Virus record (IMG/VR): IMGVR_UViG_3300045988_051752
DNA length: 42,218 nt
Reading direction: 5' to 3' (one strand)
Source: a virus
In this document: piece after piece, positions 1-42,218 of the stretch
Layout of the letters: the number at the start of each line of letters is the position of its first letter
How positions within the stretch are numbered: position 1 is the first letter of the stretch
Notes under the pieces: model-generated
Told to the model about the DNA's origin: nothing
The model's input: only the letters and a program-made list of their open reading frames with translations
The model's database searches: none
Made by a program: the position numbers and the translations under genes

Positions 1-75
1 AAGCAAGGCCGGTAGAATTGACAGCGGAAGATTTACAAGAACCGCAGATTGACGCACAGGCAAAAGAAAAAAAAG
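1..75. repeat. Terminal direct repeat, copy A (identical to 42144-42218)
   Basis: Base-by-base comparison: aagcaaggccggtagaattgacagcggaagatttacaagaaccgcagattgacgcacaggcaaaagaaaaaaaag occurs at both ends. Confidence 0.97.
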
Positions 76-3000
76 CGGTGCAGGAAAATGTACGCCAAAG
101 AGAAAAAGTACCGGAAACGGGCGCACAGCGAAGCGTAGAAGGGGTAAATTACAAAGGACTACAGGGAGATATCGAAGGAATAGACCGGGTAGAGAACGGA
201 AAGATTTATGCACGGGTAAACACAGGGGATGCAACAATCGTACAGCCGGTAAGCAACTTAAACTTCGACAATGCTGTCACGCAGGCGCTCTACCAGACAG
301 CAGAAGGATACAAAGATGCCGGAGCAAGAAATTTCGTGATGGAGTACAACGGAGAAAGCCTGATAGCGTACAAAAAAGGATTCAATGCGTATTACGATGC
401 AGCAACTGTAGGAATCCCGATGGGGAAAGTAAACAGCGTATACGGAAACATGCTTACAGAAAAACAAAAAGCAGCGGCGTATGCAGCTGGAGAAACAGAT
501 CTTAATTTCGAACAAAGGCATGAAAACTTAAAAGTGGCGCGTGAGACCAAAACAGCAGGATCGCAGGTGCTGGAAAACGACGCTTTCAGAAGCCTGACGA
601 AGGAAAACCAGACAATATTAAAGGCATATGCAAAGATGTCCGGGGCAAACGTGGTGGTAGACGAGACAATTTCAGCAGGAAACGGACGGTATGCGAACGG
701 CTACTACGACAATAACGGAACGATCCATATTGCAGCGGATGCCACAAGCCCGATAAGCGTAGTGGCAAACCACGAACTGACGCACTACCTGCAGCAATAT
801 TCACCGATTTATGATGAGTACAAGAATGAGGTCATCAACTATCTGATGCAAAAAGAAAACATGCCATTGGACGGTTTGATCGAAAGACATATGTCAAATT
901 ATGAGAATGCAGGCCGCCAGATTTCCAGAGAGGAAGCTATGGACGAAATCGTGGCAAATGCAAGCGAAATGTTCCTGACGGATGAATCAGCAGTACAGCG
1001 GATGGTAAAAGAAAACAGATCCATCGGAGAGAAAGTGCTGGACTTCTTTAAAGAATTTATTTCGAACTTGAAGAAAATGCTCGAAGGATACGAACCGAAG
1101 AGCAAAGAAGCACAGATGCTGAATGAAGACTTGGAAATGGCACGAAAAACAGAAAAGATCTGGCTGGAAGCCATGCAGGATGCGAAGCGAACGGGGGGAG
1201 GAGATGCGAGCATAGAAAATGTAAATGTAGCAGTAGCGAATGACGGAAGTGCATATAGAACATATTCCTTGAAGACATGGAACGAATCGGAGTACGCGAC
1301 GGAGAAGAAAAAGGCAGCAGAGGAGCTGGCAGAAGCGATCGGAGTAACGAAAAGAACAGCAACCGAATATATCAACAACATAAATAGCATCGCGGCAATC
1401 ATCGCGGAAGACAAGGAGAGGCTTGACTATAAGGCGTCGCCATACGGGAGCGCGTGGAAGTCGAACGCTGAATACGGAGGGTCGATAGACATGTCGACGC
1501 TGTGCCCGAAAAGAAGAATGTATACAGGGACGGTAGCAGAGATACAGAAGGCGATGCCGAACACGGCTCTGACAGCAGAAGACTATGTAAGCATAAGGTC
1601 AATGATGATGGAGAAAGGATACGAGGTGGCTTGCGGATTCTGCTATGTAGAATCATCAAGAAAAGACATAGGAAAATACACGGGGGAATTTCTGGAACAA
1701 TATAAAAAGGATCACCCAGAAAGCAATTACACACAAGTGGACTTCAACACACCAGAAGGCCTGGAAAAAGTACAGGAGTCAGACAAGGGGGCATACGACA
1801 AGTATCTGGAATTCATGAACAGGCTCGCGCAAAGAAAACCGAAATTATTTGAAAACAGGACAGAGTACAGACATGAGATACTGGATGCATTTAAGAGAAA
1901 GGAGACAATAGAAAAGAAAAACAAAAACGGGGGAGTTAGGTTACAAAGCTTCTCGGATTTTGAAACGCCACATTTGATAGATATGATGCAGGTGATCATC
2001 GACATGTCGAGGGTAGGGCTTGGAGGACAAGCATACACAAAAATGCCGAACTTCGCATGGGCGCTCGGAGATACCGGATTAAAGATAAACCTATCATTGG
2101 TAGGAAATGTGGATGAAAAAGGAAACCTAACGTTTGATGATGTGGAGGGCATGCCGATAGATGAGGCAATGAAACTGAGGAAACGGTATTCAAAAAACGT
2201 AGGAACGATCCTTGTGGGAGTGAGTGACGAACACATACTGGCAGCAATGAAAGATGATAGGATAGACTTCATCATACCGTTTCACAGAAGCCAATGGAAC
2301 AAAAGCCTATACTCTGCGCTGGGGATAGATGGGTACAAAGATTACACAAAGCTGCAGAATGAAAGCTACATCGAAGAAAGACGAAACAAAAACGGGAAAA
2401 AGATGCGTCCAAGCAATTTTATGCCAAACGAATACTGGGATTATTCAAAAACCGGGAAACAGAATGCGGAAAAATACTTAGAAATGTGTGCAGAGGATGG
2501 AAGAATTCCGAAATTCAGCAATTTTCTTAAATACAATGAAGACGGAACGTGGTCACTGAAAGAAGACGGAAGCACAGATGGATATTGGAAATTGCTGGGA
2601 GATTTCAAGATGTACGACAACGAAGGAAAGGGATCACCGCAGAAACCGGTAAAGCCGAAATTTAACATGGATGAATGCGAAAGGATACTGAACGAATACG
2701 AAGGAGGGCACCAAAGTTTCCCTGTGGCAAAAGATGTCGTAAGAGAATTTCTGGAAGAAAGAAAAGATAAGAAATTCATGATAAAAGAAGACATCAGATA
2801 TCAGATGGAGGATGCCTCCGAAGTAGACTACGATACGCTGAAAGCGGAAAACAAGGACCTGAAAGAATTAAACAGCATATTGGGAGGAATGATAAAGGCA
2901 ACAAAGGGAATAGAACCGGACCAGGATGCGATAAAGAAGGTCGGAAAGAAAATTCTGAAAGACTATAACTCGGATTATAATCTGGATACATTTACAAGAA

Positions 3001-6000
3001 ATATGACCGGTATATGGAAGTATATATCAGGATCCAAAAACATAGACGCAGAGCAGGTGGCAATAGCCACGGCGGACATGGCAAAGGGAATCCTGGAACA
3101 CGCAAAGGTAAATGTAAACGAGAGATACGCAGAGCAGTATAAAGATCTGGCAAAAGAGGTAAGACAGATCAAGCTGGAAGTGCCGGAAGAGATGAGGGGA
3201 GATTTCGACCGGGAAGGAGGATACGCGGAATTCCGAAAGAGAAATTTCGGAACGTTAAAGCTGGGAAAAGAAGGACAGAGCATTGATTCCTACTACCAGT
3301 CCCTGGCAGAAAGATACCCGGAGCTGTTTGACGAAACTATATACACCAACCCTGCGGATCGGCTCATGCACATAGCGGAAGTGATGGAAAGTATAAAGCC
3401 GAAGTATGAAAATGCATTTGGAATGGATCTTGATGAAGCAGCAGCGGATCTGGCGCATGAAATCTATCAGTCGTATTTTGATATTGCAGCAGGAAAAGGC
3501 TCTATTGATTCGATCAGAAAGAATGTGATAGAAAAAGAGCGGTTGAAATACAAGAAATACAGGGAGAAAATGCGGGATGATTACAAAAAGTACAGGGAAG
3601 AGTACAGAGGGAATTTTGCGCAGAGAAGAAAGGAGAACTTTGAAAAGAAAGCCTATTCGAAAAACATCGAACAGACAGCAAACAGATTAAGCAGATGGCT
3701 TTTGAATCCGACGAACACCAACAGCGTACCGGAGAGTTTAAGGGGGCCGGTGGCTGAATTCTTAAATTCCATCAATTTAAGCAGTAAGGACGTGAATGTG
3801 TACGGAAATCCCACGCAGAGAACGCTTAAATGGCAGGCTCTATCAAGGGCATATGAGAATATCATCAAAGCGCAGGACAAGTCGGAATACACGGGACAAT
3901 TCATAGACCTGGATCCGGATCTGGTAAACATGCTGAATGATCTGACGGAAAAGAATAAAGAGGTAATGCTTGCAGATATGACTGTGCAGGACATGAAGGA
4001 ATTGAACCGGCTGATAATGGCTGTGAAAAAATCCATCGAAAGCACGAACACATTACTTGCAACAGAGAACTACAAGAGAGTGTCAGATCTGGGAGAGAAG
4101 TTCCTGGAAGAAAACGAGAAAAAAGAAAGTGCAAAGGAAAGTGTATACGGAACCGTAAATACAGCAAGAAACTTCATGAAGCTGGATATGTTGGATTCAA
4201 GGACGTATTTCAATTCACTGGGAAAAGCAGGAATGGATATATACGGGGCATTGAGAAGCGGACTGGACAAAAAAACGAGAAATATCAAAATTGCGCACGA
4301 CTACATAAAAAATCTGATAGGAGAAACAGATATATCAGAGTGGTCGGGAGACAAGGCGAAGCTGCACGAATTCGAAACCGAGGGAAGGGAAGAGTTAAAA
4401 CTCACAACAGCACAAGTCATGAGCCTGTACAGATTGCTACAGAGAGACCAGGCAAAGAAACACATTCTGGAAGGAGGAATAAGGCCGGAAAAAACCATAA
4501 CAAAAGCAGGGAAGCTCAAAAAAGAAGTTACAAGATACTATGAACCGATACGGGTAACCGAAAAAGACCTGCTGAACATCATAGACACACTGACGCCGGA
4601 GCAGAAAAGGATTGCTGATGGAATCACGGATTTCTTCACTTCAACAACATCTGCCTGGGGAAACGAAGTGTCCATGCAGTTGTACGGATACAGGAAATTC
4701 ATGGCAAGAAACTACTTCCCGATCGTTTCGGATAACAGCTTTACGAATTCGGCAAGCGGAGACCAGCAGGGAAACGTACAGACCTTGAAAAACATGGGAA
4801 GTACAAAAGCGACCGTGCCGCATGCAGGAAACCCGATCATATTACAGGATATTTTTGATGTATATGCAAGGCAGTCCGACCAGATGGCAAGCTACAATGC
4901 ATTTGTGGTGCCGCTAACAGACCTGCAGAAGTGGTACAACTACAGAGGAGATCCTACGATAACGAAGTACAAAAAATCTGTAAAACAGACCATAACAAGG
5001 ACAATGGGGCAAAATGGAAGGGCATATCTGGACACCTTGGTGCGGAGAATAAACGGAGTAGCCGAGAAAGAAACGGCAAAACAGATATGGTCAAGCCTGA
5101 CATCGAACATGAAGTCTGCGGCAATCGGAGCGAACTTAAGAGTTGTACTGCAGCAGCCGACGGCGATTGTAAGAGCAGCAACCGTGATCGATGCAAAGTA
5201 CCTGATGAAAGGAATGGCAAAAAAAGCGGACGGAGACCAGATGAAGAAGTACGCACCGATAGCACAGTGGAAAGACTGGGGATATTTCGAAATGGACACC
5301 GGCCGGCAGATGAAGGATGTTATTCTTGGGAAGGAATCGTTGAAAGACAAAGCAATGGCACCGGCAGGAATGGCCGATGACTTCACATGGGGGAAAATCT
5401 GGAATGCGGTATTGTATGAAACGAAGGATAAAACGGACTTAAAACCGGGATCGGAAGAATTCTATCAGGCAGCAGGAAAGAGATTCTCTGAAATCATCGA
5501 CAGAACACAGGTTGTCGATTCCATCCTGCACAGGTCAAGTGTAATGATCCAGAAGGACAATGCGACAAAAATGGCAACATCCTTTATGTCGGAGCCTATA
5601 AAAACCTACAACATGGTCTACGACACGCTGATGAACACGCCGGGAGGAAAGAAGGAAGTCGCAAAGAGCATGGCAAAGCTGCTGGTGATCCTGACGGTAC
5701 AAAATGCAGTGAACGCACTGGCGCAGACACTGGCGGATGTATGGAGAGATGATGACGATGAAACAGCATGGGTGGATGTAGAAACATGGAAAGATAATTT
5801 CAAAGACAACATGAATCCACTTACATACATTCCGTACTTAAAGGAGATACCTTCGATATGGCAGGGATTTTCGGCAGAAAGGACGGAAATGACGGGTATC
5901 ACGGATTCGGTGCAGGGATTACAGAAATGGATCAAATACTTCCAGGGAGAATCAAAGTATACGGCAGCAGGGCTTGTGAGAGAATCCATGAAACCGATCA

Positions 6001-6938
6001 GTGAGTTGTCGGGAATGCCAATAAACTCCACGCTCAGAGAGTTTGAAAGCCTGGCGGATTTGATTGCATGGAACTATCGCAAGGTAACAGGAAACGAAAC
6101 TGCGAAAGCCGAGTATGAGATCAAAAAGACATTTTACAGAGCAGGAAGTCCGAAGAACAGAAATATGTTCATCGGACTTTACGGAAGAGCAAGGGAAGAG
6201 GGGGATTACAAAACAGCAGCAGCCATCTATAACGATCTGCAAAAAGCCGGGAACACCAAAGAAAGGCTTGACAATGCGTATAAGAAATGGAAGAAGAAAA
6301 GGGATGAGGGACTGCTGGAAGCAGATGAAGGCTTGCAGAAGGAAATAACAGAGGCATACAAAAACAACGACATGGAAACATTCAAATCCGCATCGGAAGA
6401 ATTGAAGAGCAAGGGTATAGACATTAACACCGCGCTGGATCAGATTGAAGACGAGGAAAAAGAGGAAGAGGAATACGAAGTGTCGGAAGTAACGCCGGAA
6501 GACCTGCAGAAGGAAGATAACACAGCAGAACTATACACCTTGCTTTACATGGCGACCCAAAACAATGATACACAGGCGCAGAACACATACAAAAAGCAGC
6601 TGAAAGAAGCTGGGGAAAAAGAGGAGGACTTCCAGAAAAACCTTTTAAAAGAGCAAAATGCCAAGGCTAAGGCAACAGGGGGAACGGAGTATAGCTACGA
6701 TGCACTGTTCAATGCTCTGGTATCCACAGAAGGGAAAAACGGCAAAAAGTATAAGGAAATAGAACAGGGGCTGAAAAAATACGGAAAAGACGATTCCACA
6801 ATAAAAAAATCCATGAAGTCCAGATTAAAAACAGCATATATGAACAGCAGAGGAAACGACAGGCTCACGAAAAAATATTCCGATTTGCTGAGAAGCTTCG
6901 GAGTGGACACACAAACGATTAAAGGATGGCTGGAATAA
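1..6938 (+). CDS. Giant multidomain protein, 3' part (stop TAA 6936-6938); combined ORF is 9,069 nt = 3,022 aa
   Basis: The frame is open from the first base. The track starts it at an internal TTG (18) only because the window begins there. It contains an HExxH motif (HELTH, 771-785), a Cys cluster (CPKRR...ACGFCYVE, from about 1503), and a long K/E-rich C-terminal tail. Coding-strand purine bias produces many spurious antisense ORFs. Confidence 0.85.
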   Translation, partial: ARPVELTAEDLQEPQIDAQAKEKKAVQENVRQREKVPETGAQRSVEGVNYKGLQGDIEGIDRVENGKIYARVNTGDATIVQPVSNLNFDNAVTQALYQTAEGYKDAGARNFVMEYNGESLIAYKKGFNAYYDAATVGIPMGKVNSVYGNMLTEKQKAAAYAAGETDLNFEQRHENLKVARETKTAGSQVLENDAFRSLTKENQTILKAYAKMSGANVVVDETISAGNGRYANGYYDNNGTIHIAADATSPISVVANHELTHYLQQYSPIYDEYKNEVINYLMQKENMPLDGLIERHMSNYENAGRQISREEAMDEIVANASEMFLTDESAVQRMVKENRSIGEKVLDFFKEFISNLKKMLEGYEPKSKEAQMLNEDLEMARKTEKIWLEAMQDAKRTGGGDASIENVNVAVANDGSAYRTYSLKTWNESEYATEKKKAAEELAEAIGVTKRTATEYINNINSIAAIIAEDKERLDYKASPYGSAWKSNAEYGGSIDMSTLCPKRRMYTGTVAEIQKAMPNTALTAEDYVSIRSMMMEKGYEVACGFCYVESSRKDIGKYTGEFLEQYKKDHPESNYTQVDFNTPEGLEKVQESDKGAYDKYLEFMNRLAQRKPKLFENRTEYRHEILDAFKRKETIEKKNKNGGVRLQSFSDFETPHLIDMMQVIIDMSRVGLGGQAYTKMPNFAWALGDTGLKINLSLVGNVDEKGNLTFDDVEGMPIDEAMKLRKRYSKNVGTILVGVSDEHILAAMKDDRIDFIIPFHRSQWNKSLYSALGIDGYKDYTKLQNESYIEERRNKNGKKMRPSNFMPNEYWDYSKTGKQNAEKYLEMCAEDGRIPKFSNFLKYNEDGTWSLKEDGSTDGYWKLLGDFKMYDNEGKGSPQKPVKPKFNMDECERILNEYEGGHQSFPVAKDVVREFLEERKDKKFMIKEDIRYQMEDASEVDYDTLKAENKDLKELNSILGGMIKATKGIEPDQDAIKKVGKKILKDYNSDYNLDTFTRNMTGIWKYISGSKNIDAEQVAIATADMAKGILEHAKVNVNERYAEQYKDLAKEVRQIKLEVPEEMRGDFDREGGYAEFRKRNFGTLKLGKEGQSIDSYYQSLAERYPELFDETIYTNPADRLMHIAEVMESIKPKYENAFGMDLDEAAADLAHEIYQSYFDIAAGKGSIDSIRKNVIEKERLKYKKYREKMRDDYKKYREEYRGNFAQRRKENFEKKAYSKNIEQTANRLSRWLLNPTNTNSVPESLRGPVAEFLNSINLSSKDVNVYGNPTQRTLKWQALSRAYENIIKAQDKSEYTGQFIDLDPDLVNMLNDLTEKNKEVMLADMTVQDMKELNRLIMAVKKSIESTNTLLATENYKRVSDLGEKFLEENEKKESAKESVYGTVNTARNFMKLDMLDSRTYFNSLGKAGMDIYGALRSGLDKKTRNIKIAHDYIKNLIGETDISEWSGDKAKLHEFETEGREELKLTTAQVMSLYRLLQRDQAKKHILEGGIRPEKTITKAGKLKKEVTRYYEPIRVTEKDLLNIIDTLTPEQKRIADGITDFFTSTTSAWGNEVSMQLYGYRKFMARNYFPIVSDNSFTNSASGDQQGNVQTLKNMGSTKATVPHAGNPIILQDIFDVYARQSDQMASYNAFVVPLTDLQKWYNYRGDPTITKYKKSVKQTITRTMGQNGRAYLDTLVRRINGVAEKETAKQIWSSLTSNMKSAAIGANLRVVLQQPTAIVRAATVIDAKYLMKGMAKKADGDQMKKYAPIAQWKDWGYFEMDTGRQMKDVILGKESLKDKAMAPAGMADDFTWGKIWNAVLYETKDKTDLKPGSEEFYQAAGKRFSEIIDRTQVVDSILHRSSVMIQKDNATKMATSFMSEPIKTYNMVYDTLMNTPGGKKEVAKSMAKLLVILTVQNAVNALAQTLADVWRDDDDETAWVDVETWKDNFKDNMNPLTYIPYLKEIPSIWQGFSAERTEMTGITDSVQGLQKWIKYFQGESKYTAAGLVRESMKPISELSGMPINSTLREFESLADLIAWNYRKVTGNETAKAEYEIKKTFYRAGSPKNRNMFIGLYGRAREEGDYKTAAAIYNDLQKAGNTKERLDNAYKKWKKKRDEGLLEADEGLQKEITEAYKNNDMETFKSASEELKSKGIDINTALDQIEDEEKEEEEYEVSEVTPEDLQKEDNTAELYTLLYMATQNNDTQAQNTYKKQLKEAGEKEEDFQKNLLKEQNAKAKATGGTEYSYDALFNALVSTEGKNGKKYKEIEQGLKKYGKDDSTIKKSMKSRLKTAYMNSRGNDRLTKKYSDLLRSFGVDTQTIKGWLE
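771..785 (+). other. HExxH (HELTH) zincin-type metallopeptidase motif inside the giant ORF
   Basis: Sequence context is IHIAADATSPISVVANHELTHYLQQYSP. This is the classic zinc-binding HExxH pattern preceded by a hydrophobic strand. Assignment to the polyvalent-protein metallopeptidase family is from memory, not a search. Confidence 0.5.
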
Positions 6939-6945
6939 AGAAAAT

Positions 6946-6968
6946 GGGCGGAGAAATCCGCTCATTTT
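6946..6968 (+). terminator. Weak intrinsic terminator after the giant ORF
   Basis: Stem gggcgga / tccgctc with one mismatch, GAAA loop, followed by attttcc. Confidence 0.35.
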
Positions 6969-7002
6969 CCACACCTAAGAGGGAGAAAAGAAAAAAAACA
7001 TC

Positions 7003-7011
7003 TGCTAGAAT
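7003..7011 (+). promoter_or_regulatory. Possible extended -10 element (TGcTAGAAT) ahead of the lysis cassette
   Basis: Fits the TGnTAnAAT pattern 33 nt upstream of the xhlA-like start. No convincing -35. Confidence 0.2.
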
Positions 7012-7043
7012 GATGAAAAGGGAACACAAAGGAGGACGCAGAT

Positions 7044-7340
7044 GTGACAAACGAAGAGATTGCTGTTTTTCTGACCAAACACAAGGAAGAGATTGGATCG
7101 CTAAAGCATCGAATGAATGAGCAAGAGGAGAACAGCAAGACGATCCAGAATCTGGCGTTATCCGTGCGAGACCTGGCAGTAAACATGAAGAACATGATGA
7201 CAGAGCAGCAAAGAGCCAATGACCGGCTGGAAGCGCTGGAAGCAAAAGACGGGGAAATGTGGCGAAAGGTAGTAGGATATGTCGTAACACTGCTGATCGG
7301 CGCAGTGTTTGGATATATCACAAAACAAATCGGAATGTAG
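7044..7340 (+). CDS. xhlA: XhlA-like lysis-associated membrane protein (coiled coil + C-terminal TM)
   Basis: GTG start 7 nt after AAAGGAGGA (7028-7036). 98 aa with a coiled-coil N-terminus, DRLEALEAKDGEMWRK, then TM VVGYVVTLLIGAVFGYI. It sits immediately upstream of the holin, as in PBSX xhlA-xhlB-xlyA. Confidence 0.6.
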   Translation: MTNEEIAVFLTKHKEEIGSLKHRMNEQEENSKTIQNLALSVRDLAVNMKNMMTEQQRANDRLEALEAKDGEMWRKVVGYVVTLLIGAVFGYITKQIGM

Positions 7341-7350
7341 GAGGTATAAG

Positions 7351-7587
7351 ATGTTTAAAAATTGCGTATTTAAAGTATCCGTAGATACGAAAAAATGGGT
7401 AAAAGCGGCAGCAGTAAGGGCTGTGAAGACCATGGCACAGACGGCAGTGGTTACAATCGGAGCAGCGTCTGTCATGGAGGATGTCAGCTGGGGGATGGCG
7501 GTAAGCGCGGCAGTGCTGACGGGAATTGTGTCGGTGCTGACAAGCATTGCGGGAATTCCGGAGGTGCCGGATGAAAACGAGCAGTAA
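7351..7587 (+). CDS. Holin (r1t / phiLC3-like)
   Basis: ATG at 7351 after GGAGG. 78 aa. N-terminal motif KAAAVRAVKTMAQTAVV, two hydrophobic segments, C-terminal SIAGIPEVPDE. Overlaps the endolysin start. Confidence 0.75.
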   Translation: MFKNCVFKVSVDTKKWVKAAAVRAVKTMAQTAVVTIGAASVMEDVSWGMAVSAAVLTGIVSVLTSIAGIPEVPDENEQ

Positions 7588-8188
7588 AGGAATCGCATTA
7601 ATCAAAAGCTTTGAAGGATGCAGGTTGCGGGCATACAGAGACAGCGTAGGGGTGCTCACGATCGGATATGGCCACACCGGAGACGTAAGAGAAGGACAGG
7701 TTATATCCCAAGGATTCGCAGAAGAACTGCTGAAAGCAGACCTGACAAGATTTGAAAGGAATGTAACAAGGTATACACCTTTTGAAATGAACCAGAATCA
7801 GTTCGATGCTCTTGTTTCGTTTGCTTTTAACTGCGGAGCTGGAAACCTGAAAAAGCTGGTATCAGGAAGAAATAAAGACCAGGTGGCAAGAAAGATCCTG
7901 GAATACAACAAGGCCGGAGGAAGGGTTTTGGCAGGTCTGACAAGGAGAAGACAGGCGGAAAGAGCATTATTCCTGTCCGGGGGAAACAGAACACTGAAAA
8001 ACGGAAGCAGAGGGGATGATGTCAAGGAACTCCAGAGGATACTGACGAAGGAGGGCTTCCCGTGCGGAGCGGCAGACGGAATCTTCGGGAAAGCAACGAA
8101 GAAAGCGGTGATCGAATACCAGAACAGAGAAGGACTTGTAGCGGACGGGATCGTCGGAGAAAAGACGTGGAAAGCATTAGGAAAATAA
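7571..8188 (+). CDS. Endolysin: GH24 lysozyme domain + C-terminal PG_binding_1 domain
   Basis: GIALIKSFEGCRLRAYRDSVGVLTIGYGHT is the T4/lambda-type lysozyme signature with catalytic Glu. The C-terminus DVKELQRILTKEGFPCGAADGIFGKATKKAVIEYQ...GIVGEKTW is a peptidoglycan-binding repeat. Confidence 0.92.
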   Translation: MKTSSKGIALIKSFEGCRLRAYRDSVGVLTIGYGHTGDVREGQVISQGFAEELLKADLTRFERNVTRYTPFEMNQNQFDALVSFAFNCGAGNLKKLVSGRNKDQVARKILEYNKAGGRVLAGLTRRRQAERALFLSGGNRTLKNGSRGDDVKELQRILTKEGFPCGAADGIFGKATKKAVIEYQNREGLVADGIVGEKTWKALGK

Positions 8189-8200
8189 AGGAGATAAGCG

Positions 8201-8494
8201 GTGAAAGCATTTGTAAATGAAATTTACATGCATCCGCTACCGGAAAACTTTAAAAACCATATGAGGAATGACCTGGGATTTGGAGAGGATCACAAAAAGA
8301 TCATCGACAGCATGTCAAAGCACTACGGGGACAGCACATTTCATTACCAGGACACTATGATACCCAAGAGGAGATATGAATACCTCTTGGGTATTGTTGT
8401 ATCAAGACATATGGAAGAACTTCTCCGGCTGGCGGTGATAGGTTACAAATACGAACAGAACACGGACAAAAGCACAATCCAAAATAAAGTATGA
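8201..8494 (+). CDS. Hypothetical protein (97 aa)
   Basis: GTG start 7 nt after AAAGGAG. No motif recognised. Confidence 0.6.
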   Translation: MKAFVNEIYMHPLPENFKNHMRNDLGFGEDHKKIIDSMSKHYGDSTFHYQDTMIPKRRYEYLLGIVVSRHMEELLRLAVIGYKYEQNTDKSTIQNKV

Positions 8495-8518
8495 TAGAAA
8501 TATGAAAGGAGGGTGCTT

Positions 8519-9016
8519 ATGGGATACGAATATGCATCGAACGCAAAAGCAAACGGTGCCCTGGCAACGGGTATCGTCGGGGCAACTCTCAGCGGTCTTC
8601 TGACACTGGGAGCAGGAGGAAGACTTATGAACGGCGGCATGATGGATGGCACATGCAATCAGCCGATCACAAAGTTTGAGATGGAGCAGCAGAGCGTGAT
8701 TGCAGCAAAGGATGCGGAGATCGCACTACTGAAATCCGAACAGAACACAGAAACAAAGATCGCTGACGTATACGAGCGTCTTATCACTCGCATCAATCAG
8801 GATCAGAGAGAGCAGCAGGCGTGGAACGCAAACCAGGCCGTGGCAAACGCACAGATGTCCTCTGCAATCGCCGTGAACAACAACAGCATTGCGGCCATCC
8901 AGAACATTCTCAACAACCTGACGAAGGTTGTGATCCCTGCGACAAGCGTATGCCCGGAGCCTATGTCCCGGTATAATTCCTGGACGGCGCCGACATCGCC
9001 CACCACAACCGGCTAA
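8519..9016 (+). CDS. Hypothetical membrane-anchored coiled-coil protein (165 aa)
   Basis: ATG at 8519 after AAAGGAGGG. N-terminal TM GALATGIVGATLSGLLTLGAGG followed by a Q/N/A-rich coiled coil. Confidence 0.7.
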   Translation: MGYEYASNAKANGALATGIVGATLSGLLTLGAGGRLMNGGMMDGTCNQPITKFEMEQQSVIAAKDAEIALLKSEQNTETKIADVYERLITRINQDQREQQAWNANQAVANAQMSSAIAVNNNSIAAIQNILNNLTKVVIPATSVCPEPMSRYNSWTAPTSPTTTG

Positions 9017-9058
9017 TGAATGCGGGGCAATAGCCCCGCTGACCGGAGAAAGGAAAAT

Positions 9059-9409
9059 ATGTACTCCGAAGAACAGATTGTAGACGGATTGGTCAGATAC
9101 GCAGACCAGGAAATCTTAACAAAAATGCCACTGAAAGAACAGATCATTGCATCAACCGCACTGTTTGTGGCAGTAAAAAATAAGCAATACGTATTCCGGA
9201 ACCTGAGGGACAATGCATATGTAAAAATGCTTGGTGCGGTAAACGACAACAAAGAAGTGGACGCAGAGGCAGTTCTGGACGGACTGAAAGCATCACTTGA
9301 AAAGTACGGGAATCTGAAAGTAGACCTACCGTTTAAAGGATCAGGGAGCTTTACATTTACACCGGAAGATGCAGACCTGATGAAAAAATATATCAAAGGA
9401 GAACTGTGA
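9059..9409 (+). CDS. Hypothetical protein (116 aa)
   Basis: ATG at 9059 after GGAGAAAGG. The track start at 9020 lies inside a GC hairpin (9022-9039) and lacks an RBS. Confidence 0.65.
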   Translation: MYSEEQIVDGLVRYADQEILTKMPLKEQIIASTALFVAVKNKQYVFRNLRDNAYVKMLGAVNDNKEVDAEAVLDGLKASLEKYGNLKVDLPFKGSGSFTFTPEDADLMKKYIKGEL

Positions 9410-9663
9410 TGGAAGATTATAAGATTAAAGTATTAGAAAGCCTGGAAGACGAAATGGACGATGTGGACAAGTACATCCGGATGTCAAAAGTGGAAAGGGC
9501 AGAAGGAAGACATGAGTGCGCTGCCATGTTAAGAGAAACAGCCAGGGAAGAGCTGAAACATGCGAAGAGGCTCTGGCGGATTTACGAAAATCATGGATGG
9601 GAAGTACCGGAAGACGTAAAGAGAAGATATGCCGAAACGGAGCAGATGGTGCACGAGATGTAA
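9409..9663 (+). CDS. Hypothetical helical protein (84 aa)
   Basis: ATG at 9409, 7 nt after AGGAG, overlapping the upstream stop (GTGATG). Last plus-strand gene before the terminator and att region. Confidence 0.65.
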   Translation: MEDYKIKVLESLEDEMDDVDKYIRMSKVERAEGRHECAAMLRETAREELKHAKRLWRIYENHGWEVPEDVKRRYAETEQMVHEM

Positions 9664-9664
9664 G

Positions 9665-9690
9665 AAGGAGGCGGGAAACCGCCTCCTTTG
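9665..9690. terminator. Intrinsic terminator (10-bp stem, GAAA tetraloop, T-tail)
   Basis: aaggaggcgg-gaaa-ccgcctcctt followed by tg. Lies between the convergent lysis/cargo operon and the integrase gene. Confidence 0.8.
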
Positions 9691-9692
9691 CT

Positions 9693-9757
9693 GTGTATAT
9701 TATAGTAATCATCGTTGTACTGGTTCGTCGGTACAACGATGATAGAATTATATACAC
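9693..9757. other. Candidate attP: 65-bp imperfect palindrome abutting the integrase 3' end
   Basis: Outer arms gtgtatat (9693-9700) / atatacac (9750-9757). Inner arms atcatcgttgtac (9708-9720) / gtacaacgatgat (9731-9743). 10-bp centre tggttcgtcg. Overlaps the integrase stop codon (9748-9750). Confidence 0.4.
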
Positions 9758-11307
9758 AAATTTGCGTCAACAGAAATATCCCAGACAATCCAGCCACGGT
9801 TCGTGGCACCGGCCTTTCTGACCGGGGGCTCCCGGTAATAGGAAATCTTCTCGATACAGGATTTTAACATACGGTTCTTGGCCTCTGCGGTAATGTCTGA
9901 ATCATCCAGGGCGGCGAGAGCAGCGGAGAACCGGCCGCGTTTTTCCTCAATGGCCTCCCGGGTGGGAACTTCGGAGAGAATGGAATAGATAGAAGCCTGC
10001 ACAGCGGCCTTATCTTCGGCCACACGCCGGTTCAGTTCATCGAATACGTTTTTTGGCATTTGTTCCTCGGCGTACTTATCCCACAGAGAGATTTCTTTCT
10101 TATCCAGGGCGGCCAGGCGCAAGCGAAGCGAGGAGAGCGTTTCTTCCCGGGAGGCCATGGCGGCAGCAGAATCTTTGAGCTGCACGTCAAAATCGTGAAT
10201 GGCCTGCTTCAAAATGCGGACAACGATTTCTTCCGCCTCCTCGAAAGTACAGGAACCGGTATGGCAGACACGCTGCATATCACAGAGGATACGGGGGCCA
10301 GTCTTGGGGTATGTGTGATAGCTCATGGCGTGGCCACACCGGCAGACGAAAAGACCGGCAAAAGGATTACGAACCTTCACCTTATCCTTGGCACGGGTGA
10401 CCTTCCCGGAGATTTTCTGGGCAGCGCCAAACAGCTCCGAATCAATGATTGCCGGGTGCCTGCCGTCGTGCAGCTCATATTCGCTGCTCCATGGGCGGCT
10501 GGATTCCACGGAGCCGCTATGAACGGAGTGGACAACCTTCCGACGGTTCCAGAAAACTTTTCCGGTATAGACGGGGTTCTGCAGGATACTCTTCACGCAG
10601 TTATATGTCCACGAATCATTGTTTCGAGGATGAGTACCTTGGAGGTTCAGCTGCTTGGCAATACGGGAGGGGCCAAGATCTTCGACGGCCCGCATTCGGA
10701 AGATCTGTCGGACAACAGAAGCTTCGGCGGGATTGATGCAAAGCGTGTAATGCTTCTTCTTTCCTTCCAGGACAAAGGTCTTGTCATACCCGTAAGGGGC
10801 AACGGAACCGATGTAATCGCCCTGACGGACGGCTTGCAGGCGGCCGCGGCTCATGATCTTCTTCTGATATTCCAGATATTCATTTCCTCTTTTCAGCTCA
10901 CGTTCAAAGATATCCCGATCGTATTCGTCGGACAGGTCATAAGTTTTGCTGGGTGTGATGACATTCGTGCGGGTGTAGCGAAGGATCTTGATGAGACGCC
11001 CTGCGTCTTCCAGGTCGCCGCGGGAGAGACGCTGAACCTCAACGCACAAAATGGCTTTAATGGCTGGAGATTCAATACGCCGGAGAACGGAGAGAAATTC
11101 CGGGCGGTCGTCAATCGTCTCCCCGGACACGACCTCTCGATATTTGTTTTCTGCTGGGATACAGCAGTCATGCCTTTCGGCCCAATCAGATAAAATGGAT
11201 TCGTGCTTTTGCAGCACATCTTCGACGGATAGACTGGGATCATCGGCCCTGGATTTTCGCAGGTACTCGATGATCTCATCAGAACGATAAGAAAGTTCTC
11301 GATACAT
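9748..11307 (-). CDS. int: Large serine recombinase (integrase), phiC31/SpoIVCA class
   Basis: N-terminal resolvase motifs YLRKSRAD (catalytic Ser), DRPEFLSVLRRIE and VEVQRLSRGD. Central recombinase domain, Cys-rich zinc ribbon CRCGHAMS...CDMQRVCHTGSC, C-terminal coiled coil. RBS AGGGGGA. Confidence 0.92.
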   Translation of the reverse strand: MYRELSYRSDEIIEYLRKSRADDPSLSVEDVLQKHESILSDWAERHDCCIPAENKYREVVSGETIDDRPEFLSVLRRIESPAIKAILCVEVQRLSRGDLEDAGRLIKILRYTRTNVITPSKTYDLSDEYDRDIFERELKRGNEYLEYQKKIMSRGRLQAVRQGDYIGSVAPYGYDKTFVLEGKKKHYTLCINPAEASVVRQIFRMRAVEDLGPSRIAKQLNLQGTHPRNNDSWTYNCVKSILQNPVYTGKVFWNRRKVVHSVHSGSVESSRPWSSEYELHDGRHPAIIDSELFGAAQKISGKVTRAKDKVKVRNPFAGLFVCRCGHAMSYHTYPKTGPRILCDMQRVCHTGSCTFEEAEEIVVRILKQAIHDFDVQLKDSAAAMASREETLSSLRLRLAALDKKEISLWDKYAEEQMPKNVFDELNRRVAEDKAAVQASIYSILSEVPTREAIEEKRGRFSAALAALDDSDITAEAKNRMLKSCIEKISYYREPPVRKAGATNRGWIVWDISVDANLCI

Positions 11308-11325
11308 ATTTAATTCCCCCTAAGT

Positions 11326-11901
11326 TTAATAATTCTCTTTTTTAACATACACGGATTCTCTTCCAGAATCAACTGCTTTTTGGACAATATCCTCATCAGG
11401 CAGAGGGTCATCGGGGCCGGTAAGCTCATCTCTGGCACGGCGCATCCGGTAGATATCCATAACAATACCGGCAGCAGACACACGGTCAAGAAGCGGAATG
11501 TGGCTGTGCGCAGTGAAAAGGTGCAGCTTCGGGATCCAGTGAGAGATATGGTCACCGAAGATGATGTAGTGCAGCATCTTTTTATGCTTCGGAATTTCTG
11601 TATCCAGATACATCCGCAGGGCGGCGTCGATATCCTCATCGGATTTAGCCTCATAAAGCAGATGATACTTTCCGGGGTTATAGATAAACATCAGGTATTT
11701 TTCGGGATCAACGCCGCATAATTCGAACCATTTTAGAATAAGTGGAAGACTGGGAGCACCAATTTCATTTTCCCAATTCTGAATAGTCCCGACACTTTTT
11801 GACATTTTTCTTGCCATGTACTGTTGCGTGTGCCCTGCCAGGTCTCGGGTTGTAAGAAGAGCCCTGGCCGTGAGCTGCGTGTATTCCACTACGTCTTTCA
11901 T
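11326..11901 (-). CDS. HTH (XRE-like) DNA-binding protein with an uncharacterised C-terminal domain (191 aa)
   Basis: ATG at 11901, 7 nt after AAAGGGG. HTH segment HTQQYMARKMSKSVGTIQNWENEIGAPS. Directly upstream of int and probably co-transcribed with it. Confidence 0.7.
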   Translation of the reverse strand: MKDVVEYTQLTARALLTTRDLAGHTQQYMARKMSKSVGTIQNWENEIGAPSLPLILKWFELCGVDPEKYLMFIYNPGKYHLLYEAKSDEDIDAALRMYLDTEIPKHKKMLHYIIFGDHISHWIPKLHLFTAHSHIPLLDRVSAAGIVMDIYRMRRARDELTGPDDPLPDEDIVQKAVDSGRESVYVKKENY

Positions 11902-11992
11902 AGAATCGCCCCTTTGCCAAGACAAAATTTTGAGTAAATTGAAGGACAAAATAATCAAAAAATTTTGGTGATAAAAAATAAAGAGTAACTAA

Positions 11993-12031
11993 TTACAAAA
12001 TCAACAACTTTGTGCATAATTGGATGCACAA
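11993..12031 (+). promoter_or_regulatory. Promoter TTACAA-N17-(TGc)ATAATT overlapped by a perfect 8-bp inverted repeat (operator candidate)
   Basis: -35 at 11993-11998, -10 at 12016-12021 with TG at 12013-12014. Inverted repeat ttgtgcat (12010-12017) / atgcacaa (12024-12031) with a 6-bp spacer, just before RBS GGGAG. Confidence 0.5.
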
Positions 12032-12045
12032 GGGAGTGATTTATA

Positions 12046-12624
12046 ATGAAAGAGTACAACGAAAAGACGAAAAAATCAATAGCAAACTCAAATTATGTCC
12101 ATATTATCGGAAAAATTAACGGAAAATTTGCAGAAAACGCACAAAATGACAGAAAGCAACCATATTCGACAAAGGTGGAGACAGAGAGAAAAAGCGGAAC
12201 GAAAGATGTTTTACCGCTCTTTGTGGCGGAAAAAGTGGAAGACGGCAGCATGGTGGAGATCTGGGGAAGAGTAAGAACCAGGATGCAGCAGGGACGGAAG
12301 CTGATCTACATACAGGCAGAGCAGATTAGGCCAACCGGCGCCGCGCCGGTGAATGAAGTATACCTGGAAGGGACGCTTTGCAAGGACGCCATATTCCGAA
12401 AGACCCCGGCAGGAAGAGAGATCACAGACCTGATGATTGCCAGCAATGGCGGCGGGACAAGCGCCTATGTGCCATGCATCTGCTTTGGGATGAATGCCAG
12501 GAGAACCGGCGGCCTGCCGGTGGGGACAAAGGTGCAGCTGTGGGGCCGGATGCAGTCTCGAACATACAAGGAGGTATACACCGCATACGAGATTGCAGTG
12601 AACCGGATCGAGGTGATACTGTAG
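12046..12624 (+). CDS. Tandem OB-fold (SSB/PriB-like) protein, 192 aa
   Basis: Two SSB-like halves: NYVHIIGKINGKF...MVEIWGRVRTR and NEVYLEGTLCKDAIFRKTPAGREITDLMIA...CICFGMNARR...GTKVQLWGRMQSRTY. No acidic C-terminal tail. Opposite strand to its lysogeny-module neighbours. Confidence 0.55.
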   Translation: MKEYNEKTKKSIANSNYVHIIGKINGKFAENAQNDRKQPYSTKVETERKSGTKDVLPLFVAEKVEDGSMVEIWGRVRTRMQQGRKLIYIQAEQIRPTGAAPVNEVYLEGTLCKDAIFRKTPAGREITDLMIASNGGGTSAYVPCICFGMNARRTGGLPVGTKVQLWGRMQSRTYKEVYTAYEIAVNRIEVIL

Positions 12625-12643
12625 TCAGAAAAGGAGATAGGAT

Positions 12644-12748
12644 ATGGAAGAAAAGAAAGAAGAGATTATGGAAATGCTGCAGCAGGCAACGCTCCGGGAG
12701 TTAATCATCATCTGTGAGTATATAAAAGCAATGCTGAAAAAAGAATAA
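12644..12748 (+). CDS. Small ORF, 34 aa (MEEKKEEIMEMLQQATLRELIIICEYIKAMLKKE)
   Basis: Strong RBS AAAGGAGA 6 nt upstream of ATG at 12644; followed by a terminator. Below the ORF-track length cutoff. Confidence 0.45.
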   Translation: MEEKKEEIMEMLQQATLRELIIICEYIKAMLKKE

Positions 12749-12751
12749 GAA

Positions 12752-12777
12752 AAGGGGATCGGAAAGCCGATCCCCTT
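12752..12777. terminator. Bidirectional intrinsic terminator (11-bp stem, AAAG loop)
   Basis: aaggggatcgg-aaag-ccgatcccctt. On the minus strand it is followed by ttttcttattctttttt. Lies between convergent genes. Confidence 0.8.
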
Positions 12778-12781
12778 AGCA

Positions 12782-13498
12782 TTACCAGCAGTTATTACAA
12801 CGCCCATAACCTTCATTGACGGCATCAGTTAAAGCCTTTTCATAGGCACGATCGGGGTTCATATTTCCGCAGTCTGGCCGACTGTGATACTTGCTGCCGG
12901 TAGCGGAAATCCAAACCCATGTTTCGCTTTCGCCATCATCGTCGCTTTCGATGATCTCAACGCCGTTTTCATGTATTTCTCGTTTTAACTCTTCGTATGT
13001 TTTGCGGTTGGGATCAAGTTTTCTTTTGCTTAAGTAGGAATACAAGACATAACCTTCTCGGCCGCCATAAGATGTTTTCACCCAATCGCCAGAAAAGCTT
13101 TTGCAAGGGACTTTTTCGCCAGAAGGAATGACTTTCAAAATATCATACTCTTTGCCGGGACCTTCGCGCAAGTTAAGGCGGTCTGTTGTATAAAGGTAAT
13201 CGCCTGTAAAGTGATCGGAATCAGATGCCTGGGATTCGGAAGAGGAAGCAGATACCGCAGCAGGAGAATCCGAAGAGGAATTTTCATTACTGGTGTTTGA
13301 AGATTCGCCGACATCGGAAGATTCAGATGATATACGGGAATGCGCTTCATCGGGCTCTTGCTCTTGCTTTTGCTGGTATTCAGAAGAAGCTTTTCCATAT
13401 CCTTCATAGTATCCCTGATTGCGGCCAAGATTATAACTCAGGCCACTGGCAATAAGCGTTAGACATAGCATGCAAACTGCAAATTTTGATTTCCACAT
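12782..13498 (-). CDS. Membrane-anchored SH3b-domain protein with a Ser-rich linker and C-terminal Cys/His motif (238 aa)
   Basis: N-terminal hydrophobic anchor KFAVCMLCLTLIASGL. S/E-rich low-complexity linker. SH3b-like YLYTTDRLNLREGPGKEYDILKVIPSGEKV...GYVLYSYL. C-terminal GSKYHSRPDCGNM...GYGRCNNCW. Confidence 0.7.
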   Translation of the reverse strand: MWKSKFAVCMLCLTLIASGLSYNLGRNQGYYEGYGKASSEYQQKQEQEPDEAHSRISSESSDVGESSNTSNENSSSDSPAAVSASSSESQASDSDHFTGDYLYTTDRLNLREGPGKEYDILKVIPSGEKVPCKSFSGDWVKTSYGGREGYVLYSYLSKRKLDPNRKTYEELKREIHENGVEIIESDDDGESETWVWISATGSKYHSRPDCGNMNPDRAYEKALTDAVNEGYGRCNNCW

Positions 13499-13575
13499 AA
13501 TACACCCACCTCATATTAATAAAAATTTTTAACACAAGACCAATGTACTACGAAAACCATTTCTATTCAAGAGAA

Positions 13576-13599
13576 AAGAGGATGTTTACACATCCTCTT
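13576..13599 (-). terminator. Intrinsic terminator for the repressor gene (10-bp perfect stem overlapping its last codons)
   Basis: aagaggatgt-ttac-acatcctctt. On the minus strand it is followed by the T-rich ttctcttg. Confidence 0.6.
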
Positions 13600-13954
13600 C
13601 GAAAATTTCTCTCATCTTACGCTCCAGAAAAGCCCATTCATCCACGGTCATGGTGGAAAGGGCAGATATAAACCGCTTCTTGAAGCCCTCGTCAATCTGC
13701 ACCTCTCCGAAGAATCTTGCCAGCTGGAGATCTCTGGACAGATCCACGAACATATCGCCGGTTCCGTCCCGGAGCCAATCCTCCGAAATATTGAACTCCC
13801 GGCAGATGGATTTGCACATTTGATCTGTAAGAGAACGGTTCCCACATTCGATGTTAGAAACAGCAGTTTTGCCAACACCGAGACGCTCTCCGAATTTTTC
13901 CAGCGTAAGGTCGAGAGATTTGCGCGCCTCTCTCACGCGTTCACCTCGTGTCAC
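13586..13954 (-). CDS. XRE-family (CI-like) repressor, 122 aa
   Basis: GTG at 13954, 6 nt after AGGAGGTG. HTH LTLEKFGERLGVGKTAVSNIECGNRSL. Divergent from the early operon. Confidence 0.85.
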   Translation of the reverse strand: MTRGERVREARKSLDLTLEKFGERLGVGKTAVSNIECGNRSLTDQMCKSICREFNISEDWLRDGTGDMFVDLSRDLQLARFFGEVQIDEGFKKRFISALSTMTVDEWAFLERKMREIFEEDV

Positions 13955-14033
13955 GTATTTCACCTCCTGAATACAGAGTACCACCAAAAAAGAAAAAAAT
14001 CAATAAAAAAGTCCACAAAGGAAACAAAAGGCA

Positions 14034-14062
14034 TTGACAAAGTATTCAAAGAATAGTAATAT
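14034..14062 (+). promoter_or_regulatory. Early rightward promoter TTGACA-N17-TAATAT
   Basis: -35 at 14034-14039, -10 at 14057-14062. GTCCACA repeats at 14011-14017 and 14063-14069 flank it and may be operator half-sites. Confidence 0.65.
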
Positions 14063-14130
14063 GTCCACATAGAGGACAACAAACAGAAACGAAATCGCAA
14101 GATGGTTTAAAAGATAAGGAGGAAATGAAG

Positions 14131-14853
14131 ATGAAAGAATTAAAAGCAGGAGACAAATTCAATTTCAAGGGATTCGAATGGGTGGTATTAAACCCAAACC
14201 CGATTGAAGAAGGCGGCGTGCTGGCCATGATGACCAGCACATGGAACGGAAAAGAGTACCCGTTCGATGAAAACGGATGCAACAACTGGAAGGAAAGCTC
14301 CCTGAAAAAGAAGTTAGAGGAAGAACTCCTTCCGGTGCTGGGAAGGGAGAATTTGTTGGAGCATCTGGTGAGACTTGATGCGGACAACGGAAGCCTTGAA
14401 TACGGAGTGGATCTGTGCCAGGTATTCATCTTAACCTGCGATGAATACCGAATATACAGAGAGTACATCCCGCTCCTGCCGGAGTGGATGTGGACATGCA
14501 CACCTCGGATAACAGCCGGCAGCAACGTCCGGATTGTGAGTCCGGGCGGCAGTTTGAACGGCAACATCGCGTTCAGCACGTATGGAGTGGCCCCGGCTTG
14601 TGTAATCAAAAAAGAATCGTTAATCGCGCCGACAGGTGCAGAGAGTGAAAGGCTTCTCGAATGCGAAAAGAGAATCCAGGAATTAGAGGATTTTCTGGAA
14701 GAGGTAGAGGGACTCCTGGACTACATGGACATATCAAGGGAGGCGGAAGAACTGACAAGACTGACGGGCGTTTATGAAAAGTCGGTGCTCCGGTCTTATG
14801 CAGAACGGGCAGAGAAGATTAGAACCAAATCAAAGGAGTTGAGAGGAGAATGA
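14131..14853 (+). CDS. DUF6273-like protein with C-terminal coiled coil; first gene of the early operon
   Basis: ATG at 14131 is 8 nt after AGGAGG (alternative ATG at 14125). Pattern FEWVVLNP...NNWKESSLKKKLEE...VFILTCDEY...WMWTCTPR...YGVAPACVI matches my memory of DUF6273. Confidence 0.6.
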   Translation: MKELKAGDKFNFKGFEWVVLNPNPIEEGGVLAMMTSTWNGKEYPFDENGCNNWKESSLKKKLEEELLPVLGRENLLEHLVRLDADNGSLEYGVDLCQVFILTCDEYRIYREYIPLLPEWMWTCTPRITAGSNVRIVSPGGSLNGNIAFSTYGVAPACVIKKESLIAPTGAESERLLECEKRIQELEDFLEEVEGLLDYMDISREAEELTRLTGVYEKSVLRSYAERAEKIRTKSKELRGE

Positions 14854-15203
14854 CCGCGGGATTAATGTTTCCAAAAACTCCGATAAAGAAAAAGAAAAAA
14901 TCCCATCCTGCAAGCATCTTGCAGGATCAGGGAGACCGGGAATGCCTTTTGTGCAATCTTCTGGGCGTGGGACCTGCACGGGGCGTACACCAGCATCATA
15001 TATTTGGAGGTACGGCAAACCGGGCGAAGTCAGAAGAGTACGGACTGAAAGCATGGCTTTGTTATGAACACCACGAAGGAAACAAAGGCGTTCATAACGA
15101 CAGAAAGATGGATCTGATCTTAAAAGAACACGCCCAGGAGGTATTTGAAGAAAAATACAGCCACGAACTCTTCATGAGGGAGTTCGGCGTGAATTACTTA
15201 TGA
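14850..15203 (+). CDS. Cys/His-rich putative nuclease-like protein (NinG/DUF968-like), 117 aa
   Basis: ATGA overlap with the upstream stop. Motifs CLLC...HHIFGGTANR...LCYEHHEGNKGVH. Confidence 0.5.
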   Translation: MTAGLMFPKTPIKKKKKSHPASILQDQGDRECLLCNLLGVGPARGVHQHHIFGGTANRAKSEEYGLKAWLCYEHHEGNKGVHNDRKMDLILKEHAQEVFEEKYSHELFMREFGVNYL

Positions 15204-15217
15204 AAGGAGGGATATGA

Positions 15218-15376
15218 ATGAGCGAAATGGAACTGAAAATTTTAACAAGCTTCCGGGAGATCATCCCGAAGCTTCCGGAGAAGAAACAGGAGTATGTACT
15301 CGGACTTGCCGAGGGAATGGCAGCCATGATGGGAGGGGAGAAGCATGAAACATCAGCTGACGATCACAAGATTTAA
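15218..15376 (+). CDS. Small ORF, 52 aa (MSEMELKILTSFREIIPKLPEKKQEYVLGLAEGMAAMMGG...)
   Basis: ATG is 6 nt after AAAGGAGGG. Below the track cutoff. Confidence 0.5.
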   Translation: MSEMELKILTSFREIIPKLPEKKQEYVLGLAEGMAAMMGGEKHETSADDHKI

Positions 15377-15521
15377 CTTATCACCGAGATCCAAGATGTA
15401 CTCAAAGGATTGGGAGTACATGGAAACCTATATAGACCTGGACACCAGGGAGGTTGTGACGGTGATGCACGCCAGGTTAAGCCCGGAAACCTACAACATA
15501 GAAAGGAGGGTGAAGCTGTGA
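15345..15521 (+). CDS. Small ORF, 58 aa (MKHQLTITRFNLSPRSKMYSKDWEYMETYIDL...)
   Basis: ATG is 5 nt after GGGAGGGGA. Overlaps the upstream ORF, and its stop overlaps the next start (GTGA). Confidence 0.45.
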   Translation: MKHQLTITRFNLSPRSKMYSKDWEYMETYIDLDTREVVTVMHARLSPETYNIERRVKL

Positions 15522-15697
15522 AGGGAGACGAGTATTACCCGCCATACATCATCAAGGGGGATGGATGGGTTGCAAGAGTTCACAGGCCGATCTTAACGCC
15601 GGAGGAAAGGAAAAAAAGAATGCAGAAGATCCATGACATGGCAGCATTGGTACTGATGGAAAGGGAAAGAGCACATGCGAGTGATAATGGCAATTAG
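15518..15697 (+). CDS. Small protein, 59 aa (VKGDEYYPPYIIKGDGWVARVHRPILTPEERKKRMQKIHD...)
   Basis: GTG is 7 nt after AAAGGAGGG. The longer track ORF (15410) has no RBS. Confidence 0.55.
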   Translation: MKGDEYYPPYIIKGDGWVARVHRPILTPEERKKRMQKIHDMAALVLMERERAHASDNGN

Positions 15698-15869
15698 AAT
15701 GGGTTGCGTGGCGGTGGGCTTCCTGCTTGCCGCTGCGGTAACAGAATCCTATGAGCTGGAGACGATAGGGACAATGGATTACCTGAAAGGGATGTGCATA
15801 GCACTGGTGTTCCTGGCAGCGGGAATAGAAAGGAGAAAACGTTGGAAGAAAAAGAAGAGATTCGGATAA
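15675..15869 (+). CDS. Small two-TM membrane protein, 64 aa
   Basis: Hydrophobic segments CVAVGFLLAAAV and MCIALVFLAAGI, with a basic tail RRKRWKKKKRFG. Confidence 0.5.
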   Translation: MRVIMAIRMGCVAVGFLLAAAVTESYELETIGTMDYLKGMCIALVFLAAGIERRKRWKKKKRFG

Positions 15870-16048
15870 AGCAAGAAATCGGGGAGCTGAAAGCGCTGCT
15901 CCAGGAGACCAAGGATGAGAACAAGAGAATGGCCGGGGCTTACGCGTCCCAGATAGAAGAATATAAGAGAGCGGTTGTAAAGCTCTCCGAAGAAGTTACG
16001 GGGTTGAAGGGTCAGATCAAGGCTTACCGCAAGGTGTTAAGAATATAA
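15842..16048 (+). CDS. Small coiled-coil protein, 68 aa (start uncertain)
   Basis: TTG is 6 nt after AGGAG (15831-15835). Heptad-like sequence EIGELKALLQETKDENKRM...LKGQIKAYRKVL. Confidence 0.45.
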   Translation: MEEKEEIRIKQEIGELKALLQETKDENKRMAGAYASQIEEYKRAVVKLSEEVTGLKGQIKAYRKVLRI

Positions 16049-16200
16049 AAAAACACCGGGCAAGTACTTAGGGGAAACTCGACCGGTGCTGTAATTAATT
16101 ACAAATAAATCATATCACAAAGCAAGGGAAAAAGCAAGGAATTCCGGGGATTTTACCGGATTTTCTCCCTTGATTAGGATATTAAACTTAGGGGTAAAGC
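16049..16200. promoter_or_regulatory. Repeat-rich intergenic region upstream of rep: candidate origin/regulatory region
   Basis: 12-bp palindrome gtaattaattac (16091-16102). aagcaagg twice (16120-16127, 16132-16139). ccgg(gg)atttt twice (16144-16165). acttagggg at 16066-16074 and 16186-16194. Confidence 0.3.
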
Positions 16201-16908
16201 ATGTACAAAAAAACAGAGTACAGGATGCCGCAGAGCATAGAGGTGGAGGTCACCCACAAAGGCAGGTACGGCGCCCCGGGGATGGAGAGAGGAAAGAGAC
16301 AGAAGCCAACGCCAGAGGAAGTAAAACGAAATAATGAGAGGCAGCGGCTAAAAAGGATCCGGCGAAAGATCAATATGAACTTTTGCCAGAACGACTATCA
16401 CCTCGTACTTACATACCGTCGGGAAGAGCGCTGCACCATGGAAGAGGCCATGATCCAGATCAGGAAATGGCTGGACAGGCTGCGGTACTACTACAAAAAG
16501 GCAGGGGAACCACTGAAATATATCGCCGTGGTGGCGATCGGGGAGAGAGGGGCAGTGCACGCCCATGTGATTCTGAATGGAATCACTGACACGCCGAACT
16601 TGGCAAGAAAGCATTGGAAGAAGGGCCGGGTGCATATGACCATGCTGGATGATTCCGGGGAATATGCACAGTTAGCAGCTTATATCATGCAGCAAGACAC
16701 CGGGCAGGAGCGGATGAAATACATCTGTTCCAGAAATTTAAAAGAGCCAAGGCCCATAAAGAAAGATATAAAAAGGTTTGATCCAGAAAAGATACGGCCA
16801 TACAAAGGCTACTACTTGGATCAAGACAGCATCATAACAGGGATAAACCCGGTGACCGGGTATCCATATATGCAATATACCATGAAGAAAGTGAGGTTAC
16901 AAATATGA
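16201..16908 (+). CDS. HUH-superfamily rolling-circle-type replication initiator (Rep), 235 aa
   Basis: The three RCR motifs appear in order: YHLVLTY (motif I), GAVHAHVIL (HUH), and EYAQLAAYIMQQD (candidate catalytic Tyr). Sits in the replication module next to ssb. Confidence 0.55.
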   Translation: MYKKTEYRMPQSIEVEVTHKGRYGAPGMERGKRQKPTPEEVKRNNERQRLKRIRRKINMNFCQNDYHLVLTYRREERCTMEEAMIQIRKWLDRLRYYYKKAGEPLKYIAVVAIGERGAVHAHVILNGITDTPNLARKHWKKGRVHMTMLDDSGEYAQLAAYIMQQDTGQERMKYICSRNLKEPRPIKKDIKRFDPEKIRPYKGYYLDQDSIITGINPVTGYPYMQYTMKKVRLQI

Positions 16909-17312
16909 CGGAGGCAATCCCGGTAAAAAAGAAATTGGACTGCACAAGGATCGAGGTGGGGACGTGCAAGTTTTGCGGGCAGACCTACCAGCTGGAGGTT
17001 GATGGGCCGTGGACGGAGGACATGCTGGACAAGGCGGCGACAGAAAAATGCACATGCGACGATGCCTTGAAAGCGAAAAAGAGAGAAAGCGTACTAAGAA
17101 AGTGCGGCAAAAAAGTGGATCAGATGTTCGAAGAGCAAAAGGATGAGTTCCGGGAGACGCTGAAAAACATCTGCACGCACATCTACGACGAAGAGATGGA
17201 CAAGGCTGCCTTGACGATGGATGACCGAACGAAGGTGACAATCGGCTGGGCAAAGGGGAACATCAGGATCAAGAGAGAAGAAAAGATAGCGAAAGTGAGT
17301 GAGATCGAATGA
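16905..17312 (+). CDS. Hypothetical Cys-containing protein, 135 aa
   Basis: ATGA overlap with rep. CKFCG...CTCDD could form a zinc ribbon. Confidence 0.65.
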   Translation: MTEAIPVKKKLDCTRIEVGTCKFCGQTYQLEVDGPWTEDMLDKAATEKCTCDDALKAKKRESVLRKCGKKVDQMFEEQKDEFRETLKNICTHIYDEEMDKAALTMDDRTKVTIGWAKGNIRIKREEKIAKVSEIE

Positions 17313-17743
17313 ACAAAGTGATTTTAATGGGGCGGCTGACCAGAGATCCGGAGATCAGATACCCGCAGGATCCGGAGGCGGCAGCAGTTGGCCGGTTTTC
17401 GCTGGTAGTAGACAGGCGGTTTAAGAAAGACGGCAGCCCGGATGCGGACTTTTTCAACTGCGTGTGCTTCGGCAGACAGGCAGAGTTTGTGGAAAAATAT
17501 CTGAAAAAAGGGATAAAGATGCTTATAACCGGAAGGGTTGAGAACAACAACTACACAGACCGGGACGGGCATAAGGTTTACGCTGTGCAAATCATGGTAG
17601 AGGAGATGGAGTTCGCGGAGAGCAAAGCGGCAGGACAATCACAACAGAAGCATAACGAGCAGACAGGAGCACCGGCCCTGGAAGTCGGGGATGGATTTAT
17701 GACAATACCGGACGGAATAGAGGAGGAACTGCCGTTTGCATAA
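17309..17743 (+). CDS. ssb: Single-stranded DNA-binding protein
   Basis: MNKVILMGRLTRDPEIRY...FFNCVCFGRQAEFVEKYLKKG...ITGRVENNNY is a canonical OB fold. Gln-rich linker and acidic tail EEELPFA. Confidence 0.92.
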   Translation: MNKVILMGRLTRDPEIRYPQDPEAAAVGRFSLVVDRRFKKDGSPDADFFNCVCFGRQAEFVEKYLKKGIKMLITGRVENNNYTDRDGHKVYAVQIMVEEMEFAESKAAGQSQQKHNEQTGAPALEVGDGFMTIPDGIEEELPFA

Positions 17744-17960
17744 ATGGATATCAGTTAAAGACGGATTGCCAGACACAGACAGGTGCGTTTTAGCACAGGT
17801 GAGCGGGCGGCCGAACGACAGGGTGGAATTGGTTGATGCTTTGCAGATCGCATCCTATCTCCCGGAGGACGGGTGGATGCTGGAAGAATATCCAATGTGG
17901 ATAGATGCAAATCCGGTAGCATGGATGGAGTTGCCGGAACCATACAAGGAGGAATCATGA
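17736..17960 (+). CDS. DUF551-like protein, 74 aa
   Basis: TTG start 9 nt after GGAGG. WISVKDGLPD...WMELPEPY is the typical DUF551 pattern. Confidence 0.6.
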   Translation: MHKWISVKDGLPDTDRCVLAQVSGRPNDRVELVDALQIASYLPEDGWMLEEYPMWIDANPVAWMELPEPYKEES

Positions 17961-18109
17961 GAACGCAGAAAGAAAGAGATCAGATGGAAATGGAGATCCA
18001 CGACAAAAAGGAAGGGCAGTACGAGGATTACATAAAGCACAAAAGCAGGACGGCAGAGGAGAACTTCCGTAGGCCGGCCTATGCTTATACAAGCCAGGAA
18101 AGGAGATAG
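17957..18109 (+). CDS. Small ORF, 50 aa
   Basis: ATGA overlap with the upstream stop. RBS AAGGAGGAA. Confidence 0.5.
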   Translation: MRTQKERDQMEMEIHDKKEGQYEDYIKHKSRTAEENFRRPAYAYTSQERR

Positions 18110-18111
18110 AG

Positions 18112-18300
18112 ATGGAGAGAATGACACAGAAAAACCCGGATGGAGTCACCTTTCGAGTACCATTGCAAAGGGCGGGAGAATTCCGGGTGATGAGCGACAA
18201 GATGGCACAGGCAGTGTTTGGGGATATCGTGAACCGTTTGGGAGAATACGAGGAGTGTCTGACGATCGCAGAAGCAAAGAGGATGAAACGAAATGCCTAA
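18112..18300 (+). CDS. Hypothetical protein, 62 aa
   Basis: RBS AAAGGAGA upstream of ATG at 18112. Confidence 0.55.
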   Translation: MERMTQKNPDGVTFRVPLQRAGEFRVMSDKMAQAVFGDIVNRLGEYEECLTIAEAKRMKRNA

Positions 18301-18448
18301 GAAGGGAAGAGATACAAAACCGGAAGATTGCACACATCCTGATTGCTTCCACTGTCCGTATCATGATTGCATATGGGATGGAAGGCTGGGGTACGACCCG
18401 ATAAAACGGAGAGCGGAATCGAATCAAAAAGAGAGGGAGAGGAAATGA
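18293..18448 (+). CDS. Cys/His-rich micro-protein, 51 aa (MPKKGRDTKPEDCTHPDCFHCPYHDCIWDG...)
   Basis: ATG at 18293 overlaps the upstream stop, and its TGA (18446-18448) overlaps the next ATG (ATGA). Below the track cutoff. Found by manual translation. Confidence 0.45.
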   Translation: MPKKGRDTKPEDCTHPDCFHCPYHDCIWDGRLGYDPIKRRAESNQKERERK

Positions 18449-18735
18449 AAATCTACATCAGCGGCCCAATGGCGGGAATAGAAGGATATGAAAAGAATTT
18501 TAAAACTGCGGAAGTGAAAATGAAGGAATCCGGACATGAAGTCGTGAATCCGGCAGAAATTGACGGGGAAGGAATGACGAGGGAAGAGCTTCTCAAACTC
18601 GACCTGTGGATGATGGAAGAGTGCGATGCGATCTACATGTTAAAAGGATGGCAGCGGTCCTGCGGAGCAAACCGGGAATATGGGTTTGCCTTGGGGCGCG
18701 GCATGGAAATCTTTCACGAGGGTGTGTCGGAATGA
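18445..18735 (+). CDS. DUF4406 / nucleoside 2-deoxyribosyltransferase-like protein, 96 aa
   Basis: MKIYISGPMAGIEGYEKNF...VVNPAE...ECDAIYMLKGWQRSCGANREYGFA matches the DUF4406 pattern from memory. Confidence 0.6.
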   Translation: MKIYISGPMAGIEGYEKNFKTAEVKMKESGHEVVNPAEIDGEGMTREELLKLDLWMMEECDAIYMLKGWQRSCGANREYGFALGRGMEIFHEGVSE

Positions 18736-19417
18736 AAATATTGATAGCGTGCGAAGAGAGCCAGACGGTATGCAAGGCTTTCCGGGAAAAAGGACATGAA
18801 GCATACTCCTGCGACGTTCAGAAGCCGTCCGGTGGGCGCCCGGAATGGCACATACTCGGAGATGCGCTGAAAGCCATCCAGGGGGGGGGATTGTAGAAAC
18901 CATGGACGGAGCTACACACGAGATTGGACAGTGGGACATGCTGATAGCACATCCACCTTGCACATATTTAACAGCGGCAAGTGCAATTCGGCTCTTCAAC
19001 CCGGATCATTCCATAAAAGATCCAGAAAGAGAGCGGAAGGGATGGCGGGCAAAGGAGTTTTTTCTGAAAATTCTGAATTCAGAAGTAGGGAAAATTGCCG
19101 TAGAAAATCCGGTACCGCTGAAACGATTTGAATTGCCTGCATACAGCCAGATTATAGAACCGTATATGTTTGGGGATCCGTGGAAAAAACGAACTTGCCT
19201 GTGGATAAAAGGGATGCAAAATCTCAAACCGACAAACATAGTGGAGCCGCTGGGGCTTTGGGTAGGGGCCGCGTCCGGGAGGAAAAACGGAACTGGACGG
19301 GTAAAAAGCGGTTACATCCTAAAGAGCAACCGCGATCAGAAGACTAGATCAAAGACATTTCCTGGGATTGCGCAGGCAATGGCAGAGCAGTGGGGAGAAA
19401 CAAAAGATGACAAATAG
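18732..19417 (+). pseudogene. DNA (cytosine-5) methyltransferase-like gene split by a frameshift in a G9 tract (intact length would be 228 aa)
   Basis: The N-terminal part (MKILIACEESQTVCKAFREKGHEAYSCD...KAIQGGGL*) stops at 18896. The -1 frame continues GGGIVETMDG...DMLIAHPPCTYL...IAVENP...TCLWIKG to 19417. One extra G (G10) fuses the two parts. Confidence 0.7.
18881..18889. repeat. G9 homopolymer at the frameshift point
   Basis: ccaGGGGGGGGGatt. Zero-frame codons are CAG GGG GGG GGA TTG TAG. Confidence 0.95.
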
Positions 19418-19748
19418 AGAAATGCTTCGCCGGGCACAGCTGGCAAAGCTTACGAAACAGATCATAGACAGCCCTGAATACAGGGAGCGCAGAAAAGAAG
19501 ATGACGAGCAAAACCTCATGAGAGCATTTGCAAGCTTTGCATTGATAAGTGCAGATTATCTTTATCGGCAATTTAACTGCAAGGCAGCAGGAATCAGAAA
19601 ATTTATTGATTTTGTAAAGCCGAGCATGGGATATGTAAAGGATGATCCGGATTATTTTAGGCTGATGAATGAGGCATTTGTGGACGAGATAGGGTTGGAT
19701 ATTATGAAAGAGCTGGGAATGGAGTTTGAAGATGAAGACGAAATGTGA
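19407..19748 (+). CDS. Hypothetical protein, 113 aa
   Basis: ATG at 19407 after GGGGAG, overlapping the upstream gene end. Confidence 0.6.
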   Translation: MTNREMLRRAQLAKLTKQIIDSPEYRERRKEDDEQNLMRAFASFALISADYLYRQFNCKAAGIRKFIDFVKPSMGYVKDDPDYFRLMNEAFVDEIGLDIMKELGMEFEDEDEM

Positions 19749-20586
19749 AATTTACAGAGATTCGATGCAGAACTATAAAAAGTACGGCATTAGGCCTGCG
19801 CAGCTGATCATCGCAGATGTCCCGTATAACGTTGGTAACAACTTCTATGGAAGCAATCCGATGTGGTACAACGGCGGCGACAATAAAAACGGTGAAAGCA
19901 AATTAGCCGGGAAAGCGGCATTTAACAGTGACTTCAATTTCAATCTTTATGAATATTTCCATTTCTGTTCAAAGATGTTGAAAAAGGAAGATACAAAACC
20001 CACACGCCGCGGCAAAAGCAGCGACAGCCCATGCATGATTGTATTTTGCTCCTTTGAGCAAATACATACGCTGATACAGGCGGCGAAGAAACATGGATTC
20101 GTGAATTACATTCCACTGGTGTTCATCAAGAATTACAGTCCACAGGTGTTGAAAGCCAATATGAGAGTTGTGGGAGCTACGGAATATGCGTTGCTTTTAT
20201 ATCGCGGAAGGCTCCCGAAGTTCCGGAACGGGGTACAGTTTGACGAAAACGGTAAAACCATCAGAGGGACGGGACACATGGTTTTCAACTGGTTCCAGTG
20301 GGAGAAAGACGGGAAAGACATCCCGAAGATTCACCCGGCGCAAAAGCCTGTTGCAGTGCTGAAAAAGCTGATTGAGACATTCACCGATCCCGGCGATGTC
20401 GTGATCGATCCGTGCTGTGGATCTGGATCAACACTTCGGGCAGCGGCGGAGCTAGGAAGGAATGCCTATGGATTTGAAATTGACCGCACGTTTTACGACC
20501 GGGCAAAAAATGAAATGATGAAATTCGAAAAGGACGAACAGATGAGTATTGAAGATTTTATGAAAAAACGAGGAGGAAAGAAATGA
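19732..20586 (+). CDS. DNA methyltransferase, N6-adenine/N4-cytosine family (beta class)
   Basis: Motif IV LIIADVPYNVG precedes HPAQKPVAVLKKLI and motif I VIDPCCGSGSTLRAAAELGRNAYGFEID. Confidence 0.9.
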   Translation: MKTKCEIYRDSMQNYKKYGIRPAQLIIADVPYNVGNNFYGSNPMWYNGGDNKNGESKLAGKAAFNSDFNFNLYEYFHFCSKMLKKEDTKPTRRGKSSDSPCMIVFCSFEQIHTLIQAAKKHGFVNYIPLVFIKNYSPQVLKANMRVVGATEYALLLYRGRLPKFRNGVQFDENGKTIRGTGHMVFNWFQWEKDGKDIPKIHPAQKPVAVLKKLIETFTDPGDVVIDPCCGSGSTLRAAAELGRNAYGFEIDRTFYDRAKNEMMKFEKDEQMSIEDFMKKRGGKK

Positions 20587-20846
20587 ACAATAACGAATGC
20601 TGCAAAGTGGAAGCAGAACCAAGAAAGTCTATTGCAAGATACGAGCAGGAAATGATGGACTGCCTGATGGAAGCAAGGGATACATTGAGGTCTATCTACA
20701 TGACGATCACAGGAAATAAAAATGGAGAAGATGAGGATAGAGAAGAACCGGAAAGTTTGTTACGAAATGTATTAATAAACAGGGAACTGGCGATGCAAAT
20801 AAGAGGGATGTCAAAAACAATCAACGAAGAGCTATTCGGGGAGTGA
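20583..20846 (+). CDS. Hypothetical protein, 87 aa
   Basis: ATGA overlap with the methylase stop. RBS GGAGGAAAG. Confidence 0.6.
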   Translation: MNNNECCKVEAEPRKSIARYEQEMMDCLMEARDTLRSIYMTITGNKNGEDEDREEPESLLRNVLINRELAMQIRGMSKTINEELFGE

Positions 20847-20850
20847 AAAA

Positions 20851-21734
20851 ATGGATATCGAAAAAGAAAAACGGGCAATACAATACCTCCGGTCATTCGA
20901 ACCGGAGGAAGAGCCTTATTATTTGTGCTATTCCGGCGGGAAAGACAGCGACGCCATCAGGATTCTTGCACAGCTGGCGGGGGTGAAGCACGAATGCAAA
21001 CATAATCTGACAACTGTGGATGCTCCGGAGACCGTGCGATACGTCCGGGAGACGATCGGGAAGGAAAACATCAACTACCCGAAAGAATCCATGTGGCAGC
21101 TGATCGTGAGAAAGAGGATGCCGCCGACCGGAATTGCACGATATTGCTGCGAAGTACTGAAAGAACGCGGAGGAGAAGGACGGCTCAAGATCACGGGTGT
21201 TAGGTGGGATGAAAGCAGAAAAAGAAAAGAGAATGCTGGAATCGTAAGAGTTATCGGCAAAGAAAAGACGATGCAAAAGAAGCTAAAGGATGACGAGGTA
21301 AATTTTCAGTCAACGCCTATGGGGGGGTGGTATTAAGTACAGACAACGCAAAAGAAAGGAGATTTGTAGAGTATTGCTACCGTACAACAAACACGACGAT
21401 AAACCCGATCGTGGACTGGACGGACAGGGATGTGTGGGAATTTTTACACCATTACGGCTGTGAATCAAATCCACTTTATCAATGCGGATTTGATAGGATT
21501 GGGTGCATCGGCTGCCCGTTAGCTGGCGGAAAACAAATGAAAGCCGAGCTTGCAAGGTATCCAAAGTATAAAGAGGCTTACATAAGGGCATTTGACCGGA
21601 TGCTGGAGAAGAGAAAAGCGGACGGATTACCGACAAAGTGGATCAACGGCGAGCAAGTCATGCGCTGGTGGGTTGGAGATGATCCGAACCAGATAACAAT
21701 AGACGATTATCTAAAAATGACAGGAGGGATATGA
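20851..21734 (+). pseudogene. PAPS-reductase/PP-loop family gene split by a frameshift in a G7 tract (intact length would be 294 aa)
   Basis: The N-terminal part has the PP-loop YYLCYSGGKDSDAI and stops at 21336 (...STPMGGWY*). The -1 frame continues VVLSTDNAKERRFVEYCY...NPLYQCGFDRIGCIGCPLA to 21734. One extra G (G8) fuses them. Confidence 0.75.
21321..21327. repeat. G7 homopolymer at the frameshift point
   Basis: tatGGGGGGGtgg. Zero-frame codons are ATG GGG GGG TGG TAT TAA. Confidence 0.95.
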
Positions 21735-21988
21735 TGGCGAAAAAGATCGTAGATTACATAGGTTATCCTGCCATGCTAGAGCAGCTGGCAGAGGAATGTG
21801 CAGAACTCGGAAAAGCTGCGCTGAAACTGGCCAGGATAGTCAGAAAAGAAAATCCGACACCGGTGACAAAAGAAGAAGCACTGGAAAATCTAAGAGAAGA
21901 GTATACAGATGTCGTACAGTGCGCCAGGGAGTTGGCACTGACAACAGATTTTGTGACGATGACAGCAAAGAAAGAACGATTTTTTTGA
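21731..21988 (+). CDS. MazG-like nucleotide pyrophosphohydrolase-like protein, 85 aa (start at 21731 or 21734)
   Basis: EQLAEECAELGKA ... LREEYTDVV fits the EExxE...ExxD pattern. RBS AGGAGGG. Confidence 0.45.
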   Translation: MMAKKIVDYIGYPAMLEQLAEECAELGKAALKLARIVRKENPTPVTKEEALENLREEYTDVVQCARELALTTDFVTMTAKKERFF

Positions 21989-22051
21989 AAGGTGGAAGCA
22001 GCATGTGGCTGACAGATAGGGCAATTCAAATAGTGGAAAGGGGTAACGAAG

Positions 22052-22657
22052 ATGACAATTAGGCCTATTTTGTTTAATGGAGAGATGGTGCGGGCAATTC
22101 TGGACGGGAGGAAGACCTGCACCAGAAGAGCGATAAAACATAATGTTGATGCAATACTGAACAGTCCGTATCACATGGAACACCCAGAAGTGGAGGATGC
22201 ATGGCTTATAAAAAAACTGTGTAGACCTCCATATGAACCGGGAGATATCATGTATGTTCGGGAGGCATGGGGAGAAGGATACGCAGAAGGAACGTATATC
22301 TATAAGGCTGACGATAAGCCTGCAGAGCTTCCGACCTTCAAAAAAACGTCAAAGATACTGTATCACCCATCAATCCACATGCCGAAAGAAGCTGCTCGAA
22401 TCTGGCTGAAGGTTACGGATGTGAGAGTGGAGCGGCTGCAGGATATCACCGATGATGGAGCAAAAGCAGAGGGTGCAAACTGGAAGAATGGCAAAAACGT
22501 TGGCTGGGAAGAAAAAATGAGACGGACAGCAGTAGAACGATTTGCCGAAATCTGGGATTCCACCATCAAGAAATATGATCTTGACCGTTATGGATGGGTT
22601 GCAAATCCATGGGTGTGGGTCATCGAATTTGAGCGCTGTGAAAAACCAAAAGAATGA
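22052..22657 (+). CDS. ASCH-domain-like protein, 201 aa
   Basis: N-terminal RPILFNGEMVRAILDGRKTCTRR and later GDIMYVREAW are typical of phage ASCH-like proteins. Confidence 0.55.
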   Translation: MTIRPILFNGEMVRAILDGRKTCTRRAIKHNVDAILNSPYHMEHPEVEDAWLIKKLCRPPYEPGDIMYVREAWGEGYAEGTYIYKADDKPAELPTFKKTSKILYHPSIHMPKEAARIWLKVTDVRVERLQDITDDGAKAEGANWKNGKNVGWEEKMRRTAVERFAEIWDSTIKKYDLDRYGWVANPWVWVIEFERCEKPKE

Positions 22658-22872
22658 GGGGGGACGAAAAATTGACTAAAATTGTAATGCTTGCGGCTCT
22701 GGTAATGGTGGTAGCGACAGTAAGTTTTATCATAGGAGCGATAGCGGCAGCAGCTGCCTTGACAAATGATGACGATTACCTGGACAAATTGCCGGAAAGG
22801 GAGAATGAGGATGAACAGCAAAGAAATTGTGATCTGCCCGTTTTACAAGAAGAAGAGAAACAGAGAGAATGA
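22654..22872 (+). CDS. Possible small membrane protein, 72 aa
   Basis: ATGA overlap with the upstream stop. TM IVMLAALVMVVATVSFIIGAIAAAAAL and an acidic tail. Overlaps the next ORF by 62 nt, so one of the two may be miscalled. Confidence 0.4.
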   Translation: MRGDEKLTKIVMLAALVMVVATVSFIIGAIAAAAALTNDDDYLDKLPERENEDEQQRNCDLPVLQEEEKQRE

Positions 22873-23020
22873 AATACGATGCCAGGGACTGTACAAAGAC
22901 ACAGATAACGCTATAGGATTTAAAAACGAGACGGAACGGATCACACACAGCAGGAGATTTTGCGAATCATTTAATTACAAAAACTGCAAACATGCAAAGA
23001 GGCTGATGGAGGAAGAATGA
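22811..23020 (+). CDS. Small Cys-rich protein, 69 aa
   Basis: ATG at 22811 is 7 nt after AAGGGAG. CPFYKK...IRCQG...CESFNYKNCKH. Confidence 0.5.
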   Translation: MNSKEIVICPFYKKKRNRENEIRCQGLYKDTDNAIGFKNETERITHSRRFCESFNYKNCKHAKRLMEEE

Positions 23021-23337
23021 AGACACTTGCAAAAAGACTGAAAAAAGAAAAAGAAAATGTAAAATATTACAAACGCAGGTTTGATATGGCGGAGATGCTG
23101 GCAAAAGAATGCATGAAGCTTGAGATCGGAGCCAGGGAGGAGGTTACCAGAGCGGCAGCAGTCAACCAGGAGACAATGAGGTACGTGACGGCGCTGGCCA
23201 AGCGGCTGATCGGGAAAGGACAGGAAATCTCATTGAGCCTGGAAGAAATCAAGGCAGCAGATGAAAGTGAGCTGGAGGTGGAACCGGTGCTGGATAAGGA
23301 TGGGAAAATCCAGTGCATCAAAATCCGAAGAAAATAA
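23017..23337 (+). CDS. Hypothetical protein, 106 aa; last gene of the early operon
   Basis: ATGA overlap with the upstream stop. Basic, coiled-coil N-terminus. Confidence 0.6.
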   Translation: MKTLAKRLKKEKENVKYYKRRFDMAEMLAKECMKLEIGAREEVTRAAAVNQETMRYVTALAKRLIGKGQEISLSLEEIKAADESELEVEPVLDKDGKIQCIKIRRK

Positions 23338-23347
23338 AGCAAATACA

Positions 23348-23376
23348 TTGACGAGAAACACAAAATATGATATAAA
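23348..23376 (+). promoter_or_regulatory. Strong sigma-A-type promoter TTGACG-N17-(TGa)TATAAA
   Basis: -35 at 23348-23353, extended TG at 23368-23369, -10 at 23371-23376. No SD-led ORF follows. Confidence 0.55.
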
Positions 23377-23382
23377 GGAATT

Positions 23383-23504
23383 GTCCAATACATTGGATGC
23401 TATGTATTGTGGTATCCCTAGCAATCCCGGGGATCGCGGATTGAAATAGTGACAGTAATAATTACAAAAAAAGAAAGAGCAGGAAAACCTACTCTTTCTT
23501 TTTT
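23383..23504 (+). ncRNA. Candidate ~120-nt small RNA (promoter-to-terminator unit with no credible ORF)
   Basis: Hairpin 1: caatacat (23386-23393) / atgtattg (23402-23409). Hairpin 2: caatcc (23422-23427) / ggattg (23438-23443). Terminator hairpin at 23471-23500 plus T-tail. Only 15-codon ORFs lacking an SD are present. Confidence 0.35.
23471..23504. terminator. Bidirectional intrinsic terminator
   Basis: aagaaagag-(12-nt loop)-ctctttctt, flanked by an A-run on one side and a T-run on the other. Sits immediately after the stop of minus-strand gene 23504..23791. Confidence 0.75.
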
Positions 23505-23791
23505 CACGCGTTCTTCCCAGCTCCGTAGCACTCGTGGAAACTATCCACGAGAGAAGCCAGTTGCTCGGGAGAAAGCTGCTCCCGCAATTCTTCCGGAACC
23601 CACTTGTAACTCTCCCGGAAAGTATCAGGGAACCGGCCGATCTTGCTGAGCTTTTTGACAAGCTCGAGCTTATACATCTGACCGAGCTCATCAAGGGTGA
23701 TATCCACGTCATCGACTACCTGGCGGCCTTCTTCTGTCAGGATGCCCATTGCATCCTGAATCTTTACTCTTCCAACCCCTTGGATGTACAT
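23504..23791 (-). CDS. Hypothetical protein, 95 aa (4th gene of the RHH cassette)
   Basis: RBS GAGGTGG. No motif recognised. Confidence 0.7.
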   Translation of the reverse strand: MYIQGVGRVKIQDAMGILTEEGRQVVDDVDITLDELGQMYKLELVKKLSKIGRFPDTFRESYKWVPEELREQLSPEQLASLVDSFHECYGAGKNA

Positions 23792-23802
23792 GACACCACC
23801 TC

Positions 23803-24042
23803 CTATGCAAATCTGCCCGTCTTAAGGGCACAATAACGATTCCCGTCGTCACCCCAGAAAAAGATGGCGCAAGGGTAAGACTGCCGCAAACATTCTTCTC
23901 CGTATTCGGTTACGGGTTGAATGTTGACCGGGCAGTCATAGCCAGCAACCGCATAGGTTCCGGCCTCTTCTGCCTGCTCCAGGGTTTCCGGTTCCGGGAT
24001 TTCCTGCGCTCCATATCTGGGGCTCAAAATAGCTTTCTTCAT
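23803..24042 (-). CDS. Hypothetical Cys-containing protein, 79 aa (3rd gene of the RHH cassette)
   Basis: RBS GAGGAGG. Its start overlaps the upstream stop. Confidence 0.7.
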   Translation of the reverse strand: MKKAILSPRYGAQEIPEPETLEQAEEAGTYAVAGYDCPVNIQPVTEYGEECLRQSYPCAIFFWGDDGNRYCALKTGRFA

Positions 24043-24287
24043 TCTTCTTCCTCCTCGGGGTAATATTCCTGCACAAATTTTTCGACTTCATCCGCCGTCA
24101 TGAGCCCGCCGAATTCTTCTACCATGATGCGAATCTCCGTGGAAGCAATGGCATCCCGGGCGCGTTCGGACAGATCAAGACGATCAAGGAAATCCATGAC
24201 CTGCTCATTAAGGGTTACAAGATCGGCACCCCCCTTATTGACGATTTGCGAAATTTCGTTTACGCTCATATCCTCGTACTTTTTCAT
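24039..24287 (-). CDS. Highly acidic small protein, 82 aa, ending in EEEEE (2nd gene of the RHH cassette)
   Basis: RBS GGAGAA. D/E-rich throughout. ATGA-type overlap with neighbouring genes. Confidence 0.7.
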   Translation of the reverse strand: MKKYEDMSVNEISQIVNKGGADLVTLNEQVMDFLDRLDLSERARDAIASTEIRIMVEEFGGLMTADEVEKFVQEYYPEEEEE

Positions 24288-24466
24288 CTATTAATTCTCC
24301 TTTCTACGCACTCGACAATGAATGCGTTCAAGCTTTTTCCTTCGGCCTCTGCGGCCGCTTTGTATTCAGCCTTCTTTCCCTTCGAGACCGTGATGTTAAG
24401 GCGATCATAGTTATTGGCTATGTATTTGTTCACGGCCCTCTGGGATGCCTTAGTTGTCCCTGACAT
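24284..24466 (-). CDS. Ribbon-helix-helix (Arc/CopG/MetJ-type) DNA-binding protein, 60 aa
   Basis: RBS AAGGAGGTG. ASQRAVNKYIANNYDRLNITVSKGKKAEYKAAAEAEGKSLNAFIVECVERRI fits the beta-strand + two-helix RHH pattern. Confidence 0.7.
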   Translation of the reverse strand: MSGTTKASQRAVNKYIANNYDRLNITVSKGKKAEYKAAAEAEGKSLNAFIVECVERRINR

Positions 24467-24487
24467 TCAAGCACCTCCTTTAAATAC

Positions 24488-24516
24488 ATAATATCACAAC
24501 AATATATTTGTGTAAA
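24488..24516 (-). promoter_or_regulatory. Promoter of the RHH cassette: TTTACA-N17-TATTAT (minus strand)
   Basis: -35 is the complement of 24511-24516; -10 is the complement of 24488-24493. Operator 1 overlaps the -35 and the spacer. Confidence 0.55.
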
Positions 24517-24586
24517 TATACATACTGCACAAATATATTTACGCAAATATGGTAATTTTGCCGATTGATATATTTACTCAAATATA
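24503..24586. promoter_or_regulatory. Three palindromic operators, TATATTT-N4-AAATATA
   Basis: Op1 24503-24520 (perfect), Op2 24534-24551 (6/7 per arm), Op3 24569-24586 (perfect). Centre-to-centre spacing is 31 and 35 bp. They lie between divergent promoters. Confidence 0.65.
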
Positions 24587-24593
24587 ATACAAT
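24565..24593 (+). promoter_or_regulatory. Divergent promoter TTGATA-N17-TACAAT
   Basis: -35 at 24565-24570, -10 at 24588-24593. Operator 3 fills the spacer. Confidence 0.5.
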
Positions 24594-24641
24594 AGAATCA
24601 TCAAGAATAGGAAAACAAAAAAACAGGAGGAAAGGGAAAAT

Positions 24642-24779
24642 ATGGAGAAATACTATATAAGCTATAATGATTATTTTGGATTTTGCGTGGTTGAAGAAAT
24701 TGGAGGAAATGGAAGAATTGTATTTGCAGGAAGTATTGAGGACTGCAATAGAAAATGCATCGAACTGAACGAAAAATAA
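24642..24779 (+). CDS. Small ORF, 45 aa (MEKYYISYNDYFGFCVVEEIGGNGRIVFAGSIEDCNRKCIELNEK)
   Basis: AGGAGGAAAGGGA lies upstream of ATG at 24642. Followed by a terminator. Below the track cutoff. Confidence 0.45.
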   Translation: MEKYYISYNDYFGFCVVEEIGGNGRIVFAGSIEDCNRKCIELNEK

Positions 24780-24800
24780 AAAAAGAGTATAAAAGCAAAG

Positions 24801-24823
24801 CAGGGACAGGCTCCCTGTTTTTT
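24801..24823 (+). terminator. Intrinsic terminator immediately upstream of terS
   Basis: caggga-caggc-tccctg followed by tttttt. Confidence 0.75.
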
Positions 24824-24890
24824 ACGCGGTAAAAGGGAGAATAAAAAACGAACATCAGATAAAATGATTGAGAAGGAGGTGACCGCCGGT

Positions 24891-25640
24891 GTGACAAAGG
24901 AAGAGACAAGAAAAAAGAAAAATGAAGCGCTGATTATGTACAAAAAAGGGAAAAAGCTTGTCGAGATCGCTCAGATTCTCGGAATCCCAAACGGGACGAT
25001 CCGCCGGTGGAAATGTGAGGATGGCTGGGATGGCGAACGTTCGGCCAGAAAAAGCGAACGTTCGGAAAAGAAAAAGCAAAAACCCATTAAAGAAGAAAAG
25101 AGGGAAAAGGCCTGCGATCTGGATATTACAGAAAAAAGAGAGCTTTTTTGCCTGTACTACGTAAAATACCGCAACAAGGTAAAGGCATACCAAAAGGCTT
25201 TCAGCTGCTCATATGAAACGGCGTGCGGAAACGCCTCTAATTTATCGAAAAATATTGATGTAAAAGCAAGAATTGACGAACTATTAACGGATTTGCACGA
25301 AAACATAGAATTTACTATACAGGACATAGCGCAAAAGCAGATAGACATCGCCACGGCGGATATAAAAGATTTTGTCAACCTGGAAGACGGGGTGGTGATA
25401 CTACGGGATGCGGATGAGATAGACGGGACACTCATCAAATCTATAAAAAATACAAAATTTGGCATACAGGTACAGCTAAAGGACAGTCAAAAAGCGCTGG
25501 AGTGGCTGACGGTAAACCAGCCAAAAGAAACAAGAGGCACAGAAAACCGGATAGAGATCACAAAAAGAAAGGAGAGACCAAATGGTCATATGGACACCAC
25601 AATACAAGCAGAGCCTGTTCATGGAGCGCTGGGAGGATGA
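24891..25640 (+). CDS. terS: Terminase small subunit (N-terminal HTH + Terminase_2-like domain)
   Basis: GTG at 24891 is 9 nt after AAGGAGGTG (the track ATG at 24864 has no RBS). KLVEIAQILGIPNGTIRRWKCEDGWD, then ITEKRELFCLYYVKYRNKVKAYQKAFSCSYETACGNASNL. Confidence 0.85.
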   Translation: MTKEETRKKKNEALIMYKKGKKLVEIAQILGIPNGTIRRWKCEDGWDGERSARKSERSEKKKQKPIKEEKREKACDLDITEKRELFCLYYVKYRNKVKAYQKAFSCSYETACGNASNLSKNIDVKARIDELLTDLHENIEFTIQDIAQKQIDIATADIKDFVNLEDGVVILRDADEIDGTLIKSIKNTKFGIQVQLKDSQKALEWLTVNQPKETRGTENRIEITKRKERPNGHMDTTIQAEPVHGALGG

Positions 25641-27012
25641 GGCGTTATACGGCGGGGCGGCAGGCGGCGGGAAGTCGGACGCCCTTGTGATCGAGGCGCT
25701 GCGCCAGGTAAACGTCCCAAATTACAAAGGGCTGATCCTGCGGCGTACATACCCGCAGCTGTCAGAGCTGATAGAAAAGTCACAGCAATACTATAAACCG
25801 GTATGGCCGGAAGCAAAGTACAATACACAGGAGCATACCTGGAAATTCCCGTCCGGCGCGAAGGTAAAGTTTGGATCCTGCCAGTACGAGCAGAACAAAT
25901 ACGATTATCAGGGGCAGCAGTATGATTTTATTGGATTTGATGAATTAACCCATTTTACCCAGAGCCAATACGAATATATCTTGACGCGAAACAGAGCATC
26001 CGGCCCGGGAACGGAAGTATATTCCAGGTCTACAGCAAACCCCGGAGGGGTAGGGCACGGATGGGTAAAAGAAAGATTTGTCTCCCCGGCCAAGCCTATG
26101 ACAACGCTATGGGAGAAAGCAACGGTCAGGTTACCAAACGGGAGCACAAAAGAGGTAGAGAGGAGCCGCATCTATGTACCGGCCACGATATTCGACAACC
26201 AGAAGCTCCTGGACAATAACCCGGCATATCTGGCAGACCTGGCCATGAAGCCGGAAGCAGAAAGAGAGGCGCTGCTCTATGGGAATTGGGACAGCTTCGA
26301 GGGGCAGGTATTTACGGAATGGGTAAATGACCCAGACCATTATACAGATCACAAATACACCCACGTCATAGAGCCTTTCCAGGTGCCGTCATACTGGAGG
26401 TTTTACCGCGGGTTTGACTTTGGATACGCAAAACCTTTTTCCGTCGGCTGGTACGCAGCGGATCCAGATGGATGCATGTACAGGATAAGAGGGTGGTACG
26501 GATGCAAACCAAATCAGCCCAACACAGGGATCATGATAGACCCGCACGAGATCGCAAAAGGAATCCGAGAGGTGGAAGAAACCGATGAAAACCTAAAAGG
26601 CAGGAAGATCAGGGCGATTGCAGACCCGTCCATATTTGACAGATCAAGAGGGGAATCTGTAGCAGACCAGATGATGCAGGAGAGGGTTTACTGGGAACCG
26701 GGGGACAACACAAGAATTGCCGGAAAGATGCAATATCACTACAGGCTGGCCTTTGATAAAAAAGGAAAATCCATGTTTTATGTTTTTAATACATGCAAGG
26801 ACTTTATCCGCACAATCCCGTCGCTGGTATACGACGAGAAAAAGGTGGAAGATATCGACACGACACAGGAGGATCACATTTACGACGAGTGCAGATATGT
26901 ACTCATGGCAGATCCGATCAAACAAAGAAAAAATGAGATGAAAAAAGACAACTACGGCGAAGATCCTCTGGATCTGCGGCCGGGAAAAGGAGCGAAAGGA
27001 TGGCAGATGTAA
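25582..27012 (+). CDS. terL: Terminase large subunit
   Basis: Walker A YGGAAGGGKSD, Walker B YDFIGFDELTHF. Nuclease motifs RGFDFGYAKP, IADPSIFD and EDHIYDECRYVLM. Confidence 0.93.
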   Translation: MVIWTPQYKQSLFMERWEDEALYGGAAGGGKSDALVIEALRQVNVPNYKGLILRRTYPQLSELIEKSQQYYKPVWPEAKYNTQEHTWKFPSGAKVKFGSCQYEQNKYDYQGQQYDFIGFDELTHFTQSQYEYILTRNRASGPGTEVYSRSTANPGGVGHGWVKERFVSPAKPMTTLWEKATVRLPNGSTKEVERSRIYVPATIFDNQKLLDNNPAYLADLAMKPEAEREALLYGNWDSFEGQVFTEWVNDPDHYTDHKYTHVIEPFQVPSYWRFYRGFDFGYAKPFSVGWYAADPDGCMYRIRGWYGCKPNQPNTGIMIDPHEIAKGIREVEETDENLKGRKIRAIADPSIFDRSRGESVADQMMQERVYWEPGDNTRIAGKMQYHYRLAFDKKGKSMFYVFNTCKDFIRTIPSLVYDEKKVEDIDTTQEDHIYDECRYVLMADPIKQRKNEMKKDNYGEDPLDLRPGKGAKGWQM

Positions 27013-28853
27013 CAAAAAAGACGGTAGACGCAAAGCCGGGAAGAACCGGGGCTATTACGGACGAGGATATCAAAAAGCTCTATAAGGTATTCCAGGATTA
27101 TAGCGAAGGCAAACAGGTGCTAAACCAGAGGATCAAATCAGCAGAATCATGGTATAAGGCGCAGCACTGGAAAGAGTTGCGAAAAGAAGAGGACGAACCG
27201 GCAAGTGCCTATCTGTTTAACATGCTTATTAACAAGCACGCAGATGCTATGGACAACTTCCCGGCTCCAAACGTGCTGCCGCAGGAGGAATCAGACCAGG
27301 AAACAGCAAGCATGCTGTCAAAGATCATACCGGCAATCCTGGAAAAGTGCAACTACGAAAAGGCCTATTCGGACGGCTGGTGGAGCAAACTAAAGACAGG
27401 AACCTCAGCCTTTGGGGTTTTTTGGAATCCGGGGATAGATAACGGCCTGGGAGATGTGGATGTAAAAGAAATTGACATGATGAATCTGTACTGGGAACCG
27501 GGAATCCGGGATCTGGAACAATCAAAATACATATTTGTGACAGCATTAAAAGATAACGACGACTTGTTGGCACAGTATCCGTTTTTAGAGGGGCCGGGAA
27601 CAGATGAAACGCCGCAGACACACTATGAATCCGAGGACTACGTAGACAGAACAAACCAGACCTCTGTATATGACTGCTATTACAAAAAGCAGATAGGCAG
27701 CAGGACGGTGATCCACTACATCAAGTTTATTGAGGGGCATCTTTTGTACGCCTCGGAAAATGACGAGAATTGCATAAATGGATTCTATGAAAATGATGAG
27801 TATCCGATCAAACTGGATGTAATGTTTCCGGAAAAGGAAAGCCCGGCAGGATTTGGATATCTGGACGTGATGAAAGATCCACAGATGTTTATCGACAAGA
27901 TGGACGGCATCATCCTGCGGCATGCAAAAAGGACATCACAGCCCAGGTGGTTTGTGACGGATGGGCTGGGACTGAATGAAGAGGAGTTTTTGGGAGATGG
28001 ACCGATCGTACATGTCCAGGGTATGGTGTCGGATGATAGATTACGGCAGCAGCAGTTGGCAGGGTTGGATTCAGCGGTTTACAACCGACTGGCAGGGAAA
28101 ATAGACGAAATCAAAGAAACATCAGGAAACACAAGCTACGCCCAGGGGACAACCTCATCTGTTACGGCGGCATCGGCCATTGCCGCCCTGCAGGAGGCAT
28201 CAGGCAAGCTGTCAAGGGATATGATTCGCATGACATACAACACATACTCCTGCCTGGTACGCCTGGTGATAGAGAGAATCAGACAGTTTTACAATGAACC
28301 GCGGACATTTCGTGTGATTGGGGACAACGGAGAAATGCAGTGGCCGCAGTTCTCAAACCAGATGATGAGATCACAGACGCAGGGAGGAATTGCGGGTGTA
28401 GAATTTGGCGAAAGAAAACCGACATACGACATTAAGGTATCTGCGCAGAAAGCATCACCATACAGCAAGGTGGCCCAGAACGAGCTTGCAAAAGAGCTGT
28501 ACTCCGCCGGTGTATTTAACCCGGAGCTGTCGGATCAGGCACTCGCCATGCTGCAAATGATGGATTTTGACGGGAAAGAGCCTGTGATACAAAAAGTAGC
28601 ACAGAACGGAACCATGTACCAGCAAATCCAGCAGTTGCAGCAGACGGTGATGCAGCTGGCGACCATCGTGGACGCACAGAACGGATCAACGATCGCTCAA
28701 AATGTGGCGGCATCCATGGGGCAGGGGCAGCCACAGGCCGGGCAGATGGCAGCGGGATCGACAAGCACAAACTCCCTGGGTGATCCTGTTGATACAAAGG
28801 GGATAGTGGCAAACGCCAAAGAAAAGGCAGCATCAAGGGCCAGCGTATCGTAG
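27000..28853 (+). CDS. Portal protein, 617 aa
   Basis: Position directly after terL (overlapping start), size, and a Q-rich C-terminal tail. No specific family could be assigned by eye. Confidence 0.75.
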   Translation: MADVTKKTVDAKPGRTGAITDEDIKKLYKVFQDYSEGKQVLNQRIKSAESWYKAQHWKELRKEEDEPASAYLFNMLINKHADAMDNFPAPNVLPQEESDQETASMLSKIIPAILEKCNYEKAYSDGWWSKLKTGTSAFGVFWNPGIDNGLGDVDVKEIDMMNLYWEPGIRDLEQSKYIFVTALKDNDDLLAQYPFLEGPGTDETPQTHYESEDYVDRTNQTSVYDCYYKKQIGSRTVIHYIKFIEGHLLYASENDENCINGFYENDEYPIKLDVMFPEKESPAGFGYLDVMKDPQMFIDKMDGIILRHAKRTSQPRWFVTDGLGLNEEEFLGDGPIVHVQGMVSDDRLRQQQLAGLDSAVYNRLAGKIDEIKETSGNTSYAQGTTSSVTAASAIAALQEASGKLSRDMIRMTYNTYSCLVRLVIERIRQFYNEPRTFRVIGDNGEMQWPQFSNQMMRSQTQGGIAGVEFGERKPTYDIKVSAQKASPYSKVAQNELAKELYSAGVFNPELSDQALAMLQMMDFDGKEPVIQKVAQNGTMYQQIQQLQQTVMQLATIVDAQNGSTIAQNVAASMGQGQPQAGQMAAGSTSTNSLGDPVDTKGIVANAKEKAASRASVS

Positions 28854-28861
28854 GAGGAAAC

Positions 28862-29149
28862 ATGACACACATAAAAACGAACTACGAAGGAACGAATATG
28901 CGAATCACAATGACCGGACATGCCGGGTACAATCCGGGGAATGACATTGTCTGCGCAGCAGAATCCATACTCATGAGAACGCTCTTAGAAAGCCTGGAGG
29001 GGGCAAGTGCCAGGTACGATGAAAAAGAAGCATATGTGGAAATTGTGGCGCCGGTGAATCCGGTGAACATACTGATCTGGGATACGATAAAGAAAGGGTA
29101 TCGGCTCCTGGAAAAAAAATATCCCCAAAATGTAAAATTGCACAGGTAA
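28862..29149 (+). CDS. prp: Prp-like cysteine protease (ribosomal-processing protease family), 95 aa
   Basis: RBS AGGAGG. His/Cys dyad context MTGHAGYNPGNDIVCAAESILM matches the Prp/YsxB signature GHA...G.DIVCAA.S. Confidence 0.8.
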   Translation: MTHIKTNYEGTNMRITMTGHAGYNPGNDIVCAAESILMRTLLESLEGASARYDEKEAYVEIVAPVNPVNILIWDTIKKGYRLLEKKYPQNVKLHR

Positions 29150-29187
29150 AAGGGAGAAATAAATAAAAACGTGTGAAATAATGAAGT

Positions 29188-29316
29188 TGACATGAAACTC
29201 ATGTCATACAATCCATTTTAAATTACCCCCTCACCAGGAGGGAGGCATCACCTCCCTCCGAAATGAAAAGACACTTCGGAAAGACGATGTATGGCACTTC
29301 GGAAAGACGATGTATG
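29188..29316 (+). promoter_or_regulatory. Structured non-coding leader: palindrome, SD/anti-SD hairpin, 2 x 23-bp tandem repeat
   Basis: Palindrome tgacatga-aac-tcatgtca (29188-29206). Hairpin GGAGGGAGG-catca-CCTCCCTCC (29237-29259). cacttcggaaagacgatgtatg at 29272-29293 and 29295-29316. CGGAAAGrCG occurs three times. Confidence 0.5.
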
Positions 29317-29340
29317 ACCAAGCGGAAAGGCGCGAAAAGA

Positions 29341-30162
29341 ATGAAAAGCAAATTATTAACATTTTTTGATGGAGAAGCTACAGGCAGTGATAACGGTCAG
29401 GTCGCCGCTGACCAGACGGGCAGTGATACAACTCAGGTCGCCACTGAGGAAAAAGAAGATCTCGATGCGGACTTTGAAGCGTTAATCAAGGGCAAATATA
29501 AAGCCCAGTATGATGCAAGATTCCAGCAGGGGATCAATGCAAGACACAAAGACTACATGCAAAACAAACAGCAGCTGGAATCCTTAAATCCCATGCTGGA
29601 CATGCTGAAAGAAAAATACGGCGTGTCGGATGTAGGCGAGCTGCAGAAAGCAATCATGAACGATGACTCCTACTACGAGCAGGAGGCCGTGGATCGCGGA
29701 ATGACGGTGGAACAGCTCAAATACATGAAGCAGATGGAACGGGAGAATAAAGCCTACAAGGCCAGAGAGCAGGAATCCATCCAGGAACAGATGCAGCGGG
29801 AAAAGATCGAGGGTTGGCTTCGACAGGAGGCGCAGTTCAAACAGAAAGCGCCGGACTTTTCTCTGCGGGAGGAGCTTGCGAACCCGGAATTTGAGCGTTT
29901 GCTGGCAGCAGGGGTCAATGTAGAGACTGCATTTAACGTCATCCACCAGGATGAGATCATGAGCGGAGCCATGAATTATACCGCAAAAAAAGCAGTAGAA
30001 AAAACAGTAAACGACATAAAAGCAAGAGGAATGAGACCGTCAGAAAATGGTCTGGGCACAACAGCTGCAGAACCAAAAAGAAAAACGGTAGGAGAAATGA
30101 CCGGAGAAGAAATCCTGAAAATGGCAAAAAGAGCCAAAAAGGGAGAGAAGATCTCGCTCTGA
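29341..30162 (+). CDS. Scaffolding protein, 273 aa
   Basis: Q/E/K-rich coiled coil located between prp and the capsid gene. N-terminus MKSKLLTFF/DGEA resembles the L27 MLKLNLQFF/A Prp site. The track start at 29263 would read a 23-bp tandem repeat in two different frames. Confidence 0.75.
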   Translation: MKSKLLTFFDGEATGSDNGQVAADQTGSDTTQVATEEKEDLDADFEALIKGKYKAQYDARFQQGINARHKDYMQNKQQLESLNPMLDMLKEKYGVSDVGELQKAIMNDDSYYEQEAVDRGMTVEQLKYMKQMERENKAYKAREQESIQEQMQREKIEGWLRQEAQFKQKAPDFSLREELANPEFERLLAAGVNVETAFNVIHQDEIMSGAMNYTAKKAVEKTVNDIKARGMRPSENGLGTTAAEPKRKTVGEMTGEEILKMAKRAKKGEKISL

Positions 30163-30179
30163 CCGCAGAAGGGAGAAAC

Positions 30180-31202
30180 ATGAAAAACAAATTATTTTTG
30201 ATTGACGGAACACCGAAAAACCTCCTGACATTTTTTGCTACAGGAGAAAACACAACAACGCACATCAATGCGACGACAACAGACACGTTGGCGTCGGAGA
30301 TGAAAACATACTATGACAAGCTGCTCATCGAGCTGACAGGCCCTGCGCTGGTACACGATCAGTTTGCCCAGAAGAGAAACATCCCGAAAAACGGAGGAAA
30401 GAAGATCGAATTCAGAAAATTTGACTCACTTCCGAAAGCGTTAACACCACTGACAGAGGGCGTAACGCCAGAAGGGAAAAAGATGTCCGTAACAGACATC
30501 ACAGCAGAAGTATCACAGTACGGCGATTACATCACAATGTCTGACGTGATCCAGATGACGTCGATTGATCCAATCGTCGTGGAGGCGACGGAAAAGGTTG
30601 CGAAACAGGCAGGAAGAACATTAGATACCGTAACGAGAGAAGTTATTAACGCAGGGACAAATGTACAGTATGCGGGCGGAGTAGCATCCAGATCGGCACT
30701 GACGGCGGCAAATGTTTTGACTGTTAAAGAAATCATGAAAGCTGTAACAACGTTAAGAGGAATGGATGCGGAGCCGGTAGATGACAGCTTTGTAGCAATC
30801 ATTCATCCGTATGTGGAGTTCGACCTGATGAGGGACGAAGAATACAAAGAAATGTTTAAGTACACAAAACCGGAACCGATGTACAAAGGAGAAATCGGGA
30901 AATTTGCAGATGTGAGATTTGTGAGATCCTCAGAGGCAAAGATCTGGAACTTGGAAGGAAATGGCGTTTCTGTATTCTCTACGTTGGTGGTAGGAAAGAA
31001 CGCATACGGAACAACAGAAGTAGAGGGAGGCGGCCTGCAGCACATCGTGAAGCCGCTGGGAAGCTCCGGAGCAGCAGACCCACTGAACCAGAGATCGACA
31101 GTAGGATGGAAAGCTTTAAAAACAGCAGTGATCCTGGTGCAGCAGTACATGGTAAGGATTGAGAGTTCTGCTTCACAGTATCCAACAGCAGCAGCAAACT
31201 AA
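30180..31202 (+). CDS. Major capsid protein (HK97-fold type), 340 aa
   Basis: Position after the scaffold, size, RBS GGGAG, and a strong terminator downstream. N-terminal propeptide MKNKLFLIDGTPKNLLTFF/ATGEN carries a Prp-type site. Confidence 0.8.
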   Translation: MKNKLFLIDGTPKNLLTFFATGENTTTHINATTTDTLASEMKTYYDKLLIELTGPALVHDQFAQKRNIPKNGGKKIEFRKFDSLPKALTPLTEGVTPEGKKMSVTDITAEVSQYGDYITMSDVIQMTSIDPIVVEATEKVAKQAGRTLDTVTREVINAGTNVQYAGGVASRSALTAANVLTVKEIMKAVTTLRGMDAEPVDDSFVAIIHPYVEFDLMRDEEYKEMFKYTKPEPMYKGEIGKFADVRFVRSSEAKIWNLEGNGVSVFSTLVVGKNAYGTTEVEGGGLQHIVKPLGSSGAADPLNQRSTVGWKALKTAVILVQQYMVRIESSASQYPTAAAN

Positions 31203-31214
31203 GGAGGGGAGAAG

Positions 31215-31496
31215 ATGCCGACGAAGACAGAACCAAAGGCTGAAGAGGTAAAGGAATTGACACCGAACGATCGGGAATATTGGGAGGAGAAAATTCCTTA
31301 CAAACCGTTTTACGATGGAGAATATTACAAGGACGATATTTTTGTTTGTGTAAACGGAGAATCAAGAGTAATCAAAAGAGACATTGATGAACCGGTGATG
31401 CTGGAACGAAAATTCGTTCAGGCAATCAAAAACGCAGAGGAGCAGCAGAGAGCAGCCAGAAGGTATCGGCTGGCACATATTAATAACGAGGCATAA
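31215..31496 (+). CDS. Small head-associated protein, 93 aa
   Basis: RBS AAGGAGGGGAG. Last gene before the strong terminator. Function unknown. Confidence 0.6.
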
Positions 31497-31503
31497 AAGA
31501 GGG

Positions 31504-31529
31504 AGGCGGTGCGAAAGTACCGCCTTTTT
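31504..31529 (+). terminator. Strong intrinsic terminator after the head genes
   Basis: aggcggtgc-GAAA-gtaccgcct followed by tttt. Confidence 0.85.
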
Positions 31530-31543
31530 CAGAAAGGAGAAAC

Positions 31544-32845
31544 ATGGTCAAGATCAAGAGAAGGACGATGTATATCCCAAAGGACGAGGCATACATAGGA
31601 ACGGTGAATGACAGCAATTCAGAATTTCGAGTATTTGTCATCGAAAGAGAAGAAGGGACACCAGACCTGTCAGCGCTTACGTTCAAACTGATCCTGAGAG
31701 ATGAAAACGATAATCCAAACGAAGCATATCTGGAAAAGGCTGTATCAGAAAATGAAGTACATCTGACATGGGGCATCCTGCCGCCGGATGTGGGAACGAG
31801 CGGGACATTGCTGGCACAGATCAAAGCGTTTGACGAACAGGGAGAAGTGCGCTGGAATTCGTTCACGGGCGCTTTTTATGTAGAACAGAATCTGCAAGAA
31901 CCGGACATGTCGGGGAATTTATCGGACTATGAGGCATTACAGAAAAAAGTAGAGAATGCGCTGGACGAGGTGGAAGAGCTGAAAAGAACAGGGCTGAAAG
32001 GAGATCCAGGGCAGCAGGGAGAAAAAGGCGAAAAAGGAGACAAAGGAGATCCGGGACCACAGGGAGTAAAAGGCGAAAAAGGGGAAACAGGACTGAAAGG
32101 AGATCCAGGGCAGCAGGGAGTAAAAGGCGAAAAAGGAGACAAAGGAGATCCGGGCCCGCAGGGAGTAAAAGGAGAAAAAGGAGATCCAGGGAGTCTGAAC
32201 GGTTTAATGGACGCGGTGACAGAATATACCGCGGCATCACAATATGCACTGCCTAATAGTGGAGATAAGGTTGGAGCGTGGCTCGGAAAAGCACAGAAAG
32301 CACTGTCGGATGCAAGGGACGGGGAGACGGGAGCGGTTGAATACACAACACCGGAATCGTACATCGAACCAAAGCCCGGAATCACATTAAAAACATTTAT
32401 GGGAAGAGTAACGAAGGGACTGGCAGATTTGTTTGCAGGTCTGGCGCTCAAGATCAATGCAAGCAAAATCTTGTCAGAAGAAGAATGGAGCGCCGCGATA
32501 TCGGAGAGAGGGTACCTAGCGGATGCCAAAGACATAAAAGACGGTATTGAAGCAGTTGATAATAAAAAATGGATAACAAAAATAACAGGGACGTCATTCC
32601 CGACAACACAAGTTAATGGAAACCAATCCGCAACATTAACAAAAGCCCCGGATGCGGTTGATGGATATACATGTGTTGGGGTGACTGGGTTCGGAGGCAC
32701 TGATGGAGCGATAGTATTCCAGGCGGCAAGATACAATCCGGGCAGCGGGAAATTGACAGTAAAAGTGAGAAATACATCATCCACAGCTGCTTCATGCACT
32801 CCGACCCTTGATGTGTTATACGTACGATCCGTTAATTTGCAGTAA
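31544..32845 (+). CDS. Collagen-like fibre protein with a BppU_N-like N-terminal domain, 433 aa
   Basis: N-terminal [20 protein letters not shown]...[12 protein letters not shown]... is BppU-like. It is followed by 22 uninterrupted G-X-Y triplets, then a globular C-terminal domain. Confidence 0.8.
31991..32188 (+). repeat. Collagen G-X-Y tract built from a near-perfect 99-bp tandem duplication
   Basis: The unit starting at 31991 (gggctgaaaggagatccagggcagcaggga...) recurs at 32090 with a few substitutions. 99 bp corresponds to 11 triplets. Confidence 0.9.
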
Positions 32846-32855
32846 GGAGACATAC

Positions 32856-33551
32856 ATGAACATTTTATTAAAAAACCAGAAAATAATGACAGCAACATGC
32901 TATCAAGACGGTGCAAACAGAGTGGGAATTACATTTGATGAGGATATGCCGGATGCTACAGACTTAATTGGATTTAAACTGCTAAGGAAAAGCGGGGAAC
33001 TTCTTTTTGATGGAACAGGATATGACACCATTTATCGAACAATCGAAAATGGCTACATCCTATCCAATGATAGCAGTGTGTACGTGCCACCTGCAGAACC
33101 AGAACAAGAGCCGGTCTACGAGCCTACTCTCGATGAGCTTAAGACAGCCAAAAAGCAGGAAGTGAGTGCTGCCTGTGAGCAGACTATTACGAAAGGTATT
33201 GATGTGCAGCTTCCGGGCGGCGTGGAGCATTTTTCTTTGACGGCCAATGACCAGATTAACCTGATCGGGAGCCAAGCCGCGGTTACTGCCGGTGAGCAGC
33301 AGATCGCGTATCATGAGGATGGCAAACCATGCCGGTATTACACCCCGGAAGAGATTGGTCTTATCGTGCAGCAGACCATGTTTTGGATAGGGTATCACCG
33401 GACATATTGTAACAGTATCAACATGTGGATCCAGGCTGCAGCTGACAAAGATGTCCTGCAGGAGATTTATTATGGCGCGGATGTGCCCGCAGAGCATCAG
33501 TCAGAAGTGTTAAAAGATTATCTGACCAAGATTGCGGCAAGCGCAAAATAA
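32856..33551 (+). CDS. DUF4376-like protein (fibre-associated), 231 aa
   Basis: ATG at 32856 after AAGGAGA. The C-terminal half LDELKTAKKQEVSAACEQTITKGIDV...HFSLTANDQINL...YHEDGKPCRYYTPEE matches DUF4376 from memory. Confidence 0.55.
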   Translation: MNILLKNQKIMTATCYQDGANRVGITFDEDMPDATDLIGFKLLRKSGELLFDGTGYDTIYRTIENGYILSNDSSVYVPPAEPEQEPVYEPTLDELKTAKKQEVSAACEQTITKGIDVQLPGGVEHFSLTANDQINLIGSQAAVTAGEQQIAYHEDGKPCRYYTPEEIGLIVQQTMFWIGYHRTYCNSINMWIQAAADKDVLQEIYYGADVPAEHQSEVLKDYLTKIAASAK

Positions 33552-33564
33552 GGGAGAGAACGAA

Positions 33565-34002
33565 ATGAGATGGTATGTAGAAGAGCTGATATTGTCGTGG
33601 ATAGGCGGAGCAATATACATAGCATTGGAAATGATTTGGAGAGGGAGAACGCACTGGACGATGTTCTTTCTGGGAGGACTGTGCTTTGTGTTGATCGGTT
33701 TGATCAATGAGATGATACCATGGTGCATGCCACTCTGGCAGCAGGCACTCATCGGGACTGGGATTATCACATCATTGGAATTTGTGACAGGCTGCATTGT
33801 CAATCTGGCACTGGGATGGAACGTGTGGGACTACAGCGAGATGCCGGGGAACGTCCTGGGACAGATATGCCCGCAGTATACGGCGTTATGGATCCCGGTA
33901 TCACTGGCGGGGATATTCACGGACGATTATTTAAAATTCGGAATTTGGGGAAGAGAAAAACCACATTATTGCATGTGGAAGCACAAGACAGCAGAAAGTT
34001 AA
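33565..34002 (+). CDS. Polytopic membrane protein, 'putative ABC-transporter type IV' (DUF1113)-like, 145 aa
   Basis: ATG at 33565 after AGGGAGAG. Four hydrophobic segments. Motifs EMIWRGRTHWTMFFLGG, ITSLEFVTGCIVN and NVWDYSEMPGNVLGQICPQY. Confidence 0.6.
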   Translation: MRWYVEELILSWIGGAIYIALEMIWRGRTHWTMFFLGGLCFVLIGLINEMIPWCMPLWQQALIGTGIITSLEFVTGCIVNLALGWNVWDYSEMPGNVLGQICPQYTALWIPVSLAGIFTDDYLKFGIWGREKPHYCMWKHKTAES

Positions 34003-34060
34003 TAAAAAGAAACTTACAAGAAAGAGACGTTTTACCAATATGGTCCAGAAAGGAGAAAAC

Positions 34061-34327
34061 ATGATTTTTACAAGAAAACCGACAACGGCAGGAACGAAAA
34101 TCAAAATGGAATTTCCTGTAGAGGGAACACGATTCCTTGTGAAGAATCTGACGGAGGGCGACATTTACGCAGCCGTGAAAGATGTGGAAGACAAAGACAT
34201 GTGCGTATTAATACCGGAAAACACAGCACAGGTGATAGAATCAAAACTTGCACCGAGCAAAGTTATCACAATTATCCCGGACGAGACATCCGAGAAGGGG
34301 GTTGAAGCACAGTGCTTGAAGTGGTAG
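34061..34327 (+). CDS. Hypothetical protein, 88 aa
   Basis: ATG at 34061 directly after AAAGGAGAAAAC. Confidence 0.6.
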   Translation: MIFTRKPTTAGTKIKMEFPVEGTRFLVKNLTEGDIYAAVKDVEDKDMCVLIPENTAQVIESKLAPSKVITIIPDETSEKGVEAQCLKW

Positions 34328-35925
34328 GGCAAGATATCATTTCGGGAAACATGGGATTTATTGGCACAGATCCAGATAGGCTGTATCGCATGGGGGCAGC
34401 AGAGAAAACGGAAGATGTCACTGTCACTGGAAATCCTGCCGTTCTGGACAATGCCACGGGAAAACCGTTCAAGGATTTACACATCTACGGCCGGAGCGAG
34501 CAGGTGACAACCACAGGGGCGCAGCTACTGGATTTAGATGCAATAGAATTAAGACAAGGAACCGGGGCGACGATTGAACGGTTGGATGATGGTGGATTTT
34601 TGGTGAACGGAACACCGGAAAGAGCATATGAGCAATACATAAGGACATTTCAACTTGATCTTGAACCTGGAACGTATTATATCAGCGGCGGAAAATTTTC
34701 AACAGGGTGTGCTGTCGCGCAGGTAAATGTCGTAAATGCAGATGACACAAAAGCAAATTATGGAAACAAAAAGTTTGACGTCCTTGGAACAGAAAAAGAC
34801 ATTTTTCTTGTTATTCAATCAATAAATACCGATAAAATCGATAATTACAAGGTATACCCTATGCTGAGTAAGGGTTCTGCCGCCTTGCCATTTGAGCCAT
34901 ACACAGGCGGCAAGCCGTCTCCATCACCCGATTACCCGCAGGAGATTGTGAGTGCGGATACTCTGGTAATAATACAGGGAAAGAACCTGTGGCACGGTGA
35001 AGATTTTGAGGTTTTAGTTGGACATAGCCCTACTGGTTTTGCGTTTGCACCACAGGATTTAGCAGATAAAGTAAAAGCATTGCCAAACGATACATACTCG
35101 TTTTCATATAAACCAATAGGAAGCGGAAATGCAGGAACAAACATCGGGAAAGTATCACTTATCCAAGAAGATGGCTCGCAGATTGATCTTGGAGAAACGA
35201 TAACTCTTACGAACGAGGTAAGAAATAAAATTGCAAAAATTGGTGTTTATGGTTATTTGGATCAAACTAATAAAATTACAAAATTACAAATTGAAAGATC
35301 ACACGAACCTACAGACTATGAACCATATCGTATTCCACAGATCTTCACGATATCCGCAAATCTGCCTGGCATTCCAGTAGACAGTGGCGGAAACTACACA
35401 GATGAGCAGGGGCAGCAGTGGATCTGCGATGAGGTAGATCTCGGACGGGGAGTGTATGTGAAGAGGGTATACACTGTTGACGTTGATGGCGCAAATGTGT
35501 ATTTTTCACAGTATGAAGATTTTTGCAATATGTCTTTGAGAATGCTTCCGATGTGCAAATATGCAAGCGATTTAGGCCAAGAAACTTTAGCTAAAAGTAC
35601 ATTTACATCGGAAAAATGGAAGTTTAACGATACTGAGCGATTTTTATATATTTTAAAGGGTGATTATGCAGAAATTCTTAACGAATCCTGCAAAAAACAT
35701 CCCGGTGAAGTGATTTATGCTCTTGCAACCCCCATCGAAACCCCTCTCACTGCCGCTGAGATTGCGGCCTACAAGTCCTTGCGAACTTACAGAGGCACTA
35801 CGATTGTGGAGGCGGAAGATAAGGCGGGGATATCAGTAACTTATAAGCGCAATGCAAAGACAGGCAATATTTCGGCAGAGAAAAAAATAGAGAAAAGCGA
35901 AAAGAAGGAATACGATGAAAGTTAA
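34312..35925 (+). CDS. Tail fibre / receptor-binding-like structural protein, 537 aa (start uncertain)
   Basis: N-terminal KDLHIYGRSEQVTTTGAQLLDL resembles the conserved fibre N-termini of Firmicutes phages. Large beta-rich sequence. GTG at 34312 overlaps the upstream stop. Confidence 0.5.
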   Translation: MLEVVGQDIISGNMGFIGTDPDRLYRMGAAEKTEDVTVTGNPAVLDNATGKPFKDLHIYGRSEQVTTTGAQLLDLDAIELRQGTGATIERLDDGGFLVNGTPERAYEQYIRTFQLDLEPGTYYISGGKFSTGCAVAQVNVVNADDTKANYGNKKFDVLGTEKDIFLVIQSINTDKIDNYKVYPMLSKGSAALPFEPYTGGKPSPSPDYPQEIVSADTLVIIQGKNLWHGEDFEVLVGHSPTGFAFAPQDLADKVKALPNDTYSFSYKPIGSGNAGTNIGKVSLIQEDGSQIDLGETITLTNEVRNKIAKIGVYGYLDQTNKITKLQIERSHEPTDYEPYRIPQIFTISANLPGIPVDSGGNYTDEQGQQWICDEVDLGRGVYVKRVYTVDVDGANVYFSQYEDFCNMSLRMLPMCKYASDLGQETLAKSTFTSEKWKFNDTERFLYILKGDYAEILNESCKKHPGEVIYALATPIETPLTAAEIAAYKSLRTYRGTTIVEAEDKAGISVTYKRNAKTGNISAEKKIEKSEKKEYDES

Positions 35926-36292
35926 GGATGCAATAGAAAAGACAAATCAACTGAAAGCAAACGTATACAGCGAAGAAAACATGTCAGAGTGGCTGTCGGA
36001 ACTGGAAAACTATGCCATCGAGAGCGTATTTAACCGGGCGGAAGGAAACAACTTTCCGCTGGTGAAATATTCCTACGAAGACGACGAAGAAAAAGAGTTG
36101 ATGATACCGGATCCTTATTCGGAGATCTATATTTACTATCTTGCAGCAAAAATCGACTATTGGAACAAGGAACTGGATTCCTACAACAACAACATGAGCA
36201 TGTACAATGCATCATACAGTAGCTTTGCGGCAAAATACCGGAGGGAACACATGCCGAAGCAGACAAAGCGCCCGCCGGTATTTTTGCATTAA
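35915..36292 (+). CDS. Hypothetical virion protein, 125 aa
   Basis: Overlaps the upstream gene end. No motif recognised. Confidence 0.6.
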   Translation: MKVKDAIEKTNQLKANVYSEENMSEWLSELENYAIESVFNRAEGNNFPLVKYSYEDDEEKELMIPDPYSEIYIYYLAAKIDYWNKELDSYNNNMSMYNASYSSFAAKYRREHMPKQTKRPPVFLH

Positions 36293-36301
36293 GGAGGATA
36301 T

Positions 36302-37891
36302 ATGGAGACACTGCCAAGCCTTACGGCATCTTCAAGGACGGTGCAGTCAGTATCTGATTTCAGGGGATACAACCACAACCTGGTAATTGACGATAACCAA
36401 TTTTACGACATGAGAAACCTGTCGCTGGATGAATACCCGGTACTGACGCAGCGCCAGCCACGCGGAACAATAAAAAAACTGAATAAACCAAATGGATTGT
36501 TCGCGAAAAACAAGATCGTATATGTAGATGGGACAAATTTTTATTACGGAGATGAACTGATAGCGCAGGTGACGGACAGCAAAAAGCAGTTTGCATCTAT
36601 GGGAGCCTATATCCTGGTATGGCCGGATAAGATCATGTACAACACGTTCGATGGCACAATCACAAAACTGGAGAACAAAACGGAATTTACAGGGACGGTA
36701 AAGATCGAAAAGGCCAATATCTCAGATTCCCAGCAGACAACAACGGACTACACATCGTATGTAAGGATCACTGCAACGGGAATAGGAAAAGGGTTCAAGC
36801 AGTACGACGGTGTATCCATATCCGGAATCTCACAGGAAGATCTGAATGCAACGAAAGTGCTCTGGGAAGTGGCAGATGATTCTGTGCTGGTGGTTGGATC
36901 CGTAGAAAAGACGATAGTAGAACAGATGACGATCACCCTAGAAAGAAAAGTGCCGGACATGGAATTTTTCACGGAATCAGAAAACCGGTTATGGGGATGC
37001 TCTTCGAAGAATCATGAATTATACGCATGCAAAATCGGGGACCCGACAAACTGGAACGCTTTTGAAAACCTGTCAACGGATTCCTATGCGGTAACGATTG
37101 GCTCAGACGGGGACTTCACGGGAGCGGCAACGTACATGGGATACGTCCTGTTCTTCAAGGAGGACACAATCCACACGGTCATGGGAAACAAACCGGCCAA
37201 CTATCAGGTGCAGGGATCCAAGGGAAGAGGAATAGAGAAAGGATCGGAGCTTTCACCGGTGATTGTAAACGAGACGCTATATTACAAGGCAAGAACCGGA
37301 ATCGTAGCGTACCAGGGAACGTCAGCAACATCCATAGCTTCAGACATGGGAACGGTACAATACAAAGATGCTGTGGCAGGGTATCTGGGAAACAAATATT
37401 ACTGCTCCATGAAACAGGGAGAAAAATATTATCTGTTCTGCTACGATGAAAGTAAGGGGATGTGGACAAAGGAAGATGAGACGCAGGCGCTCTTCATGGC
37501 AACACTGGGAAACAACCTGTACTACATAGATGCAGAAGGGTATTTAAAAACCATCACAGGAGAGGATAACGAGAACATCCAGTGGGAAGCAATCTCGGGA
37601 GAGATCATGATGGCATACAACAGAAAATACCTGTGCAAGATCAATATCCGGGCTACGCTGGAAGAAAGAGCCACACTGGAGGCCTGGGTGCAGTACGACA
37701 ATGAAAAAATCTGGATCAGGGTGGCAACGATCACAGCCAAAAAGCACAGGGCCTATGATATTCCGGTCATGCCGCACCGGTGCGATCGGTTAAGGGTAAA
37801 ATTATCCGGGCGCGGGAAAAGTTGGATATATGGAATAGACAAGCAATTTGAGATGGGAAGTGATGTATGTGTCAACATGGGGCGGCATTGA
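36302..37891 (+). CDS. Large structural protein, 529 aa (tail hub/nozzle candidate)
   Basis: RBS AAGGAGG. Beta-rich repetitive pattern. The call rests on position only. Confidence 0.6.
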   Translation: METLPSLTASSRTVQSVSDFRGYNHNLVIDDNQFYDMRNLSLDEYPVLTQRQPRGTIKKLNKPNGLFAKNKIVYVDGTNFYYGDELIAQVTDSKKQFASMGAYILVWPDKIMYNTFDGTITKLENKTEFTGTVKIEKANISDSQQTTTDYTSYVRITATGIGKGFKQYDGVSISGISQEDLNATKVLWEVADDSVLVVGSVEKTIVEQMTITLERKVPDMEFFTESENRLWGCSSKNHELYACKIGDPTNWNAFENLSTDSYAVTIGSDGDFTGAATYMGYVLFFKEDTIHTVMGNKPANYQVQGSKGRGIEKGSELSPVIVNETLYYKARTGIVAYQGTSATSIASDMGTVQYKDAVAGYLGNKYYCSMKQGEKYYLFCYDESKGMWTKEDETQALFMATLGNNLYYIDAEGYLKTITGEDNENIQWEAISGEIMMAYNRKYLCKINIRATLEERATLEAWVQYDNEKIWIRVATITAKKHRAYDIPVMPHRCDRLRVKLSGRGKSWIYGIDKQFEMGSDVCVNMGRH

Positions 37892-38783
37892 CATACCGAA
37901 TATAAAATCAGATGACCTGCTGAACGAAAAAAAGATAAGCATGATAATGCAGCAGCTACAGCTGATTGACAGAAACATAAGGTTTGCAATGTACAATCTG
38001 GATCCGGAAGAGAATTTTGACAAAGCAGCGCTTGCCTCATACAACGGGCTGAAATCAGAAGTAAAGAAGCTGGGAAAGGATGGGACGGAATACAGAACAC
38101 TCATCGAGCAGACGGAAGAAAAGATAAGGCTGGAAGCGGAGCGGGCATCGGCAGCAGAAGGGAAACTAAGTGCAGCCCTGGAAGTGACCGCAGAGGGGAT
38201 AGCATCCAAGGTGTCAAAGGACGGGATCATATCAGCAATAAACCAGTCGGCAGAACAGGTATTAATACAGGCGCAGAAAATAAATCTGGACGGAGAACTG
38301 ACAGCGGGAGAAAACTTCCGTCTGAACATCAACACAAACACAAAACTATATGACGTCCTGGGGCTGAATTACAAAGATGGAGTGCACACGTTAATGACAG
38401 GCATTAAGCCGGGAGACGTTGCGGTACATTTCGACGACATTGCAGCAAGCATGAGCACGGACGGGTTTGCCTTTTCGAAGGACGATGGGACAATAGATGC
38501 ATTGTACGGGAAAAACGCATACACGAAAGGATACGGAGATTTCAGAGGGGGAATATTTGTAGGTTCCGGGTCGGGACTGGCAACAAGGTACGGGGACAAG
38601 ATGATAATTCAGGATTATGCAAATGGGAATGTAGCAGTCAATGCGGCGGGAGATACACTGCACATAGGAATGAGCAATACAAACGAGGTATCAATAGAAA
38701 AGCCAACGACAGTATTCGGAGACCTGACCGTATACGGAGTTATAAGATACAGGGATTCTGAAATAATAGAGCAGGAGGGATAA
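37863..38783 (+). CDS. Fibre-like minor structural protein, 306 aa
   Basis: Coiled-coil region followed by DGIISAINQSAEQVLIQAQKINLDGE, which is typical of phage minor structural/fibre proteins. ATG at 37863 (alternative TTG at 37848). Confidence 0.6.
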   Translation: MYVSTWGGIDIPNIKSDDLLNEKKISMIMQQLQLIDRNIRFAMYNLDPEENFDKAALASYNGLKSEVKKLGKDGTEYRTLIEQTEEKIRLEAERASAAEGKLSAALEVTAEGIASKVSKDGIISAINQSAEQVLIQAQKINLDGELTAGENFRLNINTNTKLYDVLGLNYKDGVHTLMTGIKPGDVAVHFDDIAASMSTDGFAFSKDDGTIDALYGKNAYTKGYGDFRGGIFVGSGSGLATRYGDKMIIQDYANGNVAVNAAGDTLHIGMSNTNEVSIEKPTTVFGDLTVYGVIRYRDSEIIEQEG

Positions 38784-38784
38784 C

Positions 38785-40002
38785 GTGGCGACATATCAGA
38801 TCAAGAAAGGAGATACACTTTCAGGAATTGCGAAGCAGTACGGCGTATCGGTGGGAGATATTGCCTCTGCCAACGGAATCAGCAACCCGAACAAAATAAG
38901 CGCAGGGGCAACACTGACGATCCCTGGGGGTGGCGGGGCAGCGAGCACATCATCAAGCAGTGCATCATATTCTTCTTCATCATCAGGCGGGAGGCCGGCA
39001 TACGCGCCGTCAGACCGAACAAATGAAGCTTATGAGAAATATCAGACAGCACAGAACAACAAGCCGAATGCATACCAGGAATCCCAGACACTGGGAGACT
39101 TAAGGAAGCAGTTAGAAGATTTTGAAACAAAGAAACCGGGAGATTATCAGAGTGCATACAAAACGCAGATAGATGATATTCTGGGTCAGATCTTAGGCAA
39201 AGGGGACTTTAACTGGGATCCGAACAAAGACCAACTCTACCAGTCCATGGCAGACCAATACAGGGTAAAAGGAAACAAAGCCATGAGGGATACCATGGGA
39301 AGTGCAGCAGCCATGACGGGAGGGTATGGATCTTCCTACGCGACAACAGCGGGGCAGCAGGCGTATGACGACTACATGCAGCAGTGGGCAGATCGGGCAA
39401 CGGACTACTACAACATGGCCTTACAGCAGTACAACAGCGAAATGAACAATCTAAACAACAAAATGTCAGCACTTCGGACGGCGGATGACACGGACTACGG
39501 AAGATACCGCGACACGGTAAATGACTGGTACACAGACAGAAATTACCTAACAGACAAGGTAAATACCCAGTACGACAACGAATACGGGCAGTACCGGGAT
39601 ACGGTAAGCGATTATTACAATGACCTGGAAGCGGCAAGAGCGCTGTATCAGCAGCTGTACGGGGAGGATTGGGACAAGTACCAGTCAGATCTCAGCCAGT
39701 ACAACACAGACAGAAACTATGATTTTGAAGTAGCACAGGCAGACAGAGAATATCAGCTAGCCCTGAAAAAGCTTGCGGCATCAGGAAGCGGATCATCTAA
39801 AAGCACACCCAAAAAAGGAGAGAAGATTACATACAATGAAGCAATAATGGGGGCAAGCAGAAAAGGGACAAGCAAATCGGCGCAGCTAAACTATGCAAAT
39901 AAATTGCTGGATAATGGAAATGTGTCGGATTCTGATTATACAAAACTTCTAAACCAAATCATAGGAGGATATGCACCGGGATATACAAAGACAAAGAAAT
40001 AA
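38785..40002 (+). CDS. LysM-domain protein with a Ser-rich linker and a Y/D/N/Q-rich repeat domain, 405 aa
   Basis: GTG after GGAGGGA. LysM segment YQIKKGDTLSGIAKQYGVSVGDIASANGISNPNKISAGATLTIPG. Repeated YG.YRDTV.D.Y motif. Confidence 0.8.
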   Translation: MATYQIKKGDTLSGIAKQYGVSVGDIASANGISNPNKISAGATLTIPGGGGAASTSSSSASYSSSSSGGRPAYAPSDRTNEAYEKYQTAQNNKPNAYQESQTLGDLRKQLEDFETKKPGDYQSAYKTQIDDILGQILGKGDFNWDPNKDQLYQSMADQYRVKGNKAMRDTMGSAAAMTGGYGSSYATTAGQQAYDDYMQQWADRATDYYNMALQQYNSEMNNLNNKMSALRTADDTDYGRYRDTVNDWYTDRNYLTDKVNTQYDNEYGQYRDTVSDYYNDLEAARALYQQLYGEDWDKYQSDLSQYNTDRNYDFEVAQADREYQLALKKLAASGSGSSKSTPKKGEKITYNEAIMGASRKGTSKSAQLNYANKLLDNGNVSDSDYTKLLNQIIGGYAPGYTKTKK

Positions 40003-40012
40003 GGAGGAGAAC

Positions 40013-42218
40013 ATGGCATCACAGGCACAGATTAAAGCAAGAGAAAATATTATGAATATTAGAAGAAAACGGGAAGAAGAGGAGAACTCTTCCCGTTTTT
40101 CGTATTCAGAGAATGAAGACCCGATGACAGTGGCAAGAAGAAACATATCCACGATCAGAGGAAAGCAGCTGACGGATAACACAAGCAGATTAGACAGCCT
40201 GAGAAAGTCAGCAGAGGAAAGAAGAATAAGGCAGGAAGCGCTGAATAAATACAAGAGGATCGTAGGAACGGATAATGCGGAAGAAGTAAAGAGAATAAGC
40301 AGTGTAGGACAGGCGTTGGACGAAAGAATACAAAGGTCAATGGGCGTCAAGGGAGACAGGATCGGCTCAGAGAGACTGGAAAGAGCTGTAGCTTTGGATC
40401 GAATGAAAAAAAGCACAGCAGAAAAGAATGCACTTGAAAAAGACACGCAGTATTACAAAAGGCTTCTGACAGATGATTCCCAGATGGATGCAAGCACCAG
40501 AAGACAGGCGCTTGAAAAATTAAAAAGGACCATCATGACAGAACAGATCACCGGGGATTCAAAGACGCTTTCCGACCTTTCCAAAAGCTTCTCAAACGCA
40601 ACCGGAAAGAAGGTATCACAGACAGATGCCTATCAGATGCTGGAAAATGCCCAGGGACAAATCGACCGCGACAAATACGACCAGAAGATGGGAGAAAAGC
40701 GGAAAGAGCTGGAAAAGGTTCTGGATGAAAAGGGATTTGAAACAGCGGCAAAAAAAGGAAGCCAGATTGCACAAAAAAAGACAGTATACAATGCTGATAT
40801 GCTGGCAGGATACCAGAACGAGGACAAATCATACCCTGATATTTTCAAGAACCAGACAGAGTACGAACAGTACCAGGACATGGCAGATACAGAGAAGGAT
40901 GTATTTGATTACTATCTGGCCACAGAAGGAGTACAGAAAGCAAAAGAATACTTAAATACCATAAAGAGGGATATCACAAAGAGACAGAACGAAGCTTACA
41001 CAGAAAAAATGAAGCAGTATGCAACGGAACACCCTGTATTATCATCGGATTCCTCGGTGGCAGCAGGATTTGCAACAGGCCTCGGAGCTTTGGAGACTAT
41101 ACGCCAGAATGCAGAGAACGTCCTGACGGGAAACAATGTGCCGGTAGACATCAATTCAAAACTGTTCAGACCGATAAATGCCCAGAATACAATCAGAAAC
41201 ACTGTGATGGAAAACTTCCGGGGAAGCGAAGATGTAAAAGCACTAAAGAGATTCCTGTATCAGACCGGAATGTCTATGGCAGATTTTGGAACACAGGCGG
41301 CAGCAGGAGCATTAGTGGGAGGATTTGCAGGAGAAGCCGCATCTTTTGCCGGAGCATCTGCAGAGAGGGCGGCACAGATCACAGCAACGATATCGAAGAA
41401 CGCATCACTTCCGATCATGGGAGCAGGAGCAATGTCCCAGACAGTGAAAGAAGTAATCGAGAATGGAGGAACCAACGATCAGGCTATGCAGCTGGGACTG
41501 ATTGCGGGAGCGGCGGAAATGGTAACGGAGAGGCTGGGAATCGACAATCTTTCTAAGTTATCAAGCCAGGGTGTAAATTCTGTAAAGAGGGCAGTACACA
41601 AGATCATCGCAGAAGGTGCGATCCCGGAAGGTCTGGAAGAAGTTGTTTCGGACATCGTAAACAACGTTGCCAACGACGCGATCATGCAGGAAAACTCCGA
41701 TTTTAATCAGGCTGTTGAGCGGTACATGACACCGAATGCAATGACGGGGGAACACATTTCAAGAAGACAGGCAGAAGATCTGGCAATGAAAGACAGAATC
41801 AAGAATATGGCACTTTCATTTGCAGGAGGGGCACTGTCCGGCGGAATCATGGCAGCAGGAGCCTACGGAAGCGGATATGTCGAGGGAGGAAAAACAGGAA
41901 GAGCGCTGAATGAGTACTACGGAATCAGCGACGAAACATTGATAAATGACGCAAAGGCACTGGAAGGAACAAATGCAAAGGAATTAGCAGAATACTACGA
42001 GGGAAAAGGAAAGCTCACAGACAGAAAAAAAGCAGAATTATACAATCAGATTTTAAAGGACACAAAAGGAGAATACACACCATCACCGGAAATCACACAG
42101 AACAAGACGGAAGATACACAGACCGGGGAGGGAATCGCACAGGAAGCAAGGCCGGTAGAATTGACAGCGGAAGATTTACAAGAACCGCAGATTGACGCAC
42201 AGGCAAAAGAAAAAAAAG
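40013..42218 (+). CDS. Giant multidomain (polyvalent-type) virion/ejection protein, 5' part; the ORF leaves the window and continues at 1..6938
   Basis: RBS AAGGAGGAG at 40001-40009, ATG at 40013. My manual translation finds no stop in this frame up to 42218. Its phase matches ORF 18..6938 once the 75-bp overlap is collapsed (42146 corresponds to position 3). It is missing from the ORF track because it has no in-window stop. The N-terminal region is Ala/Gly-rich and hydrophobic (GAGAMSQ..., MALSFAGGALSGGIMAAGAYG). Confidence 0.85.
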   Translation, partial: MASQAQIKARENIMNIRRKREEEENSSRFSYSENEDPMTVARRNISTIRGKQLTDNTSRLDSLRKSAEERRIRQEALNKYKRIVGTDNAEEVKRISSVGQALDERIQRSMGVKGDRIGSERLERAVALDRMKKSTAEKNALEKDTQYYKRLLTDDSQMDASTRRQALEKLKRTIMTEQITGDSKTLSDLSKSFSNATGKKVSQTDAYQMLENAQGQIDRDKYDQKMGEKRKELEKVLDEKGFETAAKKGSQIAQKKTVYNADMLAGYQNEDKSYPDIFKNQTEYEQYQDMADTEKDVFDYYLATEGVQKAKEYLNTIKRDITKRQNEAYTEKMKQYATEHPVLSSDSSVAAGFATGLGALETIRQNAENVLTGNNVPVDINSKLFRPINAQNTIRNTVMENFRGSEDVKALKRFLYQTGMSMADFGTQAAAGALVGGFAGEAASFAGASAERAAQITATISKNASLPIMGAGAMSQTVKEVIENGGTNDQAMQLGLIAGAAEMVTERLGIDNLSKLSSQGVNSVKRAVHKIIAEGAIPEGLEEVVSDIVNNVANDAIMQENSDFNQAVERYMTPNAMTGEHISRRQAEDLAMKDRIKNMALSFAGGALSGGIMAAGAYGSGYVEGGKTGRALNEYYGISDETLINDAKALEGTNAKELAEYYEGKGKLTDRKKAELYNQILKDTKGEYTPSPEITQNKTEDTQTGEGIAQEARPVELTAEDLQEPQIDAQAKEKK
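42144..42218. repeat. Terminal direct repeat, copy B (identical to 1-75)
   Basis: Same 75-mer as bases 1-75. It lies inside an open reading frame, which fits an assembly overlap of a circular molecule better than a physical terminus. Confidence 0.97.

Follow-up and report, generated by a model that had tools for sequence, protein, structure and literature searches.

Extent and surroundings of the giant gene

The window, by which we mean the whole stretch of viral DNA that was analyzed (42,218 nucleotides), ends with 75 nt that are an exact copy of nt 1-75, and the contig is thus circular, with a phage genome of 42.1 kb. The features relevant here, given along the circle, are the following.

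36302..40002, plus strand: upstream late genes, encoding a 529-aa protein, a 311-aa protein and a 405-aa LysM protein
40013..42143, plus strand: 5' portion of the giant gene, covering residues 1-710 plus one base of codon 711 (its first), defined by extension of the open reading frame to an ATG at 40013 that is preceded by the ribosome-binding site AAGGAGGAG
42144..42218, no strand: assembly overlap of the circular contig, identical to window positions 1-75, no biological repeat
1..266, plus strand: linker ahead of the metallopeptidase domain, residues 711-799
267..1178, plus strand: predicted zincin-like metallopeptidase (MPTase) domain, residues ~800-1103, placed by its HExxH motif and by homologue conservation
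1179..2783, plus strand: Cys-module cassette, residues 1104-1638 (535 aa), with boundaries set by blastn against the sister contig L001
1503-1505, 1632-1634, 1641-1643 and 2487-2489, plus strand: codons of the four invariant cysteines C1212, C1255, C1258 and C1540
2784..6269, plus strand: conserved C-terminal core, predicted to be mostly α-helical, residues ~1639-2800, delimited by coverage, conservation and AF2
6270..6938, plus strand: K/E-rich tail, residues 2801-3022, with the stop codon (K+E 28-32%)
7547..8188, plus strand: endolysin (Phage_lysozyme and PG_binding_1), downstream of the giant gene

A preliminary description of this DNA had started the gene at nt 18. That position is an internal TTG (Leu717), and the true start is the ATG at 40013, from which the gene runs across the circular junction to 6938 and encodes 3,022 aa. 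In L001, the gene is uninterrupted across the equivalent of the junction. The length is confirmed by homologues of 3,024-3,029 aa with 98% identity from end to end, and the alignments of P0001-P0004 to the giant protein begin at residue 1. All motif strings quoted in the preliminary description (GGVRLQSFSDFE, GGQAYTKMPNF, IDFIIPFHRSQWN, YGYRKFMARNYFPIVSD and ADDFTWGKIWN) are found in the translation of 18..6938, and their positions had been given correctly.

In the 5' part, residues 1-280 are rich in K, E and R by composition, while conservation is seen at residues ~280-700, part of which is rich in Gly and Ala (35% G+A at 401-500). This part is matched by PHROG 22978, a family of unknown function. 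When the whole giant protein was scanned against Pfam, NCBIfam and PHROG, only this family and sub-threshold HTH matches came up, and no domain in its own sequence reached a Pfam threshold.

The virion module of the phage comprises TerS, TerL, a P22-type portal, the major capsid protein, a collagen-like fibre and the LysM protein. A serine-recombinase integrase and a repressor-like HTH region are also encoded, and among the phage's genes there was no match to tail-tube, sheath, chaperone, baseplate or tape-measure families. Judged from its genes, the phage is temperate and podovirus-like, and its host is presumed to be gut Clostridia. The late genes at 36302..40002 give a context for a virion or ejection role: the 529-aa protein matches PHROG 511 'internal virion protein' and the 311-aa protein is a gp58-like/minor head protein. 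On the other side, two small ORFs (7044-7340 and 7309-7587) lie between the giant gene and the endolysin, and in L001 an r1t-type holin is among the two genes that separate them. With lysis genes downstream (the endolysin and, in the sister contig, the holin), the giant gene thus closes the structural module as the final, co-oriented gene of the structural operon, a position that is kept in L001.

Predicted metallopeptidase domain

The preliminary description had noticed an HExxH motif at 771-785 and had considered that it might fall at a non-conserved position. The motif there is HELTH (H968, E969 and H972), and these are invariant positions of the domain: together with E1026 (nt 945-947), the predicted third zinc ligand, they form the only invariant columns among 24 homologues of 20-51% identity, and the H, E and H are invariant in 101 of 101 aligned homologues. 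From the composition of the giant protein, ~0.015 HExxH motifs would be expected by chance. At the sequence level, the invariance of these four residues is a gluzincin signature.

Pfam DUF6782 'putative metallopeptidase' is weakly matched by eight of the 24 homologues (best E 2e-5), eCIS_core by three, and Zn_peptidase_2 and YgjP-like by one each. For the giant protein's own sequence, no metallopeptidase family match was found above the Pfam threshold, and a PDB profile search with the domain gave no match. Residues ~800-1103 are thus assigned to a zincin-type metallopeptidase, with putative peptidase activity, because of the HExxH motif and the sub-threshold Pfam matches in relatives.

A conserved four-cysteine module

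Downstream of the peptidase, the preliminary description had pointed to a CPKRR string ~250 aa after HExxH and to a second Cys block some 40 aa further on. Both distances agree with the full-length numbering, as C1212 lies 244 aa after H968 and the CGFC (C1255/C1258) lies 42 residues on from C1212. The quoted cysteines do belong to a cluster, which was incomplete as described, since a fourth invariant cysteine (C1540) is also part of it. The spacing is C-x42-C-x2-C, with the fourth cysteine 282 residues on. All five cysteines of the giant protein fall within 392 of its 3,022 aa (p≈0.0014 for random placement). In 220 domain copies, the four cysteines are at least 99% conserved and 70 residues are at least 97% conserved, these ~70 near-invariant residues being largely polar or basic.

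The AF2 model of the Cys module (pLDDT 88, pTM 0.87) opens at the N-terminus with helices that resemble an HTH and continues with a βα-repeat, enzyme-like domain, in which the first cysteine sits right after a β-strand. PDB sequence searches, with both the single sequence and a profile, gave no match. Foldseek searches with the model returned only generic TIM-barrel-like folds from the PDB (best E 0.6) and, from BFVD, one homologous uncharacterised phage protein and nothing else, and a Pfam scan of 21 homologues at E≤10 revealed no recurrent enzymatic family. The block-wise profile and AF2/Foldseek searches that the preliminary description had proposed thus yield, for this block, a confident fold without a significant match. 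Its suspicion that some domains may be new holds here: the module has no name, no Pfam model and no significant structural match and, going by its model, is an undescribed enzyme-like domain.

The strings 'GSIDMS' and 'SDFE' suggested a GH25-lysozyme-like domain, a reading that was dropped because no GH25 structure was found among the Foldseek matches. A KDO8P-synthase/PEP-barrel reading, suggested by a K-x-N-x-S motif and weak matches, gave a probability below 0.5% in hhalign against E. coli KdsA (an approximate sequence) and was rejected. A remote match in the Pelagibacteraceae contig L012, to an HTH-nucleotidyltransferase gene, was judged spurious.

The family is widespread, with 2,582 clusters (50% identity) among 1.84 billion representatives, and exact-pattern scans alone placed it in at least 72 IMG/VR viral contigs, nearly all of ≤46 kb. 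In 136 of 183 proteins, the module follows immediately after the peptidase, with a median gap of 17 aa.

Cassette exchange in a conserved scaffold

By blastn, the two flanks of the module share 94.6% and 96.3% identity between the window and L001, while nt 1179-2783 are swapped in frame in L001 for 2,193 nt carrying PBECR5. The Cys module is an exchangeable in-frame cassette. At least four cassette types follow N-terminal halves that are ≥85% identical.

Altogether, 464 homologues were found. Among the best 120 of these, most are 2,400-3,900 aa long and most complete-looking contigs are ~40-44 kb. Homologues with the same scaffold carry PBECR5, PBECR3, ART-PolyVal, MuF_C and LPD38 (names confirmed), as well as Zeta_toxin (Pfam ids PF18814, PF18812, PF18760, PF18819, PF18857 and PF06414), and a precomputed domain list adds PF18798. 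The extra domains have one of two locations: behind the peptidase, or in the interval that separates the Cys module from the core. A second variable slot is approximately the first ~250 aa after the cassette, where MuF_C, ART-PolyVal or Zeta-toxin is inserted in relatives. Cultured phages, as represented by 50,697 phage records, contain no close homologue of the giant protein, and tblastn (E≤1e-5) against these records returned only two unannotated fragments.

The C-terminal core (~1,150 aa) holds YGYRKFMARNYFPIVSD and ADDFTWGKIWN. Its AF2 model is mostly helical (pLDDT 74, pTM 0.62), and Foldseek against the PDB found generic helical proteins (best E 0.1). A PDB sequence search with the single sequence gave no match. 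An hhalign comparison of a family alignment with the relative P0097, made for a possible link between the core and LPD38, recovered only the shared peptidase and Cys module. The K/E-rich tail reported earlier is present, but the length of ~400 aa given for it is too great: the strongly K/E-rich part spans ~220-240 aa (residues ~2800-3022). It is poorly conserved beyond close relatives, with coverage falling to 22-38 of the best 120 of the 464 homologues.

A probable polyvalent protein

The preliminary description had preferred a polyvalent protein to a tape measure, and we arrive at the same choice. This reading is positively supported because same-scaffold homologues carry Pfam families defined for polyvalent proteins and because the Cys module lies in an exchangeable slot; the families defined for tape measures and lysins found no counterpart here. 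At least two unrelated domains are joined in one polypeptide (the metallopeptidase, the HTH-like part with the four-cysteine βα domain, and the helical core, as delimited by homologue coverage, the DNA-level cassette boundary and AF2). A variable domain network is shared with the homologues, as seen from their Pfam families and from the cassette types in one slot, and the gene has a late position in a phage with terminase, portal and capsid genes. We consider it likely that the giant gene encodes a polyvalent protein, in which a conserved scaffold (N-terminal region, zincin-type metallopeptidase and ~1,150-aa α-helical core) offers at least two slots for interchangeable enzymatic modules and would be packaged and injected. 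As a polyvalent protein, it adds to a known class a further member, one that carries an undescribed enzyme-like domain.

Going by the gene position and by analogy, the giant protein is probably carried in the capsid and delivered to the host together with the DNA, and a possible anti-defence role is suggested on the same grounds. It would be made late and enclosed in the capsid of this short-tailed temperate phage of gut Clostridia, to be expelled through portal and tail along with the genome. With lower confidence, the metallopeptidase may cleave the polyprotein, either within the head or once inside the cell, thereby freeing the modules.

The phage polyvalent proteins of Iyer, Burroughs, Anand, de Souza and Aravind (2017, J Bacteriol; PMC5512222) are likewise giant multi-domain polypeptides of portal/terminase phages, with a zincin MPTase hub, variable architectures and relatives carrying PBECR, ART-PolyVal, LPD and MuF_C. 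According to these authors, phages carry 35% of the polyvalent proteins, these being 'likely to be packaged in the capsid', and MPTase is the commonest hub domain (PMC5512222). The giant protein differs in that it matches no Pfam model of that set, and its four-cysteine βα domain and 1,150-aa core have no Pfam model; the terms 'cysteine', 'Fe-S', 'TIM barrel' and 'radical SAM' do not occur in the text of PMC5512222. A second close parallel is gp47 of the Stx phage phi24B, a giant polyvalent protein of 2,811 aa (>3,000 aa elsewhere) that was detected in virions by proteomics/mass spectrometry and is proposed to be capsid-packaged and ejected (bioRxiv 10.64898/2026.04.10.717836). Both belong to temperate podoviruses and have their gene among structural genes. 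gp47 has LPD5, LPD1 and LPD38, and its host is E. coli rather than Clostridia. Stx phage records gave no match to the giant protein (tblastn, E≤1e-5, 50,697 phage records).

The Dar system of P1 (DarB, DdrB) also consists of large capsid-packaged proteins, injected against restriction, and DdrB has a C-terminal MPTase (PMC5512222). Unlike those of the giant protein, the Dar domains are methylase/helicase and ParB-like. The sole link is indirect: P0097 shares the peptidase and Cys module, and its LPD38 region matches a 'DarB-like antirestriction' gene of Vibrio phage VvAW1. In temperate phages, the MuF polymorphic toxins, which Jamet et al. are said to have described in 2017, reportedly combine a packaged scaffold with interchangeable toxin modules exchanged by recombination between close phages, with MuF/SPP1 gp7 at the N-terminus and the toxin at the C-terminus. 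In the giant protein, the exchanged modules are internal, and Pfam detected no canonical MuF (SPP1 gp7) packaging domain (no Phage_Mu_F match), with MuF_C present only in some relatives. Membership among MuF/SPP1 gp7 fusion toxins was thus rejected.

The alternative that fares best sees the protein chiefly as a structural component of ejection (a 'pilot' or conduit), in which the core and the Gly/Ala-rich N-terminal part form a trans-envelope DNA channel, the metallopeptidase digests the cell wall and the cassette is secondary cargo. The core is indeed large and helical, and no other part is as widely conserved, the giant gene adjoins both the LysM gene and the gene matching the 'internal virion protein' PHROG, and the phi24B authors propose this same role for gp47 (bioRxiv 10.64898/2026.04.10.717836). 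However, the fold search of the core against the PDB found no similarity to ejection proteins of solved structure, the giant protein has a single strongly hydrophobic segment (2604-2622), and the slot domains (RNase, ART and kinase toxins) have cytoplasmic targets. We regard ejection as the main role as unlikely, and it should be noted that such a role is compatible with the polyvalent explanation rather than exclusive of it.

Possible roles of the Cys module

As neither model has a significant structural neighbour (best Foldseek E 0.6 for the Cys module and 0.1 for the core), roles proposed for both are guesses, and what follows for the module should be taken as such. The module may act in the host through a metal or Fe-S site formed by its four cysteines. 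A nucleic-acid or nucleotide substrate would be the likeliest, at low confidence, because its slot-mates (PBECR RNases) and the domains of the nearby slot (ADP-ribosyltransferase and Zeta-toxin kinase) are effectors of that kind. Tentatively, and with the chances against it, we propose that the four-cysteine (Cys4) module represents an undescribed metal- or Fe-S-dependent enzyme family that thousands of giant phage proteins carry. Once injected along with the genome, it would modify or cut a nucleic-acid or nucleotide target of host or phage.

More specifically, the module could be an Fe-S enzyme, radical-SAM-like or otherwise, with a partial TIM barrel as its fold. The βα-repeat fold, the location of the first cysteine just past a β-strand and the invariance of the cysteines are consistent with this, and the Foldseek neighbours of top probability, although non-significant, are the PFL-activating enzyme 3cb8 (prob 0.35, E 0.63) and a 'putative Fe-S oxidoreductase' (prob 0.33, E 0.27). 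However, C-x42-C-x2-C with a fourth cysteine is not the CxxxCxxC of radical SAM enzymes, none of 21 module members matches the Radical_SAM or Fer4 families of Pfam even at E≤10, and the module profile, aligned by hhalign to E. coli PflA (an approximate sequence), gave a probability of 0.2%. Radical SAM membership was rejected on these grounds, and the four cysteines would equally suit a structural Zn or a non-SAM 4Fe-4S site. We consider this reading improbable.

Remaining alternatives

It is very unlikely that the protein acts outside the virion, as a cytoplasmic toxin or defence protein expressed late or from the prophage (e.g. in superinfection exclusion or kin competition). The toxin-type cassettes do resemble polymorphic toxins, and some polyvalent proteins are kept by hosts and are possibly defensive (PMC5512222), but the gene is co-oriented with the structural operon and is its last member in a complete phage genome, with the same place in the sister contig.

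A tape measure or tail lysin of a long-tailed phage is hardly credible. The gene is the largest of the late region, and parts of its product are K/E-rich and helical. However, a tape measure corresponds to ~1.5 Å of tail per residue, and 3,022 aa would mean a tail of ~450 nm, while there are no matches to tail-tube, sheath, assembly-chaperone or baseplate families, the portal is P22-type, and the protein contains conserved globular enzyme-like domains, with Pfam, PHROG and NCBIfam giving no match for it to tape-measure or lysin families. Tape-measure membership was thus rejected.

An injected polymerase such as the N4-like virion RNA polymerase has next to no likelihood: although the size of ~3,000 aa, the podovirus background and the MPTase domain, which always accompanies N4-like vRNAPs (PMC5512222), are shared, no RNA polymerase was found among the PDB fold matches of the AF2 models (residues 1110-1640 and 1641-2800), the giant protein has no polymerase Pfam match, the core alignment has few invariant residues and the phage is temperate, with its integrase and repressor-like HTH region. 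Coliphage N4 gp50 (~3,500 aa) is among the closest known counterparts of the giant protein: it too is giant and has a zincin MPTase, and it is packaged in a podovirus capsid and ejected with the DNA; it differs by its T7-like RNA polymerase and in that N4 is lytic.

Significance

Polyvalent proteins are considered the phage weapons that arrive first in the host cytoplasm, but few have been studied experimentally. The phages compared here form a natural experiment, as they are 95-96% identical over the compared region and differ by a clean in-frame swap of an internal module. Module function (Cys4 versus PBECR RNases versus others), together with effects on host range and defence evasion, can therefore be compared on a similar background. 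As it is widespread, highly conserved and without a Pfam model or structural relative, the Cys4 module gives the search for new enzymes in phages of gut Clostridia a well-defined target. If it is truly an injected enzyme, it would represent a new class of phage-delivered effector, beside the interchangeable RNase, ART and kinase modules.

Boundaries and genomic setting of the giant gene

The open reading frame at 18..6938 yields 2,306 aa on translation and contains all of the strings quoted in the preliminary description, including the HExxH motif, which is encoded, as located there, at nt 771-785 (HELTH). This frame is real, but its 5′ boundary is not. The first 75 nt of the window (1-75) exactly match the last 75 nt (42144-42218), and the window is thus a circularised contig with a true length of 42,143 bp, linearised at a point inside the giant-gene ORF. 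Read across the junction, the gene starts at ATG 40013, with the ribosome-binding site AAGGAGGAG, and encodes a product of 3,022 aa. Four database proteins of 3,024-3,029 aa are 98% identical to this product end to end, and in L001, a sister phage contig, the giant gene is contiguous and internal. CPKRR (C1212) lies 244 aa downstream of HELTH, and CGFC 42 residues further. The chance expectation for an HExxH in the giant protein is ~0.015, and all five of its Cys fall inside 392 aa (p≈0.0014 under random placement). The original observation is therefore confirmed with corrected gene boundaries, while the strongly K/E-rich part of the tail measures about 220-240 aa, rather than the ~400 aa proposed.

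Selected genes of the phage genome
24864-25640, +, TerS
25582-27012, +, TerL
27000-28853, +, P22-type portal
30180-31202, +, major capsid protein
31544-32845, +, collagen-repeat fibre (Pfam Collagen, E 1.5e-10)
36302-37891, +, match to PHROG 'internal virion protein'
between the preceding match and the LysM gene, +, gp58-like/minor head protein
38785-40002, +, LysM protein, directly before the giant gene
7547-8188, endolysin, after the giant gene and two small ORFs
9748-11307, -, large serine recombinase (Resolvase and Recombinase domains)
16201-16908, rolling-circle-type Rep protein (Pfam REP_ORF2-G2P, E 2e-15)
19726-20586, +, N6/N4 DNA methyltransferase

The phage is podovirus-like and temperate, the latter indicated by the large serine recombinase. 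The many tail-fibre PHROG matches of the fibre-like protein are confined to its collagen triple-helix repeat. In L001, the genes separating the giant gene from the endolysin include an r1t-type holin. The rolling-circle-type Rep, found here in a tailed-phage genome, is conserved in L001. Purine excess on the + strand is strong across the window (AT skew 0.2-0.4, GC skew 0.13-0.25), where nearly all genes are co-oriented, and falls to about 0 at 10-14 kb, the location of minus-strand genes.

Domain architecture

Pfam and NCBIfam scans of the whole giant protein gave no match, and its sole PHROG match, along its length, is to PHROG 22978 (function unknown). A search of 5.8 billion proteins returned 464 homologues. 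Most of the 120 listed measure 2,400-3,900 aa, with most complete-looking contigs being about 40-44 kb, and MAG contigs with relatives are mostly assigned to Clostridia (e.g., Eubacteriales, Faecousia, Acutalibacteraceae, Ruminiclostridium). Mapping the alignments of these 120 onto the giant protein delimited its parts.

Parts of the giant protein
1-280, K/E/R-rich N-terminus
280-700, conserved region with a Gly/Ala-rich stretch
~800-1103, HExxH domain, covered by up to 117/120 listed homologues
1104-1638, Cys module, in about 74/120
1640-2790, conserved core, covered by up to 105/120
C-terminal, K/E tail, poorly conserved

The HExxH motif is kept in all 101 aligned homologues. H968, E969, H972 and E1026 are the only invariant columns in a 24-sequence alignment (20-51% identity), which is the gluzincin pattern, in which one helix carries HExxH and the following helix the Glu, described for the metallopeptidases (MPTases) of polyvalent proteins (Iyer et al., PMC5512222). 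The window's own domain sequence had no Pfam match and a PDB profile search found nothing; 8/24 homologues match DUF6782, a 'putative metallopeptidase family' (best E 2e-5), while Zn_peptidase_2, YgjP-like and eCIS_core are matched by single or few of the 24. Judged by sequence, this domain is very likely a zincin-like metallopeptidase.

The Cys module was modelled with AF2 from a 21-sequence alignment (pLDDT 88, pTM 0.87). Its N-terminal part is helical, with sub-threshold HTH matches at module residues 33-70, and is followed by a short β element, C103, a helical insertion with C146-x2-C149, and five successive β-α units, the strand ends of which bear the invariant GGxRxQSxSDFE, YTK, KINLS and PxHxS. 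Seventy residues are at least 97% conserved in 220 domain copies, including many Lys, Arg, Asp, Ser and Thr and four Cys (module C103, C146, C149 and C431; C1212, C1255, C1258 and C1540 of the full protein). PDB sequence searches gave no significant match, nor did Foldseek against the PDB (best E 0.6), where generic TIM-like barrels predominate among the neighbours and the top probability, 0.35, belongs to the radical-SAM enzyme PFL-AE. In a BFVD search, one uncharacterised phage homologue was followed, at E 0.27, by a 'putative Fe-S oxidoreductase'. Radical-SAM and KDO8PS-like identities both failed direct hhalign tests. The 21 members share no recurring Pfam match either. We conclude that the Cys module, enzyme-like and undescribed to date, bears a putative Cys4 metal or Fe-S site; the suspicion that some domains may be new is thus borne out for at least this one. 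Our best guess for its target, held with low confidence, is a nucleic acid or nucleotide, judging from its HTH, the basic residues among the invariant ones and the RNases that are its slot-mates.

The family comprises 2,582 clusters at E<=1e-3 (1.84 billion representatives searched), the best 150 of which lie almost all within proteins of 1,500-7,763 aa. Exact-pattern scans alone place the module in at least 72 viral contigs of IMG/VR, very few of them longer than 46 kb, and in 136/183 proteins it begins <=80 aa from the peptidase. In the relative P0123 (755 aa; contig of 44,368 bp), the gene call starts exactly at the module's 'MSTLC' and ends with MuF_C, which suggests that in some phages the giant gene is split or truncated by a frameshift, stop codon or alternative genetic code.

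The core model (AF2, residues 1641-2800; pLDDT 74, pTM 0.62) is almost all α-helical and invariant residues are few. Against the PDB, phmmer found no match and Foldseek only generic helical proteins (E>=0.1). As we read it, the core is the family's structural scaffold, with a possible part in encapsidation or in the ejection apparatus.

Exchange of cassettes

Scaffold homologues carry typical toxins or Pfam families that originated in the polyvalent-protein study. Inserted domains sit at two places, one immediately behind the peptidase and the other separating the Cys module from the core, and so define two variable slots; the module-to-core gap has a median of 369 aa (10-90% range 38-794 aa).

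Domains in relatives of the giant protein
PBECR5, P0005, 1131-1351
PBECR3, P0010, 1167-1287
MuF_C, P0024, 1541-1630
ART-PolyVal, P0024, 1717-1825
Zeta_toxin, P0093, 1925-2069
LPD38, P0097
PF18798, scaffold homologues (precomputed list)

L001 (42,420 bp; giant protein P0008, 3,225 aa) is 94.6% identical to window 35721->junction->1178 and 96.3% to 2784-13015, and between these segments the 1,605 nt of window 1179-2783, which encode residues 1104-1638, give way in L001 to an unrelated stretch of 2,193 nt that keeps the reading frame and carries PBECR5. At least four cassette types occupy the slot in proteins that share 85% or more identity with the window protein over residues 1-1109: the Cys module, PBECR5-type (486-725 aa), PBECR3 (218 aa) and an unassigned one of 207 aa. 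In P0025, P0031-P0037 and P0044, identity to the window protein is 86-91% over the N-terminal half (1-1109) and only 27-31% over the core, such that the scaffold itself is mosaic, beyond the cassettes. The slot variation is recombinational module shuffling, as known for polymorphic toxins.

Two other regions lack a nucleotide match in L001. Window 34536-35720, with flanks 91-95% identical, lies in ORF 34312-35925, the 537-aa product of which has no Pfam or PHROG match (L001 counterpart, 493 aa); here, a tail protein has probably had its receptor-binding part swapped. The short 13016-13361 is inside a minus-strand SH3_3-domain gene (12782-13498) of the lysogeny/early region.

Polyvalent-protein assignment and proposed delivery

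The polyvalent Pfam families in relatives of the scaffold and the HExxH...E gluzincin pattern agree with the initial polyvalent-protein reading, and membership of the giant protein in this known class is supported. In the best-supported picture, it would be packaged in the capsid and co-ejected. Phage polyvalent proteins are likely capsid-packaged, and the MPTase, their commonest hub, is proposed to process polyproteins or act on host proteins (PMC5512222). The giant polyvalent protein gp47 of the temperate podovirus phi24B was found in virions by mass spectrometry, with an ejection-protein role proposed (2026 preprint, bioRxiv 10.64898/2026.04.10.717836). Among giant ejected proteins that have an MPTase, N4 vRNAP is the classic example. 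As the window protein has no detectable sequence homology to either, delivery is suggested by analogy.

A mainly structural conduit role is compatible with this main reading. A tape measure, already doubted in the preliminary description, lacks its defining feature here, as tape-measure, tail-tube, sheath, chaperone and baseplate families have no match in the window's genome. A vRNAP likewise lacks its own, RNA polymerase being absent from the core's Foldseek matches in the PDB.

P0097 shares the peptidase and Cys module, and its LPD38-bearing C-terminal part matches, besides the ~40-kb Bacillus megaterium phages Page, Pony and Pascal, a gene of Vibrio phage VvAW1 labelled 'DarB-like antirestriction', an indirect link between the module and Dar-type proteins. 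What stands out in the giant protein is a Cys4 enzyme-like domain that is widespread and highly conserved yet unannotated, together with a clean natural cassette swap.

Follow-up and report, generated by a model that had tools for sequence, protein, structure and literature searches.

In a phage genome of 42,218 nucleotides (IMG/VR record IMGVR_UViG_3300045988_051752; below, the window means this whole stretch of DNA) we found that the gene for a minimal C5-methyltransferase-like protein (18732..19417, plus strand) is interrupted at a run of nine Gs, and that the same site is G6, G7, G8 or G9 among its relatives, a substantial part of which are out of frame there and are otherwise intact. The reading we prefer, to which we give a probability of roughly 0.6, is that the run is a real slipped-strand hypermutable tract of the contingency type and that the window carries a +2 (G9) OFF allele. 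The support for phase variation, which the original prediction had offered as one of several explanations for the interruption, is indirect but strong; it comes from the range of tract lengths at this site, from an off-frame share of about 22% that is confined to it, and from the intactness of the ORFs in all other respects.

The sequence features on which that prediction was built, namely a gene split at a G9 run, a first frame that stops at 18896 and a remainder in the -1 frame up to 19417, were all reproduced. The first reading frame (ORF A, 18732..18896, plus strand) begins with the ATG at 18732, reads MKILIACEESQ...KAIQGGGL and consists of 51 native N-terminal codons (β1-α1-β2), after which come the G tract, a single Leu codon that is out of frame, and the TAG at 18894-18896. 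The homopolymer, which is the frameshift site, is located at 18881..18889 on the plus strand in the context cca-GGGGGGGGG-att, at codons 50-52 of the gene. From the G run onwards the -1 frame reads GGGIVETMDG...LIAHPPCTYL...VENP...TCLWIKG and stops at 19415-19417. The C-terminal part of the protein (18890..19417, plus strand) thus starts with IVETMDG and holds the PPCT, ENP and KKRTCLW segments and a C-terminal FPGIAQAMAEQW helix, and in the mechanical listing of ORFs this frame is given as 18845-19417.

When the tract was edited in silico, one additional G (G10) resulted in an ORF of 228 aa and the removal of two Gs (G7) in an ORF of 227 aa. The earlier statement that G10 would restore the frame is therefore correct as far as the reading frame goes, but the natural in-frame length is G7, as seen in every intact close relative, where the protein reads QGGIVE. 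Since the ancestral in-frame length is G7, the allele in the window has to be described as +2 and not as -1. A G9 run alone is statistically unremarkable, with 0.34 such runs expected by chance per window and at least one present in 23 of 100 dinucleotide shuffles. It is significant because of its position: both the gene and the Gly-Gly site in which the run falls are conserved, and the protein that it splits can be aligned over its whole length with phrog_757 and with single-ORF homologues.

The translation of the repaired gene matched phrog_757 ('DNA methyltransferase') over residues 1-226 of the joined protein with an E value of 2.4e-51. Relatives of the phrog_757 type are very numerous, as at least 8000 candidates were scored and all of these were significant. 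The homologues among the matches listed were single ORFs of 207-250 aa, and the few that carry a name are called 'DNA cytosine methyltransferase' and originate from Oscillospiraceae MAGs and Caudoviricetes. Three intact proteins (P0001-P0003) showed 89-96% identity to the repaired protein. With the joined protein as query, no Pfam family was found at E <= 1, the PDB sequence and profile searches gave no match, and the NCBIfam search returned nothing meaningful.

In an alignment of 43 members, the residues A6-C-E-E-S-Q11, D28, D44, H73-P-P75-C76-T77 and E124-N125-P126 were invariant, and a basic KKRTCLW segment resembling motif VIII was also seen. ORF A carries the invariant residues C7, E8, E9, S10, Q11 and D28. 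By inspection, PPCT was assigned as the motif IV-like and ENP as the motif VI-like catalytic segment. Motif I (FxGxG, the AdoMet-binding loop after β1) was absent from the 43 sequences, and the invariant A-C-E-E-S-Q occupies its position. The AlphaFold model of the protein had a pLDDT of 77 and a pTM of 0.74; about 45 aa that follow the motif VIII-like segment and precede the C-terminal helix had a pLDDT below 50. Comparison of this model with Foldseek showed that the best 18 PDB matches were DNA C5-methyltransferases except for one DNMT2 entry; the structures named were DNMT1, ZMET2, M.HaeIII, DIM2, DNMT3A, M.HhaI and MET1, and the best of the PDB matches (4da4_B) had an E value of 4.8e-4 and a moderate TM of about 0.4. 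The structural matches in BFVD include viral cytosine methyltransferases. The predicted model is consistent with a C5-methyltransferase catalytic-domain fold, as a moderate and not a strong match.

The canonical DNA (cytosine-5) methyltransferases (M.HhaI, M.HaeIII, DNMT1/3; PF00145) are the best structural matches of the predicted model and share with this protein the Pro-Cys (PPCT) and Glu-Asn-x (ENP) pairs, the basic VIII-like segment and the acidic residues that end β2 and β3 (D28 and D44). Unlike these enzymes, which have at least 300 aa, the protein has about 225 aa, and ACEESQ is found in place of FxGxG. Because of this replacement, a length about 100 aa below the canonical one and the absence of an evident target-recognition domain, we do not file it as a proven member of PF00145, and its activity is presumptive: the protein may methylate DNA cytosines. 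The designation 'C5-methyltransferase-like' is in agreement with the predicted fold and with the PC and ENx motifs, but finds no counterpart in Pfam.

The length of the tract was then compared among relatives. At the DNA level, the three intact close relatives (P0001-P0003) have the sequence caG GGG GGG att (G7), and all contigs of the closest clade that were found through an intact protein were G7. A length-unbiased search of viral and metagenome collections, for which we used a DNA pattern accepting any tract length, gave for this clade G8 (ERZ773170 NODE-454), G6 (ERZ772879 NODE-279), G7, G8 (ERZ1026872) and G7; together with the G9 of the window, four of the six length-unbiased observations were out of frame. 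The same length-blind approach was used for the wider clade, in which the tract context is GAG GGG GGG CAA, and 120 viral contigs among its matches were listed. Of these contigs 90 were G7, 18 were G8, seven were frameshifted G6 and one was G9, while the remaining four were in-frame interrupted variants (GGGGGGA or GGGGGAA). Hence 26 of the 120 listed viral contigs (about 22%) were out of frame at exactly the G tract. Every off-frame gene became full length when its tract was reset to G7 in silico. Other lesions were present in only 1-2 of about 110 complete genes (a second frameshift in L127 and perhaps a lesion in L122), and more than 90% of the disruptions in the gene set are due to the G tract. 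These numbers were obtained throughout from metagenome assemblies, several of them of low coverage (1.5-7x); scans of genome contigs for isolate-genome controls returned 0 and 1 loci.

Pairs of contigs with 99.1-99.6% identity differed in tract length, and in several alignments of 2-3.6 kb the tract was the sole gap. All differences in the length of G/C runs between related contigs were found at the G tract; A/T runs of at least 6 differed in length in only 6 of 302 comparisons. The ORF coverage elsewhere was the same for off-frame and in-frame contigs (0.93 vs 0.92, p = 0.78). Additionally, two different contigs with 99.93% identity (L171 and L200; 3 mismatches in 4.1 kb) were both G8, and two contigs from different IMG datasets (L138 and L163) were both G6; off-frame tract lengths are heritable. 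The dN/dS values were between 0.07 and 0.21, with or without an off-frame allele in the pair. Taken together, these observations speak against both a generic sequencing error and old pseudogenes. They fit a site with a mutation rate far above that of anything else in the gene, the rest of which is under purifying selection.

The alternative that survives best is a consensus or assembly error limited to this window, by which the real phage would have G7 (or G10) and an intact gene, and G9 would be a homopolymer miscall. We regard this as unlikely, although it has to be taken seriously for this one contig. Several sequencing platforms are known to perform poorly on G-rich homopolymers, the methylase-like gene is otherwise intact and under purifying selection, and frameshifts are found at both of the longest G runs in the window. 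Against an error, no frameshifts go with the A7-A8 runs in the ORFs of the window, an error of +2 is less common than one of +/-1, and the lesion at the other G run is not a simple run-length change in comparison to relatives. Furthermore, about 22% of independent contigs, from several datasets, are off frame at the same site, and identical off-frame lengths recur in independent contigs; such a proportion far exceeds the Illumina indel error at a 7-mer. Homopolymer consensus error, which had also been put forward originally, is improbable as a general explanation given the stable A/T runs, the equal ORF integrity and the shared off-frame lengths. Globally error-ridden contigs were rejected on the first two of these grounds.

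The other G run (G7, 21321..21327, plus strand) is the sole other run of at least seven in the window. It lies exactly at the break in a PAPS-reductase-like gene, the two parts of which are 20851-21336 and 21327-21734, with the Pfam PAPS_reduct profile divided between them into 4-120 and 129-174. That both runs of this length coincide with frameshifts is also what a G-specific consensus error would give. The site reads GGGTGGGG in the intact relatives L001 and L009 and GGGGGGG in the window. In L005 and L006 the PAPS-reductase-like gene is broken differently, by a non-homopolymer deletion 6 nt upstream, which means that genuine decay of this gene occurs. The lesion in the window could reflect real G-run instability in the lineage, such as a synonymous T>G substitution and a subsequent step from G8 to G7, or it could reflect a G-specific consensus problem. 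As a second poly-G-prone gene of the same module, the PAPS-reductase-like gene might behave in the same way as the methylase-like gene.

Somewhat less probable than an error in the window is that the tract is a mutational hotspot that does not function as a switch. The gene would then be dispensable in many hosts, the tract would be its likeliest loss-of-function site, and the off-frame alleles would be young pseudogenes in decay. Off-frame alleles are indeed common, L127 has acquired a second frameshift, and the neighbouring modification-type gene, the PAPS-reductase-like one, was broken independently and by different mutations in the window and in L005 and L006, which suggests relaxed selection on the module. 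However, secondary lesions were found in none of the 26 off-frame genes, dN/dS stays at 0.1-0.2, and the off-frame alleles do not group into old clades but occur here and there among in-frame relatives that are almost identical to them. The GGG-GGG pair is also kept across clades of 50-77% identity, even though the synonymous codons GGC, GGT or GGA would remove the liability. The idea of an old pseudogene was rejected on account of the same dN/dS values and the lack of secondary lesions in the off-frame genes.

Codon usage was compared between the tract and the rest of the gene. GGG was found in 80 of the 114 codons (70%) at the two Gly positions, compared to 285 of 1348 (21%) for the other Gly codons of the same genes; this count was made on a protein-selected set that is not tract-biased, with phylogenetic non-independence uncorrected. 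Per column, the share of GGG was 67-75% at the two Gly positions and 5-36% at other Gly positions. Divergent clades in which the neighbouring residues are different (VGGV, LGGGM and RGGC; L017, L052 and L062) keep a tract of G7-G8. This suggests that the tract may be retained despite the available synonymous alternatives. By per-column codon entropy, a test that was no more than suggestive, a few other N-terminal codons are equally conserved, in a set that was partly pre-selected for the tract; the counts from the protein-selected set are the fairer ones. The N-terminal segment appears to be joined to different C-terminal halves, making the gene a mosaic, and mobility of this segment could spread the tract without selection for mutability.

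Programmed recoding, either as -1 ribosomal frameshifting on G GGG GGG or as transcriptional slippage on the G run, is highly improbable. The formal X XXY YYZ heptamer noted earlier (G GGG GGG, read in the zero frame) is present in the sequence, and two codons after it this frame is closed by a stop. Long homopolymers can provoke slippage of RNA polymerase, and a G9 template might yield traces of the full-length protein through transcriptional or ribosomal slippage, though not as the designed mode of expression. Nevertheless, about 78% of the homologues (120 contigs listed) are in frame and need no recoding, the off-frame alleles would need opposite shifts (+1 for G8, -1 for G6, and -1 or +2 for G9), and the closest relatives encode one ORF, the two-frame arrangement not being conserved among homologues. 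No stimulatory RNA structure was indicated by the fold of 18880-18990, for which the MFE was -20.9 kcal/mol, whereas shuffled sequences averaged -22.8 kcal/mol (z = +0.70); at least as good a fold was reached by 143 of the 200 shuffles. The homologues that are mostly in frame, the shifts in both directions and the lack of downstream structure led us to abandon programmed -1 frameshifting as an explanation. An internal Shine-Dalgarno sequence (GAGGGGGGG) for the conserved Met of TMDG was set aside, as its spacing is at least 12 nt and, by inspection, its product would be without the invariant N-terminal residues.

With the slipped-strand hypermutable tract as the preferred reading, G7, and in principle also G10, would give rise to the full-length protein, and G6, G8 and G9 would shift the frame so that translation would end a few codons later. 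The resulting N-terminal fragment would be without the half of the protein that holds the catalytic PPC and ENP segments. The mechanism proposed is ordinary slipped-strand mispairing: gain or loss of Gs by replication slippage would let lineages change from ON to OFF and back before other mutations build up. Switching would be reversible and frequent within a population, and the ON/OFF heterogeneity may be useful, possibly since part of the progeny would be shielded from classical restriction and another part would be invisible to modification-dependent restriction. A further proposal, which we make tentatively and rate at somewhat below even odds, is that the tract may be a selected switch across the family. 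Thousands of temperate gut phages would then toggle a minimal, non-canonical C5-methyltransferase-like enzyme, with epigenetically heterogeneous virions and lysogens as the outcome, either as a phage 'phasevarion' or as a bet-hedge between classical and modification-dependent restriction.

Bacterial phasevarions are based on phase-variable Mod/Hsd methyltransferases with simple sequence repeats and occur in Haemophilus, Neisseria, Helicobacter and Campylobacter. The phage gene resembles these systems in having a repeat tract inside the ORF of a DNA methyltransferase, with slipped-strand ON/OFF switching as the proposed outcome. The bacterial systems are chromosomal, involve N6-adenine Mod or HsdM enzymes of type III or type I systems, usually have longer tracts and have demonstrated regulon effects, whereas here the predicted enzyme is a minimal phage-encoded orphan whose predicted fold is C5-methyltransferase-like. 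Compared with classical phase-variable tracts a run of seven Gs is short, which counts against the preferred reading. To our knowledge, the homopolymer-driven contingency loci of phages documented so far are limited to those of Campylobacter phages and those that a recent preprint describes in T-even and a few other cultured phages.

Hypermutable polyG tracts have been described in genes of Campylobacter phages of the genus Fletchervirus (Sorensen et al. 2021, Cell Rep 35:109214). These tracts of 7-11 Gs are, like the one described here, G homopolymers in phage coding sequence in which a change in length shifts the frame and makes the population heterogeneous. They are located in genes for receptor-binding proteins of lytic phages and alter the host range. 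In contrast, the gene in our study is of the DNA-modification type and belongs to temperate phages of gut metagenomes (an Oscillospiraceae MAG and Oscillospiraceae-named proteins), and switching is deduced from assemblies. A second comparison is the A run in agt of phage T2, a contingency locus in which +/-1 frameshifts revert about 1000-fold faster than a point mutant and trade resistance to TgvAB against resistance to McrA/BC, so that the ON form has the advantage under one kind of restriction and the OFF form under the other (Gomez, Barrick and Waters, bioRxiv 10.1101/2025.10.21.683753). Here too the homopolymer is within a phage DNA-modification gene, and the same ON/OFF logic is proposed for the gut phages. 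The T2 locus differs in being an A run in a glucosyltransferase gene of a lytic coliphage for which switching was demonstrated experimentally; the present case is a G run in a C5-methyltransferase-like gene of a very large uncultured family, read from sequence. Finally, Bordetella phage BPP-1 is reported to have a polyG tract in a methylase gene, noted in that one genome and reportedly not studied further (Liu et al. 2004, J Bacteriol 186:1503). It shares with the tract in the window its location within a phage methylase gene.

In the literature we found no description of a tract that is conserved across a very large family of C5-methyltransferase-like genes in temperate gut phages and that is OFF in about one fifth of the assembled genomes. 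If the tract really switches, DNA modification by a very common gene family of gut phages would come with its own ON/OFF device, homopolymer contingency loci would extend to temperate phages of the human gut, and there would be a concrete reason for heterogeneous methylation patterns of phages and prophages. In about one fifth of the contigs, annotation pipelines will report the gene as a pseudogene or as a pair of small ORFs.

The window is a temperate siphovirus-like genome. It carries a serine recombinase (9748-11307) and an SSB, and a block with the terminase and portal genes is about 90% identical to L005. Among GenBank phages, the only megablast match to the window was gp48 of phiRM10, which corresponds to the neighbouring N6/N4 methylase. 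The gene directly upstream of the methylase-like gene (18442..18735, plus strand) encodes a DUF4406 protein, nucleoside 2-deoxyribosyltransferase-like (Pfam PF14359, E 8.8e-25), and its TGA overlaps the ATG of the methylase-like gene as ATGA, a typical coupled arrangement. The order of the module is DUF4406 gene, methyltransferase-like gene, small ORF, N6/N4 methylase, small ORF and PAPS-reductase-like gene, and the order of the first two genes is kept in L001, L005 and L006.

The only G run of at least 7 in the window besides the tract of the methylase-like gene is a G7 at 21321-21327, and it lies exactly at the break of a second split gene, which is PAPS-reductase-like (20851-21734). The two ORFs of 161 and 135 aa are the halves of this gene and share a single Pfam PAPS_reduct domain between them (4-120 and 129-174). 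In the related contigs L001 (294 aa) and L009 the PAPS-reductase-like gene is intact, and the sequence at the site of the G run is ATGGGTGGGGTGG. The gene is also broken in the relatives L005 and L006, but by a different 1-nt deletion located 6 nt upstream.

Among the related loci we also observed a second recurring poly-G/C site, which lies in a neighbouring gene and is recognised by the peptide ...CPMAGRGGRQREFMRW. This run has a length of 7 and is in frame in four loci, where it is a C7 (L098:7256, L125:620, L172:1693 and L190:901), and it has a length of 8 with split ORFs in L174 (G8 at L174:7678). A G8 at L001:6025 is likewise found at a split ORF pair (5804-6070 / 6009-6566). The other distinct G/C runs of at least 7 (n = 44) were located inside a continuous ORF in 28 cases and at a split ORF pair in 4, and the remaining 12 could not be classified.

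In six relatives (L007, L122, L127, L128, L143 and L198) the first ~75 codons of the methylase-like gene, including the G tract, are nearly identical, and the C-terminal halves are strongly different, for example PPCTHLAVSGARWF... versus PPCTYLTAASAIRLF..., which suggests that recombination breakpoints lie within the gene and that its N-terminal segment is mobile. At the 3' end (19396-19417) the gene is terminated in the window by a TAG where the closest relatives, in a comparison with L001-L006, have CAG, and their protein continues for 17 residues past this stop (245 aa versus 228 aa). As this tail is not conserved across the wider family, the earlier stop is probably harmless.

The methylase-like gene starts at 18732 in an ATGA overlap that couples it with a DUF4406 gene (nucleoside 2-deoxyribosyltransferase-like, 18442-18735). 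The synteny of this pair is kept in L001, L005 and L006, and such an arrangement may indicate that the two genes act together in a nucleotide or DNA-modification function. An N6/N4 DNA methylase gene was found at 19744-20564 (ORF 19726-20586; PF01555, E 8.4e-28), and therefore the phage has a second, unrelated methylase beside the broken one. This gene shows 77% nucleotide identity with gp48 of Ruminococcus phage phiRM10. Compared with those relatives that cover the junction, it is inserted sequence, as their alignments skip from 19743 to 20565. Downstream of the modification module, L005 (14060-14260) and L006 (5381-5581) each carry on the minus strand a 66-aa ORF that matches the Pfam anti-CRISPR family AcrIC5.

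Follow-up and report, generated by a model that had tools for sequence, protein, structure and literature searches.

Poly-G tracts of variable length at frame breaks in a PAPS-reductase-like and a methyltransferase-like gene of a temperate gut phage: candidate contingency loci

Bacterial DNA methyltransferases can be phase-variable (phasevarions; Mod genes) by means of poly-G/C or tetranucleotide repeats (PMC5909438), and phase variation is also treated in a section of PMC3711429. Among phages, hypermutable polyG tracts have been reported in those of Campylobacter (Sorensen et al. 2021, Cell Rep 35:109214, cited in PMC12823448). A literature search of incomplete coverage found polyG switching described neither for PAPS-reductase-like or methyltransferase genes of phages nor for temperate gut-Clostridia phages. 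Here we analyse two poly-G tracts that break the reading frames of two neighbouring phage genes. One of them belongs to PHROG 424, a family annotated routinely as host metabolism (PMC11318856). An earlier note, made from the letters of the DNA alone, had described both breaks and had left the choice between a systematic homopolymer under-call, a coordinated switch and a recoding signal.

The split PAPS-reductase-like gene and its surroundings

The window, that is the whole stretch of DNA analysed (42,218 nucleotides, IMG/VR record IMGVR_UViG_3300045988_051752), is a circular phage contig with a 75-bp terminal direct repeat at its ends. Its twin among the related genomes, L039, encodes terminase, portal, capsid and a serine recombinase. 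The sole clue to the host is the related prophage L045, which lies inside an Oscillospiraceae MAG. The two broken genes belong to a module with the following features:

18445..18735, plus strand: DUF4406 / nucleoside 2-deoxyribosyltransferase-like gene, start of the module (profile match)
18732..19417, plus strand: methyltransferase-like gene (PHROG 757), split into ORFs 18732-18896 and 18845-19417
18881..18889, plus strand: G9 homopolymer in the Gln-Gly-Gly codons of the methyltransferase-like gene, putative OFF length (site 1)
19726..20586, plus strand: N6/N4 DNA methyltransferase (PF01555), intact, between the two broken genes (profile match)
20583..20846, plus strand: 87-aa ORF with no assigned function, directly 5' of the PAPS-like gene
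20851..21336, plus strand: N-terminal fragment of the PAPS-reductase-like gene, 161 aa, with SGGKDS (28-33) and Cys99-Cys100, ending ...STPMGGWY*
21321..21327, plus strand: G7 homopolymer, ATG + GGG GGG + G(TG), in the codons of Met/Lys-Gly-Gly-Val, putative OFF length, G8 being in frame (site 2)
21334..21336, plus strand: TAA stop of frame 0, from GTG GTA TTA AGT read one base out of register
21327..21734, plus strand: C-terminal part of the PAPS-reductase-like gene in the -1 frame, with Cys176, Cys204 and CxxC at 219/222, intact
21731-21988, plus strand: MazG-like NTP pyrophosphohydrolase, in the module downstream of the PAPS-like gene (profile match)
22052-22657, plus strand: ASCH-domain protein, in the module downstream of the PAPS-like gene (profile match)

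At site 2, frame 0 reads ATG GGG GGG TGG TAT TAA and the ORF 20851-21336 is closed at 21334-21336, while the -1 frame is open from 21294 and holds the downstream ORF 21327-21734. Addition of one G (G8) yields a 294-aa protein that matches PF01507 with 69.2 bits (cutoff 22.5) as one continuous domain over residues 25-224 (E=5.9e-19). The match runs continuously across the repair, so the break, at residue 158, cuts a single domain, leaving SGGKDS and the invariant Cys99-Cys100 on one fragment and the invariant Cys219-x-x-Cys222 on the other. Direct reading and the PF01507 match thus confirm the earlier claim that the G7 tract at 21321-21327 splits a PP-loop gene which G8 restores to 294 aa. The ORFs likewise agree with an N-terminal part that ends ...STPMGGWY* at 21336 and a C-terminal part in the -1 frame.

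The same geometry had also been ascribed to site 1. The companion break at the G9 tract is real, and a stop three codons downstream is correct for 21321, but not for 18881: there frame 0 reads ...CAG GGG GGG GGA TTG TAG and the TAG is the second codon after GGA. Repair of site 1 to G10 gives 228 aa and to G7 227 aa. The methyltransferase-like gene matches PHROG 757 with E=1e-51. A PDB search with its protein gave nothing meaningful, and an exact look-up of both repaired versions showed them to be absent from a 15-billion-protein collection.

The two tracts (18881-18889 and 21321-21327) are the only G runs of at least 7 in the 42-kb window, and each sits at a frame break. An excess of G runs over chance was considered and rejected: mononucleotide shuffles of the window contained on average 3.1 runs of at least seven Gs, compared to the two found, and the probability of at least two was 0.85. 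What is non-random is that both G runs coincide with breaks in conserved genes. GGG-GGG codon pairs occur nowhere in the genome outside the tracts.

The repaired protein of site 2 also matches PHROG 424 (E=5e-39). Across 34 homologues S28, G29, G30, K31 and D32 are invariant and S33 is nearly so. The defining feature of CysH sulfonucleotide reductases is a C-terminal catalytic cysteine in ECG(L/I)H. The repaired protein has no ECG[LI]H motif and no cysteine after residue 222, and the NCBIfam cysH/APS-reductase models score it at 31-39 bits, far under their cutoffs of 154-254. Judged from its sequence, it is a PAPS-reductase-like enzyme of the PP-loop type, without the catalytic motif found in true PAPS/APS reductases. 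Its CC...CxxC cysteine pattern resembles the cysteines that bind the Fe-S cluster in APS reductases and in DndC. Matches to BrxP (E=3.7e-11 over 78 residues) and DndC (E=1e-3) are weak and partial, and no Dnd or BREX partner gene stands among the neighbours of the PAPS-like gene. A PDB sequence search with the PP-loop protein returned short PAPS-reductase matches only (best E=3e-4), and AlphaFold, given 34 close homologues, produced a model of low quality (pLDDT 66.7, pTM 0.52). In relatives, the same module contains C5 methyltransferases and the anti-defence genes Tad4 and Apyc1-like, and the position of the 87-aa ORF is kept in every close relative examined (85-89 aa there). Gene context makes a role of the PAPS-like gene in DNA modification or anti-defence plausible.

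Tract lengths and reading-frame states in related phages

Full-length homologues of about 294 aa are plentiful (5,161 matches), and the closest of them read ...STPMGGVVLSTDN..., identical to the G8 repair. The earlier note had suggested searching related phages for intact genes or for tracts of variable length, and both were found at the same codon: homopolymers of 7, 8, 9 and 10 Gs in the DNA, and interrupted in-frame sequences. Within the close clade, interrupted tracts are found in all the fully intact alleles that were read as DNA, namely ATG GGT GGG GTG (L003-L006, L046), ATG GGG GGA GTG (L001/L002) or AAG GGG GGC GTG (L059/L060); GGA GGG is also among the interrupted tracts of close relatives. 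Uninterrupted tracts were found in five diverged close-clade backgrounds, with lengths of 7, 7, 7, 8 and 10.

The G7 tract is out of frame in the window (identical to L039 and L040), in L057/L058, in L061-L064 and in L038. L057 (SRR29133715) and L058 (SRR29134034) carry it with flanking substitutions other than those of the window, and L061-L064 carry it in four assemblies with AAG as the upstream codon. G8 is in frame in L066/L067 and L007. The L066/L067 allele is the sole uninterrupted G8 of the close clade, but its frame is disrupted further on, near codon 215, where A4 has become A3; one of these two records is the Hadza SPAdes contig NODE_20399, with a coverage of 4.07. L009/L070, L068 and L072, three phages of a distant branch whose proteins are 41-47% identical to that of the window, have an in-frame G9; the motif there is Arg-Gly-Gly-Val (CGG GGG GGG G). 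Altogether, uninterrupted in-frame G8/G9 tracts are kept in branches 41-57% identical. L038 (G7, out of frame) and L009 (G9, in frame) are 92.3% identical over 3.8 kb. G10 is out of frame in L065, and G7 and G10 fall into one frame class. The proteins P0201 and P0204 have identical N-terminal parts and end KGGWC* and KGGGWC*, respectively, the DNA of P0204 being G10. Tracts and breaks thus recur in relatives, contrary to the possibility that homologues have no G-tract here and that the split is unique to this assembly.

When the window, L057 and L045 proteins in their G8-repaired form were looked up exactly, none of them was in the 15-billion-protein collection, that is, no ON twin of the window's alleles was found. 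A look-up of P0005 gave no record, and a DNA search of INPHARED, where the PAPS-like gene matched at 72% identity at best, revealed no close relative. Tolerant pattern scans yielded a handful of loci from the viral and metagenome collections, while both scans of isolate-genome contigs were empty.

In order to survey truncated proteins, we used the 161-aa fragment as a query, which matched 841 clusters at E<=1e-20; the best 120 of the 841 were mostly 158-172 aa long. The 119 retrievable clusters of the 120 listed were classified by their protein end. About 56 of the 119 stop right after Gly-Gly in the frame that needs a -1 correction (...GGWY*, ...GGWC*, ...GGWCLT*), about 20 end after 3-5 glycines in the other frame (...GGGAE..., ...GGGGAEHR*, ...GGGGS*, ...NGGGGGIK*) and 20 read through site 2 in frame; since the search seems to favour lengths like that of the query, these counts show the kinds of break and not their frequency. 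The protein ends in the other frame imply tracts of about G9, G12 and G14. Many fragments lie on contigs of 40-144 kb, so contig ends are not the cause of truncation.

Site 1 is uninterrupted in all nine close genomes, with G6 in L044, G7 (in frame) in L001, L005, L046 and L058, G8 in L043, L057 and L059/L060, and G9 in the window. Over 2.5 kb, L057 and L058 share 98.6% identity, and one G in this tract is the sole gap between them. Among more distant genomes, L029 has an out-of-frame G8, and L022 (GGA GGG) and L035 (GGC GGT) are in frame. Combining site 1 and site 2, in this order, the window and L057 are OFF/OFF, L058 is ON/OFF, L059/L060 are OFF/ON and L001, L005 and L046 are ON/ON. The two tracts therefore vary independently, as all four combinations occur. 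Of the coordinated switch that had been proposed, the hypermutable tract with ON and OFF lengths is retained, but coordination is contradicted by these same four combinations.

Some broken alleles are not tract slips. In prophage L045 a T is missing five bases ahead of an interrupted tract, a lesion common to two other protein variants, and P0134 and P0187 resemble G7 alleles that took a second hit. L047-L056, which stand for 15 contigs from numerous samples, lack the entire C-terminal half together with the following gene; the deletion junction lies in the G-rich site and joins the PAPS-like N-terminal fragment to the ribosome-binding site of the ASCH gene. A rough tally of the close clade, biased by how the alleles were found, gave about 44 intact against about 60 broken contigs, most of the latter broken at site 2. 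Non-slip lesions and deletions indicate that the gene is often dispensable, and these OFF alleles fit recurrent gene loss as well as a switch.

Selection across the break and competing explanations

We aligned 15 unique alleles over 885 bp. All frame-disrupting indels fell within 9 nt at the G-rich site; elsewhere the alignment contained a single 9-bp in-frame indel and no further stops. These alleles are deeply diverged (dS 0.2 to >1), and dN/dS was 0.03-0.19 in both halves, pairs of broken alleles included. The C-terminal half of the window's gene gave dN/dS values of 0.04-0.19 against all relatives. For this half, the window and L057, both G7, showed dS 0.57 and dN/dS 0.07; dN/dS was 0.06 between L057 and L061 and 0.09 between the window and L045. 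Purifying selection downstream of the breaks means that the frameshifts are recent and recurrent, or reversible, or that the gene is still decoded. A single old frameshift ancestral to all G7 alleles was rejected on the same values and on the lack of secondary lesions. Sequence comparison establishes that the tract is real and differs in length among related phages, that ON as well as OFF lengths exist, that the downstream half remains under selection and that the two sites are independent.

On this basis, we consider it probable that G7 is the OFF length of a hypermutable poly-G tract and that the window is OFF at both genes. Slipped-strand mispairing during DNA replication would add or remove Gs at the Gly-Gly-Val codons. 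The ON lengths, G8 in the window's branch and G9 after Arg CGG, would give the full 294-aa enzyme, and the OFF lengths (G7, G9, G10 and longer) would give the 161-aa fragment, which has the PP-loop and Cys-Cys and, being without the CxxC half of the domain, is presumably inactive. An interrupted tract (e.g. GGT GGG) would then be an ON allele that has been stabilised, and G7 would be OFF and comparatively stable, while the OFF state of the methyltransferase-like gene (G9) would arise independently of site 2. The advantage to the phage may be that a DNA-directed or anti-defence activity is toggled as hosts and defences change. That such switching is frequent and reversible within a population, as opposed to recurrent one-way loss, is what we infer from these comparisons.

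One-way loss would picture the gene as dispensable and decaying recurrently, with the G-rich site as its most mutable point and the G7 alleles as young pseudogenes heading for deletion. It accommodates the non-slip lesions (the lost T of L045, the A4-to-A3 deletion of L066/L067, the L047-L056 deletion, P0134/P0187), the interrupted and stabilised tracts that intact close relatives mostly carry, and the fact that the exact G8 revertant of the window's allele is not on record. We nevertheless regard it as unlikely, since the downstream half has gathered no extra stops or indels and dN/dS between G7 alleles is about 0.07 at dS 0.57. The uninterrupted in-frame G8/G9 tracts kept in the 41-57% identical branches also speak against it, implied lengths up to about G14 are unexpected from simple decay, and the site 1 tract is never interrupted in the nine close genomes. 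An artefact, in which the true genome would be G8 at site 2 and G10 (or G7) at site 1 and both tracts were mis-called in a low-coverage assembly, appears extremely unlikely. The window is 100% identical to the ENA SPAdes contig NODE_337 and to a separately built Logan contig of SRR1761702, and all three records (IMG, ENA, Logan) show G7 at site 2. The ENA contig has only about 4x coverage and the three identical records may come from one single sample, so that their agreement, which involves two different assemblers, excludes an assembler quirk and nothing more. However, none of the 24 A7/A8 runs breaks an ORF: all are in open frames or at the ends of genes, and one giant ORF contains nine of them. 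The G7 break also recurs in further phages, samples and assemblers (L057/L058, L061-L064). In addition, G8 and G9 were assembled in frame elsewhere, once at a coverage similar to that of the window (NODE_20399), and hundreds of fragment clusters are truncated at the site 2 codon (841 matches, the best 120 of them mostly of fragment length). The suspected systematic under-call of homopolymers consequently finds no support: the A7/A8 runs are intact, G7 recurs elsewhere and short-read assemblies recover G8/G9.

Two further explanations would let the broken alleles be decoded. Under recoding, ribosomes would slip by -1 on G GGG GGG, or RNA polymerase would insert an extra G, so that both the 161-aa fragment and the 294-aa protein would be made. 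A -1 slip on the heptamer yields exactly the MGGVVL of the relatives, the -1-needed class dominates among the broken clusters (about 56 compared to about 20 of the 119 classified), G7 and G10 share one frame class, and the downstream half of broken alleles is under purifying selection. Against this, most orthologues are single in-frame ORFs, many of them without a slippery run and those of close relatives interrupted, and in about 20 clusters the break is in the opposite frame. L038, being two Gs short of the in-frame L009, needs a correction of +1 or -2 and not -1; G6, G8 and G9 at site 1 call for different corrections, and L045 is broken outside any homopolymer. Nor is a stable RNA structure predicted downstream of either tract, with fold z-scores of 0.11 and -0.33 at site 2 and of -0.17 and 1.16 at site 1. 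For transcriptional slippage to be productive in bacteria, a run must reach about 9 nucleotides, and it usually consists of A or T. We therefore judge recoding very unlikely, and the recoding signal proposed earlier is not upheld, given the interrupted in-frame relatives, the two frame classes and the lack of a stable RNA structure after either tract. In a related view, the G7/G10 alleles would not be null: slippage or stuttering would supply fragment and enzyme together, and tract length would tune their ratio. The approximately 56:20 excess of -1-needed ends and the selection on the downstream half are compatible with such tuning, to which we give a small probability. A hypermutable tract with ON and OFF lengths is the explanation that we retain.

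Implications and comparison with known systems

If the tracts truly switch, temperate gut-Clostridia phages would own contingency loci in early-expressed genes, a form of viral bet-hedging. The trade-off may oppose protection from restriction to modification-dependent defences, or to the cost of the activity. PHROG 424 is annotated as a sulfur-metabolism auxiliary gene; that phages would turn it on and off argues, if the switching is true, for a role in phage-host conflict, and the family is worth functional testing. Hundreds of public protein clusters are halves of this one gene family, so calling them separate genes or pseudogenes mis-describes the gene content. The tract could also serve as a natural marker for phage subpopulations in metagenomic time series.

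As to its product, the PAPS-like protein resembles DndC and BrxP in its PF01507 fold, its intact SGGKDS PP-loop, its CC...CxxC cysteines and its DNA methyltransferase neighbours, but it is much shorter (294 aa compared to profile lengths of 468-779). Site 2 resembles sites of programmed -1 frameshifting (dnaX, IS elements, phage tail chaperone G/GT) in having an X XXY YYZ heptamer, a nearby frame-0 stop and a -1 continuation. It differs from them in that the shift is not conserved in orthologues, both frame classes occur and no stimulatory structure is present. With phasevarions the locus would share slipped-strand mispairing at a simple repeat within the gene, lengths that differ between close strains, and stochastic ON/OFF expression of a DNA-modification gene. 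Phasevarions, however, involve chromosomal restriction-modification genes of pathogenic hosts, whereas the genes described here are phage-borne, one of them is not a methyltransferase, and no effect on a regulon is implied.

The Campylobacter phages are alike in having a poly-G run of variable length in coding sequence that puts a gene in or out of frame and creates subpopulations. Their tracts reportedly lie in receptor-binding genes of lytic phages, whose host itself uses polyG switching, and the switching is said to have been demonstrated experimentally by Sorensen and colleagues. Here, in contrast, the genes are PAPS-reductase-like and methyltransferase-like, they belong to an early module of a temperate gut-Clostridia phage, and the switching is deduced from comparison. 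The mechanism is of the classical contingency-locus type, for which the receptor-binding genes of Campylobacter phages are the sole phage precedent that we found.

Further disrupted alleles of the PAPS-like gene

The relatives carry lesions of the PAPS-like gene other than that of the window. In loci L047-L056, a widespread deletion allele found in 15 contigs from numerous samples retains just ~158 N-terminal codons of the gene (for instance at L047 4442-4500), with the deletion junction lying at the G-rich site. The GGGGAGGTGG left over at this junction now acts as ribosome-binding site for the ASCH-domain gene. The sole uninterrupted in-frame G8 allele found within the close clade is that of L066 (3490-4140) and L067 (2715-3365). 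Its frame is lost 170 bp downstream of the tract, where an A4 run is short by one A (TAC AAA AGG becomes TAC AAA GGA TAG), and this A deletion recurs in two samples, including a Hadza gut metagenome. In L045 (6442-6490), the tract is interrupted and is preceded, at a distance of five bases, by a 1-nt deletion (the T of CCT). This deletion leads to the same -1-needed frame as the G7 alleles, though the lesion differs, and is common to three protein variants (P0123, P0127 and P0129).

G runs and other homopolymers

Only 3 of the 65 Gly-Gly codon pairs in the phage ORFs of the whole window are GGG-GGG, and all three are located at the two tracts, G7 in the PAPS-like gene and G9 in the methyltransferase-like gene. 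Since GGG represents 25% of the Gly codons, about 4 such pairs would be expected, spread genome-wide; the phage thus seems to avoid runs of G outside the two tracts. The sole T7 run of the window (21980-21986) reaches into the stop codon that ends the MazG-like gene (CGA TTT TTT TGA) and leaves the reading frame unbroken. In the distant relative L007 (1718-1747), CCGGGGGGTGGTAAAGA is present twice, 24 bp apart, with a G6 run in each copy; its PAPS-like gene starts ~2.3 kb further downstream.

Genes around the early module

The following genes lie in or near the module:
window 20583-20846: 87-aa ORF, adjoining the PAPS-like gene on its upstream side
L047 1396-1743, L045 1946-2689 and L058 756-1496: Tad4 / Apyc1-like genes of relatives

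An ORF of 85-89 aa also directly precedes the PAPS-like gene in all close relatives. No family match was obtained for the 87-aa ORF, which may encode a functional partner of the PAPS-like protein. A few genes upstream of the module, relatives possess genes for Tad4 (anti-Thoeris) and an Apyc1-like metallo-beta-lactamase (anti-Pycsar), which suggests that the early region as a whole is an anti-defence island whose cargo varies. The sole direct host clue comes from L045, a prophage in the Oscillospiraceae MAG GCA_018223385.1.

A very large frame across the circular junction

Window positions 39965-42218 and 1-6938, joined via the 75-bp terminal repeat, form a single open frame of ~3,038 codons, which crosses the circular junction and takes up about one fifth of the genome. 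Comparable very large ORFs (8 kb) in Clostridium clostridioforme prophages have been compared to polyvalent proteins (PMC11318856).

Follow-up and report, generated by a model that had tools for sequence, protein, structure and literature searches.

The window, the whole stretch of 42,218 nucleotides analysed here, comes from a temperate phage of gut Firmicutes (human gut) and carries, immediately upstream of terS, a small locus in which a ribbon-helix-helix (RHH) protein heads a leftward operon facing a divergent gene. We give a probability of roughly one half to the reading, drawn from sequence, that this is an Aca-like, autorepressed accessory locus with a probable role in counter-defence or host takeover. 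The arrangement is of a known kind, but its cargo is uncharacterised; the initial annotation had proposed an undescribed system, which is appropriate for the cargo protein families and not for the regulatory architecture. The features of the locus, identified in silico, are as follows.

23464–23507, both strands: bidirectional intrinsic terminator with a 20-bp stem and a T-run, overlapping the p95 stop codon
23504–23791, minus strand: p95, 95 aa, acidic (pI 4.8), with its own Shine-Dalgarno sequence (SD)
23803–24042, minus strand: cys79, 79 aa, acidic (pI 4.5), with four Cys
24039–24287, minus strand: acid82, 82 aa, pI 4.14, net charge −14, helical, ending in EEEEE
24284–24466, minus strand: predicted RHH repressor gene, 60 aa, pI 9.8, first of the leftward operon
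24516–24488, minus strand: leftward promoter, TTTACA-N17-TATTAT with a TG before the −10, 10/12 consensus matches, serving RHH, acid82, cys79 and p95
24503–24520, no strand: putative operator O1, TATATTTGTGTAAATATA, over the −35 of the leftward promoter
24534–24551, no strand: putative operator O2, TATATTTACGCAAATATG, with one mismatch, between the two promoters
24565–24593, plus strand: rightward promoter, TTGATA-N17-TACAAT, 10/12 consensus matches, serving orf45
24569–24586, no strand: putative operator O3, TATATTTACTCAAATATA, occupying the spacer of the rightward promoter
24642–24779, plus strand: orf45, 45 aa, acidic (pI 4.6), divergent
24801–24825, plus strand: intrinsic terminator (CAGGGA-CAGGC-TCCCTG followed by T6), ending the orf45 unit ahead of terS

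ORF calling recovered the four minus-strand genes of the initial annotation at the same coordinates, in the order RHH (60 aa), 82 aa, 79 aa and 95 aa, each with a strong SD. The genes for RHH, acid82 and cys79 are chained by 4-nt overlaps (ATGA), and the poly-Glu codons of the acid82 gene double as the SD (GAGGAGGAAGAAGAATGA) of the cys79 gene; the 95-aa gene starts 11 nt past the cys79 stop, with its own AGGAGGTGG. These genes do form a minus-strand island, with the sign of the GC skew flipping exactly across 23.4–24.5 kb, although the plus-strand stretch around it, first described as 30 kb long, measures about 26 kb (14.1–40 kb). Likewise, the unit is not confined to 23504–24600 and reaches further, with orf45 and terminators at either end. 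The terminator at 23464–23507 (ΔG −23.9 kcal/mol, z −7.0 on the minus strand; −17.3, z −6.0 on the plus strand) is predicted to close the minus-strand cassette and to end the plus-strand early operon upstream, and an Rfam scan of it returned sub-threshold noise alone; that at 24801–24825 has a ΔG of −12.7 kcal/mol and a z of −2.5. With its own promoters and with terminators on both flanks, the unit is autonomous, as had been proposed. Compositional foreignness of the cassette was rejected, its GC content (0.47–0.52) matching that of the flanks. Just upstream of the locus are genes for two DNA methyltransferases and for a PAPS-reductase-like protein.

In the leader protein, an N-terminal arm (RAVNKYIANNYD) precedes strand-helix-helix, with no C-terminal extension; the RHH domain spans residues ~20–58 of 60, and the sole extension is the N-terminal DNA-arm motif, common to Aca14. 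The earlier reading of it as an RHH protein, and its placement in the Arc fold, agree with matches in Pfam (TacA1, 1.7e-4; HicB, 4.4e-4; ParD, 6.6e-3) and PHROG (phrog_13890, 9e-15; Arc-like, 3e-3), and with the match of the family profile to the P22 Arc repressor (1b28; E = 4.7e-5, Arc residues 6–50), the CopG-family structure 7ak7 following with E = 0.005. A weak likeness of the profile to the H-NS C-terminal domain (E = 0.1) was replaced by the Arc match from a larger alignment. The best profile match of the family, however, is Aca14 (hhalign 94.8 %, E = 5e-8, 49 columns; references HDR1349883.1 / WP_005725436.1), in an alignment that takes in the N-terminal Y-N-x-x-N-Y arm, compared with 76.5 % for Arc, 58 % for CopG, 48 % for Mnt and at most 2.4 % for shuffled Aca14. 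The kinship appears to be remote, one fold being common to all RHH proteins, and pairwise BLASTP of the RHH protein against Aca14 gave no alignment. The proximity of the family to Aca14 thus lends indirect support to an anti-defence role, but RHH homologues also head cargo without an anti-defence look (YolD-like, a DNA ligase), so that the regulator family is not diagnostic of anti-defence. A tblastn search with the RHH protein found one unannotated match among cultured/GenBank phages and none on PLSDB plasmids.

The three TATATTT-N4-AAATATA palindromes lie where the initial annotation had placed them, with centres spaced by 31 and 35 bp, against 0.19 expected (three were reached in 0/100 shuffles), and no further copies occur in the 42-kb window. 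The two divergent promoters, both scored as sigma-70-like, were also corroborated, as were the positions of O1 on a −35 and of O3 in a spacer. The leftward promoter is kept in 6/6 close relatives, and the rightward one is also kept in close relatives, where its −10 reads TACAAT or TATAAT. In the six close relatives the arms of the operators are invariant and their centres variable, and eight distant RHH homologues (43–53 % identity) each have two or three TATACT-N6-AGTATA palindromes upstream; overall, at least two perfect palindromes with the same arms occurred in 11 of 40 non-redundant upstream regions, where 0.1 were expected. The conserved arms and the related palindromes beside distant homologues support the earlier view that these are the sites of the RHH protein, and on these comparisons they very probably serve as its operators. 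As at Aca14 loci, an inverted repeat (O1) overlaps the promoter of the operon to which the regulator belongs; O3 lies on the divergent promoter.

We infer from this arrangement that the RHH protein represses both transcription units. On entry of the phage DNA, both promoters would work at full strength; the basic, Arc-fold protein, encoded by the leading gene of the leftward operon, would build up, and its dimers would bind the three 18-bp palindromes. At O1 they would block the −35 of the promoter that drives the RHH gene itself, and at O3 the spacer of the rightward promoter. Both promoters would then be damped, so that an initial burst would settle to a low set-point, the logic established for the Aca regulators of anti-CRISPR operons and for Reg, which controls plasmid establishment genes. 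The cargo (p95, acid82, cys79, orf45 and their alternates) belongs to a limited set of very small acidic proteins that is shuffled among phages; they may act by binding host proteins, their likeliest role being counter-defence (anti-CRISPR, anti-restriction or similar) or another form of host takeover.

The island as a whole is kept in 6/6 close relatives, but it is not the fixed four-gene cassette first described: near-identical phages retain RHH, the operators, p95 and orf45, and have unrelated genes in place of acid82 and/or cys79. This exchange of the middle genes occurs among phages with terS at least 94 % identical, and the gene next to RHH (83–88 % identical RHH) may code for acid82, for an unrelated 102-aa protein or for an unrelated 77-aa protein. 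Nor does the cassette travel as a unit, a possibility raised in the initial annotation; its members recur in shuffled orders across lineages of gut Firmicutes phages, with RHH, p95, acid82, cys79 and orf45 found in differing orders in at least four phage backgrounds. For instance, cys79 co-occurs with RHH and p95 in locus L161, and in L162 a cys79 homologue shares one operon with orf45. Gene orf45 had been left out of the cassette. Of 91 non-redundant loci, 21 have it upstream of p95, in every case transcribed divergently, and it occurs at 78–86 % identity in an unrelated family of 55–60 kb phages. Judging from these comparisons, orf45 belongs to the recurrent gene set of the locus, whose core is RHH (or an HTH), p95 and divergent orf45.

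A promoter and terminator of its own, together with variable gene content in close relatives, are the marks of a moron, and the orientation opposite to that of the neighbouring genes adds to the likeness. The locus might then benefit the host from the prophage, as a toxin-antitoxin or abortive-infection system (an RHH-toxin pair or an omega-epsilon-zeta-like trio) or through superinfection exclusion. In agreement with this, the best Pfam matches of the RHH protein are antitoxin families, an RHH gene followed by one for an acidic helical protein of ~80 aa recalls omega-epsilon, and in locus L057 an RHH-acid82 pair sits between lysin and integrase, a classic site for morons. Nevertheless, we consider such a function unlikely. 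The RHH domain reaches the C-terminal end, which leaves no toxin-neutralising tail, the neighbour of RHH varies among near-identical phages, every candidate toxin is small and acidic, and searches of Pfam, NCBIfam and PADLOC turned up no family of toxins or defence proteins; moreover, nothing toxin-like follows acid80 in L057, and the gap between regulator and p95 in other lineages is ~90 nt, without coupling. The RHH-antitoxin/toxin pair considered in the initial annotation is disfavoured by the first two of these observations and by the lack of a toxin family in the databases named.

Protein p95 is the conserved anchor of the locus. Clustered at 90 % identity, its homologues form at least 143 clusters, none less than 59 % identical to the query, and their alignment contains 26 invariant columns. 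The AlphaFold (AF2) model of p95 is confident (pLDDT 89.5, pTM 0.80), and the fold search suggested at the outset gave no fold match for it, the best Foldseek results being E = 2.6 in PDB and a partial 0.07 in BFVD. A PDB sequence/profile search gave noise only, no significant match to families was found with 48 homologues (the "DUF3887" label of one nr record was not reproduced), and tblastn against cultured/GenBank phages and PLSDB plasmids yielded one unannotated match. The gene is present in every close relative, yet absent where terS is only 31–50 % identical. The terminases, portals and integrases that accompany it are unrelated to one another, so that it does not co-evolve with packaging or integration genes. 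A role as a packaging accessory tied to terS, which the initial annotation had named as a case against its own proposal if present in all relatives, was rejected on the distribution with respect to terS and terminases. A role as recombination directionality factor (RDF) of the serine integrase was also rejected, as a homologue was found in a prophage whose integrase is of the tyrosine type (PF00589).

The presence of p95 in all close relatives, with at least 59 % identity, would also fit a core function in phage development, p95 and its regulator then being a conserved factor of the early or middle phase, for example an accessory to transcription or replication; RHH could even gate the packaging operon, if late transcripts read through the terminator at 24801–24825. 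The wide distribution of p95 and its invariant positions are in line with this, and the locus lies immediately upstream of terS both here and in L161, where the terS family differs. Additionally, the promoter covered by O3 is the sole sigma-70-like promoter upstream of terS, with no other promoter-like site at 24600–24900; late promoters, however, are commonly activator-dependent and invisible to consensus scans. The terminator between orf45 and terS, the absence of p95 from distant terS relatives and its company of unrelated structural and integration genes make a core role improbable. Furthermore, the gene downstream of p95 belongs to at least 20 families across 85 loci, and hypervariable neighbours typify accessory regions; together with the swapping of cargo, they are what accessory or anti-defence genes would show.

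In 58 of 91 other loci, p95 lies directly behind a Cro-like HTH_26 or an RHH gene, a slot that ant genes occupy in many Gram-positive phages. This raises a third alternative, a secondary immunity system of the P22 immI type, in which RHH would act as Arc and one cargo protein, most plausibly p95, as a small antirepressor of a CI-like repressor (candidates at 13586–13987 or 11326–11958), driving induction or overriding immunity. In P22 immI, arc is promoter-proximal and the operator lies at Pant/Pmnt, as do here the RHH gene and the operators on divergent promoters; the family profile matches Arc, and this is a temperate phage that encodes a serine integrase and HTH repressors. Even so, RHH is nearer to Aca14 than to Arc or Mnt, the domains ANT, Bro-N and KilA are absent from all cargo proteins (E ≤ 1), and there is no Mnt-like second repressor, since orf45 is not RHH-like (no RHH HMM match, nor any in Pfam). 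An operon held by an autorepressor alone would presumably idle at its set-point in lysogens, which would be hazardous for an antirepressor, and the variable extra genes would be left unexplained. We therefore regard the antirepressor set suggested in the initial annotation, which here would have neither an Ant-family protein nor an equivalent of Mnt, as doubtful.

The remaining cargo proteins offer few clues to function. Protein acid82, in which the initial annotation saw a possible DNA mimic, has a conserved core (LDxLxLSxRAxxxIxxTDxxxMAExFGGLxTxEEVE, followed by an acidic tail), and its homologues form 82 clusters among 1.84e9 representatives; the metagenome scan used a narrower alignment, the broad one being too diverse. 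Its model has a pLDDT of 63 and its Foldseek matches are meaningless, the PDB sequence/profile search gave noise only, Pfam found no informative domain in 10 longer representatives (domain fusions), and tblastn gave no match among cultured/GenBank phages and PLSDB plasmids. In one metagenomic lineage, a type I-C cas5-cas8c operon that lacks cas3 has an acid82 homologue 1.4 kb upstream. For cys79 there are 17 clusters of homologues, and a PDB search gave noise only. The four Cys pointed out in the initial annotation are present but not conserved in homologues, so that no metal site is implied, and a zinc/metal site was rejected.

All the cargo proteins are small and acidic (pI 4.1–4.8). With orf45 included, they gave nothing significant against Pfam, PHROG, PADLOC and NCBIfam; with their alternates in relatives, they had no match to characterised families or solved structures; and none resembled a known anti-defence protein in sequence (PDB, Pfam) or, for p95, in fold (PDB, BFVD). 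Regulators of the Aca14 type stand in the same operon as an anti-CRISPR or other anti-defence gene that has been validated; on sequence, no such gene was recognised among the cargo proteins or their alternates. The aca gene commonly comes at the end of an acr operon, not at its start. It is conceivable, and we advance it more tentatively than the Aca-like reading of the locus itself, that p95, acid82, cys79 and orf45 are four new counter-defence families of gut Firmicutes phages, pooled under Aca14-like RHH or HTH_26 regulators, with p95 as a widespread inhibitor (more than 140 clusters) whose fold lacks a match in PDB or BFVD.

To our knowledge, almost no anti-defence genes are known in phages of gut Lachnospiraceae and Ruminococcaceae, which are hard to culture. 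If the cargo is counter-defence, an Aca14-like RHH with TATAYT-N6-ARTATA operators would offer a guilt-by-association handle for finding new immunity inhibitors in these phages, and RHH-type Aca regulation, described in mid-2026 for Proteobacteria only, would extend to Firmicutes phages. In that case p95, as a highly conserved 95-aa protein, predicted to be well folded and without structural relatives, would also be an attractive target for structural and functional work. Whatever the role of the cargo, the RHH switch, with its three operators and two promoters, is both compact and portable; its DNA specificity appears to co-vary with the protein, so that it may serve as a regulatory part.

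Several known systems resemble the locus in part. With phage morons it shares a promoter and terminator of its own, the opposite orientation and presence/absence variation in near-identical genomes, but it has a repressor of its own with an array of three operators, and a divergent second unit, and its GC content is the same as that of the flanks. As in omega-epsilon-zeta and type II toxin-antitoxin systems, an RHH autorepressor heads a tightly coupled small operon whose second gene codes for an acidic helical protein of ~80 aa; here, in contrast, there is no toxin family and no toxin-binding extension, and the partners are not fixed. The immI region of P22 also has an Arc-fold RHH first in its operon and a palindromic operator over a divergent promoter pair, and both loci are found in temperate phages, at a site distinct from the principal CI/Cro-type immunity region. 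They differ in that here there is no Ant-family antirepressor, the divergent gene codes for a 45-aa non-RHH protein instead of Mnt, three operators take the place of one Arc tetramer site and the cargo is variable.

In pLS20-family Bacillus plasmids, the RHH protein Reg_p576 heads an operon and controls anti-restriction (ardC) and uncharacterised establishment genes, with frequent gene replacement (PMC8708921). Both are mobile elements of Firmicutes in which an RHH protein, autoregulated (as we propose for the phage), heads a small operon; operators flank several promoters, and a transient burst on entry is proposed for both. Nevertheless, one is a plasmid and the other a phage, there is no ArdC-like gene here, and no homologue of RHH or acid82 was detected on any PLSDB plasmid.

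Aca14 loci are found in Proteobacteria with the validated acr genes AcrIF23, AcrIF6, AcrVA3 and Csx20, and Aca14 represses its own operon and a neighbouring one; its operator, TGTATATGTAAGCATATACA, is a similar TATAT-armed inverted repeat (bioRxiv 10.64898/2026.07.27.740549). The phage locus differs in its host, a gut Firmicute, in that no cargo protein is a known Acr, in the RHH gene being first in the operon, which is not the usual aca position, and in having three operators in all, as opposed to one per promoter. Both regulators, however, are small RHH proteins with an N-terminal arm containing the Y-N-x-x-N-Y motif, both have AT-rich, TATAT-armed inverted repeats on a promoter, Aca14 controls its own and a neighbouring operon, as we propose here for the phage protein, and both are accompanied by a cargo of small, variable genes, mostly of no known function.

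The initial annotation described a minus-strand run of four genes with three palindromes and two promoters, and all of these were found in place by ORF calling and by pattern and promoter scans. Its limits, 23504–24600, take in these core features, but the unit is larger, adding a divergent gene (orf45) and terminators at both ends:

23464–23507, strong bidirectional terminator at the left end of the unit (ΔG −23.9 and −17.3; z about −7 and −6)
23504–23791, minus strand, p95 (95 aa, pI 4.8)
23803–24042, minus strand, cys79 (79 aa, pI 4.5)
24039–24287, minus strand, acid82 (82 aa, very acidic, pI 4.1, net charge −14)
24284–24466, minus strand, RHH, the ribbon-helix-helix gene (60 aa, basic, pI 9.8)
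24516..24488, minus strand, leftward promoter, TTTACA-17-TATTAT, with TG preceding the −10
24503–24520, 24534–24551 and 24569–24586, candidate operator palindromes O1, O2 and O3
24565..24593, plus strand, rightward promoter, TTGATA-17-TACAAT
24642–24779, plus strand, orf45 (45 aa), served by the rightward promoter
24801–24825, intrinsic terminator 3′ of orf45 (CAGGGACAGGCTCCCTG plus T6; ΔG −12.7)

RHH, acid82 and cys79 are consecutive ORFs overlapping by ATGA, p95 starts 11 nt past the end of cys79 with its own AGGAGGTGG, and all four genes have a strong Shine-Dalgarno sequence. An inversion of GC skew coincides exactly with the cassette, whose GC content (0.47–0.52) is the same as that of its flanks.

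In the whole 42-kb window, TATATTT-N4-AAATATA with up to two mismatches occurs three times, at 24503, 24534 and 24569, and nowhere else; dinucleotide shuffles gave 0.19 sites, and three copies in 0/100 cases. O1 lies over the −35 of the leftward promoter and O3 over the spacer of the rightward one. Each of the six close relatives (terS identity of 94 % or more) keeps both promoters and all three palindromes, the latter with invariant arms and variable 4-bp centres. Two to three TATACT-N6-AGTATA palindromes are situated just 5′ of each of eight distant RHH homologues (43–53 % identity) on unrelated viral contigs, palindromes of the same type precede those at L151 (3673–4149) and L153 (4436–5305), and the homologue of L057, a 45.5-kb phage (65 % identity), is accompanied by TATACTTG-N2-CAAGTATA, a symmetric T-to-C/A-to-G change with respect to the window. 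At least two perfect same-arm palindromes were found in 11 of 40 non-redundant upstream regions of the RHH family, against 0.1 expected from shuffles. Being conserved in relatives and accompanying distant homologues, the palindromes are, on good comparative evidence, the putative cognate operators of RHH. Upstream of a divergent RHH-like branch (34 % identity), L001 contains five direct repeats of TATAAGGCACAAA (3500–3719) and no palindromes; this branch is the one preceding p95 in prophages of 55–60 kb.

By itself, the 60-aa RHH protein had weak Pfam matches (TacA1, 1.7e-4; HicB, 4.4e-4; ParD, 6.6e-3) and matched PHROG 13890, of unknown function, at 9e-15 and Arc-like repressors at 3e-3. However, an alignment of 15 homologues gathered at related loci matched the P22 Arc repressor in PDB (E=4.7e-5, nearly all of Arc covered) and a CopG-family regulator (E=0.005), so the ribbon-helix-helix assignment of the initial annotation is sound. 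An earlier five-sequence profile had the C-terminal DNA-binding domain of H-NS as its best PDB match, at a non-significant E=0.1 and with GKSLxxF and KYxY motifs in common; we rejected this match, probably due to chance, as the larger alignment favours Arc. The protein lacks any C-terminal extension; the one addition to the domain is a conserved N-terminal arm, (S/T)RA(K/V)NKY-x-A-x-NYD.

The first anti-CRISPR-associated regulator of RHH type to be described, Aca14, acts through AT-rich inverted repeats to repress both the operon that encodes it and an adjacent anti-defence operon; its operator is TGTATATGTAAGCATATACA (July 2026 preprint, 10.64898/2026.07.27.740549; sequence and operator from its Supplementary Table S2). 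With hhalign, the 15-sequence alignment matched Aca14 at 94.8 % (E=5e-8, 49 columns including a Y-N-x-x-N-Y arm), Arc at 76.5 % (E=2e-5), CopG at 58 % and Mnt at 48 %, against at most 2.4 % for shuffled Aca14. The Arc sequence used in this comparison is corroborated by the PDB alignment. Aca14 thus appears to be the closest characterised relative found, although the kinship is remote, since pairwise BLASTP gave no match.

An antirepressor module like P22 immI, the switch to which the locus had been likened, is consistent with the Arc fold, with the order of genes in the operon and with the divergent promoters. Nevertheless, neither an Ant-family protein nor Mnt is present, and an operon under its own product alone would idle in lysogens.

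The genes downstream of the regulator vary among phages:

Window, L011 and L056 (close relatives): RHH-acid82-cys79-p95
L007 (close relative): RHH, unrelated 102-aa protein, cys79, p95
L008, L009 and L010 (close relatives): RHH, unrelated 77-aa protein, p95
L057: protein of 182 aa, N-terminally homologous to RHH, whose gene is in translational coupling with an acid82 homologue (83 % identity); both lie between lysin and integrase
L001-type prophages of 55–60 kb: RHH-like, p95, acid82 homologue
L161: RHH, cys79 homologue, p95, followed in the same direction by a terS of a different family
L162: a single operon with homologues of orf45 and cys79, RHH-domain protein divergent

The rightward unit is also variable in content, because an extra 54-aa ORF (MTRKFFERV...) lies between the O3-controlled promoter and orf45 in L007 (4456–4620), L008 (4538–4702), L009, L010 and L056, and is absent from the window and L011. 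We surveyed 91 non-redundant p95 loci with HMMs: a same-strand RHH-family gene occurs upstream of p95 in 37, HTH_26 (PF13443) directly upstream in about 40, orf45 upstream and always divergent in 21, and acid82 on the strand of p95 in 10; immediately 3′ of p95 there are at least 20 unrelated families. An untranslated gap of ca. 90–95 nt between the regulator gene (HTH_26 or RHH-like) and p95 is conserved in L001, L003 and about 56 other loci. Between two phage families, orf45 is 78–86 % identical and p95 only 59–69 %, suggesting recent exchange. The distant RHH homologues noted at L151 and L153 show that the regulator family can lead more than one kind of cargo: a YolD-like protein (PF08863, 6e-13) follows and, in another phage, a 95-aa ORF and then an ATP-dependent DNA ligase (PF01068, 3e-27). 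By these comparisons the cargo is a shuffled pool: the four genes do not form a fixed cassette, and they recur in differing orders across phage backgrounds.

This variability also bears on a toxin-antitoxin, Abi or exclusion moron, which the initial annotation had partly considered and with which the own promoter and terminator and the position in L057 agree. The gene beside RHH is not fixed, RHH lacks a neutralising tail, no toxin family is present and about 90 nt separate regulator and p95 in other lineages, all of which argues against it.

The cargo proteins had no match in Pfam, PHROG, PADLOC, NCBIfam or PDB sequences. The p95 family comprises at least 143 clusters at 90 % identity, with 26 invariant columns; AlphaFold2 predicts an N-terminal hairpin plus six helices (pLDDT 89.5, pTM 0.80), for which Foldseek found no match in PDB (best E=2.6) or BFVD (best E=0.07, partial). 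For acid82, a small family (82 clusters among 1.84 billion representatives) whose longer homologues contain no informative domain, the model was poor (pLDDT 63) and the fold search therefore uninformative. Its poly-Glu tail is partly dual-use, its codons being the Shine-Dalgarno of the next gene, but an acidic tail is kept even without a following gene. The four cysteines noted in cys79 are present, but they are replaced in homologues, which rules out a conserved metal site. Small size and acidity are common to all the cargo proteins, which would fit protein-binding inhibitors without proving it. On L172, a 3.9-kb metagenome contig (coverage 4.4), RHH and acid82 homologues share a single 165-aa reading frame (16–513) with an aberrant C-terminus; this is either a real fusion of regulator and cargo, like those of self-regulating Acr proteins, or a product of misassembly.

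The intrinsic terminator lies ca. 40 nt 5′ of terS (24801–24863), and no sigma-70-like promoter was detected in 24600–24900, so that no promoter can be recognised as belonging to the packaging/late operon itself; going upstream, the first on the plus strand is that covered by O3. A core developmental factor or late-operon gate would accord with this sole sigma-70-like promoter upstream of terS and with p95 being in all close relatives. Against this, the terminator separates the O3 promoter unit from terS, and p95 does not co-vary with terminase, portal or integrase families. A role of p95 as RDF of the serine integrase (9748–11307) was discarded because one p95-carrying prophage has a tyrosine integrase.

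The window represents a temperate phage infecting gut Firmicutes, equal in length to related viral contigs from human gut metagenomes (41–42.5 kb), and p95 homologues occur in GTDB genomes of Ruminococcus, Otoolea, Cottocaccamicrobium and a Selenomonadaceae bin. It also encodes HTH repressor-like proteins, a replication initiator, an ASCH protein, terS, terL, portal, two DNA methyltransferases and a PAPS-reductase-like gene in two ORFs. The latter (phrog_424) overlap, at 20851–21336 and 21327–21734, and cover profile positions 144–293 and 294–377, which suggests that the gene is frameshifted, has decayed to a pseudogene or undergoes programmed recoding; PAPS reductases have been discussed as Aca-regulated candidate anti-defence genes (10.64898/2026.07.27.740549). 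A 2306-aa plus-strand ORF (18–6938) begins at the very start of the window. As a lead of interest, L166 (OGKG01000131.1, 3001–5298; region also in L165 and L167–L170) carries an acid82 homologue (61 % identity) together with an ORF of 102 aa just 5′ of the gene for an HTH_3 protein of 292 aa. Translation of the latter is coupled to that of a type I-C Cas5d gene (PF09704, E=1.4e-34), and a Cas8c-like ORF, assigned by eye, comes next. In this single metagenomic lineage, not found in IMG/VR, the acid82 homologue is 1.4 kb upstream of the HTH-cas5c-cas8c operon, with no cas3 upstream of that operon.

We favour an autorepressed accessory locus for interaction with the host, with a probability of about 0.5. 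Upon DNA entry or induction both near-consensus promoters would fire; RHH, translated first, would build up and is predicted to occupy O1–O3 as dimers, the operator centres being 31 and 35 bp apart (about 3 to 3.3 helical turns), a spacing that would allow cooperativity. Expression of orf45 and of the RHH operon would thereby be shut down to a low set-point. The targets of the cargo would be host proteins, most probably those of defence systems. We hold the regulatory architecture to be very likely; counter-defence specifically is a tentative suggestion, drawn from the kinship of the regulator, the mobility and diversity of the cargo, its small acidic proteins and a neighbourhood rich in DNA-modification genes.

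The regulatory design is already known from Arc-like or Aca-like autorepressed accessory operons, RHH-type Aca regulation having been described in 2026. Such burst-then-clamp control has been demonstrated by experiment for Aca proteins (10.64898/2026.07.27.740549) and for RHH Reg_p576 of Bacillus plasmids, a regulator of anti-restriction genes and of "establishment" genes of unknown function (PMC8708921). What is new here is an RHH-type autorepressed accessory operon in gut Firmicutes phages, its three-operator bidirectional layout with the regulator gene first, and four uncharacterised cargo families, including the well-folded orphan p95. With Aca14 the locus shares an RHH protein with the Y-N-x-x-N-Y arm, and with the Reg_p576 system a reg gene likewise first in its operon and cargo genes that are often replaced (PMC8708921).

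Follow-up and report, generated by a model that had tools for sequence, protein, structure and literature searches.

A 3,022-codon gene spanning the circular junction of a podovirus-like phage genome probably encodes a polyvalent protein with an exchangeable central cassette

The giant gene presented here probably belongs, as a single late gene, to a temperate, podovirus-like Clostridia phage, and its product would be a polyvalent protein that is packaged, injected and self-processed and that carries an early effector cassette. It lies in a 42,218-nt stretch of viral DNA (IMG/VR record IMGVR_UViG_3300045988_051752), called the window below. Earlier publications already describe this kind of protein, what it probably does and that such phages carry it, and our comparisons indicate that this protein belongs to the polyvalent proteins described by Iyer et al. 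(2017).

The window begins and ends with the same 75-bp direct repeat, positions 1-75 matching 42144-42218 exactly, a sign that the assembly is circular or circularly permuted; copy 1 lies inside the giant gene, and deleting copy 2 closes the circle at 42,143 bp. Computed on this circle, the gene runs on the plus strand from 40013 to 42143 and on from 1 to 6938, with 3,022 codons and 9,069 nt including the stop, or 21.5% of the genome. Its 5' part (40013..42143) encodes amino acids 1-710 and the first base of codon 711, and its 3' part (1..6938) supplies the last two bases of that codon and ends with the stop codon at 6936-6938. A Shine-Dalgarno-like AAGGAGGAG, read from the sequence at 40001..40009 on the plus strand, places its GGAGG core 5 nt before the ATG at 40013 and shares bases with the TAA that ends the preceding LysM gene; the closest in-frame stop 5' of this ATG is at 39962-39964. 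The frame contains no stop from 40013 to 42218 and is in phase with ORF 18..6938 once one repeat copy is removed. In an independent 41,605-bp ENA contig (L001), in which the gene is internal, the homologue P0001 (3,024 aa) aligns over residues 1-3022 at 97.6% amino-acid identity, and a 1,200-nt segment spanning our junction aligns to the same contig over 1,198 nt at 94.7% identity with 0 gaps. The giant gene is confirmed as one real, uninterrupted ORF across the closed junction. The initial annotation was therefore right about the start and its ribosome-binding site, the stop-free frame in phase with the downstream ORF, and the length and genome share of the joined gene; the re-calling it had proposed returned a single ORF, in agreement with the gapless junction and the intact homologue, and the mechanical ORF list does hold merely a 2,306-aa fragment at 18..6938 with a TTG start. 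Its statement that the gene exists only when the circle is closed did not survive, because other assemblies and published prophages of the same type (PMC11318856) have it as one ORF. The circle of those other assemblies opens at other places and leaves the giant gene whole, and the apparent split is thus a linearisation artefact with no biological meaning. ORF callers that ignore circularity cut short or overlook the largest gene of this phage, a miscall that is remedied by rotating DTR contigs ahead of gene calling.

Judged by its gene content, the genome looks like that of a temperate podovirus of Clostridia, Lachnospiraceae-like. The late block is ordered TerL, portal, major head protein, collagen-like fibres, internal virion protein, minor head protein, LysM protein, giant gene and lysis genes, so that the giant gene adjoins late and virion genes of the phage. 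Immediately upstream, all on the plus strand, are an internal virion protein homologue (36302..37891; phrog_511, E 2.1e-67), a minor head or Gp58-like protein identified by profile matches (37848..38783) and a LysM-domain protein (38785..40002; Pfam LysM, E 1.7e-16, with weak matches to transglycosylase/endolysin-type PHROGs). Downstream on the same strand, a lysis cassette comprises an XhlA/hemolysin-like gene, a holin and an endolysin (7044..8188; profile matches), and these assignments bear out the earlier placement of the gene between a LysM protein and the lysis genes. That placement had been read as a tape measure or ejection-protein slot. The podovirus internal/ejection-protein part of this reading stands, with PHROG matches of the neighbours to internal virion protein, minor head protein and tail fibres; the tape measure part falls, as the large ORFs scanned against PHROG and Pfam gave no match to a tail tube, sheath or tape measure protein. 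A large serine recombinase on the minus strand (integrase, 9748..11307; phrog_95, E 2.6e-80), whose orthologue carries Resolvase and Recombinase Pfam domains, points to a temperate lifestyle. Across 50,697 GenBank phage records, tblastn matches were confined to unannotated human-faecal contigs and a 23% portal match to Bacillus phage PK1, with no cultured relative.

The giant protein is a member of a very large family of giant phage proteins of 2,400-7,700 aa. The first query gave 508 matches, and a size that had seemed unusual for a 42-kb temperate phage proved common: relatives of 2,400-3,900 aa number in the hundreds on contigs of ~40-44 kb, and 8-kb ORFs are reported in PMC11318856. The nearest Enterocloster homologue compared (P0077, 2,646 aa) aligns at only 36% identity across roughly half of the query. 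Pfam returned nothing above threshold for the whole protein, with sub-threshold HTH-type matches at aa 1142-1179, NCBIfam returned zero matches, and the sole PHROG match was phrog_22978, of unknown function. Sequence searches of the PDB with both protein halves found no chain at E <= 1 beyond low-complexity or coiled-coil noise, and profiles of the cassette and metallopeptidase regions likewise retrieved only such noise. The domain search suggested at the outset was in this way productive for the C-terminal core, through PHROG 22978, and yielded no Pfam, NCBIfam or PDB match of the protein's own. Four conserved modules could be delimited, namely a metallopeptidase-type module and a predicted enzyme cassette, whose predicted activities are disparate, an N-terminal region and a C-terminal region, and a zincin-like hub (HExxH plus downstream Glu) is present in this copy at the motif level. 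PBECR3, PBECR5, ART-PolyVal, MuF_C, LPD3, LPD38 and Zeta toxin domains are found in relatives. The signature Pfam domains of polyvalent proteins (LPDs, PBECR, ART-PolyVal, MuF_C) are absent from this protein and occur in homologues, in the equivalent slot or added to it, so that membership follows from homology of the scaffold and not from a signature domain of its own.

The N-terminal ~340 aa are charged and helical (coiled-coil) and give way to a Gly/Ala-rich region in which an acidic EGxEE motif is conserved family-wide; searches of Pfam, NCBIfam and the PDB matched nothing in this N-terminal part (40013..42143). Within 41036..41869 (plus strand) lie three Gly/Ala-rich segments of weak hydrophobicity (aa 342-360, 429-450 and 596-619); their Kyte-Doolittle maxima of 1.1-1.4 stay under typical transmembrane values and do not support calling them transmembrane helices. 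The module at 237..1187 on the plus strand (aa 790-1106) contains HELTH at aa 968-972 (nt 771-785) and a downstream Glu, E1026 (nt 945-947). These residues (H, E, T, H and the Glu) do not vary among 15 diverse relatives, and 26 of 28 sequences carry them too. Pfam DUF6782, described as a putative metallopeptidase, is matched by six of the 15 relatives, with a best E of 1.8e-5, and the module of this copy has no Pfam match; from motif and conservation it is predicted to be a zincin-like metallopeptidase. At the other end of the protein, the conserved C-terminal core (2811..6848, plus strand; aa 1648-2993) matches PHROG 22978 with E 2.4e-255 and is followed by a K/E-rich helical tail that reaches aa 3022. 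An AF2 model of this core (pLDDT 74, pTM 0.66) consists largely of alpha-helices and includes one small beta-sheet; the helix at aa 2599-2624 is moderately hydrophobic. Foldseek found no PDB match for it (best E 0.33), and the fold search detected no likeness to known ejection proteins, including those of gp14/15/16 type.

Between these regions lies a swappable cassette (1179..2810, plus strand; aa ~1104-1647), delimited by the DNA-level replacement boundaries in two sister genomes (L019 and L020). It consists of a short HTH-like helical lead-in followed by a barrel-like (beta/alpha) predicted enzyme, and its AF2 model has a pLDDT of 85 and a pTM of 0.83. Three cysteines are invariant, C1212 (nt 1503-1505), C1255 (1632-1634) and C1258 (1641-1643), with the spacing C-x42-C-x2-C (C-x42-C-x-F-C); D1363/E1365, K1391, N1407, H1472/S1474 and C1540 are also conserved, and in the predicted structure the conserved polar residues fall at strand ends. 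Foldseek comparison of the model with the PDB gave no significant match (best E 0.13, TM <= 0.28), its top neighbours there all being TIM barrels, none significant, with which the alternating beta-alpha pattern and the placement of conserved residues are in keeping; in BFVD a single match was significant, to an uncharacterised phage protein (E 1.9e-20). We interpret the cassette as a predicted, uncharacterised barrel-like enzyme in which the cysteine triad may form one metal or cluster site. Both the barrel-like shape and the single site are inferred rather than read from coordinates, and the models of the cassette and the C-terminal core were built on shallow alignments (22 and 28 sequences). 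A radical SAM enzyme was considered for the C...CxFC motif, a 'GG' strand and a G-x-I-x-x-G strand, and was rejected for lack of a significant profile or fold match: CxxxCxxC is absent, C-x42-C-x-F-C standing in its place, Pfam Radical_SAM gave no match, and QueE and other radical SAM structures appeared in the Foldseek search of the cassette only at E >= 1.4 and probability <= 0.2.

The cassette is exchanged as a unit between genomes that are otherwise 94-96% identical. In L019, window positions 1179-2782 are replaced by 2,193 nt encoding PBECR5, and in L020 positions 1197-2810 are replaced by 668 nt encoding PBECR3, in both cases with sharp DNA boundaries. The barrel-like version is common to only four of 19 close relatives, and the alternatives in sister genomes are predicted to be the RNases PBECR5 and PBECR3 or other modules. 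The domain itself is abundant (2,226 clusters at 50% identity) and is found nearly always within phage proteins of 2,000-7,700 aa; relatives such as P0096 combine the same metallopeptidase and barrel with LPD38. In another phage contig a stand-alone 630-aa gene for the cassette domain is flanked by genes for 2H/RelA-SpoT and ART-PolyVal and lies ahead of the lysis genes, which supports the cassette working as a separable unit, and a 755-aa protein joining the barrel to MuF_C is encoded among ordinary metabolic genes of a bacterial contig. The motif [FY]SLK occurs 230 times against 42 in shuffles, an enrichment that is a lead only, as it is confounded by homologous copies within the barrel domain. 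A second hot spot close to the cassette gains or loses a Tad2-like gene.

Taken as a late gene product, the giant protein would be packed in the capsid with the internal virion proteins encoded just upstream and expelled through the short tail, with or before the DNA. The N-terminal (coiled-coil, Gly/Ala-rich) and C-terminal alpha-helical parts could provide the packaging and ejection functions, and the zincin-like HExxH...E module may cleave the polypeptide in cis into units. The central cassette would then act as an early effector in the newly infected cell, in counter-defence or host takeover; in this phage that effector would be the uncharacterised barrel-like enzyme, its three conserved cysteines forming a metal or cluster site. 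A bolder version, which we offer tentatively and consider rather doubtful, holds that the cassette represents a large undescribed family of virion-delivered metallo- or Fe-S barrel enzymes, early counter-defence or takeover effectors that can functionally stand in for PBECR RNases at a recombination hot spot of the giant gene, and that [FY]-S-L-K, recurring at module junctions, marks the sites at which the metallopeptidase frees each module.

These ideas draw on systems that have been described before. Polyvalent proteins are effectors that are injected, combine several domains around a metallopeptidase hub and are encoded by late genes (Iyer, Burroughs, Anand, de Souza & Aravind 2017, PMC5512222). 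The protein studied here resembles them in its giant size, multiple domains, location among late virion genes, HExxH hub and domain shuffling between related elements, but differs in that this copy has none of the Pfam-modelled polyvalent domains and in that its cassette and its conserved N- and C-terminal regions are absent from Pfam and NCBIfam; the main text of PMC5512222, as distinct from its supplementary LPD alignments, makes no mention of a barrel, cysteines or Fe-S. Similar by description, the level at which they were compared, are LM41 phi1 and phi4 of Clostridium (Enterocloster) clostridioforme, ~41-kb podovirus-like prophages that form podovirus-like particles by TEM and carry, at the late end of the prophage, an 8-kb ORF that occupies ~20% of the genome and has been annotated for its similarity to large polyvalent protein domain 3 (PMC11318856). 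They share with our phage the temperate podovirus-like type, the Lachnospiraceae association and one ORF of ~20% of the genome; neither domain anatomy nor cassette variation is described in that study (PMC11318856). Stx phage phi24B, likewise a temperate podovirus, encodes gp47, a 2,811-aa LPD/MuF-C polyvalent protein with a metallopeptidase that was found in virions by proteomics and is proposed to be a capsid-packaged ejection protein (bioRxiv 10.64898/2026.04.10.717836). Unlike our protein it comes from a phage of a Proteobacterial host and carries LPD5, LPD1, LPD38 and MuF-C; the two are linked only via relatives such as P0096, and tblastn found no similarity of the giant protein to an annotated phage in the 50,697 records, a set that may not include phi24B.

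A purely structural pilot or conduit protein through the Gram-positive envelope, comparable to T7 gp14-16 and with a cassette directed at the cell wall or envelope, is an unlikely account. The gene does follow those for the internal virion, minor head and LysM proteins, the N- and C-terminal regions are long and alpha-helical, glycosidases and a glycerophosphodiesterase are among the weak, non-significant Foldseek matches to the cassette, and those who studied phi24B propose that gp47 acts as a conduit (bioRxiv 10.64898/2026.04.10.717836). In the same slot, however, PBECR RNase-type domains also occur and, among relatives, ADP-ribosyltransferase domains, all predicted to act on intracellular substrates, and no fold likeness was seen to T7-type core proteins or to any PDB entry. 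Like T7 gp14/gp15/gp16, the gene comes after tail genes and before lysis, its product is largely alpha-helical, and a function in binding or cleaving peptidoglycan lies close by, here in a separate LysM protein; unlike them, it encodes one giant polypeptide instead of three, has exchangeable enzyme cassettes and has no sequence or fold likeness, and with no PDB match for the C-terminal core the analogy to the T7-type core holds by position alone. Structural and effector roles are compatible, so this account competes with the injected polyvalent protein only in its strict form. We consider it improbable, too, that the protein is a polymorphic-toxin-like or superinfection/competition factor of the lysogen or its particles with no part in establishing infection. 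Cassette polymorphism among near-identical genomes resembles the swapping of polymorphic toxin C-termini, relatives carry MuF_C, RNase-like and Zeta toxin domains, MuF polymorphic toxins are known from temperate phages (PMC5576092), and the 755-aa barrel and MuF_C protein lies in a bacterial contig; yet the variable module is central rather than C-terminal, lysis genes and no neighbouring immunity gene come next downstream, and the giant gene sits within the late structural block.

Size has invited two further comparisons, both of which fare worse. Coliphage N4 gp50, a virion RNA polymerase of ~3,500 aa, is packaged in the podovirus capsid and injected. Its metallopeptidase-containing N-terminal part is needed for encapsidation (PMC5512222). 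A polymerase like gp50 or the crAss-like gp66 giant proteins would fit the comparable size, the podovirus context and the fused metallopeptidase, but it is very improbable here: no polymerase module is detectable, neither protein part matched a PDB chain by sequence at E <= 1, no Pfam or PHROG match to an RNA polymerase was found, and none appeared in the Foldseek results for the cassette and C-terminal core (aa 1-790 and 1646-1960 lie outside these models). That the gene encodes a tape measure protein from a phage with a long tail, as the large size, helical content, Gly/Ala-rich segments and location before the lysis genes might suggest, has next to no probability. Tail length scales at roughly 0.15 nm per residue as a rule of thumb, by which 3,022 aa would mean a tail of ~450 nm; the scanned large ORFs offer no tail-assembly chaperone either, the genes around it encode internal virion, minor head and fibre proteins, and published relatives make podovirus-like particles (PMC11318856).

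For the injected polyvalent protein that we favor, near-identical genomes with one giant virion gene, in which the cassette encodes a barrel-like enzyme or else PBECR5 or PBECR3, constitute a natural experiment. The cassette domain, abundant and strongly conserved and with no Pfam, NCBIfam or PDB entry, is a candidate for biochemical characterisation, and its exchange points to where gut Clostridia phages keep fast-evolving early effectors.

The giant protein of this phage is encoded by a single gene that spans the point at which its circular genome was opened. Identical 75-base stretches stand at the start and the end of the window, and removal of one copy leaves a 42,143-bp circle. The ATG at 40013 is preceded by AAGGAGGAG at 40001-40009, directly downstream of the TAA of the previous gene, and the closest in-frame stop upstream lies at 39962. 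Its reading frame stays open through the window end and runs in phase across the join into ORF 18..6938, giving a gene (40013 to 42143 plus 1 to 6938, + strand) of 9,069 nt including the stop, or 21.5% of the genome, with a product of 3,022 aa; the mechanical ORF list shows it only as '18..6938, 2306 aa, TTG'. P0001, a 3,024-aa relative whose gene lies inside an independent 41,605-bp ENA contig, matches residues 1-3022 of the rotated ORF at 97.6% identity, and when 1,200 nt with the junction at their centre are compared with the same contig, 1,198 nt align with 0 gaps. The in-phase frame, the unbroken orthologue and the gapless junction thus bear out the initial annotation in proposing one ORF across the closed circle. 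Its description of this ORF as hidden does not describe a biological property, as the gene is intact in the P0001 contig and in two more sister contigs, L019 and L020. Because the frame is continuous at the join and the gene unbroken in independent contigs, the hidden appearance reflects the point of linearisation of a circular (or circularly permuted) assembly.

PHROG and Pfam scans of the neighbouring genes place the giant gene in a late, virion-associated context. The large terminase (25582-27012), portal (27000-28853), major head protein (30180-31202), collagen-like tail fibres (31544-33551), internal virion protein (36302-37891; phrog_511), minor-head/Gp58-like protein (37848-38783) and LysM protein (38785-40002) precede it, the last immediately. 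An XhlA-like protein, holin and endolysin (7044-8188) follow, then four small ORFs and a large serine recombinase on the opposite strand (9748-11307, -). Tail tube, sheath, tape measure and chaperone had 0 matches among the large ORFs scanned, and the predicted layout is that of a temperate podovirus. Searches of the GenBank phage collection found no cultured relative. The predicted host is a gut member of the Clostridia, because relatives of the conserved C-terminal core (aa 1648 onward) fall in genomes and MAGs of Lachnospiraceae (66% identity), Alitiscatomonas, Blautia and Oscillospiraceae in a scan of species-representative genomes.

A candidate tail fibre (31544-32845, +) carries collagen-like repeats at aa ~140-220 and matches many PHROG tail-fibre families. 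In the 537-aa ORF at 34312-35925, which has no family match, the DNA stops aligning or aligns less well to each of the three sister contigs at ~34535-35720, while its flanks are 89-96% identical; the interval is possibly a variable segment of a receptor-binding or tail protein. An 85-aa ORF (9406-9663, +), flanked by the lysis genes and the integrase and conserved in the sister contigs, resembles rubrerythrin/ferritin in Pfam (E 5.6e-7) and could be a moron. The region just past the giant gene contains a second variable hot spot at ~7340, on the border between the XhlA-like gene (7044-7340) and the holin (7309-7587), where the P0001 contig has a ~490-nt insertion (15478-15966) encoding a Tad2-like protein (PF11195, anti-Thoeris family) and L020 has ~870 nt (14541-15412) encoding DUF6275 and a Tad2-like protein; both inserts are absent from the window and from L019.

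Homology identifies the giant protein as a relative of the polyvalent proteins. It had 0 matches above threshold in Pfam and 0 in NCBIfam, PDB sequence searches returned 0 matches for either part of it, and its sole PHROG match was phrog_22978 (function unknown; E 2.4e-255, aa 1648-2993). The first homology search returned 508 proteins, typically of 2,400-3,900 aa on contigs of ~40-44 kb, many of which carry Pfam domains defined from polyvalent proteins, namely PBECR5 (E 2.7e-53), PBECR3, ART-PolyVal, MuF_C, LPD3 and LPD38, all confirmed by rescan; a Zeta-toxin domain was listed too. This protein class is already known: polyvalent proteins occur in phages and conjugative elements as large, multi-domain products that join unrelated enzymatic activities, usually with a zincin-like metallopeptidase, and those of phages lie among late genes and are predicted to enter the cell together with the DNA (Iyer et al. 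2017, PMC5512222).

Pairwise and profile comparisons divide the giant protein into four parts. The first (aa 1-~790) begins with ~340 highly charged, helical residues followed by a Gly/Ala-rich region, and also holds a family-wide acidic motif. Three weakly hydrophobic segments in the Gly/Ala-rich region (aa 342-360, 429-450 and 596-619) were considered as transmembrane helices and rejected, their Kyte-Doolittle maximum of 1.1-1.4 being too low. The second part (aa ~790-1106) bears a putative zincin-like metallopeptidase signature, HELTH at 968-972 with E1026, supported at the level of the motif in the giant protein's own copy. A diverse alignment of 15 sequences shows no variation at these positions, and 26 of 28 full-length relatives have them; the Pfam 'putative metallopeptidase' DUF6782 is matched by six of 15 relatives (best E 1.8e-5). 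The third part (aa ~1104-1647) is a swappable cassette, and the fourth (aa 1648-3022) is the conserved core that matches phrog_22978. For core aa 1960-2830, AlphaFold2 predicts from a shallow alignment (pLDDT 74, pTM 0.66) an almost wholly alpha-helical structure with one small sheet, which matches nothing in the PDB (best E 0.33).

Comparison of near-identical genomes shows that the cassette is exchanged at sharp boundaries. The DNA of the window and L019 is 94.6% identical up to 1178 and 96.5% identical again from 2783; in between, 1,604 nt of the window stand against 2,193 unrelated nt encoding PBECR5. In L020, window 1197-2810 is exchanged for 668 nt encoding PBECR3, and among 19 close relatives, whose C-terminal cores are >90% identical, only four share the window's cassette. 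Distant relatives carry it beside extra effector domains (MuF_C and ART-PolyVal in P0025, LPD3 and ART in P0072) or with a different C-terminus (LPD38 in P0096). It is also the best-conserved part of the giant protein, with a median identity of 51% versus 31% for the core (54 relatives, query aa 712-3022); a larger set, biased in being partly selected by cassette similarity, gives 55% versus 30%. By exhaustive HMMER search the cassette occurs in 2,226 clusters (50% identity), nearly always within proteins of 2,000-7,763 aa. P0248 (7,763 aa) and others with the same cassette (4,000-7,763 aa) are among the largest phage-type proteins that we encountered.

Some genomes encode the cassette in a gene of its own, as in a 630-aa ORF just before the lysis genes of another phage contig, L018. 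There (6013-14905) the polyvalent content is three adjacent genes preceding GH108 lysin and holin genes, in the order 2H phosphoesterase plus RelA/SpoT (636 aa), barrel domain alone (630 aa) and ART-PolyVal (1,671 aa), and polyvalent domains therefore probably also work as separate proteins. P0123 (755 aa; contig L016, 8001-10268) combines the cassette with MuF_C among ordinary metabolic genes of a 44-kb bacterial contig, including SAM synthetase, an ECF transporter and an aminotransferase, and is perhaps a domesticated copy or a remnant, with no recognisable prophage around it.

The AlphaFold2 model of the cassette (pLDDT 85, pTM 0.83; shallow alignment of 22 sequences) predicts a two-helix lead-in, corresponding to sub-threshold Pfam HTH matches, followed by the strand/helix alternation of a (beta/alpha) barrel. 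Strongly conserved polar residues (S/D1363/F/E1365, Y-T-K1391, N1407-L-S and P-F-H1472-x-S1474) fall on the predicted strands or directly behind them, the usual location of active sites in barrel enzymes. Three cysteines, C1212 in 'TLCxKR' and C1255 and C1258 in 'CGxCYVE', are invariant in all sequences covering them, and a fourth, C1540, is kept in 18 of 19. Foldseek found no significant PDB structure (best E 0.13), the weak top matches all being TIM-barrel enzymes of many unrelated chemistries, and the only real match in BFVD was another uncharacterised phage protein (E 1.9e-20). The C...C-x-aromatic-C pattern had prompted a radical-SAM-like reading, which we rejected given the C-x42-C-x2-C spacing and the lack of profile or fold support. 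Our committed reading is that the cassette is a predicted enzyme with a Cys-ligated metal or cluster site, deployed as one of several alternative effector modules. A more specific proposal, that it represents a new family of metallo/Fe-S barrel effectors that are injected and then freed at conserved junction motifs, we consider rather unlikely. A short [FY]-S-L-K-type motif recurs where successive modules begin in family members ('KSFSLKEDV', 'VKFSLKEDK', 'RTYSLKTWN'); in the giant protein the sites are YSLK (aa 1132-1135, window 1263-1274) and YQME (aa 1644-1647, window 2799-2810), and P0005, P0010, P0012, P0026 and P0038 have the motif at the same positions. Its 230 occurrences versus 42 in shuffles overstate the enrichment, as the barrel domain contains a homologous copy, and it could be a peptidase cleavage site, a linker or a recombination-junction mark.

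By the polyvalent family concept (PMC5512222) and experimental analogues, the giant protein would be packaged in the capsid, co-ejected with the DNA and processed by its in-cis peptidase, and the cassette would act early and intracellularly. One analogue is N4 gp50, a packaged and injected protein (summarised in PMC5512222); the other is phi24B gp47, an LPD/MuF-C protein of 2,811 aa that proteomics detected in podovirus virions and that has been proposed to act in ejection (bioRxiv 10.64898/2026.04.10.717836). The giant-ORF phenomenon is shared with C. clostridioforme LM41 phi1 and phi4, ~41-kb temperate podovirus-like Lachnospiraceae phages in which one ORF of ~20% of the genome resembles large polyvalent proteins (PMC11318856); the LM41 particles are podovirus-like by TEM (PMC11318856). 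What our analysis adds is the domain-level anatomy of the giant protein, the demonstration of cassette replacement within near-identical genomes, and the recognition of this phage's cassette as an abundant, strongly conserved and unannotated predicted enzyme.
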